In this document: piece by piece, positions 1 through 64,000 of the stretch
Numbering within the stretch: the first letter of the stretch is position 1
Layout of the letters: every line of letters begins with the position of its first letter
Source: Ruditapes philippinarum
Taxonomy: Eukaryota
DNA length: 64,000 bases
Direction of reading: 5' to 3'
Assembly (NCBI RefSeq): GCF_026571515.1
Contig: NW_026858607.1
Location: 1-64,000, forward strand
The notes under the pieces: model-generated
Seen by the model: only the letters and a program-made list of their open reading frames with translations
What the model was told of the DNA's origin: nothing
The model's database searches: none
Translations under genes and position numbers: made by a program

Positions 1-3000
1 TTGGGGCCAAATCAGTCTTTGAATGGTAAGTTTGATATTAATGATTACTCGCGCAATTTAAATATATCTAAATAATACTAAATTATGTATGAATTGTAAA
101 AACTTGCTTTATGGTAATTATAAGGTATAAATATGTTGATTTTTTGTGTGTCTATTGGTTTCTTAGAGTGTAGGCAGGATGGAATTTCAGAATATATCCA
201 TTTGGGGAACAGCAGCATTGGAGGCATATAGTCGTGTTTTCTCTGAGAGCGCTGGTATTCCTGCACCAACTTATGTAAGTTGCTACATACATATATTGAT
301 GAATACATGCAAGTTTTCTAACACTTATTGTACTTTTTTCCTGAAAAGGAATAGTAATACAACACTGTACCGTTTTGTTTGACATTCTATATAAAGAAAG
401 AGTCGAGTATACCCATCATACGATTAATGAACACAAGACATGTAACCTTTTATCCGCTTTTCCAAATTTTATCGAATTAGACGATTAGAACAGTCAATGA
501 TAATAAACTAATAAACATTTTTGTATTAATAACGGTATAGGTTTAACGTAACCGAAAACTTAAAAAACATAACATTCTACAGAAATTCAACATTTTTTTT
601 GTTCATTTTATGAAAACAAATATATTGTTTAAGCCCATAAGCTGATGTCGAAACTCGAGTAAAATCTTATAGGATTAATCGGTACCTCAAGTATTTGCGC
701 ATGATTAACGAGTTATCCGGTTGCATGGTGTATGCCCTTGAATAAAAACGCGTTTGGGCAAGTTAACGATTTTTGTGTCTCCTACTTCACAGTAGCTGGT
801 TGCCGCGACATAACTATAATTTCCCAATTAATACAACATCAGATCACTGATAGGTCTTTATATAGCTAGATATTTTAATATAAAAAACGTGTCTTGTTGC
901 TATAAAGTTTATATAATGAATGCCGACTTCTAATTTACTAAATCAGAGACATAAACATACTTTTATTTAACTTTAAAAAAGCTTGATCGTTTCTCTGGTC
1001 TTCTACACGACGCTTTTGTTATGTATGCAAACGCATTGAATAAGTCACTCGAGGCCGGCAATAACGTATCTGTGATGGACACGGCAGAGACAGTTCTCTT
1101 CACAGGTAAATGTTGTATATTTCTGTTTTATATTTGTTAAATATTATAAGAGATATTTATCCATTTTTACACATAATCAATGCTTTGGTCATACAAATAC
1201 AACTGCATTTACACTTTTTGTGAAACGATACTGTTTTAGATAAGAAAGAAAAATACGGTATAAATAAAGCACATTCAAAACGGCAAAATTGAACATGTCG
1301 CAGGCTCAGGTATGAGTATAAGTCTGGTATGTGTATAAGAATACATGTGAGAAAAAAGAATATCCGAATTTGAAATTGAATAATGCATATAATTAATTGT
1401 AACAAATAAACTTTTTATACGCCCAAATTTGGCGTATATTGTTATGCTCTTCGTCGTCCGTTTCGTCTGTTATAAATTTCATGTCTGCCCTGTATCTTTT
1501 GAACTGTTGGAAGAAAAACTACTTTGAACCATAATGAGCCATTGTGCAGAGCGCAAGTTTGACATTCCTAAGGTCAGTCAAGGTAAAGGTCACACTTAAG
1601 TCATTTTGTATGAATTATAGAATTTCGTGTCAGCTCTGTAGGAGGAAATTGAAACTGTTTGGCAGAAAAATAAACAATAATAAGTTGAAATGTGGAATGC
1701 AGGTTTGGGATCCCTTATATCAAAGTTTGCCCTTAGGGATCATTTGATTAATATAGACTTATTTGGACTTTCACAGTATTAATATCAACTGATATTGACT
1801 TATGTATAATATAATACACTCAGTTATCCTTGTTAAAACTGAAATACTCAGAGCTTGTATATTTTACATGACGCACTGTGTAGAAGTCGTCTACTAAATT
1901 TTATAGAAAGATGCACATAGGATCAGAATTGCTCGAACCTTTTGGGTAATTAAGTATTTTTAAGATGATAAAGATTGAATATATTTCGTTCAAGTTTCGT
2001 TAATGGGTATCTTTCCTTATCGACCTCGAACTTGTTTTGCTTTCATTAAGGCGTATATTGCTCAAATGGTGCTCTAGTTATCTAGCAGTAAATTGTTAAG
2101 CATAAATATCCCTCATGAGCAATTTAGATCAGCTTTATGATCAAATGTTGTTTATTCTATTATTTTAATAAATGTTTGTTTATTAATTGTTTTTATACTT
2201 CGCTGCGAGGGAAGGAGTTTATACTTAGTATATGTAATATGGCCTTTTTTCATGCATCTTTGCATATTTTATTTAGTTATTGTGTTGCTATTTAATGTAA
2301 ACCTAAACAGTATCTCTATTCACAGGTTTAACGGGTGATGTTACACAATATATTGGCTTAGGCAGGATAACTGATTCAGCTGTATACGAAATGCAAAATA
2401 CCAGTGCATTCGTAAAGATTTTAGATGTAGACATTAGCATAATAAACGATTCGAAACGAAGTAGTGTAATTATTAATTTAATTATTAAGTTGATTGATTT
2501 TTTTTCCGTACAATAGGTTTTATTATACAAAATTAAACCTTGTTAAAGGCATTTCAAATAGATGATAAAGACAAAACAATACTTCATGTACGTACAAAAA
2601 AGTATGAGGAATATAAATTCGCGGTCAATATAACTGTTATCAGATCAGAAAAGCTATATATTGACCTAAACATATCTATAATCGTTTGGAAAATTCAAAA
2701 TTGGCTCCCAGCTTTGTCGTATTCAAATGCGCCGCGCATTGAAGATGAGAACCTGTCTGGCGGTGTCATTCGGTTGATTTCCATATTCTAAGCGCTGCGC
2801 ATTTGAATACGGCAAAGCTGGGATGTACGAGTAAATGGAGTAAAACGGAATTAATATGGATGTTTATTCGCCTGTTGTGTTGTTTATATTGATGTCGAAG
2901 TTTAAATTGTCCATCATCGTGGAGAATAATATCTTCTGTGTCGATGGCCAAAACGATTATGTGAAAATATTGGAAATGATATAAAGTACATGGTGATTTT

Positions 3001-6000
3001 GAGCGTAGGTATGCGGGCGACCATGTTTTTATCATGTGTGTTATCATAGACGATGAAATATGAAATTTATATAAAGTTTTTTTTTATATATATATGATCA
3101 GTACATGTTCTGGGATTGACAAAGATATATTTTATTTAGATTTTAAGGCGTTTTGAGTCCACACCCCAAGTATCTGTGCTACAAGTAGTTAAATTAATTC
3201 TTTTTATACAGACTGTTTATGTTCAGGAATGAGTAACTAAATGAAAAAATATCGAATGACGATAATTTAAAAAAAAATTGAATTCAATACTTTATCTAAT
3301 TTATTCTTGCCTATACATCTACAGAACTGGACTGTATTCACAGATATTGGGAAAGTCTATCCTCCAGACACCCCGCTTTGTGGATTTTTAAATGAAAAAT
3401 GTCGCAAAAAGCTTAACTCAGGTTAGGAATTTTATATATAAGAGTTTCTGTCAAATGTTTATGATTTTGACGTACAATACATTTAAATATAAAATATACA
3501 TTTTGCTCTTGCTACATATATCTTCGTTGTAAAACGGATAAAATTATATTGGCCAAAACATTTGCCCGGACAGCAACGTACATATTTTGTAACTATAAAA
3601 GTTCGCTATAACTTTTCTGATATTTCATTTTTCTTTTCAAAATACAAAACTGAATAAGCACTAGAGAACATAACCATTCCTTTTGTCAGACTAATATTAA
3701 GAGAATGACTACAAACCGGAAATGCATAATTAAATCATTTTTAGTTATAGAGGAATGAAACAGCTTGGCATTAGTTGTATCAATATGTACAGCAGTGTTC
3801 TTGCTCCTCGTGGTATCAGCAATTGTTTGGAGGTTGGTTTTTCATTATATGTTTATATGATCTAAAGAAACTAACAACATGCATTTAAAGAGCTACTGAA
3901 AATATTGAAAATATGGAGTTTGTTATTTCTTGAATATTACCATCTCATGTAGATTACGATATATGTGTAATAAAAACATCATTTGTCTGTGCACATATAC
4001 TTAACTGATATGTGCCGTAATTAAAGTTACTCGACATAACTAAAAGATAAATATCTTATAAATGATGTTCTTAGAAATTTCTTTTTCTTCTACACTTGAA
4101 CCATCAATCAAGGCTCAGGTGTTCTTATACTTTATAATCTTAAATAAAAGCAACATGAAACTCAACAGGACAAGGATTACAAACAAAGTAACTGATTCCA
4201 AATTAATTTCAGATGGAAAAGGGAGCGAGATCTTTTGAAAATGACTTGGAAAATTGAATACGGTGATTTAAACTTTGATAACAGATCGAGGAAGATGCAC
4301 TCATCTGTGGTACAAATAGTCTTGTAAAATTGCAGACAGTGCATTAAATTGTTTTAGATAAATCTTGTAAACACTTGCAAAACAAAAGACATTGCTTTTA
4401 GATTTAAATAAAATATACGTGCTGAAAGATATCATTTATATAAATAACACTACGATATGGCAAAAGGATTTTTAATGTTAATTAAGAATGTTTCATTTTT
4501 CATCTCAGTCAAATTGACCGAATACAGGCAAAGTCACATAAGCTTTTGTTGTTTATATATGACAAATGGTATATATACTTGTAAAGCACTTTTTCAGGAC
4601 TTTGATAACCAGTATGGTAGCAATATAAACCAGTCAAGAGATTTAAAGAGTCGGACGTCAAGTGTTCAATCTGGTACAAGTTCCGTCGGTTTTAGACAAG
4701 TGTTCACTGACGTTGCAATATTTCAAGGGGAAATAGTTGCAGTGAAATATAGTTCTTTGAAAAAAGTTCGTGAAGATAGGGATTTCTTATTGAAAATGAA
4801 ATGTGTAAGCGTTTTTTTCTAATATTATACGAGGAGTGTTCAAATATGAATGTACACAAGCACACACAATTTGATTTTTTATAGAGTTCATTTTTTATAT
4901 TGTTCACTCAAAATATTCACCTCCAACATATTAACAAAGCTTCACTTTCCGGATTTAATGTTTGAAGGCGTTTTTAAAGTGTTTTCAGGTCTACTATGAA
5001 GACACTAGAATATTGCAGAACTTAAGAGGTTTGAGTTAAACGATATCCGACCTGATATAGAGACTTTTTTTCTGGTTCATCAAGTGATGAACTAAAAACT
5101 CCTTGTGCGATGACGCGTTGTCATGCAGTAATCTAAAATTGGTCAAACTTGTAGCGGGTCTTCGTTTGGGGAAGTATTTGCAAAGTTTTCGGAATATTTT
5201 GTCTTGTAAAACTTTGCATTAACAGATTTGCCTTTAGGATTAGCAACTCGAATGGCGGGACCTTTAAGAGGTCAGTGTAAGGAGTCAACTAGTGATCAAT
5301 AGTACCTCGTAGTTGCAAAGAAAATAGCATACATAACTTTTTTTAATACTGATGGTCCTTATACTTGAATACTGTATATCACCCTGCTATGGATATGTTG
5401 CCTGCTTTTTAAATTTGTCTTTTGACGTCTTATCTGTAATATGCAGGCTTTATAACCTCAGATCCCCTTTAAAAATTCCATTTTATTTAGTTCCGCCCAT
5501 TGTTTTCTCGTTTAGGGCACGCGCTTTCTTTTACTTTGGGACCATTCGCTGCTTTTCATGGAATGACACTGTGTCACATTGAAGGTTCCAACAATTTAAA
5601 GCAATTCACGCGCGCCTTTTCTGCTCATATATCCGCAAATGTGGAGACAATCTAGCACGGATCTCATTTTCAAGTCACATTTAGGAATGGTATGAGCTGC
5701 TCGTAACGAGATGCCATCTTTACAATCTATTTGCCTTGTGGTGTGTCTTGCATCGTTTTAACTATTTCTTTTACTATAGCAACCATCTTGACAGACGTTG
5801 CTGATTTAGGCCGACGGTCAAGGGTTCAGTAGAAATTCATTTTTACATTTGAATGTTTTAAACCAACGAATAACTGATGAAGAAGTCATTTAATATACAG
5901 AACAGATATTATCAAAATGCCAAGGAAACAGAGGCTCTTAATATAGAATCGTATTTCAATGGCATACTCTATCTTCAACAAACAATATTAGTATTACAGC

Positions 6001-9000
6001 AAATGAGATGACAATGCAAAGTGAGCTTTAAGCACAACTAAAGTGATGAGATTTTAATGAATGTGGTATTAACTTAAAGGTAACATGCACGTATATTATC
6101 TCATCCTATTATTTTAATTCGCAATATTGAACAATATAACGTTTAAGATGCATTCATATATGTTCACTCCTCGTATGATAGCATAACAAAGTAAAATTAT
6201 ATCTTTTATCACACAAAGGTTTCTCTCCACGAGGAATAGGGCATAGATATATTTATGTTATTGACAAGGTAATCTATAATTTAAGCAAATGATTATTTTC
6301 ACAGATATGATGGTTAAACTACAATTATGTCTCAATCATCAACATTTAAAATATAATCAATTGCCATTTTGTTATCACTTCATCACTGTAAGCAGTTCTT
6401 TTACATTCCAGTTAAAGGAAATAAAACACGACAATATTGTTATGTTTATCGGTGTTTGTTTGTCTTCGGAGAAAGTATGTTCAGTCTGGGAATACTGTAA
6501 AAAAGGAAGTATACAGGTAAAAGATACGAATAAGCTGTACAATCACACATGTATTTTTCTCATATTGAGAATTGTTTTCATTGTACTTTTAGTTCCTTCA
6601 TTTTCACTTTCATATAGGTAGTTCCATTATTCCTACAAGAAACTTGTTTAATAATCACTCCTGCTTTCGCTTTCTAAATTTGACTGTGATATGCAGGGGT
6701 TATAACCTCTTATTTTCTCTGAAAATTCCATTTTGTTCAATAGTTTTTATGAAAGAATTTCTATTCTCCATAAATTTGGTTACTTATAAGACCGTAATTT
6801 TCCAACATATGAATCGAAGAAATCATTCATCATATTTACTTCTTTGCCTTTTTGATTGTCAAATACGTTTGTAAGGTTCTTTATTTTTCTATTTTTTCAG
6901 GACATTATAGGAAATGAAAGTATTCGGCTCGATGCCATGTTTAAACTTTCTATTGCAGTTGATGTGTGTAAGGTAAAAAACATAAACAATAATATGTTGA
7001 AACAAAACATATTAAACCAGTGTAGTAAATCTTGAATAACACACTTGTTTTTGTTTAGGATTTGAAATGTTCTATTGTCAGATTTGTGTCGATATAATTT
7101 CAAAATATAAGCAAATCGATTTAAACGGAATTTTATATTCTTACTCGCGCCAAAGGTTGTGTTGTTGTATAATAACATTCATTATTGTAATAGGTGATTA
7201 ATATTATATAGGGTCGGGTGCAAAATTCTCTGAAAATGGTTCTATTTGTTTCAATGTCCATTATTATTGGCAGCCATCTTACTTACTTTACTTTTATTTA
7301 ATAAAAGGGATTAGACTATATCCACAACAACAAAACAATACGCTGCCATGGTAATTTGAGAAGCTCGAACTGTGTTGTAGATAGCCGATGGGTTTGTAAA
7401 TTGACACATTTTGGTATTGAGAGACTTACACCAGCCCCGGAAACTCCACAATCAATTGGAGAACATGCTTTCTATACAAGTTCGTATATTATATTCCGAA
7501 ATTCATCTCAGTACTACACTATTTACTTAACATAATTGTTCTTTTTGTTTGGAATGTTATGACCAAATCAACGACATTTTTCATTGTAGAACGTTATTGT
7601 GAATATAATGTTCATGTTTTCTTGCTGATGTGCAAGATAAAGAACGTTTTTAAAAAAAAATTGATTAAAAGCCCCCTAAGGTATTTCACACATTGTTGAG
7701 AAAAGATGCAAGTTATGTTGTAGTGATATTCATAGTTTAACATATCATTTTCAGAATTGTTCTGGACTGCACCTGAAATTTTACGCAAGATATTCCTAAA
7801 GAAAGAAATTGAGAAGACACCCCAATCTGACGTTTATTCTCTTGGTGTGATTTTGATGGAGTTGGTTTGTAGAAGTGAACCATATAGTTCACACCAAGAT
7901 CTCAGTCCAAAAGGTAAAATATAATTCGTGTGAAAAACAGTTACAATTTACGTTATTCCAGATTTGAATCTCTTTGAAATTTTACTATATCATTAAAACA
8001 CTTATAATATATAATAAACTTTGTTATGAGTATGAATTTTATATAAAAAATGAAATTGTTAAAGTATGCTATTTATACTTAAAAAGTTTCAACTTAACCT
8101 TCTATCAATATGACCCATCACTTATAGCAGCTTTGACAATGTCAGCAATAAACTGTCCTGTTTTGTTCTGTTTCGTTTTGCAGAAATTATTCTTAAAGTT
8201 GCACGGTCAAGTACTGGAAACAACATATTTAGACCAATCGTCTCGGACAATATGCTGGACCGTGAATGTAGTGGAATAGGAATTATTTGTTTAATAGAGG
8301 ATTGCTGGACTGAAAACCCAAATTCAAGACCAAATGCAAAGAATGTTCTCAAAACACTTTTGAAGATAAGCCCATTTAAGTAAGATTGTACCTAACAATT
8401 AATATTAAGTAGGTTTTTTTTAAATATTAGACAGAACAATTACTCATACATTTTTACATTAGGCATTGTATGAATTTTGGCCGAAAACAAACGACACAGA
8501 TTTCTTTTTAAAGTGAGTAGGTCTATAATAAAATGTTTGTAATACAATAAATATTTGCATTCAATTTAGAATTTAATACATGTAGAATTAAATGAAAGAG
8601 ATACTAATAGAATTTAATATCAGATATTACCACGAAATGATTATGTTTTGATATTGTTGGCAATACGAAATACTTTCTTCTAAATAGCATATCTATATAA
8701 AAGTAAATCATAAATTCTTTTATGACATCAAACCAAATGACTTAGAACTTATCATCGAAATTGTTTATTTCTTTTATTTTATCAATAATTGAAATACTTA
8801 TGGAAAATTTGCCACTTGTAGTCCAATTCACTTTAATTTTTTAATTTATATTTAAAGCTTTTCAATTGTTTAATATGTTTTGTTTGTATTGAAAATTATA
8901 GTGTCTAAACATTTGCTTCAAGATACTGATAATTTGTTTGAAAGTAAACTTGTTTTGTCTTCCTTTCCATATTGCTTGATACAAAAGGAAGCTTTGCGTG

Positions 9001-12000
9001 GTTGATAATATGATTTTAATGATGGAAAAATATACAAACGATCTGGAAACTATTGTCTGTGAGAGAACACAGCAGCTTGAGGAAGAAAAAATAAAGACCG
9101 AAACACTTCTCTTCAGGATGCTGCCAAGGTCAACAACTTTATTCATTGCAGTCAATACGTTATATATTGTTGAACATAAATGCATATAAAACATATATAA
9201 GATTTCTATGATTGGTAATCTTTAAATGTATGTACAAACGATGTTGAATTATGAGATTATTCTGGATTGGTGAGTACAATACTAAATTCAAACCGACGAG
9301 CACACAGCTGTCAAACTATTTAGGAAGAGGTGCAAGCCGAGTTCATCTTAGTAAGAGTCCAATAGAATCAGTATTGTTTTGAACAACGTTAATAAATGAC
9401 CTTTTCATTCACACAGCTTGTCAGATCTTTATTACTTCAAGCGCAATAAGGACTTCGTTTATATGTACTGTTAAACTTTCTTAACGAGACTATATGAGAA
9501 ACGATATGCATTTTTAATTTTAAACTTATTTTGGAAATGAAAACGAGGTTAAACTGTTAAGATTGAATCCAAAATTGAACATCACGCGGCGCAAACGCTA
9601 AAAATCATCTGTTATATTTTATAAGGTGTGGAATTTAAGGGCTTAGATAAATTAATCAAGCACAAACACTAGTTTTCTTTTTCATTTTTGCAGAAAAATT
9701 GCCAATGATTTAAAATTGGGAAATACTGTACAAGCTGAAGCATACGAGTCGGTGACAATTTATTTCTCTGATATAGTGCAATTTACAAACATTGCTAGTG
9801 AAAGTACGCCGTTACAGGTAAAATTTCTCGAATTCTGAATATTTTAAGATATACTATGCTCAAATTTTATATTAGAAAATATTTATAATTGCTACACTGT
9901 CTCTTTGTTAATATAAAATAAACATGTTTTACCTTCACACAAAGTAGATATGTTTAAAATCCTACACACTATAGGTGGTCACAGTTTGAATATGACTGTA
10001 TAGTCATTAAAAGAACGGCAGGTTTTTTTTTAAAGAAAATAGCAACTTGACTTGACCTGTAATAGGGAAGAGAGCTACCCTTCCATAGTACAAGGTATAC
10101 TTATTCTTTTATTCAAATTGGACAAAATCAGTATGAATTTCACAGATTGCAATACATTGCCGTGATTAAATATTTTACTCAAGGATGAGAATAGTATGTC
10201 TTTAAAAGCTTTTTTTTTTAGTTTCCATCGATGAAAATACAACTCGTCTCTTTAGGTTTTCCAGAATTGTCAATCATAAGAGCAGTATTTGTAAAGTGTT
10301 TGCTGCTATTGTATAACAAATAAGAAACACTTTTACTAAATCAAACCAAAACATTTTAGGTATTCAGTTACGATATAACACAGAGCTCTAAATAATCTTA
10401 AAATAATTTTGATCGTTTGTAATTGCAGATTGTATGCTTATTAAATGAATTATACACCTTATTCGATGAAATAATCAGCAGCTATGACGTCTATAAGGTT
10501 TGTTATGTTAATAGTGTTAAGTGTAATGATATCTTTAGAATTTAGATTCATGAAAATGACCTGTGAAATGAAAGTAAGTAAATGCATTTAAAACCACTTT
10601 GAATTCTGCAATTTTAGTATCAAACACTGTTATTGTAATATGATACAATAAATAACGTTATAAACTGAATTATATTATTTTAGGCGCTTTAAAAAGTATC
10701 TTGTTTTTTATATATATCAATTAAGGATATCTTAATTATTTGGAAGATATGAGTATATTAACAAACTACAAAAACTTAATATGTAAGCCTTTTCGTGTAA
10801 GAAAAAAAATCATAATTATTTTTTATTATTGATAATTATACCTAAAAACTTGATAATAACTCGTTTTCTTATTTTGCATTCAACGTGAAGGTAGAAACAA
10901 TAGGCGATGCTTATATGGTCGTGAGTGGTCTTCCGGAAGAAAATGATAATGAACATGTCAAGGAAATTGCCAGAGTATCAATCAAGATACTTGCTGATGT
11001 TCTTACATTTAGGATCCCACATAGAACACATGAGCAGCTAAGGATAAGAATAGGTATTTCAAGATTTTTTCAATTGCTTAAAGCAGTGGCAACACAGAAA
11101 GCTTACGTTAATGGGAAAAGTAATAGTGATAAAAACTTTTGCATTGCCAAAAATTAATATATCCTTTTTCAGTTTTAGCAAACCCATCCAATGATAAGAT
11201 GAAAGAAATAACTAAAGCGATGTTTCACTTTCTATGGGCAGGAAAACCAGAAAAAATAAAACGCAAAACTTTAAAACTTAATATAAAAAATGGTGGACTA
11301 AAAATGATAGACATTACATTTTATCTTAATGCAGTAAAAGCAAGCTGGGTAAAAAGGTATATAAACAAAGATAATGAGGAGTTCATGGAAACTTTTTGTA
11401 AAACACAGATAAAGCAAAATGGAAATGATTTTATCTTCCAATGTAAATCTTTCAAAAAAATGATATCAATAATTTATATCCACATAATTCGTTCATGAAT
11501 AATGTTCTTTCGTCTCTTGGTTTCACATTCAGCATGAGCACAATAAAACAAAAGATAATGTTAAAGACATAGTATGGAATAATTCTAGCATTAAAATTGA
11601 CAACAAACTGGTTTATTATAAAACATGGCATGATAAAGGCATCTTTATATAGAATCTCTTTATGAATTATAGGAGAAAAGCCTTTATAAATATGATGATT
11701 TTAAAGAAATTTACGGAATAGAAAATGCTGATTATTTAAGATACTTTATGCTAATAAACAATATACCAAACAATAAACCTTGAGAAACTAAAAATAACAC
11801 AACTTATATGGAAGAACAAGATACGCTTCTCAATAAAATTCAAAAATCCAAAACATAATAAACTTTTATATAATATCCACTTGAAAATGATGAGAAGGTA
11901 AAAAATAAAAATGAAGAGCAATGGGAAAAAGAAATAGATATAGAATTGAATTTGATTAAGATATATACTATACCACTACAATGTACTATAGATGTGACAT

Positions 12001-12563
12001 TAAGAAATTTTCAGTATAAGTTCATCCATAGACTTACTGCAACAAACACTATGCTTTTCAAATATAATCTATGCAATTCAAATTTGGTGTGATTTTTGCT
12101 GCAGTAGTTTAGAAAACACTTCATCATCTATTTTGGGAATGTAATATTGTGCAAAATTTATGGTCAAACTTGCATTCCTTTCTCTTATCCATTAATCTTT
12201 CATTTTTTCATACAGTAAAGAAACAGTGTTTTTTGGAGAGCTTACAACCAATATAAATAGTAATGTAGTAAATTATATCATTATTCTAATGAAATATTAC
12301 ATTTTAAAAATGAAATATCAAGGAAGAAAGCCCACTTTTGATATTTTTAAAAACTTTTTGCTGTTAAGGATACAGATTGAAGAAGCAATTGCACTGTCAA
12401 ATGATAAAATTGAATCGTACAAACAAAAATGGAGTAAATTATCTAACACTTTAACAAACAATACTGATGACTAAAACAATAATATTATGTAAATTAAACG
12501 TATAAACCATAAAACGTAAAAAATTAAATGAAACTGATTCACTTGTCTTTTTTTCTCCCTGTC

Positions 12564-12596
<33 letters not shown>

Positions 12597-13968
12597 TGTT
12601 TTTGTTTAGTGTAAGAATGATAGTTTTTTAAGTAGATTTATTCTTTTTCTTTCTGAATTTTTTGAATTTTGTTTTTACTTTTTTTTCTGTGTGGAGTTTC
12701 TATGTAAATGTGAATGATTGTGTTTATATGTTTTTGAAAAATAAAATAAATGAAAAAAAAAAAAAAAAGAATAGGTATTTCTTTTGTCTTTATACGATAG
12801 CCTTATGGCTTTAAGATAAGTATGAAGAATTGGCTGGTACAATATAGCATTTAAAACTTAAGATACATAATTAGACCACATTTTAACAGTCAATATATTG
12901 AAACATTAAACAATCGTAATGAACTATCAATGTATTCCGGTCAACATGTTGATAAAAGTTATATACAGTTGTATTTGTTGATACTTAAACAACAGAAATA
13001 TGGGGCATAACCTTAATTACTCGATCTAATTATAAAGGATTGCACACGGGTCCCGTTGTAGCAGGGGTTGTAGGCCTTACTATGCCAAGGTATTGCTTAT
13101 TTGGTGATATGGTCAACACTGCCTCAAGAATGGAATCAAATGGAGAACGTAAGATCGGTTTCCATTCATTCCAATCGCATTTATCTATATTTTGTTATAA
13201 ATGAATTTTAAATAGCATGTTGCATATTGCTAGTTCTATTTTAGTAATATTTACATAGGGATAATCTAAAACTCATGTAGACAATACTACAAAATAGTTA
13301 TATATATTTATTTTGTGCAGAACAATATACTAAGAAATGTTTTCTTTTTCACTGAGATACTTTTTGTAAAACCAAAGTTCTTCTGTGCTTATGTTTTCAT
13401 GAAGATAAAATAATAAATTTACTTAAACTACAGGTATTTCCCAGAACTTTTTTGATCATATTAAATTACTACAACTTATAGTATATTTACAAAATTTCAT
13501 TATCACAAATGTATTTTGTTTCGCATATCTCTTAAAACATTTTCAGCATTAAGGATTCACATCAGTCCTGAGACTAAAGAGGCTTTGAGTTGCTTTCCGA
13601 ACTTTTTAATAGAGGAAAGGGGAGTTGTTCCTATAAAGGTAACGCACATATTGTTAATAAAAGAAACTAAAGTTTAATTTTGCAAAATTACATCCATCTT
13701 TGGTAGTCTGAGCAATTCCATGTATCAAATTATATCAATTACATGCAGATTGAAAATCTATTCAATTTGATAACAATTTTTTCTACATAAAGACTCATTA
13801 ATATGTAGGACATTATTTTCATAATATTATTATTTTTATCATATTATTTCTGATTTTTGATATTAGGGAAAAGGACTCATGCGTACTTACTGGCTAATTG
13901 GTGAACTTGAAGAACACACGTGTAAAGAAACCGACTCAGCTGGACTAACAAATGACAAATTGTGTTAA
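1..13968 (+). CDS. Receptor-type (NPR/atrial natriuretic peptide receptor-like) guanylyl cyclase, 5'-partial multi-exon gene
   Basis: Phase-consistent GT-AG exons: <1-25, ~178-274, 982-1105, 2326-2465, 3325-3421, 3751(or 3775)-3832, 4213-4309, 4598-4804, 6412-6516, 6901-6972, 7308-7479, 7755-7913, 8184-8379, 8988-9128, 9694-9817, 10429-10497, 10891-11053, 13038-13148, 13547-13638, 13867-13968(TAA). Motifs: [12 protein letters not shown] (ANF-receptor ectodomain), [16 protein letters not shown] helix, kinase-homology domain ([18 protein letters not shown]), coiled coil [13 protein letters not shown], cyclase [47 protein letters not shown]. Confidence 0.95.
178..274 (+). CDS. Guanylyl cyclase ectodomain exon (5' boundary uncertain: 167/174/178)
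   Basis: [32 protein letters not shown] then GTAAGT donor; phase 0 fits next exon. Confidence 0.55.
982..1105 (+). CDS. Guanylyl cyclase ectodomain exon
   Basis: [41 protein letters not shown]; AAG/GTAAAT. Confidence 0.85.
1410..2135. mobile_element. Degenerate pearl/HINE-like non-autonomous element in intron
   Basis: Starts TTTTTATACGCCCAAATTTGGCGTATA hairpin, CGTC microsatellite remnant, GTCAAGGT..AAGGTCAC core-repeat motif; ends uncertain. Confidence 0.35.
2326..2465 (+). CDS. Guanylyl cyclase ectodomain exon
   Basis: [35 protein letters not shown]...; CAG/GTAATT, 3' end less certain. Confidence 0.75.
3325..3421 (+). CDS. Guanylyl cyclase juxtamembrane exon
   Basis: [32 protein letters not shown], the conserved PPDxPxCGF..C motif. 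Confidence 0.9.
3751..3832 (+). CDS. Guanylyl cyclase transmembrane exon (acceptor ambiguous; TGA at 3756-3758 if upstream AG is used)
   Basis: (NSLAL)[20 protein letters not shown]; donor GTTGGT at 3833, phase 2 fits next exon. Confidence 0.75.
4213..4804 (+). CDS. Guanylyl cyclase exons 4213-4309 and 4598-4804 (juxtamembrane, start of kinase-homology domain)
   Basis: [19 protein letters not shown]...; ...[17 protein letters not shown]...KMKC. Confidence 0.9.
5352..5592 (+). repeat. Internal fragment of the ~630-nt structured repeat family A
   Basis: Clear similarity to 32765-32996 (GGATATGTTGCCTGCTTTTTAAATTTGTC...GTCACATTGAAGGTTCCA). Confidence 0.9.
6412..8379 (+). CDS. Guanylyl cyclase kinase-homology exons 6412-6516, 6901-6972, 7308-7479, 7755-7913, 8184-8379
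   Basis: [23 protein letters not shown] / [16 protein letters not shown] / [26 protein letters not shown] / [14 protein letters not shown] / [10 protein letters not shown]. Confidence 0.93.
6615..6740 (+). repeat. Diverged fragment of structured repeat family A/B
   Basis: Similar to 32750-32890; stem CTCCTGC/GCAGGGG replaces GCCTGC/GCAGGC. Confidence 0.6.
8988..11053 (+). CDS. Guanylyl cyclase exons 8988-9128, 9694-9817, 10429-10497, 10891-11053 (coiled coil and cyclase N-half)
   Basis: [30 protein letters not shown] / [17 protein letters not shown] / [14 protein letters not shown] / [20 protein letters not shown]. Confidence 0.95.
9847..10201. mobile_element. Kolobok-like MITE, related copy at ~59552-59882
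   Basis: Short TIR AGATATACTA/TAGTATGTCT with TTAA at both ends; internal sequence similar to 59552-59882. Confidence 0.55.
11061..12766 (+). mobile_element. 5'-truncated L1/Tx1-clade LINE (frameshifted ORF2 C-terminus, 3'UTR, poly(A))
   Basis: [17 protein letters not shown]...GGLKMIDI; zf-RVT-like [13 protein letters not shown]; (TG)n in 3'UTR; AATAAA + poly(A); 15-bp TSD AAGAATAGGTATTTC at 11046-11060 and 12767-12781. Confidence 0.92.
13038..13968 (+). CDS. Guanylyl cyclase exons 13038-13148, 13547-13638, 13867-13968 (cyclase C-half, stop)
   Basis: [37 protein letters not shown] / [15 protein letters not shown] / [13 protein letters not shown]...KLC*. Confidence 0.95.
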
Positions 13969-14929
13969 AAGATGGATGTGCTTTATTTAGGCGATATAAA
14001 CAATACTTAAGCATTTGGAAGTAAACATATGTATATGAAATGCTAACTTCATTTTGTTAACGTATATTGTTATTTTGTAGTTTTATTTATTATAGTATTT
14101 CAATTCTATTTTATGAAACTATATATAATTAAAGGGATTCCACCTAGGTTTTTTGACATAATTTTCCGAGATTAATGTTAACTGATGAATGTCTACCAAT
14201 AACTTTTGTGCAAATTTCAGATCATTTGGTCACTCAGTTTTTTCCAGAATAATTATTCTAATTGTAAAAAATGTGCCAATTTTGAAAAGTGTTGCAACGT
14301 TTTTTACTCACATCGGAATAGAGTAGAAAAATATGATTTTTAATTTATTTCTGAGTATATTGCTTTATAACCTTTTGTATATCATTCTGTTTTAATTGTC
14401 GCGCTGATCTATGTAAGAAATAGGTTATCGGACCTCAGTGAAAACAAAAGCAGAAATAAAGTGTACATTGTATTAACATTTTATTTGATAGTTATGTGTG
14501 TGTGTGTGTGTGGGTGGGGGGCAGGGTGTTAGTGGGGTGGGTTTGTTCATCTTTGATTCATCTAAAATACAGACTGCTGCTAATTATATGACGTATATGA
14601 CTGATGATGTAAACGCTAGCATGAGCCGTGACCTTTCAACTAAAGTGAGGCGTATTATGTGTGATTATCTCCCTGATTATGACAAATTTGTCTTAAGAAA
14701 CTGCATTTACAGGGATAATGCTTATTATAAATGACGTTTTTGTCACTAATACTCAATCGTTGGATATGGGATACCGACGGAAATACCGGAAAACACTTAA
14801 AATCCTTAAGTTTCCACGTAACCTTAATTCTTTTTTGATAAAGAAACTAATACATTTTTACTTCTAGCGTTTGATACCTGCATTTGATCAGACTGCAAAA
14901 TGATCCAGGGAACACTGTGAGATATGTTT

Positions 14930-15080
14930 CTTAGCCGTTGCTATGGGGCATGGTGGTAACTTGCACACTTTTAGCACCGTCCATGAACAGGCTGAATCAA
15001 ACCGAGCCTGTTATATTTCCAAGTTTGTCGTTTTGGACGTTATTATGCGTTATTATGGGGTTTGGTATTTCTCTATTCTA
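14930..15080 (+). repeat. 3' fragment of structured repeat family A
   Basis: GGTAACTTGCACACTTTTAGCACCGTCCATGAACAGGCTGAATCAAACCGAGCCTG...TTTCTCTATT. Confidence 0.8.
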
Positions 15081-15514
15081 AATGAAATTGTCGTGTCGTG
15101 TATTAAATTGACGATTCGCGTAAGCATTAATATATGCTTCTTTTAAAATATGAAAAACTATATTGGAATTATGGAGATCATATCAACTGACTACATTTAT
15201 AATGATATAATATAATATCAAGAACATATAATGTTACAAAATGTTAGGATTAATTATGAAGTGTCTTTCGGTATATTTCTTGCGCATGGGTTTTCTTGAA
15301 TATGAAAGTTCACACGTTAATTAACATCGTTGGTTGTCTCGTAAGTTTAGACGCATTTTATAAAATTTCATTTTTCTGTTGAATAAGTTATTCACTAGCG
15401 AATTAATGAAATCTTAGGTGTGTAAAATGGGAAGAAGCACAGGGTTCAAATATTTAAAATATCCAAGAAATTTAACTATTAAGTTGAATTTATTGAAGAA
15501 TTTAGGCTGTTACT

Positions 15515-15840
15515 TCTTCCGGTGGATCAACCTCTTTCCAGATATTCATACTCCACAACAGCAGGTGTCAAGGACCGTGTGATAGCTGTAAAAAGTTGAC
15601 GCGCACTTCACTTCAGTGTTGTTATTCCCCCCTCCTGGTCGTTTGGGATCATAAATTCCATCAATTTAAGTTTTTGAAATTGATTACCACTTGAGCCGGT
15701 GCTAGGGGCGTGAGGAATGTTGTACCTTTTCATAATCCCTCATGCACATACTCAATCAAACAGGCCGGCAATTTTCATGTTATTTTGCTGTTATAATGTT
15801 ACTAATGTTTCCAAGCGATCACTTTCTTTCCAAATTTGTT
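15515..15840 (+). repeat. Structured repeat subfamily B copy with terminal redundancy
   Basis: GCCGGTGCTAGGGGCGTGAGG...CCTCATG hairpin; B-type end (GATCACTTTCTTTCCA) resembles 15516-15545. Confidence 0.7.
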
Positions 15841-16584
15841 TGAGAAACAGCCTTTATATAAGTTTACTTATTTTAAAATGAACAATGAGATTCCCTGATT
15901 TCAATGACCAAGGAAATTCCTACTTATTACATTCAGTTATTTTCTGTATAGTTTACAGGCAGCCAAACTGTTCATTCATTGTAATTCTCTGTCGGCGATA
16001 AAATTAAAAATACACAAAACGTTATGGACCCACTAATTATCTTGAGTTCTTTTATAATCAGTTATATTTCATAGTTAGATTCCTGTGGTCAACGATAATA
16101 AAAAGAAAAAAAATATAAGATTATTTGTAAAAAATATTTTCTTCTTCGAATACATTTCATTATCAAAGATGTTCTTTGATATCTACTGTTGTGCTCTTTT
16201 TTCTAAGTCGATGAATTATTTAATGTTATAGGTCAAATTTTGCAAACTTTGTTTAAGAGACATTCAGATAATTTGCAGATGCATCGTTTGATCACATTGT
16301 ATCTCATACTTTATTTTGTGATCTCCAGACTATGTTATGTGATATACAACGATCTAAGGCCAACATGGCTATATATTTGTCTTTATGGTATTTTATGACG
16401 AAGTAATTACAGTATTTTTCACGGTAAAATAACATAAAAGAAGATTACTCTGTCAACATAGACCTAAAGAGAAAAGTTACTTGTAGACCAATTTGAAATT
16501 GTACAGTCACAGACCCCCTCAACAAGATTATAATCTAATAAAAAACTTATTACAATTATTTATTTAAAATTAATAAAATGTCGC

Positions 16585-16835
16585 GTCCCTGGACCTTTAG
16601 TGGTTGAAGTTGACGACTTTAGGTGTGGATTCAAATCCCGCAAGGGACATTGCATTATTTCATGAGAGAAAACTATTAAGCAAGTTTACGGAACGTCAAT
16701 GCTTCTGCTCAGATGCCCGTTCGTGCTTGAAATAATGACATGAGTGGCACCGAGATTTTCAAGCATCAGTAAAACTAGAAAAGTCGCCATTTGATCTATA
16801 CAGTTGGTGCGATTTAAAAAAATCAATAAAATAAA
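16585..16835 (+). mobile_element. tRNA-derived SINE (Meta-SINE-like)
   Basis: Box A-like ..TAGTGGTT, box B GGATTCAAATCCCG, central TTACGGAACGTC..GCCCGTTCGTG..GAAATAATG, tail AAAGTCGCCAT..GGTGCGA + A-rich end. Confidence 0.7.
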
Positions 16836-18149
16836 GGTCAGTTTTGTATAGACATGCATTTCTGACGCGGGTATGATGTACTAACATTACAATTCCAATT
16901 AATGACAAAAAGCCAAATTTGCCTTTTAAGGTAAAACCCTCCTAATATTATTTCCACATTCATGAGTATTTTTATTTGCTAGAATTTTGTTCAGTTGCAT
17001 GTAAAGTCGATATCATTTTTTCTATTTTTTCTATAAAAGATATACTCGTATATGTATCTCTCAGATACGTTTAGAAAAGAAAAGGTGTTCAATTTTACAA
17101 TGGCTCAAATGCCCAATACCTGATATTGTCTAGATCCGAAAAAAATACAGGGTACAGTCTTTTATATATGACAATATCAACCAATGTATAAAGATACCTA
17201 ATTTAAACAATAATTATCTAGAATGAGTTCATGTTTTTTTATATTTTTAAAATATATTCAAACTTTTATTACTACTTAATATATCAAGAGTATTCAATTT
17301 TTGTTTTAACAAAACACACATCTAGGTTGTACAATCGCAACATCAACATTGCATGAAAATCACAGAAATATTCAGGCTTTCTATCTTTAATGTAATAATA
17401 AACACAATCAATAAAAAACAAGATAAAATGCATACATGCAGCAAGAATTTGACTCTGTCTACAAATATTTCATTATTAAATAAATATATGTACAACAATT
17501 AAAAAATTTTAAGCATGATTTTTCCGCCTTTTTTAAACCCAAGTCACATACTTTAAAGCATTTTGGCAAAGAGCTTTATAAGATTATTTGGGCAAATTTT
17601 TGTCTTGTCCTTCACGCACCTACTTTTATTACACAATTCAAATAGCGTTGACAAAATTTCACTATTGTATGGTCAATATCTTATTTGAATATTTCTTCTT
17701 CTGACACTGACAATAAGTAAAGTTAATTGATATCGTCTGAGTTTATAACAACTTTATATACTTAACTTATTGCGAGGTAAAGTTCTATAATTTGTCATAA
17801 TTACATTGCACTGTTATAGGAGAGTTACGTAATATTCTGTCAGACTATTTATAATATAAGCTCAATGTATATTTCGTATACACTAATTCAGTGCTAAAAT
17901 AGCATATTTTGAGCAAATATGGTGTTGGCAAGAAGTATATTTACGAACTTATTAAAGCAAATGAAGGAAAGTGATATATGTTTCGTTGAGTCAATATTCT
18001 TCAAAAATTGTATTATCATATGAAATAATATTTGTTTTGTCGTCGCTCTTTTCCATGCAAGTATCTTATCATTAGGTGTTTAATGTTATTTCCGTACATA
18101 CTGCACACTTCTCTTAATCAAATATTGCAACTATCCAAATTCAAGTGTA

Positions 18150-18700
18150 ACTTCTTGGCTGACAACAACGGCAATTTCTTTTGAGATATGATGGTAGCAT
18201 TCTTATTTTACAATTATCTAAAAGTCTGCATCACAATCCCACAATCCTGTAAGGCTTATGTCGAATAGTTACTTTAAATTCTTAAACCTTATCAATTTAG
18301 CCTGTAACATTAGTCATGCTATCCCAGAGGAAGACACAATACTGTTTCTAATTCTGTGGCTCTGGTGCAGACTTGTGCTGACCAAAAAAATCAAATCTGA
18401 TTCTAATATTGCAATCCATTAGCATTTCAAATACATCCCAAAAGATAATATTGTGCCAAGAAAGGCTTTATAGAAACAAAGGAGATAAGCAACCTAGCCA
18501 ATATCTAACACTTTAAGCGACACGGATAATAGTTGGTTGTATATCTTTGGTGGCATCACTCCACAGATCGATTGCATTCTCTCATGTAAGATTGGAAAAA
18601 ATACAAACCATTTCCTGTCTGTGTTATCAAGAAAAAAGGAATTAATGGGAAGATATACAAGAAGAAATTCGAATGAAATTAATGAATTTAACATTCCCTA
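18150..18700 (+). pseudogene. Decayed coding segment paralogous to segment X of the 47-64 kb array
   Basis: NTLSDT..YIFGGITPQIDCILSCKI aligns with HDTLADT..FIFRGISPH.KQIDGQLSRQI (59190-59335, - strand); boundaries approximate. Confidence 0.4.
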
Positions 18701-21479
18701 CATTTTCTATTTATATGTCATATTTTAAGTGATCAATTGCCTCGTCGTCTGTGTACCTAAAATGCGTACTTCGGTGATAGCAGATAAATGATTTTCTTTT
18801 TTCACTAATTGTATGAAACGAATGATAGATGTTACATGCTTTTTATCTGTTTATTTTTTTTTCAATAATATTCAATCGAAAGTATGCACCATTTTGAAAT
18901 AGGCAATTGTTATTTTAATTATTGCTATCTTTATATTCTTTTAGGACAGAACTAGTACATTTTAAAGACCGATAATATTTTTGTGAGACTTCCCTAATAT
19001 TTATGCCTGTCTGTGTGAAATAACCATTGAAAAAGACAATGAAATGACCAAAGCTAGTATGAAATTGATAAATAATTTAACAATGCAGTCTCATTCATCC
19101 GCAATAGAAGTGTAATTAAAGTCAAATTGTATTACGAAATTATGAACAACAATGTAAGGTTTCATTTTGTTCAAATTTCCTTTTTCTTATATTGTAACTT
19201 ACTGTACAAAACGTATTATCAAATAACATAACATAACATTTAATAGGCATTAAATGTTATAACATTCATAGCCGCGTCATATCACATATTATACAAACAT
19301 ATTATGGGCAAGAACATGGTTAACAAACGTTTTTTAATATGTTGTTAAACCCACATTAAGGCAAAATGAATATATATCATCACAAACGTAGCTCTGTGAA
19401 AGACTATAATACATTCTTGCCGAAACCTCTAATGAAAATGAAAATGAATATGCCTTCCAAACATATTGTTATTTATACGAAATAGAATGCATGTTAAACT
19501 AACTGTGTAAGGAGTTACAGTTTGAAACAGGAAAGAGCTGCTATTTCAGCAAAAGAAAAACAAATGAACCGAGCTCAACTGACAAAGGTTTCGTCTTTAG
19601 AAATATCATTGGATAATCACCAACTTGACTAATGTAAAGGTACATAATATGCATGGATATAAGTAACGAACGCTGAACTGTCAGACTTGAATTCAACAAA
19701 TTACGCAAAGTACTCTTAAACTGTCTGGTAATTTGCATACAACTAGTGATATTTTGCATAAAGCTAGAAAATATAACCTAATGTTTAATGCTATGAGTTC
19801 CAATCAGACACGTTGCGTTAACATGGGAATACAATTCAAGAAAAAGTCACGACTTTAAAATTATTTTTCTTAATGGATTTTCTTCTTTTTTGTCTGACAA
19901 AAATCTCATGGGGAAAATAAAATATTCAGATTTATAGCTTTGATTTGTTGCTCTTTATCTCGAGCCATTCTAAAATCAATAAAATATTTTGAAAGTTTCT
20001 GGTTATGCAACTAAATTTATCCATTGTCTGTATTTGACCTGGAAAAAACACACTTTTTAGCAAACTCCATTGTGCTCTTGACTCTGGCGCCGTGTTTGTT
20101 GGACTTTGTGTCATGTTAATTGAAATTTATTCAGTGCATATACAATAACAGCACATCTTCTCCGGTAATTCCTTTTTTACCCAGAATGCAACATGTTTGT
20201 AAAATAAGTTTTAAGCAATTTAACGGCACAACGCCCACACCACATACCTATATAAAAATCAAAATAGGAAAATTCATACAACATGGGCGTTTTCCGTTGC
20301 CAACCTCATCATTTTATCAATGAAGACAGATAATATAATATAAATTATGATACGTTGCGCTTTTTGTGTCAAATACCCGTGAAATATAAATAAATGAAAA
20401 ACTATCAATAACTATATTCTTATTTCAAATTAATGTCACTGGAAAACTTACAAGTTCGCAAAGAAATCCAGCTAGCTGTATTTTTCAGCGATATTTTGCG
20501 TGCATCGGTAACCGAACATTCGTCTTCACCTCAAAATTCTGTGCTATTTTTAGGTACAGATGATTTAAATCTTTATCATAATAACGCATTTCAGAAGCAT
20601 GGAAATCAGATTGATTGTTCATGGCAAATAAACGCTGAGCTGTAGGTCTTAAAATGCAATGCGTTGTTCTCACGAATGATCTTATAATACAAAAACTTTC
20701 CTGGAAATACTTTTAATGATATTTTAAATATGTTTTAGCAACTGTTTGCGCCAATTCATTTCTTTCAATTTGGATTGCTTTAAAATATATTGGTTAATTT
20801 ACGTACCTTGGTAATCGTATCGGTCACAGAACTGCATAATTATGCACTCATAATTTACTTTTACACAATTCCTACTTATTTTTCTATTCATGCATCACTG
20901 GATATACAAGTACACACAACAGTGACATATTTAAGCATGAAAGAAGGAGAAAAACTTACAAATACAAATTTTTGTTGCTTTTTCTCGTATTTGTGTTTAG
21001 AAAATTGTATTTTTATTTCTTTTTTATTGATCATTAGGCACACAGTTAAAAAATAACAATGTTTTTAGAGACAATGCATTATGAGTATTATAATTAGTAA
21101 AATATAATAATTTTTCATAAGTATATTTATATGACAATTGTACTTCAGACAAATACAATGAAAGAGCAGTGAAGGAGAATTTCAGCTTTCTTTGATCTAT
21201 ACATTAGTCAGTAGTTCGCGTTTCACAAGCACCAAATAAGGTTAATATATTTTAGTTTTGTTTTGAATAACGCTGATACTGTAAATGAGTAGGCATTCAT
21301 GTAAACAAAAATCACCGTCGTCCGAGAACTACTTCTACCTTGATAGCTTCCAAACGCGAAAGGCCTTGCCAAGAGTCAAACCTAGAGTGGTGAGAAACAA
21401 GTTTTTACAAGTCAGAGACAATAACCAGTTGAGCAAACAATAGAAATCATTCTGAAACGAAAAAAGGAAAACAAATAGA

Positions 21480-21532
21480 AAACGACAACAACACAACCAC
21501 CTTAAAAGAAAACACATACAAAAAAACAAAAC

Positions 21533-21564
<32 letters not shown>

Positions 21565-21620
21565 ACAAAAACAACAAAAAAATAAACAACAACAAAAAAC
21601 AAAACAAACATACAAATCTA
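21480..21620. repeat. Poly(A)/(CAA)-rich low-complexity tract
   Basis: Long A run with interspersed CAA/CAAA. Confidence 0.9.
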
Positions 21621-21982
21621 AAATCCGATTCAGCTGATATTGTGCACATTTCATGCATATTGAAGAGATAGTAAAACCAGTCAAACCCGGTGAGACCAAT
21701 GAAGGCAAAGTAAAATGAGAATTTCAGCGCATCTGTTTTCGAGCAGTACTTGTTTAATGAGTGGGAAGAACTAAATTTTATTCCAATATACATTCGGACC
21801 ACCTCGCCGTTTTAATCTCAGAAACTACAATTCTACCAGGTGGCGTTTGATGTTAAGAAATGTTAAAAACTGAACAGCTGTATAAGACATCGAAGCGACA
21901 TGCTTTAGATAAATTTAATAAATCTTCAAAAAAGATCAAACCTAAACATATTTTATATTTCAAGAAATGAATAAATAGAGAT

Positions 21983-23160
21983 AATTTGTTTGTTTGTGTG
22001 TAAGACGAAATTTTATTTCATCGAGTGAGCTTTATAAACAGTATTCTCACGAGTGGCGTAGCGTAGCCACGCGTGAGAAATTCTGAGAATACTGTTTTTA
22101 AACTTCACGAGATGAAATAAAATTACATCTTATACAACAAATAAACAAATTTTCTTTTTATTTAATGCTTTAAAACAAGTGAAAACGAAATTTCCTTGAT
22201 ATAAACTTAAATATTAAAATATGTTTTCCCCACTTGTAGCCTCTATTATTTACATGTATTTGTCGAATTTCTCATAAAATACAAGAAGTCTTGGGCTGAA
22301 AATAAGTTCGATAATCAACGTTAAATGGCGGTGATATTATTCATTTTTTAAAAAGAATATGAATGATCGCTTGTTTTAATTATAAAAACAAACAATTCTA
22401 GTAGGAGAAAAAGTCCAACCATCCATATTTCTGTTACTTACTGCGAAGTTATATTAGACCTGGCTCTGTTAAATGTAAGCGGCCGCCATTTTTAAAAGTT
22501 GTGTATTTCACGGGAGGAAAATAATTGTGTTTGATTCAGAGGGATATCATTTGGATTTATTAGTCATACACCTTTTTAAAAGAAAGAAAACTTATTTGAG
22601 GATTGTAACAGACAATATATAAGTGTTGACAGATGTGTAAACATTCAAAAAACGGCTACGAAATTGGAAACTTGGATTTGTTGAAAGGCAGCCTTACGAA
22701 CGCTGTGTTGTTTACTTATTCTTCGGGTCATTGCTTTTCAAGTTTTTATAAAGCATACAGCAGTTATTGCTCGTAGGATACTTAAATATGCCCAAATGTC
22801 ATCAAGAACAGTTTTGCACGAGGAAGGAATGTATTTTTCAGACTGTAAAAATGAAACAAAAACATTAAGAGACGATATTTGGTGATTGGTAATCTGGATG
22901 AATAGAAGTAAGTTTTCTTCTTTTTATTACTTTTGACATTTAAGTTTTTTATCAATTTTAGCTTTGCTTTTCTCTAAACAGCCTGACATTGTCAAAATTG
23001 TCCGCAAAAATAAAATTGAGGTACCACATAGGGAAAATCTTAAAAAAGTAGTTTCGTCATTGAAAAGTGTGAAATTATATTTTGATAATTTTCATTGTCA
23101 AATTATCAAATATAATTTTCATGGATAAATCCGTAATCCACTTAAAAGCATAAAATAAAT
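21983..23160. mobile_element. Non-autonomous element with ~170-bp terminal palindrome (possibly Crypton-like)
   Basis: 21983-22151 folds back around GAGTGGC-GTAGCGTA-GCCAC; body bounded by imperfect inverted repeat (TTTATTTAATGCTTT / AAAGCATAAAATAAA). Confidence 0.5.
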
Positions 23161-24892
23161 ATTTATTATTCAGAAAATACTTTGAACTACTTTGCAACTA
23201 CTTTTTACTGTTTTTGTCACTAAATTCCTTTCCCAATACTAACATTATAGAAGATAGCATATTTCGACATGTTATATGTACTAAGTGCCTATTTGGTTTA
23301 ATCACTTATTTAAAAACCAAGTTTTGACAATTTTTGGTACTCGTTAAAATACTTTTTAAGTTTTCATTAAAAACATCTTGAAGCATGCTGTGTTAAGTTT
23401 TACTAGTTATTTTAGCATTTAAATACAGTTACAAAATTCAGGAAATAACAATATTTAACCTACTGCTAACAAGTCAACAGGGAAATTAAAAGGAATTGTT
23501 TATTCTGTTTTATAGAAGTTCATTTCATTTTCATCTCTATCTTGAAAATTCATAGCAATAAAATAGATCGCGCATCAATAATTTGCTTATCAAAAATCAT
23601 AGAAAAGGCTTCTTATACACTTACGCATTTACAATCCATTTACAAAATTACATTAAAATATCAACAGCTTCATGAAATATCATAAGACTTTCTTGTTAAT
23701 GCAAGGCTCGATTAACATACTGACTCTCCATAAACTTAAGGTAGCTAAAATGTACAATATAATGATACTGTAAAATCAAATGCATGAACACTTTTCATGG
23801 TTCATATTAAATACCATGTGACTTTTTGTGATCTACGTGGAGCGAAAAAAAATAACAACAACACAATACCATTAAACAGGTAATATTTTACTTTAACTTT
23901 TTTTCCCATAAAAAATTTCATTATTTGATATAGGACAACATGTAGACTTCGCTCACTCCAGTTAGTTAGCCATTCAAAGAATGATTCTGTGAAAATCAGT
24001 TTTACCTTATTCATAATGTGAAATACATGTATGAGTACAAAAATCATCAGGGGAAAGTGCCGCCTCCAAAACATTTAGTCAAACAAGTCTAATGAAAAGA
24101 AACTAAACAATAAGTGGACATAAAATGAAACTTAAAGAAAGATACTCATTTAACCCGAGACATATTATATGTATTGGAAACTAACGAGACTAGCTGGCTC
24201 TATACTTTATCTGATATTTTTAAGCGATTGAAGTACATACTATCTGGACAGTTATTTGTATTTGTTTGAATTTTACTTTTCAATCCCTCAGCCCGTGGGT
24301 CATCCTCGCGTTTGTGCAGATGTAAAGGAACAAAAAGTGGTTCCAGTTTTACCATCTAAGTCTCTATTTTTATATTACAAGGTTTACACTTTGCGGTTTG
24401 ATCATTTGATTTCTTTCATATTGTATAATATTCCTTCATTCGTATCGGTAAATCAACATCAATTCAGCATTATATATTACATCATCTTATTTATTATGTA
24501 AAAGGCTTTACAGTAACTACTGTTACAAGGAATTGTTAAGAAAAAGAAACTAATCTGTTACTGGTTGTTAAGGATATTAAACTGTGCTTTAAGTAATTAC
24601 TAATAATAGTGTGAGTCCGAAGAATGAACTAATAAAAAGTCAAGCATATAGACTCGCATCAGAACTTGGAAATATTTAAAGTAGGCTTCGTAATGTTATA
24701 GAATTCATATCAATGTCGAGAAAATATGTCGTAGATAAATCTAACAGACTTTATTGGCATGACAGTTACCATAGTGATAGAATACATTTTATAAAAAGTG
24801 TCCTGATAAATCACATCGTTAAGTCGGCCGTGTGTTTAAGAACTTTGTGATAAAATCATCCCCAAAACTTTACCCACTTTTTCAAATGATAG

Positions 24893-25262
24893 TTTGTTTG
24901 TTTGTTTTGTTTTTACGGCACGTCAACACATAACTGGCCATATCGTGCCGAATAGGCTTAAAATGTTATGCAAAACTTTGTAAATGACAATAAAATGAGT
25001 CAATCAGATCCTAGAATACAAGTTTATCTCTTTCAAATAATCGATGATGTTTTTGATGGAATTGTATAAAAGAGTTCTTTGAGTGAATTTACACAATAAA
25101 ATCTATTACGGGCATGTGAAAAATCATGACATTCAAGAAGAAATTGTTTGACAGTAAAATTTTCATTACAAGCTACACAGAAAGGGGCATTGTCATTCGT
25201 GAGGAGATAAGAGTGGGTAATTTTAGTGTGTCCAATTCGGCATCGAAGAAGAACTGTAATAT
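24893..25262 (-). mobile_element. 3' end of an I/Nimb-group LINE (C-terminal zinc knuckle + 3'UTR + (CAAA)n tail)
   Basis: VLLRCRIGHTKITHSYLL...PFCVACNENFTVKQFLLEC; tail CGGCACGATATGGCC...GTGCCGTAAAAACAAAACAAACAAAC. Confidence 0.8.
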
Positions 25263-26261
25263 TCAAATGATAGGAAAACTTGTGAAACTTATTAAATGTT
25301 TCACGTTTTGTAGTTTTGATGTAAGCAAGATTTTAGGCAAAAATTAACATTGGAAATGGAATCAATTTTTGAATTAGATCACTGTGTATTGTTCTAGTTT
25401 CCAATTTGAACTGCTAACCAATATTTTATCATGGAAATAGTTGTACATCATGACATATAAAGTAATGTTCAGTCAGTTAATTATTTATATCACCAAGTCA
25501 TCAAACATTTCCATGGAGAAGTTTCTTTTACAATAAAGGTTTATAGAAAATTAAACGAATTTTCATCTACCTTGTATTTTTATGATTATCATCAGTTCAG
25601 TTGATAATAGGTCCAGGTTTGCTACAAGCCTGTAAACAAAAGGGTATGCAGATTAATATCTTTTTTGGATTATGCAATGAACGCACGATGTCCAAGATGG
25701 AATCATTTTTCCAGCCATCGGTTTGTCTTTAGTCTTATTGTTCTCGATTGTTTAACACCAGTTAGATTAAAATCAATCAGTGCTCATTTCAAGCCTTACA
25801 CGCAATGAAATCAGTAGTCCCTTATGACCACAAATATGTATAAACATTCAGAAAATCCGCTCCAATGTTTTATGTATAAATGCCACCACAGATGGCTGAA
25901 ATAACTTATTACAGATTTAATACAAGTATACTTTTTATAAAAGTTATTTGCAACATTCGACGAATATGTCTGTTTTTACCAACAATTATAACAAAACAAT
26001 ATCCTGTTTCAACTTTAAAACAAATTTGAGTTTTTTTACAAACATTTCTAATGAAATAAAAGCTTTTTATTATCCTATTGGGAACCTTGTTTTTCAAGAG
26101 CAATAAATAATTTCTTATTTATATAAAAACTGACATTATAGAGATTCAGAGACATTAGTAAGTGATAAAAGTAAGTGATAAAGTAAATTGTTTGATGTAC
26201 TCCTAATCTTTTGTGAAGTATACATAAAACAGTTATAAAAACCAAATGAAATATTTTTTTG

Positions 26262-26480
26262 TTACTTTTGTTTTGTTTAGTTTTACGGCGCACCAAAACA
26301 AATTTAGGTCATATGACGCCGAAACAGGAAAGATGATTTTAGCTAACATCAGGTGTTACAAATTTAAAGCAACACCAGGGGTCAATCTGAACCCATTGAG
26401 TCGTCTCTTACAATTACGAACGGATAAATTTTGGCTGCAATTTCTGATGCCTCAATCCTTTAAGATAACCCATAAACCAC
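26262..26480 (-). mobile_element. Retroposon 3' fragment with I/Nimb-type tail
   Basis: Minus strand CGGCGTCATATGACCTAAATTTGTTTTGGTGCGCCGTAAAACTAAACAAAAC. Confidence 0.55.
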
Positions 26481-28142
26481 AAGGGGAAAATGTAAGTATA
26501 ATGATAGTAAATGATATAGTAAATAATTGTACTAAATAAGCTGTAGGTAGAACATTGAAATTAGATAAGTGTTAGTGCCTATACAAGTAGCCATTAAATT
26601 TCACAAGTTGAAAAGTACTAAAAAGCTGCAAAAATAAAAAAAGGCACATAACTCAAATATTTACATATCTTAAGAACTTGCAAAACAACAACAACAACCA
26701 CCACACGCACACACATGTACGATCATAACCGTAATTTGTATCACATCGTTCCTGTATTACTTTTGTAGGAATTTCAAAAAGGTTTGGACTAACTGAAATA
26801 TTAACGAATATAGTCAATATATTCCATTACCATGTCATTTGATGTTAAAAGCATGGTTTTGTGAGTAATTAGGTAGAAACACACAAGGCTCTTTTGATTG
26901 AATATTGTAGTACATTATTTTGTGCTACAAAAACGTACACACACGAGTTTTTTAATTTTCTTACGATAGAACATTGTATATCATTGTTTGTCCTACAAAT
27001 TATATTCTAACTGCCTATAGTGCAGTTTTTTTCCTTTTGAATACACTTACCTAAGAAAAAAAAGAGTTCCTGTCATGAAAGATGTAGACCAAAACCAAGG
27101 TTTCAATACAACTTCGATAAGAGACAAGTGAAGGCACTTTGTTACATTAAGTCACTATCAAATCAGAATATTAAAAGATTTTTTGAAATCACCTTTTCAA
27201 AATATGTCAAATAAAATAAGGATATTAAAATAGTTGTTTGAATGCACTCTTTAAATACATAAACTATTTTTTTTGCTTTTTATACTTCTCCTGTGTTAGA
27301 GTTTCTACGGATACACTTTCTAATTTTTTCCATGCACACGTTTACATGTAACAGGTGCATGTTCTATATAAATATTATTGTTAGTTTCATTATTTTTCAT
27401 TTTAATTTTACTACATCTTGCAAAGTTGATTTATTATCTAGGATATTGTATGCAGTGTGAGGTTTCTCCCGTAAAATACATGCAGCAATTTATTTAGATC
27501 AAACTGTTTAACATTGTAAATATAATACCTGCAAACTATTGTTAATAACGACAGTATGACCTCTGAGCTATTTCATGAAAGACAAAGGACTGAAACCTGA
27601 AAATGCTCATTCAGTCAAATCTAAAGGGATGGACAAATATGAGACCTATTATATGTTCACAAACTTATTCAATGGTTTGATCTAGTTTTTTTATTACATC
27701 TTATCCACTTCCGATATAAATTTCAGATGAACATTCTAGTAAGGTTTCATAAGTATAAAGAAAATGTGGGCTCCAGTGTATAAACTTTTCCACCGATTTG
27801 ACTCACTTTTTGACATCTAATGGCCCATTTCAAACTCAACCTAGTGTCGACATGCTGATAAAATTATATTATGATAAGACAATAAAATTGTCCGTTTATC
27901 TGACCTAGAAACCTTTTCAAATTTGATGAACACTGCAATGAAAGTCAAATAAATTCATTTTACAAGGTAAAGTTGAAATCTATAAGGCCAAGTTAGATAA
28001 GGCCTTTTCATTTAAATGATAATTTTAACTGTGAGCAACCTTATACAGTCTACGGCTAGACTTAATAGAACTTCAGCCTGACACTACAGTTCAGATCTAC
28101 AAATTTCTTGAATGTGCAGCTTTAACTAGGTGCTAATTTTAA

Positions 28143-28644
28143 AGGGAGACACAGGCAAAATTTTCATTTCTTAGTTTTGAATTTTTCGTTCTTAATTCTG
28201 TAAATGCCGTCAAAATAAATATATTAGACAGTCAAAGGAACAAAACTTTTCTCCATATAAATAATAAAATATTGGTTTCCTAACCTGACCCGCGTGGGTC
28301 AGGTTAGAGCGCTAGGATTTCACAATAGTTGTGACAGTGAACTCTGGAAACCTTAAAGAACATTTCAAATGAATGATTTAGGTTTGTTTCAATCATACAA
28401 TATCCACAGTATCTGTTAATGTAACTTCAACGATTTGTTCAAGTCATCTGACTTGTTTTAACATTATTTGGTGATTCTATTGGCGTCTAAATTGTGTTCA
28501 ACATATATAGATATATTTATGCTTCAAATCCAAAATATATAGAATTAAAACAGAAATTCATGCTGAAACTTTTAGAAATGTCATTTTAGCTGAGTACAAA
28601 AGATAATTTTAATATTTTTGTCATTATTTTGCCTGAATATCCCT
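28143..28644. mobile_element. Kolobok-like MITE
   Basis: TIR AGGGAGACACAGGCAAAAT / ATTTTGCCTGAATATCCCT with TTAA on both sides; internal hairpin TAACCTGACCC-GCGT-GGGTCAGGTTA 28281-28306. Confidence 0.75.
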
Positions 28645-29389
28645 TTAATCAAAATGAATAGAACGTAACATTCATGTATGATATTAATTTGAATTTTCTC
28701 ATACAGCAATAATAGACAATTATTGCGTCAGTTTCACGCTAACTCAAAATCTCTAGGACTCTGCTTACAACCATTCCTGTGTACTCAATATATATCATAG
28801 TGAGGTGATTTTATTTTCTTTCTCATCTTAAATAATTTTCGGTGAATATTTAAAAAAAAATAAGTTCGACTCCCAGAACCTTTTACGATAAGATTATTTT
28901 TTAATATAATATACTTTAGAGAAAAAGATCATGGAGGTAATACACCTTGAACCACCCCAATATTTCAGAATCAGTGTTATCGTGAACGATCGTTTACAAA
29001 TTTAAATAGTTGTTCTAGCAAATCCCCAACACTATGATCACACCAGCAGCACAAGACTCTTTTATACAGATACCGAGAGGGTTCAGTGGTTGATACATTT
29101 CTCATTATGTAGATTGAATTACTTACACAAACAAAATGAAACATTTTTGTTTACGACACATGCCGTTTTAGCGAGACAAGTTGTAAAGTTTTGCATTCTC
29201 TTAAAACTGAAAAATAGATATACACAATTTTAAAGTAGCTTTTTTTTAGTTTTTAAGTACACATTTAACATAATTATCACACCGATAGCGAACAGAAAAA
29301 TACACATGTTCATGCGTGCGTCTATGCGCACATACCCAGTAAACATTAGGGGATTATGATTTTTGTATAACTTACATTATGAGGTTCAT

Positions 29390-29530
29390 TCGTTTTACGC
29401 CTTTTCCCAACATTATTTCAGTCATATAGGCGGGTAGTTTCCTGAGAGTAACACCAGTTCTAGACCTTCCTCCGTGCTAAACTACCAAAGCATCTCCCGG
29501 GGATCGAAACAACGCCAGAGAAAAAATCAT
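29390..29530 (-). mobile_element. Degenerate tRNA-derived SINE
   Basis: TTTTACGCC..CAACATTATTTCAGTCATATAGGCGG tail and reverse box B (CGGGGATCGAAAC). Confidence 0.5.
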
Positions 29531-31851
29531 TCTAGGGTTAGAATGTCATAATGGCGTTTATAAAATCAAAAGAAGTTCAAAGGAATAACCCCACCATGTA
29601 GGTCTGATAAGAACGTCCTTGCATGTGTGTTATCCTTCTAGAAACCGTGCGTTTTGTAAGTTTAAAAAACAACACAGTTAAATAGTGGAACTATCCATTG
29701 AAAATTTATAATTAACAATCGTGTCCCTTTTGCAAGTACACTGTATTTGAACAGTGGTTTATTCTGTATTTATCTATTTTAAATAATTGATCACAACAAT
29801 AAGACCTTCATTCAAAACAATTCACCAGTTGTACAAAAAGTCTGTTGCTAAAAGAAACAGTTTTATGTATTAGTTAACATTATGAGGTTCATTCGTTTTA
29901 CGCCTTTTCCCAACAGTACAATAACGATAATTCAAATGAAATCCATCGTAAGTTTCATATAAAGTGAATATGCACTTTAGCTTTTAAAAAATCTCTAGTC
30001 ATATTGGTTTTGTGTCCACTAAAGACGCTGCTGCAACTGCAGGAACAAATATAACAAATGTAAGCAATAGGAACACGACAGTGACTTGACCTAAGCAATA
30101 GGTTATGAGCTGTCATTGTTGCATATAAAATACTGACTGGGATTATATAAAATAATGATAGGTGGTGAATATATATAGCATGACCGCGGGTAATAAGATG
30201 GTGTCGGTATTTTATGGGAGTTGGGATTATGGTTGAGTCGTACCGGGCATATACGGCAGTTTAAATACAATATTTTCTTTTCTCAGGCCTCCTTCCCCCG
30301 AGTGGTTAAGGTCCATAGTGACAAAAACTAACCCTTCCACGCTGTATTCACTGTCCACGATCATAGTATTTATTAACAATCAGCCCCTTATCCGAAAGTT
30401 AGGAAGAAACGAAGAGAATCTAACTAATAATATCACGAAAATAATTGAAAACTGTTTTGCATATTAAGTTATTAACTTTTGCATTATAATTTATATTCAT
30501 AATTATCTTATTTATCTAATTTTCTGAGTGTTTACTTTTCCAAATAAGGTTTATCATTGAAATCCAATATACACATGAACATGAAGGACATGTGTAAGAT
30601 TTATTTTTACAGTAGATGAAGCATTTATTCTCCACATACACATGTTATCATCTGTGTGTTTCGAAAAAGATGTTTCTTGTATCTACCTGACTGAAAATCA
30701 ACTAAATGATATATATAGTCTTTGGGCCACTATATTATTATTAAACGAGACATCTTACACCCACCTATCATTAGTTTCGTTTTGTCCTACATAACACGCA
30801 AAAAGGCGGGGAAGTGTGTTGACTACACACAGCATATGTAGCATAGCTACACACTTTTGCTGCTACAAGCGAGATTGTGTGTAAGGTTAAAATCGATACA
30901 TATTACAGGTGAACATCCCCCGTCCAACAGAAAAACAACAAAAAAAAAAACAAACAAAAATAACAAACAAAACAAACAGCAACAACAACAAAAAAAACAC
31001 GCTACAACAGAGGTTTACATACTGTTTTCTATATCCTGAATTCCTAGATTCTGATTATACAACTATAATTTATTACCTCAAGGAAACATTCATTCAATAA
31101 ACTGTTTACCGAATTTGACATATTAACAGGGAAATTTACATTATGTGTACTTTAATGTTTAAGCGAAAAGACCTTAAAAGAAAACAATAACAACAACTGT
31201 TAAGTAAAAGCTTTAGATGTTTGAGTCAAAGTTGAGACTCTGATCAGTAACAAGTCTTTAAGAGAACTTCTTATAAACTAACGTTTGTTACATAACTTTG
31301 CATATGACGAAAAAACTGGCTCAGTGGGTGTGTTCTGCTACGTTATTTTTAAACCAAATGAGATTGAAAGTTACCAACAATCAAACAAGCAGCAATATAT
31401 AAAATATTTAACTTTCAAATGGTGTATACAATAAAAGGATCAAATCTACATCCATTCACTTTTAATTGCTATTAAATGCCTATTTTTTTCACTTTTTGAT
31501 TAGTAGGAGTATACATGCTTTGCTTATCTCCATTATGTACATCTCTGCTTTAAGTTTATAAGAACAAATAGCTAGTGCGCATGTGAAATAAGGATTTCTT
31601 CTGGCATTTTTTGTACATGAAAATCTCCGATAATATTGTAATTGATATATATTAAGGCAGGGTTAAATATTTTTTCAGAACACGTCGGACATTCTAGCGT
31701 AGTTATGACCTCCCCGTTTGTCCCTTTAATGAATGCACGGATTACTTAAGTGGTGTGTACTATTTCTTTCATAATAAATGCAGAACGTAACAATATCAAA
31801 GTAGAATTGTTTTAATGTATTTTCAGGTTTCTATACATCTCAAATATCTAT

Positions 31852-31918
31852 TTAACAGAAGCCAGTGTGTTTGATTGTCAGGTCATGTTGTTTGCATACT
31901 TCAATGTGAAACTCGCAT
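31852..31918 (-). CDS. Kazal protein last exon
   Basis: CEFHIEVCKQHDLTIKHTGFC*. Confidence 0.9.
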
Positions 31919-34900
31919 CTAAAATTAAATTCAGAAAGTCATTAAAGCATAAATAAAATATATGAACAACGAGATCAACATGGAAGGGCGGCGTTCAATG
32001 AACGAAACCCCCACACGACCAAGCTTCAAAGGACCACGAGTCGTTGACAACTTAAATCAAATATCTCAAAAGCATAAACCCTCTTACCAATAATGTTAAA
32101 TATTATCTACCTAACGTCAAAACGGTGTATTTCGTATTTATTTACTTGATTTTCATTAACTTTTTTGACATGACAGAAAAAAAAACTTTATCAAAATGCA
32201 AAAGGTTTCAGTCACTTATTGTAGATGATTAAGTAAGTTTATTTACATACGCATTGATATATGTCCTCCCATTTGAACCACAAATAGGTTCTATATCGTT
32301 AACACAATGGACTCCTGTCATCGTGTCACAAATCACGCTTAAGGGATCACTAGTAGGCTTTGCTGGTGTAGTTGATGTTGTAGTTGGGCGTGTTGTAGAT
32401 GAACGTACAGTTGTAGTAGGGCGTGTTGTAGATGGACGTACAGTTGTAGTAGGGCGTGTTGTAAGTGGAAGGAAAGATGTTGTAGGACGCGTAGTGCTCG
32501 TTGTGTATCTAGATGTTGTTGCCGTTTTTGTCACAGCCACTTCTGTGTGATTAGCATTAATTTTTTATTATTCTTTTACTCTACGTGATAGGTAAACATT
32601 TTGTTAATACTTTGACAAATTATAAACACTTGGTTTATAATACTTTAATCAATGATGTTATATTTTCGATCCTTGAAGATCGTTCAGCACGACAGTATTG
32701 TTGTGCTTGTGGTATTTTTAGTTTCAACTTTCTGGCATTTTCTAGTTGGGTGGTTCCAATATTCCTACTTGAATAATGTTGAATCACCCTTAGGATATGT
32801 TGCCTGCTTTTTAAATTTGTCTTTTGACGTCTTATCTGTGATACGCAGGCTTCATAACCTCTGATCCCCTTTCTAAATTCCATTTTATTTAGTTCCGCCC
32901 ATTGTTTTCTCGTTTAGGGCACACGCTTTTTATTACTTGGGGACCATACGCCGCTTTTCATGGAATGGCACGGAAGTGTCACATTGAAGGTTCCATGATA
33001 ACCGTCGTATGAACACATCTGCGGATGTTTCTAAATTCAAAATTCTACCATTTCATGTTTAAATGTTGAATTCTGCTTAAGCCGGTGCTAGGGGCGTGGA
33101 CGGTAACTTGCACTTTCCAGTACCGTCCATGAACAGGCTCAATCAAACCGAGCCTGCAACATTTTCAATTTTGCCGTGTTGGGCTTTCTTTAGGGATTCT
33201 TTATTTATCTATATTATGATCACATCCGTGTTATTTGTGCCGTGTGGCGGCTGTAAAAAGTCGCCCCGTACATTTAATCAATGATGTTATATTTTCGATC
33301 CTTGAAGATCGTTCAGCACGACATTATTGTTGTGCTTGTGGTATTTTTAGTTTCAACTTTCTGGCATTTTCTAGTTGAGTGGTTCCAATATTCCTACTTG
33401 AATAATGTTGAATCACCCTTAGGATATGTTGCCTGCTTTTTAAATTTGTCTTTTGACGTCTTATCTGTGATACGCAGGCTTCATAACCTCTGATCCCCTT
33501 TCTAAATTCCATTTTATTTAGTTCCGCCCATTGTTTTCTCGTTTAGGGCACACGCTTTTTATTACTTGGGGACCATACGCCGCTTTTCATGGAATAGCAC
33601 GGAAGTGTCACATTGAAGGTTCCATGATAACCGTCGTATGAACACATCTGCGGATGTTTCTAAATTCAAAATTCTATTTCATGTTTAAATGTTGAATTCT
33701 GCTTAAGCCGGTGCTAGGGGACGTGGACGGTAACTTGCACTTTCCAGTACCGTCCATGAACAGGCTCAATCAAACCGAGCCTGCAACATTTTCAATTTTG
33801 CCGTGTTGGGCTTTCTTTAGGGATTCTTTATTTATCTATATTATGATTTCAATTCATTTTATACGATATCTTAATATAAAACTAGATGCCAAAGGGCAAC
33901 ATGTCGAGCCCGCTGTCACATCTGACCATGAGGTATGACCTTGAACTTTGACCAAGTCAAACGGTTCTTGCACGTGACACGATCCAGTGGCAAGGAGCCC
34001 AGGAGGACCCCAAACAAAAACAGGACAGGGCACAAGTCAGAGCATGGGCAGGCTAATCACATAGATGATACATAAGAAGAAATAATTAGTAACCGATAAG
34101 GAATTCAAAGAAAAAACAAATAAATGATTAAATATTATGGCCTCCAAAGTCAAAGGGCACTGGGGAAGGGGACAGGAGACCCGGGGAAGGGGTGGGTGGG
34201 ATAAATTAAACAAGCAAATTCGTTGAATTTATATCCTGCCGAGTACTGGCTATTACTAACACAACAAACTGAAGACATAAGGCTTTATTTATATATTATC
34301 TTATCATAAACAGTAATATACTTTGAACCTGATAAATACTTAGGGCAATAACGGAGCCATAACACTTGTGTACCCTTAGGATATGTTGCCTGCTTTTTAA
34401 ATTTGTCTTTTGACGTCTTATCTGTGATACGCAGGCTTCATAACCTCTGATCCCCTTTAAAATTCCATTTTATTTAGTTCTGCCCATTGCTTTCTCGTTG
34501 AGGGCAAACACAATATTTTACTTTTGGACCATACGCCGCTTGTCATGGAATGGCAAGAAAATGTAACATTGAAGGTTTCATGATTACCGCCTTTGAACAC
34601 ATCTGCGGATGATTCTAAATTCAAAATTTTACTATTTCATGTTTAAATGTTGAATTCTGCTTAAGCCGGTGCTAGGGGGCGTGGACAGTAACTTGCACTT
34701 ACCAGTACCGTCCATGAACAGGCCCAATCAAACCGAGCCTGCAACATTTTCAATTTTGCCGTGTTGGGCTTTCTATAAGGATTCTGTATTTATCTATTAA
34801 ATAGAAATATCTGGACATGCCAATAAGATGTAAATTGCCTTTGTGTATCCATGGTTGCCATACAGTTTTGTTGAAATCAATACAGCAGTTGCAAAGAAAT

Positions 34901-37900
34901 AGCGATATTGCTCTATATGCATACTAGTAACTTATCAAGGGCCATAACTCTGTAATGAAGGGTCTGGTCTAAACAACTTCACCAAGCAACAATATGCACA
35001 TCTCTTGGTATTAATGGTTCCCATATTACGTTTAATTGAATTCCAGCCAGAAATTGCAGAGAAAAAAAAACAGAATCCCTAAAGAAAGCCCAACACGGCA
35101 AAATTGTAAAATGTTGCAGGCTCGGTTTGATTGAGCCTGTTATGGACGGTACTGGAAAGTACAAGCTACCGTCCACGCCCCCTAGCACCGGCTTACGCAG
35201 AATTCAACATTTAAACACAGAAATGGTGAAATTTTGAATTTAGAAACATCCGCAGATGTGTTCATACGGCGGTAATCATGGAACCTTCAATGTGACACAG
35301 TAGTGTCATTCCATGAAAAGCAGCGTATGGTCCCCAAGTAAAAGAATGTGTGTGCCCTAAAAGAGAAAACATTGTGCGGAACTAAATAAAATGGAATTTT
35401 GAAAAGGGATCTGAGGTTATGAAGCCTGCATATCATAGACAAGACGTCAAAAGACAAATTTAAAAAGCAGGCAGCAAATCCAAAAGGGTGATTAAACAGT
35501 ATTCAAAAACTATGAAAAACAAGATCAACAAGGAAAGGCGGCGTTCAATGAACGCAACCCCCATATGACCCAGCAACAAGAACCAACGGCAAGGAGCCCA
35601 GGCGGACCCCAAACATAAAAAGGACAGGGCAACGGAATACTGAATAAGTAGGAATACTGGAACCAGTATTCAAGTAGGAATACTGGAACCACCCAAATTG
35701 AAAAAGGCCAATTATAAGAAACTAAAATACCATCTAAAATGTATACACAACAATAATGTCGTTCTGAACGATCTTCAAGGATCGAAAATATAACATCATT
35801 GATTAAATGTACGGGGAGACTTTTTACAGCCGCCACACGGCACAAATAACACGGATGTGACAATAAAAAAGAGAAAAACAGAATCCCTAAAAGTCGCGCG
35901 AAAACAATTATTGCTCTATATGCATACTGCATAACTAATCAAGGGCCAAAACTCAGAGTTAAAGTGTCTGACCAGAACAAGGCGGCTATATGCACATCTC
36001 TTGGTATTGAAGGTTCCCATAAAGGTTCGTTGAATTTCAGCTAGCAGTTACAGAGAAGTAGCACGGAAATGATTATTGATCTGGTTGCATACTGCATAAC
36101 TTATCAAGGGCCATAACTCGAAGTTAAAGTGTCTGACCGGAACAAGCCGACGATATGCACATCTCCTCTTGGTATTGAAGGTTCCCATAAAATAAAATAG
36201 AGAAAAACAGAATCCCAAAGTCCAACACAACAAAATTGAAAATGTTGCAGGCTCGGTTTGATTGAAATAGATAAATACAGAATCCCTAAAGAAATTAGGA
36301 TTACCATTTTCTCCGCAAGGGATTGAGTGCTAATTCAACATGATTTCTGAACCACCAATAACAGACTAATAAACAATATCTGAGATCAGTTGGGGTCTAA
36401 AGCTCAATGGTAAAGGTCACACTCTGACTTATCTCAAAAGAAATACAAATTTTTAATTAAAATGCACTGATGGTGATGTCTACAATTCTGACATTGCTAA
36501 AACGGATTTAGAATAACTTATGCATAAATGTATTTGACATAATGTCGTGACGCACGCAAGAATCATGTACCTACCTTAAAGGTCTCAAATGTAGATGTGA
36601 CTTTTTATAAAATTACATTGATTTTAATTTGTTCCAGCAACAATTCTGCCATTCATGGATGAATTAAAAAAAATTGAGCATATATTTGTAAGACATAATA
36701 ACGATGTCTCAAGTGCATGGGTCAGGTCTCTACCTTCCAAGCCAAGGTCACGATTGTATTCCAAAGTCATGATATGATGTACAGACTCAATCAAACAGAG
36801 TCTGCAATTTTTATGTAATTTGCTCTTTTAATGCTTCCGAGAGATCATATTTTCCAGATGTTTTCATAAAAATGCATTGATGGCTGTGTCTAATGAATAA
36901 TTTGATAATTCTTGGATGAATCACAAGTCAAAGTCAAACCTGTATCTCAAATGTAACAAGAATTTGTAACAGAGTTACCAACGTCCCCTGCCTCGGGGAA
37001 GTTTTATATGAAGCAAAAAATTGTGCTATTTCAAAAGATTGAGGCAGGGATCTAAGGATTTTCAGTCCAAAATTATGATCAATGCTAGATCTGCAAATGC
37101 AACAATAAATTTGTTAAAGAAATAAAATGAAGCACTGAATTTAAAAATCTATCATGTTAAGCTTTGACCTCTAAGTGTGACCTTGACCTTGGAGGTAGGG
37201 GTGCAGGTGTTGTGCATGACATATCATCTTATTATTGTGACTATTTGTGCCAAGTTATTTCAAAATCTCTTGAACTATAAAGAAGTTCTACATTGGACAC
37301 AATATATTCCCTTTAAAAGACTATGTTAATTTTTGACCTCGAAATGTGACCTTGACCTTGGAGGTAGGGATGCAGGTGTTGCGCATGACACATTGTCTTA
37401 TTATAGTGAATATTTGTGCCAAGTATTTAAAAAAATCCTTTGATATATGAAAAAGTTATGGACCGGACAAAAAAAATACCCTATAACAGACTATGTTAAT
37501 CTTAGACCTCCAAGTGTGACCTTGACCTTGTAGGTTGGTGACCGATTGTTGCGAATGACACATCATCTAATTGTTGTGAACAATTGTGGCAAGTATTTAC
37601 AAAATCCCTTCAAAGATAAGAAAGTTATAGACCGGACACGAGATATACCCTCAAATAGACAATGTTGACCTTGAATGAGCAAGTGCTACCTTGACCCTGG
37701 AGGTAGGGGTCTGGTTGTTGCGCATGACACATCGTCTTATTATAACAAACATTTGTGCCTAGTAATTTCAAATTCCTTCAATAAATGACAAAGTTATGGA
37801 CCGGACACGAAATATACCCTGTAACAGGCTATGTTAATCTTTGACCTCTAAGTGTGACCTTGACCTTGGAGGTAGGTGACCGGTTAGCGCGCATGACACA

Positions 37901-40900
37901 TCTCATTATTGTGAGCAATTGTGGCAAGTATTAACAAAATCCCTTCAAAGATAAGAAAGTTATAGACCGGGCACGAGATATACCCTCAAATAGACAATGT
38001 TGACCTTGAATGAGCAAGTGCGACCTTGAACCTGGAGGTAGGGGTCTGGTTGTTGCGCATGACACATCGTCTAATTATAACAAACATTTGTGCTAAGTTA
38101 TTTCAGATTCCTTCCACAAATGACAAAGTTATGGACCGGACACGAAAGTGTGACGGACGGACAGACGGACGGACAGACGGGAGTTCTAACAGGAGAGTAA
38201 TTATGTGGCTACTCTATTGTTCTCTCTATTCTTTTTAGCCACACAAAAGAAAATAGCCACATAAAAGCATTACGGAATGAATGACATCAAAGAGAAAGAA
38301 CAGTTACCTATTGTCCCTCTAGCCACATAATTACTGTCCTGTGAGTGCGGACGGACGGAAAGACGGACAGACGGACGGAGCCTATTACTATATCCCCCTT
38401 TTTTCTTCGAGTAAAATTTAGCTTAGCAGCCAAACGATCAAGTTTATCATTGAATGTCAAAAATCATATGTTATTGAATTGAAAATATCACCCAGTCCAT
38501 GTCTTTTTGCCATTCAGTGGCAGATTTCGTAATAATTTGGATTAAATATATGGTTCTGTAAACAATTTGTTATGAGTTAGCAGCTTAAATCAAGGCCACG
38601 CTAGGACTTCTTAGGTTTATAGTACATCGATTGTTATTTCCAGACATTATTTGTGTCATGCATGAATGTATTTCGAAATGTCTAGGGATATTTCTCTGGC
38701 ACATTAAGAAAACTTATCACACCCAAATGTCAGGTCAACGGTTAAGTTTAAAAGGTGAAGGTATACTTTAATATCAAAATAGTTAATTGATGTTTTTTAG
38801 TCCCCTACCGGTTTACCGGAGGGGACTTTAGGTTTACCCTCTGTCCGTCTGTCCGTCCGTCCGTCTGTCCGTCCGTCAGTCCGTCCGTCCACAAAACTGG
38901 ATCCCGCGATAATGCAAAAAGTACTGAAAATATTTTTATGAAACTTGATATATGGATAGATGGCAGTATGGAGATTATGCACGTCTTTTTCTTTTCTTCC
39001 TATGTTGAAAATTCTGGTTGCTATGGCAACAAATAGACTGAAAATATGGCAAATTTTACACATAACCTGGATCCCGCGATAACGCAAAAAGTACTAAAAA
39101 TATTTTTATGAAACTTGATATATGGATAGATGACAGTATGCAGATTATGCACGTCTTTTTATTTTCTTCCTATGTTGAAAATTCTGGTTGCTATGGCAAC
39201 AAATAGACTGAAAATATGGCAAAATTTACACATAACCTGGATCCAGTGATAACACAAAAAGTACTGAAAATATGTTTATGAAACTTGACATATTGGTAGA
39301 TGGCAGTATGGAAATTATGCACATTCTTTTTTATCTTCCTATATTGAAAATTCTGGTTGCTATGGCAACAAATAGACTGAATTTCAAGATTTCTGATTCT
39401 AGTTTTAAAGTTTTTTCACTATAAGTTCTTTATTTCTTAAGGTATTTTCTTCAAACTTTAAATATAAGTTGCTTGTCATCAACCACATCATATGTGACAA
39501 GGTTTACAACTCTAGCACAAAAATTATCAGAATTACCTCCCTTGAACTTAAAATTTTCATTAAAAAAACATTGTTTTTTTTTAATAACTTCTTTTTCTGA
39601 ATGTATCTACTTCAAACTTCATATAATTGTTTCTTATTGTCACTCAACATTTGTGAGTGTTCAATACTCTAGCAAGACTATTAGGGAGAATTATGCCCCT
39701 TTTGAACTTAGACTTTTTTTTGAGAAATTGGTAATTTTTACTCCAACTTCTTCAGTCATGATAGGATTTTAAAAATGTTATATTTTGATAACAGGGATGT
39801 TTAAAAAATAACTTTAGAGTGTCCTTCAGTCCGTCTGTCTGTACATAAAAACTGTTTCCTGTGATCACTTTTAAAGAACTTTTTCAACAAATTTACTTAA
39901 AATAGGAACCTAAGTGAATGGCCAATGGCCCTTCAGAATGTTGCTTGGGCTCTTACCGGTAGGGGACTTATGGATTGCTTGCAATACTATGATAATTGCT
40001 TGTTTTCCTAGTCATATCTTTGTCAGTTATCCATGGATGCTTTGTGAAATTATTATGCTAACTGAAAATATGAGAAAGTGTTTATAAATGTTCTATATTA
40101 TTGTAACACTCTTTTTAAAGTACCCATGTCTTTGATGCAAGTCAAGGGTCAGGGTTCCTTTACTGGGCCCTGCTTGGGGGCATTTGGCCATTTCTAACGA
40201 CAGTTTTTTGTTGGAAGATTGTGCATAAATATAACCCTATAAGATAAAAGTACCCTATTTTTGGTTAAATTTTCAGTCACACCGAATCTGTAGCTTTCTA
40301 CCTTTTCTGGTGGAGGAAGACTTCAGGTGCTCTTTATTTTTATAAAGACACAGCAGAGGTCATTTGTCAATTTTCCAGCTTTATTGGTGGAACACTCAGA
40401 CACGAGTGGGGTACCTAAGCAGAACCACCGACGTCCGTTATCTGTCTGAAAGAATGTCTCTGGTGGAATTCGGTCTCAAAGCGAAACTACATTTGCAAGC
40501 CGATACGAGAAAATTCACAAAAATTTATACAATCTTGAAAAAAAAAAAATAACAAAAGAAAAAAACAACAAAAAAACAAAATACAGAAAAAAAACAACCA
40601 GAACTGAATTTATAATTCTGACAACAGCCTATCGGTTTGAAAACTTTATACAGATAACTTACTAACTTACCAGAATTTTTACAAGGTCCATCATCTCTCG
40701 TACGCAATATTTTGTCGAGACATTGTGCTTTTGCTAGTAAGCATCTATTAAGAAAATATATTTATTAAGCAAAACAATAAAAAGAACTGATTTTGTATAA
40801 AGTAAACACTACCATTCTTGAACAGCTTTGATATAACCATGTTAACAACATTTTAAATTTTATGCCGTTCTTTGCGTTTTTCAAAATTTCAATTTAACCC

Positions 40901-43678
40901 TTTTTTAGTTATTGCGTCCTTTGAACGTTGTTCTTTGTTCTTGTTTTATTTATTAAATCTAAGTAGTACGTGTGCAATATGATGTATAAAGCAAAAACAA
41001 CGACTACAAGTTGGTAAAGTGACGAGTATGCTGTTGCCATTTTCATGCAATTTATTCTCATTGTTTATGAATATCTAGAGGTTTCGTTTTGTTTTTTCAA
41101 ATTATTAAGTTAAATAAGTTAAGTATGAAAATTTATTTTAGACATGTTTTTCAAATAATGTTTGAATTTTACAATATTTATTTTCATACCGGTTAGCATA
41201 GGTGATGCCATCGGTGCCACACACCACACTGGGAGTAAATCCATCACAATCCAATTGATTGACCCAATTACAATTAAGAAACTGAGAAGACGAACCTACG
41301 GTAAATTTAAAAATCTCTAGATATATTAATATGCCAACAGATTTTCTAAATTTTCTAAAAGAAACAATCCCTTGTGGATAGTAATTTTAAAATGTTCACC
41401 TAATTCATACATTTAAATATCGGCTGTTCCTTGCGAAAGATCGGTGGGGACATTTCAAATTCGCGAATTCTCGATTTCATGTTCGTGAAATCATAATTTT
41501 AAATTCGTGAATTCTTGTTTTCAACGATTTCAGCTTCATGAATTCACGATTTCATCTTTGTCAATTCACATCAATTCTAACCCCGTTAATTCATGTTTTC
41601 AACGATTTCAGTTACATGAGTTTTCGATTTCAACTTTATGGATAATTCACGATTTCAACATCACGAAATCAAATTCGTGAATCTACGATTTTAATTTACG
41701 AATACACGAATTCAACTTCATGAATTTGCGATTTCAACGTCATAAATTTGTGATTTGAACTTCACGAATTCAACTTTGTAAAATCACGATTACAACTAAA
41801 CGACTTCACTATTTCAACTTCATGAACAAACGATTTCAACTTACGTTTATTCACCCTTTCAACTTTTAAGTTAACGTAATCACGATTACAACTTCACGAA
41901 ATCACGATTTCAACTAGTAATCATGAATACGTGAAATTGATATCGTTAGTTCGTGAAGATGAAATCCGTGAATTCATGAAGTTAAAATCGTGAATTCACG
42001 AAAATGAAATTGTGAATGTACGACGATGAATTGTGAGTTCCTGAGCATTCCTTCCAGTTTTTAATCGGGAATTCATGACGTTTAAATGTCCCACCGGTCT
42101 TTCGTAGTTTCTGTCGTCATTCAGGTCACTTTAACCTTTAAATATGAAAGGAAAGGCGGCGTTCAATGAACGCTAAACCATTATATTAGGTTTTTTTACG
42201 CCTATAACAATATTGAAATTATATCTTTATGATTTTCACAATTCGTAATCCAGCCATGTTTCACGGAATATTATAAATAATGAAAAAATGAAATTATATA
42301 GAACATCTTCAAATTTCGCTCCAAAGATATTAAAAGAATTATCTGGCGACTGCCTTTTTCTCTTACATCTATATGCATGAGAAGCAGAGTGATTTTAATT
42401 TTGATAAAAAAAAACTATGAATTCTTCGTTTTTTAGGCTCGAGCGAGTTTTTGAGTAGTACAGAATTGTTTTACAAAAATTGTGTAAGAATATAAAATGA
42501 TTAAAGTTATTGTTAATCCCCCTTTACACTGTCCCGGTAATAACCCGGTTAATCCACATTTACACTGTCCCGGTAATAACCAACGGTATCGCTACGGTGT
42601 CTTAAACCGGTGAACCGGGGTTTTCCGTGGTGTTTTTATGAAAAATCAAATTGCGTTTACACATCCCCGACAGAGCCCAGGTGTATTTCCGGTTCAGTAC
42701 CCAATATAGCGCCGGATATATACGGTAAGTGCCAATGCTAACCCGGTGTATTCCCGGTAGAGACACGGTTTTATCACGGTCCATCCCGACTATCGCCGAT
42801 TTTGTCACGGTAAAGCTACGGGTGATGCTGGTACTATCCCGGTTACGCCTGGGTAATGCGCCAATGCTTTCCCGGTTCAAGTTTATGAGAATAAAACTGC
42901 TTGGCCACAGAAGAAATTGCAGAAAATGGCCCTTCTTCATCTTCACTTAACAAAATTATTCAATATCTGGGACAATAGAGGGTCCAACCGGAGCGTTGTC
43001 CCAAAGAAAACAATACAATACAATAACCGCGATGTACCCTGGCTCTACCGTAGCTCTGCTTGTTTTTATCGTGGCGACATCGTGTCATCACCGGAGCTTT
43101 GCCGTGTTTTGACTTTGATTATTACGTTTCCCGGTTTACTACGGTTTGTCACGGTATTGGTGCGGTGGTTCCCCGGCAATTCCCGGTGCCAAGCCGATAG
43201 AACACGGTTCTGGGCTTCCTTCCCGGTGAGTGCCGTTGAGCCCCTGTTGTATAAAACATTTTAATACAACCGTGGCGATCTCCCGGTTTGTCCCGGTTCA
43301 CCAAGGTTTGTCCCGGTACTTCACGGAATCACTCCGGCTCTACGCCGGTTAACCACGGTTGATCCCGGTGGACTAAACCGTGGCAAACCCGTCCCGCCAA
43401 ACCGGAGCAGTGTAAATGGGGCTTTAGCAATCAATAGCAATCAATACTGTATGTGTGAATTAAGATTATCTCCAAACCCCATCATTAACAAAATAAATAA
43501 ATAAAAAAAATAAAAGAAAAAGTAGTAATAAAAAGAAATTGAAAATAAAATAAAATAAAAATGCTCAGTTTTTTATAGTTTACATGTATTCTATAACATA
43601 CTAATAAATCTACTTACCTGATATTTCTAAAATAAGCAACAACAACAGTGTCTTCGGTAGGTTCACAATCGTAGACAT
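31852..43678 (-). CDS. Secreted two-domain Kazal-type protein with Thr-rich mucin-like linker (199 aa, 5 exons)
   Basis: Exons (-): 43678-43618 (MSTIVNLPKTLLLLLILEISG signal peptide), 41295-41190, 40744-40671, 32542-32251, 31918-31852(TAA); all GT-AG, phases consistent, 600 nt total; two Kazal domains C-x7-C-x7/8-CG(T/S)(D/N)G.TY.N.C-x6-C-x12-C. Confidence 0.92.
32251..32542 (-). CDS. Kazal protein exon 4 (Thr-rich linker + first half of Kazal 2)
   Basis: VAVTKTATT..(TTRPTTTVR.S)n..ICDTMTGVHCVNDIEPICGSNGRTYINA. Confidence 0.92.
32644..33847 (+). repeat. Head-to-tail ~1.9 copies of a ~630-nt structured non-coding repeat (family A)
   Basis: 32644 matches 33273 (period 629), near-identical; full unit 33221-33847; at least 8 hairpins. 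Confidence 0.95.
34372..34797 (+). repeat. 5'-truncated family A copy
   Basis: Matches ~32786-33212, ends at GGATTCTGTATTTATCTAT. Confidence 0.9.
35057..35893 (-). repeat. Inverted full-length family A copy interrupted by a family C insertion
   Basis: Reverse complement of the unit: 35057-35506 and 35664-35870, followed by ~25 nt of the 3' end again. Confidence 0.88.
35507..35663 (-). repeat. Family C repeat fragment (also ~31982-32050, ~33985-34040, ~42149-42175)
   Basis: Shared end GAAAGGCGGCGTTCAATGAACGC; flanked by CAGTATTCAA duplication. Confidence 0.7.
36953..38410. mobile_element. Pearl/HINE (Helentron-like) non-autonomous element with ~170-bp tandem core repeats and (GACG/GACA)n
   Basis: ~6 units containing TGACCTTGACCTTGGAGGTAGG (37160-38150), then ACGG microsatellite and CTATATCCCCCTTTTTT end. 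Confidence 0.8.
38189..38342. mobile_element. Small MITE nested in microsatellite
   Basis: 23-bp TIR ACAGGAGAGTAATTATGTGGCTA / TAGCCACATAATTACTGTCCTGT (1 mismatch). Confidence 0.75.
38794..40005. mobile_element. Pearl/HINE (Helentron-like) non-autonomous element
   Basis: Subterminal IR AGTCCCCTACCGGT (38799) / ACCGGTAGGGGACT (39955), 5' hairpin, (GTCC)n, three 170-bp units (38897, 39067, 39237), T-rich flanks. Confidence 0.85.
40260..40500 (-). mobile_element. Degenerate Meta-SINE-like fragments
   Basis: TGGTGGAGGAAGAC..CAGGTGC and TTTCCAGCTTT..CAGAACCACCGACGT motifs, reverse of 16585-16835 type. Confidence 0.55.
40671..40744 (-). CDS. Kazal protein exon 3
   Basis: CLLAKAQCLDKILRTRDDGPCKNS; TAG/GTAAGT. 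Confidence 0.9.
41190..41295 (-). CDS. Kazal protein exon 2
   Basis: SSSQFLNCNWVNQLDCDGFTPSVVCGTDGITYANR; TAG/GTATGA. Confidence 0.92.
41431..42107. mobile_element. MITE with TIRs and internal short degenerate repeats
   Basis: CGAAAGATCGGTGGGGACATTT / AAATGTCCCACCGGTCTTTCG; interior of TTCACGATTTCAAC-like units in both orientations. Confidence 0.8.
42516..43423. mobile_element. PIF/Harbinger-like MITE
   Basis: TIR ATCCCCTTTACACTG / CAGTGTAAATGGGGCT with TTA on both sides; many CCCGGT/ACCGG motifs; left end tandemly duplicated. Confidence 0.75.
43618..43678 (-). CDS. Kazal protein exon 1 (signal peptide)
   Basis: ATG + Leu-rich core, GTAAGT donor, phase 1 fits exon 2. Confidence 0.82.
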
Positions 43679-43744
43679 TGTGATTTAACATAAACACATG
43701 TATAACGCATTATTATAATTCTATAATACATGTAGTAAAGATAA

Positions 43745-43756
43745 CATTTATAAATG
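43745..43756 (-). promoter_or_regulatory. Candidate TATA box of Kazal gene
   Basis: Palindromic CATTTATAAATG ~70 bp upstream of the ATG; AT-rich background makes this weak. Confidence 0.35.
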
Positions 43757-43846
43757 GTGTCGTCTTATCAGTCAGATAAATCTTTTAATGACTACAATAA
43801 AGTCTGAAATTTTCCGCAGCGATTGGACTTATTAATACGGTTTCGT

Positions 43847-44186
43847 GTTAGGGCCATTTGCGACACATATACACGCACGCACGCATGCACACGCACGCAC
43901 GCACGCATACACATACACACACACACACGCACACGCACACACAAACACACACACGCACACAGAGCTCGAAACAACAAAAGTAAGAAGTAGAAAATACGAA
44001 AACTCGATAAAATTTCGTGTTTTTACCATTGTGGTTTTGTTTCGTTATTACGACTTTTCACCATCGTACTTTCGACTTTTCATCATCGAATCTTTGACTT
44101 TTCAACAACGTGGTTTCGTTATTGCGACTTTTTCCATCGTATTATCGTTATTTCGAGTTTTGTGTGTGTGTAGCGATTGCCCTAAC
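43847..44186. mobile_element. MITE with (CA)n-containing inverted ends
   Basis: GTTAGGGC..(CA)n..AGCTCGAAACAAC / GTTATTTCGAGTTT(TG)n..GCCCTAAC. Confidence 0.65.
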
Positions 44187-45503
44187 TAGACACTTAAAAT
44201 AATAGTGAATATGCCACTGAAGGGGTGTACTCTCAGGTGGTATACACCGTTAGTATTTTAAACATTCACGAGAATTATTTGTAGAGCTAAATTAATATGA
44301 ACTAGATTACTGACCTACACCAGCCCCAATCCCAAGCTTGTGTAACATAATGACATAGATTTTAATAAAGTCGTTTTTATTTGTTTGTTACGTGAAGAGT
44401 GTTTTTTAAAGTTGTGTCAAGTTATTGTTTATACACAAGATATAACAGATAACTTTTAAATCTGTTTGGAATGCTGTTCTTTAAAACATTTAATACTTTT
44501 CAAATGGTTTTGGTCAAATGTTTTACAAAAGCACTCCTGAGAGAATAATTTTTTTTTCAGCAGAGGAACGCTGATTTGAGGAAACGCATTTAAAACCGTC
44601 AGCATTTTAAGACCGTTGTTTCAACTTCTATTTTAACCGTTGTTGTCAGACAAATCTTACAAATATGAATGTTAAAAGTACATTCAAGTCAACAGTTTAA
44701 GATGGATGTAATCCATGTAAGTGACGTGTTTCAACAAAATGGTATACCAATAATTTGATAAAATAAAATTATGGTCAGCAAAATTAAAATAATTTCATGT
44801 GAAGACATTTTATCGGCATAAGTATGTTACAAAACAAGGATTTTTATCTTTTCACTGCTATCGGAACACATCGTGTATTTTCTCAAACACAGCATAATAA
44901 TAGAAAAGAACTGTAATCGTAAAGGGGGCACTAACAGTTGCTTAATGGTGTATTTTATACCCAAAGATTAAGTTACTAAGATTATATGTTTCAATGTTTT
45001 CAATTCAATCAATACTTAGATTGAAGTTATGTGTTGTAAATAATTTTTTAAAGATGTAATTTAAAAGAAAATAGCTAGGATGTAAAAATCTTCAATGATA
45101 AAATTTGTATTTTACACTTTTTGATGTTATTGGTAGTAATTAAGTTATATATTATTACTACATATTTAACTGAGTAAATGAACTAGATATCACTACGATA
45201 AGTGAACTGAATCCTATTGAATTGCTATTGAAATTCTGTTTATTCCCTAGGATAAACTAAGATAAATTGGTAAAAAAATTTACGGTGTCGATACCTAATG
45301 AAAATCCTTTGGGATTTTACTCATTTTAAAGTCATCTGGTTTAAGCTACATTTATTATTGAAAACTTTTGAATTTATAACATCATTTCATATTAAATGAG
45401 TTTTTTTCCATAATTTGAATTCAAATCTTAAATACCTTTGTCTGTTTAAGCACAACGATTCAAGTAACAGTTGAAGATACACGTTTTTCTACTAGATACC
45501 TAA

Positions 45504-47506
45504 ATGTATCTAAATGTTTTATTAGAATATTGTAATAGATGGAAATTAACAGTAAATACGAGAAAAACTAAAGTCATTGTGTTCAGAAAAGCAGGTAGAT
45601 TACCTCAGAATTTACGTTTCTTGTATAATGATCAGGAATTAGAAATTGTATCTCGTTTTAAATATTTAGGTGTTTTATTTACGTCAGGTGGTTCATATAT
45701 TCAACATGATAAGTTGTTAGCTGGACAGGCTTTAAAAGCTATTTTCAAAATGAATAAATATTTATATAAATTTACAGATTTATTACCCAAACATACACTT
45801 GATTTATTTGATAAGTTAATTATGCCAATTTTAATGTATTCCTCAGAGGTATGGGGTTTTTATAAAGCCCCACATGTAGAAAGAACATATTTAAGTTTTT
45901 GTAAAAGACTGTTAAGTGTTAAAGCATCTACCCAAAATGATTTTATATATGGCGAGCTTGGTAGACAAAGTTTGATATCATATAGAATGTTTAGTGTTAT
46001 AAAATATTGGTTAAAAATATGTACATGTCCAGAATCAAAGTATATTAGAAATATTTATTTGATGTTAAAGAATGACGCAGGTAACGAACCAAATGTAACT
46101 AACTGGGTGACTAATGTTAAAAGCTTACTAATAAAACTAGGGTTTGAACATGTATGGTTAAACATAAAGAACTATTTTTATTGATATTAAAACAAAGGAT
46201 AAAAGAAATATGGCTGATTGATTATAATAATAGATTAGAAGACTCGACAAGAGCACTGTTTTTTAGAACAATAGTTAGTTTTAATTTTAGTAAATATCTA
46301 GATGTTATAAATATCCGTAAGTACAGAATAGCTTTAGCACGTTTACGCATGTCATCTCATAGATTAGCTGTAGAATCTGGAAGATGGAGAAAACCAGAAT
46401 GTGTTCCTTTTAATGAACGAATATGTCATATATGTAATACATTGGAAGATGAATACCATTTTGTACTTGTATGTAATATGTTTAAAGAACTTCGTACAAA
46501 ATATATCAAGAGATACTATTGGAATCACCCTAGTAATTTTAAATTTATTTCTCTTATGAATACAGAAAATGTAACAGATATTCGTAATTTAAGTATTTAC
46601 ACGTATCATGCTTTTATTAAACGTCAGCAACAGATCGATTCACTGTAGATTTGCCAATTTTACATGTAGATATATCTATAGCATAATTCTAGGTTAATGC
46701 TTACTAAGACAAAATGTTTTGTAAAAATAAATTGCTTTACATTATAAATAGTATAACCGGCTTTTGATATTTACCCTTTCTGTCAATGGTAAACTCATCT
46801 AAAATGAAAACAGTGGTTCGATAAAATATATATAGATATATCTAGACTACTTTAATCTTTTTGGTCAAACAAAATGCTTTATGGTGTATGCATAATATTT
46901 AGTACTTTGATGATAACCTAGTCATAGATACCTTTAAAAATGGTTCCGTTGATGGAGACTCCTAATCATTCTGTTTATAATGCCGTTGTTATGTACAGAT
47001 CACCATTATGTGCTCTATATTTTCGTTTTTCGATGGGGCATTTATGTGTTGGTGAATGTATCATATTTAGCACTATGTGTCATGTGTAGATAGAGCCCCT
47101 TTCCAAGAAAGAGCAAAATCCTTAAATGATATCAACATATCATTTAGGAGCATCCAACCTCGTTAACCATATTATTAATATATAGAAATTAATATGTTTT
47201 TTCGTATTGTAATATTTACATTATTCTGCCTCTCCCAAGCGAGATGTCATGTGTAACCACTCTTCGTTTAATATTGTTCCCTGAAACTCTTTGGTTTGGT
47301 AATTTTATATGACACAGTGAATCAGCTTAAAGTGTATGAGCTACTTTCCCATTGACCAAAAAATTATTTCCCGTGAATACACATGCCATCTCGACTTCTT
47401 GTCACGTATTGCCATGTTTCTATTTTTTGTATGTATATATATTGATGCTTTGTCAATGGCTCTTTTTAGGGCTTTAGTGCAAATAAAAGTTCTTCTTCTT
47501 CTTCTT
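45504..47506 (+). mobile_element. 5'-truncated non-LTR retrotransposon (probably RTE-X or CR1-group): RT C-terminus, zinc finger, 3'UTR
   Basis: YCNRWKLTVNTRKTK..FKYLG..YSSEVWG..GELGR / RLRMSSHRLAVESGRW..CHIC..EDEYHFVLVC; one frameshift ~46160; AATAAA + (CTT)n tail. Confidence 0.9.
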
Positions 47507-48889
47507 CCTAATGATTCAATTTAGTCTCCTTTGTTTACATTTACCTTTACTTTAAGATGTGTCAATAACAAATTAAAAAATGGTACATGTACCAATATAA
47601 AGAAATAAGAAGATAATTATTATCAATGAAATTCCCAACCCCCAGAATTTAGGAATAAAACATAAAATAAAAAGATACTAACATTTGCCTTACAATATTG
47701 CTTAGACAAATAAAATACAGCTGGTTTGGATTTTGAGCAGGTAACTGGAGGTTGTTTGGTAAATTGGCTAATATGTCTCGACAACGTACCATCAAAATGT
47801 TTACAATGTGGAAATATGCTTGCAAAATACACATTATTAAGTTTAGTGTCTCTGAAGTGTTATGCATTTGAATTGAAGTTCATTTGTATCGTTGACTAGA
47901 GAGTCTCGTTTTCCGAAACAATTCCCAAATGCAAGATATTGGGATGTCTAAGAAAGGCAATTAAATATACAAAAAGGAAACAGCTCTAAAAACTAACAAT
48001 TAAAACTTTGCTTCTGGAAAACAAAGTCCTCAAATAATATGATATAATATCAGTCATTGAATAGAGAAAATAAGAATCCCTAAAGAAAGCCCAAAACGGC
48101 AATATCGAACTCTTTGTTCATGGCGATATGCAATAACAAAAGTTTAGCATGAGTGAAGTTATTATACATTTATGGTAATGTTTACTCAACTAAATGAAAT
48201 TATGCGTGTGACTAAGTGAAAATAAATACCTTTAAGCTTTCTGTTCTAACGAAAAGAGTCGCAGAGAGCATAATTCATATCATCAAAAATGTTCAGAAGT
48301 TTAGATGTATTTTCAGATTTTGAGTTTGATTCAGACATCCTTGTTGTATATAAGATAAAAATGAGTCATCTTGTTAAGTCATCTAAGCAACCAAGGGGTG
48401 TCTCATAGCCGGGATTACTAGCCGGCCACTTACGGTGTAAATTGGTAACAACTATTTTGTTAACAAGAAAGTCGATCGTGTGGACAAGACTAACCGACGA
48501 AATTTATGACTAAATATTTAATTTGTTAAAACGCTATAATGAACTAACACCGAATAAAGAATCTGAAATCTCGAAAACATGTCGAACCACTTCTAATCGA
48601 AATTTTTTAAATGAAATTTTACATTGTCCAGAGAATTTGAATGTTTACAATAGTTTTCTTTCATTTATTTATTAAATTTATGAAATATTATCCCATGTTG
48701 ATCATGTCCGAAAAAAAACCCCGAATATTTTTAGATTTTAAAGCCGGTCAGAAAAGGTTTGAAAACCAAGTCGTCATTCAGAGAATGTATTAAAACGATT
48801 TTGTAACGTTATACTATGCATGGTAATAGTTTCAATAAATATGTATAAATGAACTACAGACAGTTACTGTCAGTTGATATCAGAAAAAG

Positions 48890-48965
48890 TTCGTTTGTTT
48901 GTTTGATTCGGTTTTACGTCACACCACCGACACAGTATATATCATATGGCGGCGTTTCAGCATTG
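48890..48965 (-). mobile_element. SINE 3' tail fragment
   Basis: GTTTGTTTG..TTTTACGTCACACC..GACACAGTATA..TCATATGGCG. Confidence 0.5.
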
Positions 48966-48983
48966 AAGTCCATTTGTATTTAT

Positions 48984-50135
48984 AATTATTATTATATACC
49001 ACATTTCTATAGCACTCTTTTCATAAATAATAAATGTTCAAGAGTGCTTTACATAAATCCGATAAAACATAATCATATATATATATATATAAGACATAAT
49101 GTACAACATTAATTAAGTAAACCTATTAAACAATAATGATAATCTAAAACCAGTAAAGGATGGTAAGAAATACAGACACATTTAGTTAAAAATCAAGGCT
49201 CAATTAAAATTAACACTGATAATATAGCAAAAGTAGTACATGTATGATGATTTATGAACTAACGTCCATAGAACTTTATGAAATAATGTGTTTTGAGAGC
49301 TCTCTTAAAACATGGCAAGGTATTACAGTCTCTAATGTCAGGTGGTAACGAGTTCCATAATTTCGCTGCGGCTGTCTGGAAGCACCTGTCACCATATCGT
49401 ACTGTCCGAGATTTAGGCACAACTAATGTCATTGAGTTATTCTGGGACCTCAGATTTCTGACTGGGATGTACACGTCTATCATGTCTTTTATATAGGCTG
49501 GTGATTGATCGATGAGGGATTTATATGTATAAGTCAAAATTTTATATTCGACCCGATACTCTACCGGAAGCCAGTGAAGGTCACGTAAGATAGGTGTTAT
49601 GTGGTCATATTTGAGTGTTTTGATCACAATTCTAGCTGCTGTATTTTGAACATGTTGTAACTTGGTCATTGACTGCTTAGAGACTCCATATAACAGTGCA
49701 TTACAGTAGTCTAACCTAGAAGTAACAAGTGAATTTACTAGAGATTTGGTTGCTTTAACAGTAAGATAGGGTCTGATGTGACCGATTTGTCTTAATTGTG
49801 CATAACAGTTCCTACAGACATTATTTACATGTTTGTTCCATCCTCATGTTCGAGTCAAGAAATGCACCAAGATTGCGCACACTAGATGATTGGCTAATTT
49901 TCGAACCGTCGACTGTTACTGTAACATCTGAAACAGGTTGTGCGTTATGTTCAGATGAGAAGATGATCAACTCTGTTTTGTCGCCGTTTAGCTTCAGCAT
50001 GTTGGCATTCATCCAACTTACAATATCTTCAAGACATCTTTCAATACGGTTTATATTCTCCTGAATTGAAATATTAGTCACTGGTTTGAAGGATAGATAG
50101 AGTTGTGAGTCATCTGCGAAGAAATGGTTGTTTAG
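48984..50135 (-). mobile_element. 5'-truncated L2-clade LINE
   Basis: FADDSQLY..WMNANMLKLNGDKTE..VRNLG..LVTSRLDYCNALLYG..KLQHVQNTAARIV..HITPILRDLHWLPV; (TAA)n-like tail. Confidence 0.92.
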
Positions 50136-53100
50136 ATCATAATAATAATGTAAACAATTAACATTTGCAATTCAAATCATACTTTTCTAAATAAAGAACT
50201 TGTAAATTAAACCGATTACTGTAAAAAGTTAGAAGTTACAATTTCGGTATATATTTCATGTTCTTTGAATTTAGGTCTTCGTAAAATTATAAAAATGACT
50301 ATGTTTCTGAGACACATATCAATAAATAATACGCCTTTGAGAAGCCAAACTGAAGGCAGATAGGAGACAGTTTGGTAAATAGCTTAATTTGTCTTGACAG
50401 CGTTTCATCGATTTGTTTAAGATTAGGGAAGATGCCAGCTTTTATTATTTATTTTAGCCGCTGAAAGTGTAATGTAAGGCAAGATATTTTGTAATGTAAT
50501 CAATGATATAATGAAAACGTAAATACTTAACACAAAGATATCAATTATAAATGAAAGATAGGAAATATTAAAACTTATTACTCAACAACATGTAGATGTC
50601 GAAGATAAGAAGTTAAAATCTGTGATGTTATGTAAAGGTAGTGTTGTTCAGCAAATTCCCCTAATTTCAGTCGATTATGAAAAATATGGTTTAACTTATA
50701 ACTATATTTATTAATAATTTATAAAAATGTCAGACACACCCTCTACATCAAACTATATCCAAAACATTCACATCTATATTCTCCAAGTTTTTTTTCCTTA
50801 AAGTGTTCTCATACATGACTTAGTTCATTGTTCAACTTTCATCTGATGCATTGCATGAGTCACAGAGATATGAAAATAACTTGTTGTTGTCGGTTTGTGG
50901 AATTCATTGTTCAAACCCTCTTTATAGATAATTTTATAATGACATGAAAAAAATGAAGAAGAATTTGAGATTCCATACGACAGAAACTACAAAAGCAATG
51001 ACTTCTACATGTATTGGTATTTTTTCACAGGGAAAATCTGCAAAGAGAAATGTTTAAATATTTACGTGGCAGCACATTGTTCTTGTTTTGTCTAAACCAA
51101 GAATATTTTAGATTTATTATTAGCGTTGTTTATTTGTCAAACATAACGATATAAAAATACTATTGCTTGCGACAGGTAAATAGAAAATATATTGATTTGT
51201 TTCAAAATCTTCTTTAGTTATATTGAATTCAAAAGAATGACTTAATTTTATTCATTGCGCTAAGGGTTTGATTTGAAAGACAAGCTGACACACTCTATAC
51301 ATGTACTTGGAATCAATTTTCGTCTTGACAAAAGCATGAATACTCTTAAATCGTAGCTAAGCATGTAAGTTATAAAGAATAAAAAGCATTGCGATTAAAT
51401 AAACACATGTCATTACTATCTACATCTCATTTAGTGTGATACAAGCTTTCGCAAGACCATAAAAGTGTTATAAAAGCTATCATAGTACAACCAATTGTCT
51501 TTCAAACCTTGATATGTCGTAGGTGCAAAATATATGGCGGTTAGACTTCAAAGACTATATGAACGTGAGATTTACAATAAAAACAATGTTTTGATAACAA
51601 GTAAATACGTTAATCAATCTGGATATCTATGATATGCCTGCATTGTACATGAAGATATAATTTGGTCAGCAGGTCATAACAAAAGAAGCAGTAAATTATT
51701 TCAAAGGACTGTAAGACCTGTTTAAGGAATATCGTTAAAACAACACATGATTTAATAGATTTGCATTAAATAAGAACATGCCCATCGATAAGAATATGTC
51801 AAACACTGAAGATAAACAACATGATCATATTTTTTTATAAATAATATATTTTGTACTATTTAAATCCATGCACATTCGAAAACTAAAACATACAGTCTGT
51901 TTGACATCATGATAATTTGAATTTCAAAGTAAGTAAGCTGACATTTTCTTGCAACAAGGAAATATTTGTCATCATCCTTAATGCTGATTTGTGGTTTTAG
52001 TAAAAGCATTAGGGACAGGAAAACCGATTAGAAGACACTTTAATGGTTTCCACTAATGATGCTTACTTTGTGAAGCCGAGCAACAAGCAATGAATAGCAA
52101 AGAAGAAAAGTCAATAAGCTTACGTCTCATTTTGAGTTGCAATCAGCCTTAGGAGAAGAAAACGTATATTAATTTAAGATGTCTGAACGGAAATAATGAA
52201 TGTCGTTGTTCAGTAAAGTATGGTCTGTATTAACTATTTACCAAAAATATCTAAGTATTTATAAATTAACAGTATTTGAAAGGATTTTCTAACATGATGA
52301 TGAGGAGGGTGTCGAAAGCGTCTTCGATAACAAATTTGTACAGAATTTGGAAAAAAATATTTAAAATTTGCTCATTTATAATCGTCTTTCCCATAATATT
52401 TTTATGATGAGATATTTCTTAAGCAATTAAGACATTCAGATCATAAAAATGAAATATTAATTATTATAAAAACTGAAATGTTTATAACACCGCAACAGCA
52501 GTTTTGAAAGTATAGATTACATACTGTAGAATTAACAAAAAAATCACAACAACAACAAAACAACAAACAAACAAACAAACCCCCGAGATATATTTATCTC
52601 TTTTTATCATTTTTTTCAACTATATTTCACTTAAACTTTCACAGAGGCATATTCATCAAATGTGCTAATGCATCTTGTCGGGATTGGTTGTCAGATATTT
52701 TTGGTGATAAATACAGTATAGCGTTTTGTTAAAAAACCCAAACAAAACAAACAGAGAAACACTCTTCAGTTCTCAACTCCTACTTCACGCCTCAAGCAAT
52801 CTTAGAAAAATAAAAAATACAAATTAGTATTCATCTATGTATATATTGCAAATTACTGACAATATTCACCAGGGCACCGGATAACGAATCTTCTGTGAAA
52901 AACCTGATTTCAGCGTTGTTATTTTATTAGTGATTTAATGTTAATGTTAATTTTCAAAAGATCAGTCTGTACCTGATTACATCAATATCCTATAAAATTG
53001 GCAAATGATTATCATATACATGTACGAATGAGTATCTGCTCACAAGAAGGTAAACATAACAATGTAGAATATTATTATCATACAATTATAAATGTTTCAC

Positions 53101-56100
53101 TCCTTCACAAAGCAATAGACATTTCGTTTTCATACCATAGCTGTAATATTCATTTTTCTCTTGAAATAAAGGCTAACATAAATATTTTCTGAGACAGATA
53201 TCACATGTATTTTTAACTATTGTGGCAGTTTGTAAATTGTCTAATCTAGATTACAAGTAAAGCATCGATCTGTTGTCGATGTGGAGAGATGTCTCCGGAG
53301 ATAAACATCTTAACATTTAGTTTTATGTCTGTAACAGTGTAATGTGCTAGCAGGTTCCTGTATTTGAACATTTCACATAAGGTTCCAATAAAGAAAATAT
53401 TTCCAAACAATATTGAAGATACGATCAAGAAAAGTGAACTCGACAAATTGCTCGGTAAACTCGCGAAACTGTTGAGTTAAAATTCTCACTCTAACTTTAG
53501 TTTGTGCCTTATAGTATATAAGGTGCATTTTATTACTGTAATAGAATGATATATTTTAAAGATGCAATCTAAACAGGCGACTTTGTTTAATAAGGTTTGC
53601 TTTCTTTCGCAAAGATAAAACCAACAAATAGATATGAAACACATTAGTGTTCAGTTACATCGGAGTGTATACCTCAAACCATTTGTTTAAATTGTAAAAC
53701 ATCTTAAATGTCTGATGAGGATTTATATTTCTGTGCCTTTCGAAAGGAATTGATATCCTTTGGTGATCCCATTGGTGATTATGTTTCTCGAGAATCATAT
53801 GATTTTATACGGTTAAGTTATCTGCTCATGCTACAGTTAAATATTATCGCAGAATATCACCAGAATTTTAGGAAATGTCACTTGCCTACCGAAAATCGAA
53901 ATTATACCGAATGATATGCATTGTTGTACTTATAAGAGCCGACAAAAAGCCAAAATGTCGCTCAAAACGAATGAGCTTGAAAAATAAACAATTTTGTGAA
54001 ATAATCTTGATGAGGGATAAAGTGTTTTGTCTTCGCAGCCGCATGCGGCTATTGATTTTTTTTCAGTTCGATTAAATAAAAAATATATTGGCCAGTTTTC
54101 TTACCGCGTTGGAAATCATGTCAGGTATCCGCCATTTATTGCACAATTCGCGTTACTTATTGCACGAATCGTGCGTTATTTTCACATTCCGGCGTTACTG
54201 GATATACACGGTGAAATACATTCATTTGACATAAATTCAACAAGAGAAAAACACCATATACGTTACTAGTTATGCTTTTCGTTATTTGATTTTCCTACTC
54301 TTTATCCACTTAAAAAAACTACCTAGGTTGACCATAACTATAAGGATTTTTAGGATCCCTCTCGCCAAATAAAATGTACGAAATTGCAACATTCAGGTAA
54401 TTTCTATTCGGAGTGGGGATTTCCATGTGTCTTGTATTGCCGGGCATTTAAACATAAACTGTAATTTGTTACTATTCTAGTTTTTAATGACTGTTTAAAA
54501 ACAGTTTCGATCTTTGATGTTTGACAGTTATAAATGAGAGAACATAACAGTCTCGATTGGTAATGTAAATTTTGTGATTTTTTTATTTTGATTAAATTAT
54601 CAGCTGATATTGTATGGTATTGTCGCACCGAACGAGTTTGGAATAACTCATTTAAAAAGATACGTTTCCTTTAATCGAATATTGATACAAATGTATTCAT
54701 CTTTTAGTGAATATATTCATTTTCTGTTACCGTAAACTGAAGGAACAAACAGTTCATTTTATAGACAGAACATGTTTTTCGCTGTAACATTGACGTATTT
54801 GCCAGCCTTCTTGGTGTTGATTTGTGATTTTATAATAGCATTATAGACAGAAAATCTGATTACAAGACATTCTACTGGATTCCACTCAAATGCTTACCAA
54901 TGTGGAGCCTCATTTGCAATTTTGCTACTTCTAAAGCAAGCAATGAATATCAACGAATTTAGTTCAATCACCTTACATCTCAGTGGGAAGTACAATAATA
55001 CGTAGATAAAAAAATAATTTCAAATGCCTTAAAGGAATAAATAAAGATTGCATTAAATCGGCGTTGTATTCACTTAGTTACATCTAAATAACTATTGAAA
55101 TTAACAGTCTTTACTTTAAAACATTCTGGAAATGACAGTGACCAAGATTACTAAGTGTGTGTAGAAAAGTAGTTTTAGGCTCACTTGTTTACAATTAATA
55201 AACGATGATAATAATATATAGCTGTACATGTTTTACTTGAGTTGAATAACCAATTATCACCTATTAGCATGTTTTGAGATAAAGTAGGGAATAAGAGACT
55301 CATAATATATTTCAGGAAACTTGTTTATTAAGTTGAATATCTGGCTATCTTAGTGACATATTTACACATGGCTTTAATAACATCATTTCTTGATATTCGA
55401 TGATTTACCGTCATCAAAAAGTGTGTGTCTTGTGCATTCGGATTAAACAGAATTAAACAAATATTGCTTATGCATTGAAAAGAACAAATTCAGAAGTGAA
55501 TTACTTTGAAATGGTTCGCGTCTAGGTAATTTAAAACGGGATTCGAACTAAATTCTACAAAGGGCAAGCGATTTGAACTCGATGGCTATAAGCACTCGAC
55601 CTAGAAATTAAACCTAATTCATATAATGTCTGCTGTATGTAGAACATAAATTAATATATACACAAAAAGAGCACTAGAGCACTAATATCAAATAAGTATT
55701 CATCATTCACGAATACGGCAAATAAAATACTTTAAAACATATAATTTAAGAAACTACACTTTTTCAGCAGATAATATTTTCTATACTTGTCAATCTTGAC
55801 TTAAATAACATATTGAGTGTTGAATTTTCATACAGTCCGGAATATTGACAATCGGTAGCTTATTCATGTGTTATCTATAAAATTCATAAAACATAACGAA
55901 GTATATAATAAGACTTATAATAATTGCAAAAATACTTTATCATCATTAATTTTCAATACCTTTTAAAGATTTCTGTTCGTTAAGTTGTAAAAAAGTAACT
56001 ACATATTTGTGTAAAATTGACCTTTAAAATAGGTAATAAATCATCCGTTTTCCTTCAAGATTGAGATAAATATAAATTCTGTTCATATTATTATATTTTT

Positions 56101-58554
56101 AGGGAGTAAAATCAAAGGGAAAATGTGCTACACTTAAAATTACGTGTGTCAAGTAATTTTTATTTAAGTCGTAATGAATAATATGAGGCCAATCGCACAA
56201 TGACCTTTCAAGTCATAGCTGAACAATTTAATACTGAACAATTTAGTACAAAAGGATTGTGAACATGCCGATATAATAATGAATAGCGCCGCAGTCCGTC
56301 TTGTATATAAATAACATCCTTTAACATGGAGTTCCTGTGATAATATCGATCAACAAACGCTGGAAAAGCAGTGGAAGCCTTTGACCTGCAATGAATTGAA
56401 CGTAATTTGATTACCGTTTTCTTTGGATGTTACGCAGCCGTAGACTGTTTTTATAATTGTTTACATATCTAAATACATGATGCGTAATTTACATTTTGTG
56501 AAAGGCCTTTTTCTCATTCATTAGCCACTAATCCTGTCTAAGAGGAACAATGACTCCTAATCTTGAATCATTAGTTTGCTCCAAATACATAAATTTAAAA
56601 AAAAGATTTAATACAAATTCGTCGTTTATGTAAAAACGATTCATTAAAAGTGTTCAGCAAAATAACTTTAAATGTATATCATAGACAATTTTGATAATAT
56701 ACTTATAAGTTTGTTTCCATTTGGTTTTTATGTAATTTGATTCAGCTTTCTACAACTGATGTTCTCAAAATACGTAAATGAGAAATACACAATTTCTCAA
56801 TAGTAAGGATTTTTATGCAACAGAATGATTAAGTGACGCATATAATACCTATTAGTATCATAATTTAAAACACTGTCTTATTTAAATTCATACTTTTAAG
56901 TTCATAACTTAACTAAACTAAAAGGTGTACTATAAAATTGGCATTGAGAAAGCAACAACTTATGATGGCAGACGAATATCGGTAATGGAGTGCTCTTATG
57001 TATACAATATCGTGTGCAATTTGTCGCCGTTCAAATTCTAAAACTGTTGCTTCATTGCTTTATTTGCAACTTTGATATATCACCATCATAATAACCATTC
57101 TTTTGACACATTGTGTCATCCTAAGTTTTTTTTTACTGGAAATATAGCAAGGGAAAGAGTGTCAACAAAGTATGAAAAGGTTATTAACAATTTCAGTGGG
57201 CGGTTAGTCAATATAAAAGATACACGTTGACTTACATTGCTGCGGTGCCTAACCGAGAAAAATATCTAGATTAATTCATATTGTAGGCTTAAAATATATC
57301 ATATTCAACAAAAAAAGTCGTAAGTTATCAAAGAAATACTGTCTTTTTGCTATCCCGAGGGAATTGACCTATATAAAATACTTTATAACAAGTGTTTGAA
57401 GTAAAGAATCTCCTCAACTGCTGAATTGCTCAAACCATATTAAAGAAAAAAACATTTTCATCATTGTTTGAAATCTTCCCATATACTGCAAGTTTGACTT
57501 TATGTTCTGAATCCGTAGATGTATTGCTGTTGAATATAATTATAAACGGTCGTCAAATTCACATAAAAAACAATATTTCGATCGTGGAATTTCTTTACTA
57601 TATACATGTATGTGTAGAAAATGTATTGAATTAGTTTGTATTGCGGGCTTTAATGAGACAAACAAGAAAATATTGTAATGAACTAATGATAGCCATAAAA
57701 AGTAGAATAACACCAAGTCCTCAACAATCTTTATTTAGTATCCAGATGGTACGTTAATATCCATGGCAATACATGCATTACTTAATTCATGAAAATGTAC
57801 AACGTTGTTAAGAAGCTCCTGGTTTCACATTTACCAATATAAGTCATTCTAGTAGTCATACGATATTTTAAAGTCAGAAAAAACGAAATCTTTCATGAAT
57901 AAGAGAAGATAAAGTAAAGGTTGTAGGGAAAAGCTTTAATCAAATTCGGCAAGTAATTATATTGGAACTGGTCAAATACGTAGTTTTGATTTTTGTACTG
58001 GAAGGTCTTATTTTATATTTGAGCAAGAAACATTTAATTTCAATATTGTATCGTAATTTTAGATGATATGTGTTTTTACAAATAGTTTAAATTAATTTGA
58101 AACCAATATTTTGCCGTGTTGAACTTCCTTTAAAGATTCTGTTTTTCTCTATTTTATTGAAATGAAAAATGATATAAGGTCCTAATAGCGTTATTAAGTC
58201 TGATTTTTTGAAAATAATTCGGTCTGATAATAAATTTTTAACCGTTATACCAATGAATCTATATTATGTATAGATCAGCAAAAACGAATATGACAAAAGC
58301 AAAAATTGTTATTTCAATTTGGAAGATTTGTTATATGAAACACGTAACATTTACTTTTTTAAGGCTCTCTCCTATAAATTTTACACAAAATGGATTTGGT
58401 TTGATCAATTGCACCATTAGAAATTTGAAAAAAAAAACAAAACAACAACAGTTTCATACTGTTAATTATATTATAATAAGAACATTAAAGTGCATGTTAC
58501 AAATAGAGATAACAATGAAAAAAATCTGGAAACAAAGTGATCCCTCGGAAGCAT

Positions 58555-58965
58555 TATTCTTGCATATCAGACTGGCGTTTCCGTTAGTTTTACCCATGCC
58601 GGAAATTTCATCTGGCATAGGGGGTGCCAGATGAGTCGCGTGCTGTACAATGGCACGCTTAGGATGACGTCATTTTACCGTTATGAATGAAGTTGTGTAA
58701 TTCATACGCTGTTGTAAGAAAGAAGTTACGGTTGTATGATATAAATTTCCATTGAAATTAAAGATAAAGAATTTAAAATATAATGAAATATGGTAGAATA
58801 TGCAAGAAAAAATATCTGACATATGTTTGCGGTTCGGATCGGAATATCCGTCCCTCGGTCACCCGCCCATGGGCGGTAACTCGGCAAGCCTCGTACCGCC
58901 CAATGGGCGGGTCACCTCGGGTCGGATATTCCGATCCGAACCGCAAAATATGACAGATATTATTA
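58555..58965. mobile_element. Non-autonomous element with ~150-bp GC-rich terminal palindrome (possibly Crypton-like)
   Basis: 58811-58961 near-perfect inverted repeat around CTCGGCAAGCCTCG; body bounded by TTCTTGCATAT / ATATGCAAGAA. Confidence 0.6.
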
Positions 58966-59551
58966 ATTACAACAAAATTACAAGAGAATTAATGAAGTTT
59001 TATTTGTATCCACAATAAGAATTAAAAGAAACCCCTGATAATTTGACGAAAAAGAGCAATAAAACAACTTGTTCTTAAAATATCGAAAACATGAGCATTG
59101 TTCAACATATAACATTACAAAAATAAAATATTGCTTCAAAGTGATTTTCGAGACATTACATTCATTCTCCACTACTGAGATGCAAACGGGTGATAATTTG
59201 TAAATTGTCTAATCTGTCTTGACAGCTGGCCATCGATCTGTTTTCAATGTGGAGAGATGCCTCTAAAGATAAACAGCTTATTAAGTTTGTGTCTGCAAGA
59301 GTGTCATGTTATAGCAGGTTTCTGTATTTGCATCTCTGATGTGGGAACCTCTCAAAAGAAACCTCTCCTGGGAATTAGCGTCATTTTAAAATGAATTGGA
59401 TACGTGAAGAAATATAAAATACAGGAATGAGAAATTACTGTCCGACTGGTCGATTTAAGTCACTAGTGATAAAAATAAATGTTTATCGAGAATATATGTT
59501 TTCATACGGTTAAAATCTCATCTTAAACTTAAGTGAAATTTTATTGTTTTT

Positions 59552-59882
59552 AGATATACTATGCTCAATTTTGTTATTTAAAATAACACTGTCTTTTTGC
59601 GAAAAAAAATGTTTTGACTTCACACAAAGTGGATATGTTATGTTTAAAATCCTACATACTATAATGGACACACTATGAATATAAAGTGCCATTAAAAAAA
59701 CTAGCAGTTATTTAAAAAAAGATCAGCTTTTAATTACTTGACCCGTAATTAGAAACACAGATTTCCATTATATAGTTTCTACGTTCTTAGTTTCCAGATT
59801 TTTATTTAAATAAGACATATTCAATAAGAATTTTAGAGATTTCAATAAATTTCTGCACTAAATATATCTTACTAGTATATCT
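59552..59882. mobile_element. Kolobok-like MITE, copy of 9847-10201
   Basis: AGATATACTA...TAGTATATCT ends and shared interior. Confidence 0.55.
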
Positions 59883-60234
59883 GCTCGTGAATGGCTTATA
59901 TTTCTCTTGTATGTCTTTCAATGGGGTATTTTCTGTCTTGCAAGACAACTGTTTAAGTAATATTGAATCGTTCATGTAATTGATATACGAAACGGCACAT
60001 TCGAGTATATACTGATTTCATATTCACTTACAAAAGTTGGTTAATATTTAAATAACCAAAAGTGCATTGGACTGCAACTATCTAATTAAAACAAGTAAAT
60101 GTGCTTTAAATATATATAATTTAATAGACATACTGAAAATGACTTGTTAGAAAACGTTTTACTAAGCACTTACATGTACCCATGGAACATCATTATCAAC
60201 AGAATCTTATCAAAGACTTTCCAAACCATGCATA

Positions 60235-60750
60235 TTTGGATTTCCTATGACCTCTTATCCACTTTCAAAATCCCATTTTAATCAATTCCGCCAATTGAAA
60301 CTTAAAACTTGAAAACTTGATTTAACGCCTATTTCTACATATAGAATACATATTCAATGGCGTTGTACAGCTATATACCTTATATGTGCTACTCCCAGTG
60401 CTACCATACACAAAAACCCCACAATTGTTTTCACGTTTAAGGCACATATGACAAAACATTATGGAATGGCACGAAAGTGACACATTGATGTTTCCATGAC
60501 CACACCACCGCTGTATGAACATATTTGCTGATATTTCCAAATTCAAATTTCATTTCTGGTCTTTCGGGACCATTGAGTCCAGCACTAACTTATAAGTGAT
60601 GAGAACTGCGTATCGTTCAAGCCGGTGCTGAGGGCGTGATGAATGTTGCACTTTTTCATTATCCCTCATGTACAGACTCAATCAAACCGAGTCTGCAATT
60701 TTCATGTAATTTGCTGTTTTCAATGCATCCGAGGGATCACGTTTTTGCTT
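60235..60750 (+). repeat. Structured repeat subfamily B copy
   Basis: ATGGAATGGCACGAAAGTGACA..., GCCGGTGCTGAGGGCGTG..., CAGACTC-AATCAAACC-GAGTCTG, ends CCGAGGGATCAC. Confidence 0.8.
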
Positions 60751-60875
60751 TTGATGGTTATTTGTGAGATATAGAATTGAGAAAAAGCATATTTATTATA
60801 ATTTTAACATTCTTTTGACAAATTATGTGATTTACTAATACGCCTTCGATATGATTGCCGAAAAAGCTGATCTAC

Positions 60876-61140
60876 ATAAAATAGAGAAAAACAGAATCTC
60901 TAAAGAATACCCAACGCGACAAAATTGAAAATGTTGCAGGCTTGGTTTTATTAAGCCTGTTCATAAAGATGTTTTCTGATGATGTATACCAGTTTGTCTT
61001 CTTTTGCAATTACTTCTTTTAAATGGCGTTATGCTTTTAAACTTGTAGTACTTCTTGCAAAACAAAATCTGGAAACTAAGTGGTCCCTCGGAAGCATTAA
61101 TCACAACAAAAGTACATGATTGAGTCTGTACATGAGGGTC
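60876..61140 (-). repeat. 3'-end fragments of family A (60876-60965) and B (61060-61140)
   Basis: ATAGAGAAAAACAGAATCTCTAAAG..GCAGGCTTGG; TCTGGAAACTAAGTGGTCCCTCGGAAGC..GAGTCTGTACATGAGGG. Confidence 0.75.
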
Positions 61141-61454
61141 TCCGCTGGAATTTAGATGATTAATTACAATATTGTACATGAAAAGATGTATACCAATAGC
61201 TTTATTTAATATAAAGTATTTAGATGATAATCATTATATTGTACATGAAAAGATTTATGCCAAAAGCTTTATTAAATATAAAGTATTTTGCATTCCCTTT
61301 GTTCAATTTATCAATAGCAACTTACTGAAAATACTACTTTACGTTTCTTTGATACATCTTTTTGTATGCGTTGGATGGAATTCGTTATTTAATGATTAAA
61401 GTTACAAAAAAATGATATGCAACATTACTATATTCATCATATTAAGGAGCCGTA

Positions 61455-61790
61455 ATAAGAATCCCTAAAGAATGCCTAACACGGCAAAATTGAAAATTTT
61501 GCAGGCTTGATTTGATTGTACTGTGCTGGTAAGTGCAAGTTACCGTCCATGCCCCTAGTACCGGCAAACAGTATTCAATATATATATAAAAAAACATAAA
61601 AAGGTAAAATTTTGAAACAACCGCAGATGTGTTCATATGGCGGTTATCATGAAACCTCCAATGTGACACGTTAGTCCCATTCCGTGAAAAGCGGCATATA
61701 GTCCCCAAGTAAAAAAATGGGTGTGCCCTAAACGAGAAAATAATTGGCGGAACTAAATTAAATGGAATTTTGAAAGAGGATCATAGGTGA
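61455..61790 (-). repeat. 5'-truncated family A copy
   Basis: Reverse complement of ~32855-33200. Confidence 0.85.
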
Positions 61791-64000
61791 CATTGGTTGT
61801 CCCTGCGTCTTTCAAAATTTGTTAGGAAAACGACATTTCCAAATATAGATTTCCCTTGATGGAACGATTCTTATTATTCACTGAATTCGTATCACAACTT
61901 ATGTAATTGAAACCTGTCAAAACTGTTAATTCATTGCCATTACTATCAGAACATAATACCATCGCAAACTAATTATTGCTATGCAACATAAACGCCTTTG
62001 CAATCTTTCTTGCTGTTGCTTGTGTGATTTTAAATAAATATCATTTTTGAACCTAGATAGCAATTTTGATTCTTCTGTAGCAACGAAGATAATTTAATCA
62101 GCTTATCTCATTTGCAATTGCAATCAGACACGGGAAATTTACGCTATAAAATTGACGACAGTTAAGTCACGTGTTTGCGCCGTATCCATTTAGTAATTAT
62201 TTTAATATCGGTTACAGCAGAAGTATCTTAACGCATATTCTAATGGTGCGGTACGTGATTGATGACTATGACGACATAAACTTTTCTAAAGTCAATTTGT
62301 TACCACAGAAGCATTCTCAATTTTAATTGTGATTTGAAAAAGACTGTTGATTGTCTTATTCTTATATATAAATGAATAAACATAAATAAATAATAAAATG
62401 AAATAATTTATCTATTTTTATTAATCATATACTAAAGAAAATGACAAACTGGTTATAATTCCATTGAAATGAGGTCCAGTTTTATGTATACAATCAAATT
62501 AAACAAATTATGATTGCAATAAATTACATAACGACATGTGTTCCTGTGATTTCTAGCTAAATTAAGTTTTATTTTGCTCGTCTCAGATATTTATATAAAT
62601 TACCAAGATCAATCTCTATAATTCTTACATGAAAATAGGAATTGTCAAGCAGCGGTTAACGTTCACATAAACTTCTTGGTAAATATTTTAGAAAATTTGA
62701 GTAAGTGTTATCAAAGGAAATATTTTTCTTTCTTTTTTGAACTTGCAATGACCCGATAAGGACGTTAAATGGCCATATTTATTGTTCGACTTATCTTGCC
62801 TATGGACACAATGTTGGGGAATATGCGTAATACTACTATATTCAATAAACAAATCTGTCAAATTAAGGGTGGAAGTTAATGGATGGACGCCATTATCCTC
62901 CTTAAAATGATCACAATTATGTCCAAAACATGACCTTTTAATCACAACAAATAAATAAGACAGAAATCAATACGCTGTTGTTACTTAGAAAATTTTTTTA
63001 GATACCAAGACACAAATAGCTAAACGAGCATTTTATTTGTCCGATTTAATTTTTTTCCTACAAATGGTAATTGTTGGCAAAATTTGACTATTTGAAAGAG
63101 GTGATGAAGGTGTTAAAACTTATTCTATTTCACATTTTCTGCTTTCTATTTTGTATTTACTTTTATTAGAATGTCATGCTAGAAATATCGCTAAATATTT
63201 AATGCTGAATAACTATGTATCAATGACTTCCCGCTCATGTATATCGAACATTAAACAGTATAATGCATAGTATGCGTTATTGTAACTGTCGACGAAAGAC
63301 GCAAGTCACCTAAATACGATAACCAGGTTTTTATTCTCACGAATGGTATTGAAAGCAAAACATTTCCTTGAAATAGTGTATTTTTTGTAAATAATATCTT
63401 TTAATTTAATTTATTGTAAACTAGTTGCCTGTTTACTTACCATGTTCCTCATTTTGGAGATAGATTTGCATAGTTCGGCTTTCCTTTTGAACAATTCCCG
63501 CATTATTTTCATAATCCTGCGTTACAAGATATACACGACATCAAACGAGGCAATGTGTACATTTGTTTTTCTAGTTATATCTTTACACTTTGCAAAATTA
63601 GATTATGGACAAACCGATGAGCGGCACCGCAGAGAATTTCTTGTATTATGCTTATATCTTTTAACATTAAGTTCCTGCGGAATGTCGATCAACAAACGCA
63701 TCTAGTTAAAGCATTGTGTCTGCAATGAATGGACCGAATTTGATTTCCGTTTTCTTTGGATGTCACCAAGCCTATTGTTTACATTAATTTTCTATACATT
63801 TCAGAATAAATTATACTTTTTCTAGATATTGTGAATGATTTAGGTTATTCAATGGTGACTTAAAGTGAATTAAACGAATTGCTCTAAATTTGCTTTTAAT
63901 ACATCAGTATAATGCTTTAATGAAACGGGACGTATAGTGAAAAGATTTATTAAAATAGAAAATATAGGATGCATCATAATATGAATTGTATAATTATATT

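Follow-up and report, generated by a model that had tools for sequence, protein, structure and literature searches.

Family A, a non-coding mobile repeat present in thousands of copies in the Ruditapes philippinarum genome, is best explained overall, with a probability of roughly 0.55, as a repeat mobilised by a Naiad Penelope-like element (PLE), with reverse transcriptase (RT) starting in the U-rich tract of an RNA fold that spans its head-to-tail seam and with the RNA unit copied repeatedly. Taken separately, family A is very probably a ribozyme-less, non-autonomous Naiad PLE, and the copying of one RNA unit more than once is probable.

Family A copies in the window

The window is the whole 64,000-nt stretch of DNA that was analysed. 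The junction quoted in the initial annotation was found at 33194-33230, between two family A units that are 98.8% identical to each other. These units have 6 variants relative to the family consensus in common, with 3 substitutions and 2 small gaps between them; the full unit at 33221..33847 has a folding z of -5.4. The features of the window are as follows (u, position in the A unit).

15509..15837, + strand: old family C copy (79%), with ~35 nt of family C 3' end in front; the "B" copy of the initial annotation
31957..32024, - strand: Naiad 3' end fragment, nt 4188-4255
32644..33220, + strand: family A upstream unit, 5'-truncated by 52 nt (u53-630)
33171..33320, + strand: seam-spanning RNA fold, predicted RT-recognition element (z -6.9 on +, -1.5 on -; covariation; kept in mini-Naiads)
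33216..33302, + strand: stretch with homology to nt 1-86, the 5' end, of the autonomous Naiad (91% identity)
33221..33847, + strand: family A full unit, 3' end within the U-rich tract (likely RT start site), without TSD
33705..33790, + strand: conserved A/C core, a 22-nt motif and two covarying hairpins, not in Naiad
33977..34122, - strand: Naiad 3' UTR fragment, nt 4053-4186, 80%
34372..34798, + strand: 5'-truncated family A monomer, u195-623, 93%
35066..35506, - strand: inverted older A copy, 3' part, u178-616, 92%
35507..35632, - strand: Naiad 3' end, nt 4130-4255, 95%, inserted into the inverted A copy
35664..35891, - strand: inverted older A copy, 5' part, u1-187, 86%, plus ~32 nt of upstream 3' end over the seam
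61457..61788, - strand: older 5'-truncated A copy, u266-611, 81%
1240-1315, 14933-15044, 36192-36294, 48054-48109, 58108-58157, 60553-60746 and 60875-60964: other 3'-anchored A or C fragments

The initial annotation had described an inverted, diverged copy with the same junction and a B copy that starts with its own 3' end, and both descriptions hold. The inverted junction lies at 35891->35850, 1-2 nt off the coordinates first given, with ~32 nt of the upstream 3' end, and the first ~35 nt of B match the 3' end of family C, of which B is a 79%-identical old copy. The Naiad 3' end at 35507..35632 provided the lead to the helper element.

Head-to-tail arrays across the genome

The unit of family A is 630 nt long and that of its sister family C is 283 nt; neither has coding capacity, the longest ATG frames being 70 and 50 codons. 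The recurrence of the 3'-end-to-5'-start junction, claimed at first from copies in the window, extends genome-wide: the unit's own 3' end lies directly upstream in 2,210 of the 2,549 exact A unit starts, with 0 in the reversed-pattern control. A junction query gave 2,291 candidates, and all 40 that were scored matched at 98-100%. Seam length was exact in 84/85 (A) and 98/100 (C) cases. Arrays found by seam-free queries started upstream of u1 in 25 of 27 and 27 of 27 cases, which means that there is no free 5' end. The 22-nt A/C core motif has at least 12,394 exact copies in the genome, and no A/C match was found in viral contigs.

Arrays of both families are 3'-anchored and 5'-truncated and form a continuum from ~1 to 8 units, the length distribution with one fixed 3' end that the initial annotation had proposed to look for. 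The U-tract is the array end in 34/45 A and 38/44 C arrays, with the 3' end ragged over ~9 nt. TSD above chance was not found (mean 3.0 versus a null of 3.2 for A, 3.5 versus 3.2 for C), and no (TA)n target preference is apparent in the A/C flanks. Copying of RNA type, as originally suggested, is thus upheld by the fixed U-rich 3' end, the variable 5' start and the lack of TSD. An inverted truncated copy adjoining the 5' end is a frequent trait of PLEs; here, an inverted A or Naiad piece lies at the array 5' end in 4/46 A and 2/44 C arrays and at the 3' end in 1/34 and 1/38.

Copies of ~1.1-1.9 units are numerous, as would be expected from one ancestral tandem duplication or from an LTR/TRIM-like element with fixed terminal repeats, the readings (duplication, LTRs or TIRs) that the initial annotation had set against its own. 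Both are refuted, as the upstream repeat varies continuously in length, the longest arrays reach 4.6+ units (A) and 8.2 units (C), the 4-6 bp TSDs of LTR/TRIM elements are lacking and units do not group by position between loci. Tandem arrays with a fixed end would also be produced via circular DNA by a DNA rolling-circle element of the Helitron or Helentron type, and such elements are common in bivalves. The ends of Helitrons and Helentrons are exact to the base and carry TC...CTRR or subterminal inverted repeats, whereas the fixed end here is ragged, the other end is variable and no TC...CTRR signature is present; moreover, the fixed end covaries as RNA (G-U pairs, strand asymmetry) and is homologous to an RT element, leaving this explanation largely refuted.

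A selenocysteine-type Naiad is the candidate helper

The same genome holds a candidate helper with a homologous seam, a 4.25-kb element (4,250-4,255 nt when full) that is a selenocysteine-type Naiad PLE by the motif definitions of PMC8557442. It has an N-terminal GIY-YIG before the RT, CxC, a DKA motif, a SECIS and conserved in-frame TGA codons, the latter at three sites: the cysteine before GIY-YIG, the first cysteine of CCHH, and eight residues after DKA. Its RT is similar to that of a C-terminal-EN PLE of the same genome (E 2e-15); Pfam gave no match for either of 2 helper ORF pieces, and a PDB sequence search with the helper RT gave none. A canonical hammerhead was not found in this Naiad.

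Nucleotides 1-82 of A are 91% identical to nt 6-86 of the Naiad, C25-84 is 83% identical, and the 3' tract is also aligned. Because the head-to-tail seam of A matches the seam of a coding Naiad, A likely uses the enzyme of the Naiad, that is, it is likely mobilised in trans. The expectation of an autonomous PLE sharing the 3' end of the family is supported as to the helper and corrected as to the shared part: the likeness lies mainly on the 5' side of the seam and not along a long 3' end. The A/C core motif was not found in the Naiad examined. C-terminal GIY-YIG PLEs were rejected as helpers, with A or C equal to the family 3' end in 0 of 50 loci. Genome searches did not find the closest helper of family C itself, which may have a helper other than this Naiad.

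The seam lies within a covarying RNA fold that natural deletion derivatives retain

A covarying RNA fold of ~150 nt, centred on the U-rich 3' end, encloses the seam; its predicted parts are an outer stem (the unit 3' end with u77-100 of the next unit), the U-rich tract and a long inner hairpin with an A-rich loop. On the + strand, the fold has a z of -6.9 in A, -4.7 in C and -3.2 in family E, and it is weak on the - strand. Compensatory pairs were 11/28, and 91.9% of cells were paired versus 38-49% when the structure was slid, both counted over 10 related sequences on a structure predicted from the same alignment. The outer stem of the Naiad is weak, one copy having a z of 0.0.

Thirteen natural mini-Naiads were found on 14 of the 30 contigs examined. 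All of them keep nt 1-100, and the shortest retained 3' piece is nt 4192-4255; this natural deletion series narrows the cis element down to about 100 + 64 nt around the seam. Several carry one private deletion repeated 2-8 times in the array, and among the loci examined, those with private breakpoints occur as arrays that are mostly confined to one locus. Splicing was rejected as the source of the deletions, whose breakpoints have short microhomologies and no GT-AG ends. In the mini-arrays L343 (7 units) and L332 (4 units), the start tract is missing from upstream units, a feature counted in favour of a linear route; in L329, one 261-nt unit stands among four 244-nt units.

Because the Naiad seam is homologous, the seam lies inside a covarying fold and mini-Naiads keep its ends, we regard it as inherited and not re-made at each jump. 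By sequence comparison, the seam lies within one continuous unit and is homologous between A, C, a third family and the Naiad.

Ribozyme searches and the form of the RNA

Doubled A and C sequences gave no hammerhead core on the + or the - strand, whereas a similar core pattern matches 36 of 50 C-terminal-EN PLE loci. Core patterns for hammerhead, permuted hammerhead (which requires the same core; PMC10085705), HDV, pistol, hairpin and twister-sister gave no match on the A/C + strand, and two relaxed hammerhead look-alikes on the - strand both lack the strict core. For twister, A and C gave 0 matches with 45-nt gaps and likewise 0 when unit-length gaps were allowed around the sole L4-like hairpin; the descriptor (cleavage block, L4 hairpin, G-A block and both pseudoknots) detected a control motif in the Naiad 3' UTR. 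Rfam returned nothing relevant for the A region, the window and the C arrays, a weak negative, since neither the hammerhead cores of L107 and L186 nor the twister-like motif of L265 were detected by it. Having no hammerhead, family A is not a retrozyme. A tRNA-derived SINE was likewise rejected (no tRNA match, no free 5' end, internal T-runs).

Two RNA-seq runs of unknown library selection contained only 679 and 1,216 A reads, mostly diverged, and their seam depth was 5-7% of the 3' peak versus 41% in DNA-like runs. Runs X21 and X22 carry an RNA label but, with their loose GATC ends, resemble proximity-ligation DNA; they served as a DNA baseline only. Sequencing reads of a tandem cannot show circularity, and neither junction reads nor divergent RT-PCR can tell a circle from tandem DNA that is read through.

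A circular RNA intermediate for family A is possible. With the same helper and start site, the template would be a covalently closed monomeric circle copied by rolling-circle reverse transcription, as a ribozyme-less counterpart of non-LTR retrozymes. Exact seams, star-like arrays without polarity and the lack of a free 5' end agree with such a template, as does a strong circular fold (z -6.0 for A, -6.9 for C), and the helper carries a twister-P5-like motif by which tandem RNA might be cut. However, A and C have neither hammerhead nor twister, short mini-Naiad units form arrays though they lack a complete twister, the two RNA-seq runs held no abundant unit RNA, and the upstream units of L343 and L332 are without the start tract that is obligatory in every round on a circle. 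We consider the circle an unlikely, if serious, alternative.

Variation within arrays favours re-copying of one RNA unit

Units diverge by 1.6% within arrays; between arrays, the divergence is 3.0% in A and 3.4% in C. Whether last units were compared with last units, penultimate with penultimate, or one kind with the other, the result was 3.0-3.1%, with no clustering by position across loci. In 18 of 41 multi-unit A arrays, 37 private variants are fixed in every unit. In arrays of at least four units, a variant was present in one unit or in all units in 50/56 (A) and 166/191 (C) cases, and doubleton variants numbered 1 in 14 C arrays. Because within-array divergence is half of that between arrays and the variants are mostly star-like, re-copying of one RNA unit is favoured. 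The original claim that RT reruns or jumps in this family gains support from this homogeneity and from the lack of position-specific clustering; the recurrence of the junction is itself no evidence for it, since the seam is inherited.

The nearest neighbour of a unit was in its own array for only 40 of 83 A units (15 ties) and 48 of 143 C units (54 ties). A distance gradient is present in one array of family A (L349), and 7 of the 9 doubletons of that family lie in adjacent units, the pattern given by stepwise DNA duplication. In a polarity test for loop-back, the predicted odd 3'-most unit was not seen in A, and the last unit was the least mutated in C. The Naiad's own tandems are mixed: the own copy was closest in 3 of 6 comparisons and not in the other three, all in L259.

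Arrays might also be single-pass copies of multi-unit read-through transcripts made with the same helper, after the model of PMC11167929, their homogeneity coming from source arrays expanded or converted at the DNA level. Exact seams are then explained without any jump, and L329, L349, the mixed L259 Naiad tandem and the alternating variants, judged by eye, in L330, L332 and L343 all fit. Yet a separate amplifier is required, because single-pass copying shortens arrays in every generation; the nested variants predicted by stepwise duplication are rare, and privately broken mini-Naiads occur as arrays, mostly at single examined loci. We hold read-through to be unlikely too, nearly on a par with the circle.

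Proposed mechanism

In the preferred reading, repeated copying of a Naiad-mobilised unit, the Naiad GIY-YIG endonuclease would nick AT-rich DNA, and the RT would bind the hairpin and stem that flank the start site on both sides, so that only seam-carrying RNA would serve as a template. The RT likely starts at the U-rich tract inside the predicted seam-spanning fold; internal initiation has been shown in vitro for another PLE (PMC11167929). At the 5' end of the RNA, the cDNA would most likely realign on repeated sequence further 3' in the same RNA, in a loop-back of telomerase type on a linear RNA with terminal redundancy, and copying would resume and then stop at random. Given re-copying of one unit, linear loop-back is the somewhat likelier route, and a covalent circle is the lesser of the two.

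As a more tentative generalisation, which we put forward with some doubt, the Naiad RT may work like a long-template telomerase that docks on a ~165-nt seam-straddling RNA element, starts inside it and loops back over one ribozyme-less linear or circular RNA to give concatemers. This could be the general origin of PLE pseudo-LTRs, and amplification and integration in array form would then be open to any RNA that has the two short ends at its flanks.

Comparison with known systems

The closest likeness is to MRC1 of Chlamydomonas, a non-autonomous Chlamys/Naiad-clade PLE that, in the parts of PMC8557442 covered, is non-coding and has pseudo-LTRs, multicopy head-to-tail insertions, 5' truncation and a helper with N-terminal EN and without canonical hammerhead. 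Families A and C differ in their animal host, and A resembles its helper mainly on the 5' side of the seam, without an extended 3' end in common. Neither an RNA fold across the seam nor a natural series of deletions, both observed here, is described for MRC1-type elements in those parts. The A/C core and seam motifs had 0 matches in one supplement file of Craig et al., which is possibly incomplete or line-wrapped. Clam selenoprotein-type Naiads, as far as the same source describes them, share the helper's GIY-YIG, DKA, in-frame TGA, SECIS and partial tandems, but A and C encode nothing and their flanks show no apparent (TA)n preference.

Animal non-LTR retrozymes (PMC7229834, bioRxiv 10.64898/2026.07.22.740005) also have short, structured units of low GC content that form dispersed tandem arrays and are linked to PLEs, and copying round an RNA circle has been proposed for them. 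They are defined by a type I hammerhead per unit and abundant circRNA, whereas A/C have no hammerhead and a circular form of their RNA is only a possibility. In the Poseidon PLE of Anolis (PMC11167929), RT starts inside the RNA, requires sequence downstream of the start and uses AT-rich targets; Poseidon differs in its clade, C-terminal EN, hammerhead and a start in an AC-rich loop without target homology, and multi-copy mRNA has been given as the source of its tandems. DRT2 and telomerase repeat addition (PMC12039810) provide a working analogy, concatemers made from linear structured RNA by repeated realignment; their RTs are unrelated or domesticated and use short fixed templates, so this is analogy and not membership.

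These results bear on the origin of partial tandems and pseudo-LTRs in PLEs, the sister group of telomerase. This genome offers a deletion series, a structure with covariation, templates of very small size (about 190-630 nt) and a matching enzyme, and circle, loop-back and read-through are thereby directly testable in vitro. An abundant repeat group is assigned to a helper, and the findings suggest that retrozyme-like arrays need no known ribozyme.

Seam Copies in the Window and in the Genome

In the window (32% GC; source genome, 1.41 Gb), copies of the non-coding repeat family A and its sister family C carry a seam, at which the 3' end of one unit stands directly before the 5' start of the next. 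The relevant features are as follows (u, position in the A unit).

32644-33847: family A array; 5'-truncated unit (u53-630), then head to tail a full unit; 98.8% identity between units
35891->35850: same seam in an older A copy, inverted orientation
35507-35632: insert within the inverted A copy, the 3' terminus of an RT element
34845-35134 and 35891-36265: short repeats of another family, on either side of the inverted A copy
"B" copy: family C member at 79% identity, with ~35 nt of the C 3' end at its start
37140-38147 and 38890-39381: two tandem satellites, period ~170 bp
2706-2823, 21958-22174, 41757-42040 and 58808-58964: MITE-like palindromic elements

The initial annotation had placed a recurring seam at ~33190-33230, where the truncated unit indeed joins the full one; the matching seam that it reported in the diverged inverted copy is also present, its coordinates being 1-2 nt off, and the B copy does begin with its own 3' end, put there at ~30 nt. 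Relative to the family consensus, the two A units of the array have 6 variants in common; 3 substitutions and 2 small gaps separate them from each other.

The A unit has a consensus of 630 nt (627 in the window) and the C unit 283 nt; the two are colinear at ~80% identity except for a ~350-nt insert present in A. A 22-nt motif common to both had 12,394 exact occurrences (control, 0), and the same seam was found in a third family, E (77-82% identical to C), on five metagenome contigs, two of which represent one locus.

Our sample consisted of best-scoring matches, a choice biased to young copies bearing the seam: 60 loci of A, making up 46 distinct arrays, and 54 of C, making up 45 arrays with one duplicate unmerged. 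Among these, the U-rich tract formed the array end in 34/45 A and 38/44 C arrays, the remainder being interrupted; 5' starts were scattered across the whole unit; array length ranged from less than one unit to at least 4.6 (A) or 8.2 (C) units; and flank repeats were not longer than those of shuffled flank pairs, giving no sign of target-site repeats. C array starts were concentrated 15-21 nt 5' of the start tract, the U-rich tract that is the likely RT start site (7/44 at C262-268; post hoc binomial 1e-4, uncorrected); the RNA may have its 5' end there, or the RT may pause at the base of the stem.

No free 5' end was found: 25 of 27 arrays retrieved with a seam-excluding query began upstream of u1, as did 27/27 in a second sample (first 30 pattern matches in contig order). 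Genome-wide, the 3' end lay directly upstream at 2,210 of 2,549 exact A unit starts, and the exact seam length was kept in 84/85 A and 98/100 C seams. On these results, the seam is an internal templated site and not a scar newly made at each event.

Naiad as the Candidate Helper

Full copies of Naiad, a Penelope-like element (PLE) of the same genome and the RT element whose 3' end is inserted in the inverted A copy, span 4,250-4,255 nt and have an N-terminal GIY-YIG and DKA and CxC motifs. In-frame TGA stood at conserved cysteine positions in 5/5 loci checked for three sites, and a SECIS-like element lies 3' of the ORF (L265:4894-4955; 31.6 bits, E 3e-4, under the 35-bit gathering score). Judged by motifs, in-frame TGA and SECIS, this element matches the clam selenoprotein Naiads described in PMC8557442. 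The selenocysteine type of this Naiad makes a bivalve the probable source of the genome. Its RT resembles canonical PLE RT (E 2e-15); Pfam and PDB searches of the protein gave no match. Two subfamilies (L229-L257 versus L258-L278) differ at one more site within the RT, TGA in one and TCA in the other.

The tandem seam of Naiad aligns with the A seam (A1-82 versus Naiad nt 6-86, 91.5%, E 2e-28), and C25-84 is 83% identical to Naiad. The autonomous element sharing the 3' end that the initial annotation proposed to seek was thus found in part: Naiad has a homologous seam and a U-rich 3' tract that aligns with those of A and C, but A1-82 and C25-84 lie 5', and no other stretch of A or C matched. 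C-terminal-EN PLEs were rejected as helper, A or C forming the family end in 0/50 loci; 36 of these loci have hammerhead-like cores, and in several families the RT-EN ORF is separated from the hammerhead core by another open frame, whose cysteine/histidine spacing is C2H2-like (L091, L094, L174, L177, L178 and L186).

Naiad 3' ends are directly followed by A or C pieces in matching orientation at L002, L036, L045, L249, L250 and L252; either Naiad ends were targeted or the RT initiated again on Naiad RNA. Mutual insertion points of A, C and Naiad pieces recur at C position 210 (L061, L072 and L077) and A u258-261 (L017, L022 and L058), which points to either template switching or a preference for certain target sites.

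From 90 exact Naiad seam motifs, 30 contigs were examined (14 in contig order and 16 picked, partly for close spacing), and 14 of them held 13 distinct short internal-deletion derivatives (mini-Naiads). All 13 kept Naiad nt 1-100, the shortest retained 3' piece was nt 4192-4255, and several repeated a private deletion 2-8 times. Together they form a natural deletion series and show a way in which A-like elements can arise. In vitro, in parallel with this, the Poseidon PLE starts internally and requires RNA downstream of the start (PMC11167929).

Origin of the Arrays

Divergence between units was 1.6% within arrays, versus 3.0% (A) or 3.4% (C) from one array to another. There was no clustering by position when last and penultimate units were compared (3.0-3.1% in all comparisons); therefore, descent of all seam copies from one ancestral tandem duplication is rejected. 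Of the 41 multi-unit A arrays, 18 held array-private variants fixed in every unit, 37 variants in total, and in arrays of at least four units most variants occurred in a single unit or in all (A, 50/56; C, 166/191), with one doubleton across 14 C arrays. This is the distribution that several copies made from a single template on one occasion would leave. Against single-template copying, the nearest neighbour lay in the same array for only 40/83 A and 48/143 C units, with many ties; A array L349 has an adjacency gradient; L329 contains two unit lengths; and 3/6 Naiad tandem comparisons, all from L259, did not favour the own copy.

Upstream units without the start tract in mini-Naiad arrays L343 (seven) and L332 (four) bear on the copying route. 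Such units are not a direct product of a covalent RNA circle; both DNA-level duplication and linear loop-back, that is, realignment on terminally redundant RNA, can yield them. Loop-back predicts an odd last unit, which was looked for and not seen. By eye, L330, L332 and L343 have alternating unit variants, and a lag test weakly supported this dimer period (L330, 2.1% at lag 2 versus 2.9% at lag 1).

Predicted Fold and RNA Data

In the predicted fold of the 150 nt around the seam, the 3' end of one unit pairs with u77-100 of the following unit as an outer stem, the U-rich tract in which insertions end stays open, and a long hairpin forms; in a monomer, the equivalent predicted stem joins the unit's two ends. 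On the + strand, fold z scores were -6.9 (A), -4.7 (C) and -3.2 (E), against -1.3 to -1.6 for the - strand; Naiad kept the hairpin with a weaker outer stem (z 0.0, one copy). In an alignment of 10 kindred sequences, from which the structure itself was predicted, two-sided changes occurred in 11/28 pairs, and 91.9% of cells were paired versus 38-49% with slid partners; this covariation supports, short of proof, the modelled fold.

A pattern search, which found its positive controls, detected neither a hammerhead core nor a complete twister in A or C. A putative twister-P5-like motif with two palindromes occurs in the Naiad 3' UTR (nt 3788-3864, L265); the complete motif is missing from short mini-Naiad units. 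Two RNA-seq runs of unspecified library selection (7.4 and 11.1 million reads) gave 679 and 1,216 reads for A and 871 and 1,800 for C; these reads were unstranded, for the most part 90-95% alike and sparse at the seam, with no sign of abundant unit RNA. Two further runs filed as RNA-Seq, X21 and X22, have loose ends clustering at GATC and ~0.9% of reads on family A, and look like mislabelled proximity-ligation DNA libraries.

Relation to Known Elements

A and C qualify as non-autonomous Naiads on every feature with a clear test outcome. For a further trait frequent in PLEs, an inverted truncated copy beside the 5' end, an inverted A or Naiad piece adjoined the 5' end of 4/46 A and 2/44 C arrays and the 3' end of 1/34 and 1/38. 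Chlamys has non-autonomous relatives with head-to-tail multicopy insertions (PMC8557442), hammerhead-bearing retrozymes are linked to PLEs (PMC7229834; bioRxiv 10.64898/2026.07.22.740005), and tandems of bivalve tRNA SINEs are rare, one species having up to 3% of its copies in this form (PMC11481361). A and C work similarly to MRC1 and to retrozymes, yet fall outside the retrozyme definition. Our literature search, of partial coverage, found no description of animal non-autonomous Naiads or of a seam-spanning Naiad RNA element. With A and C, the question of how PLE tandems originate can be put to a direct test.
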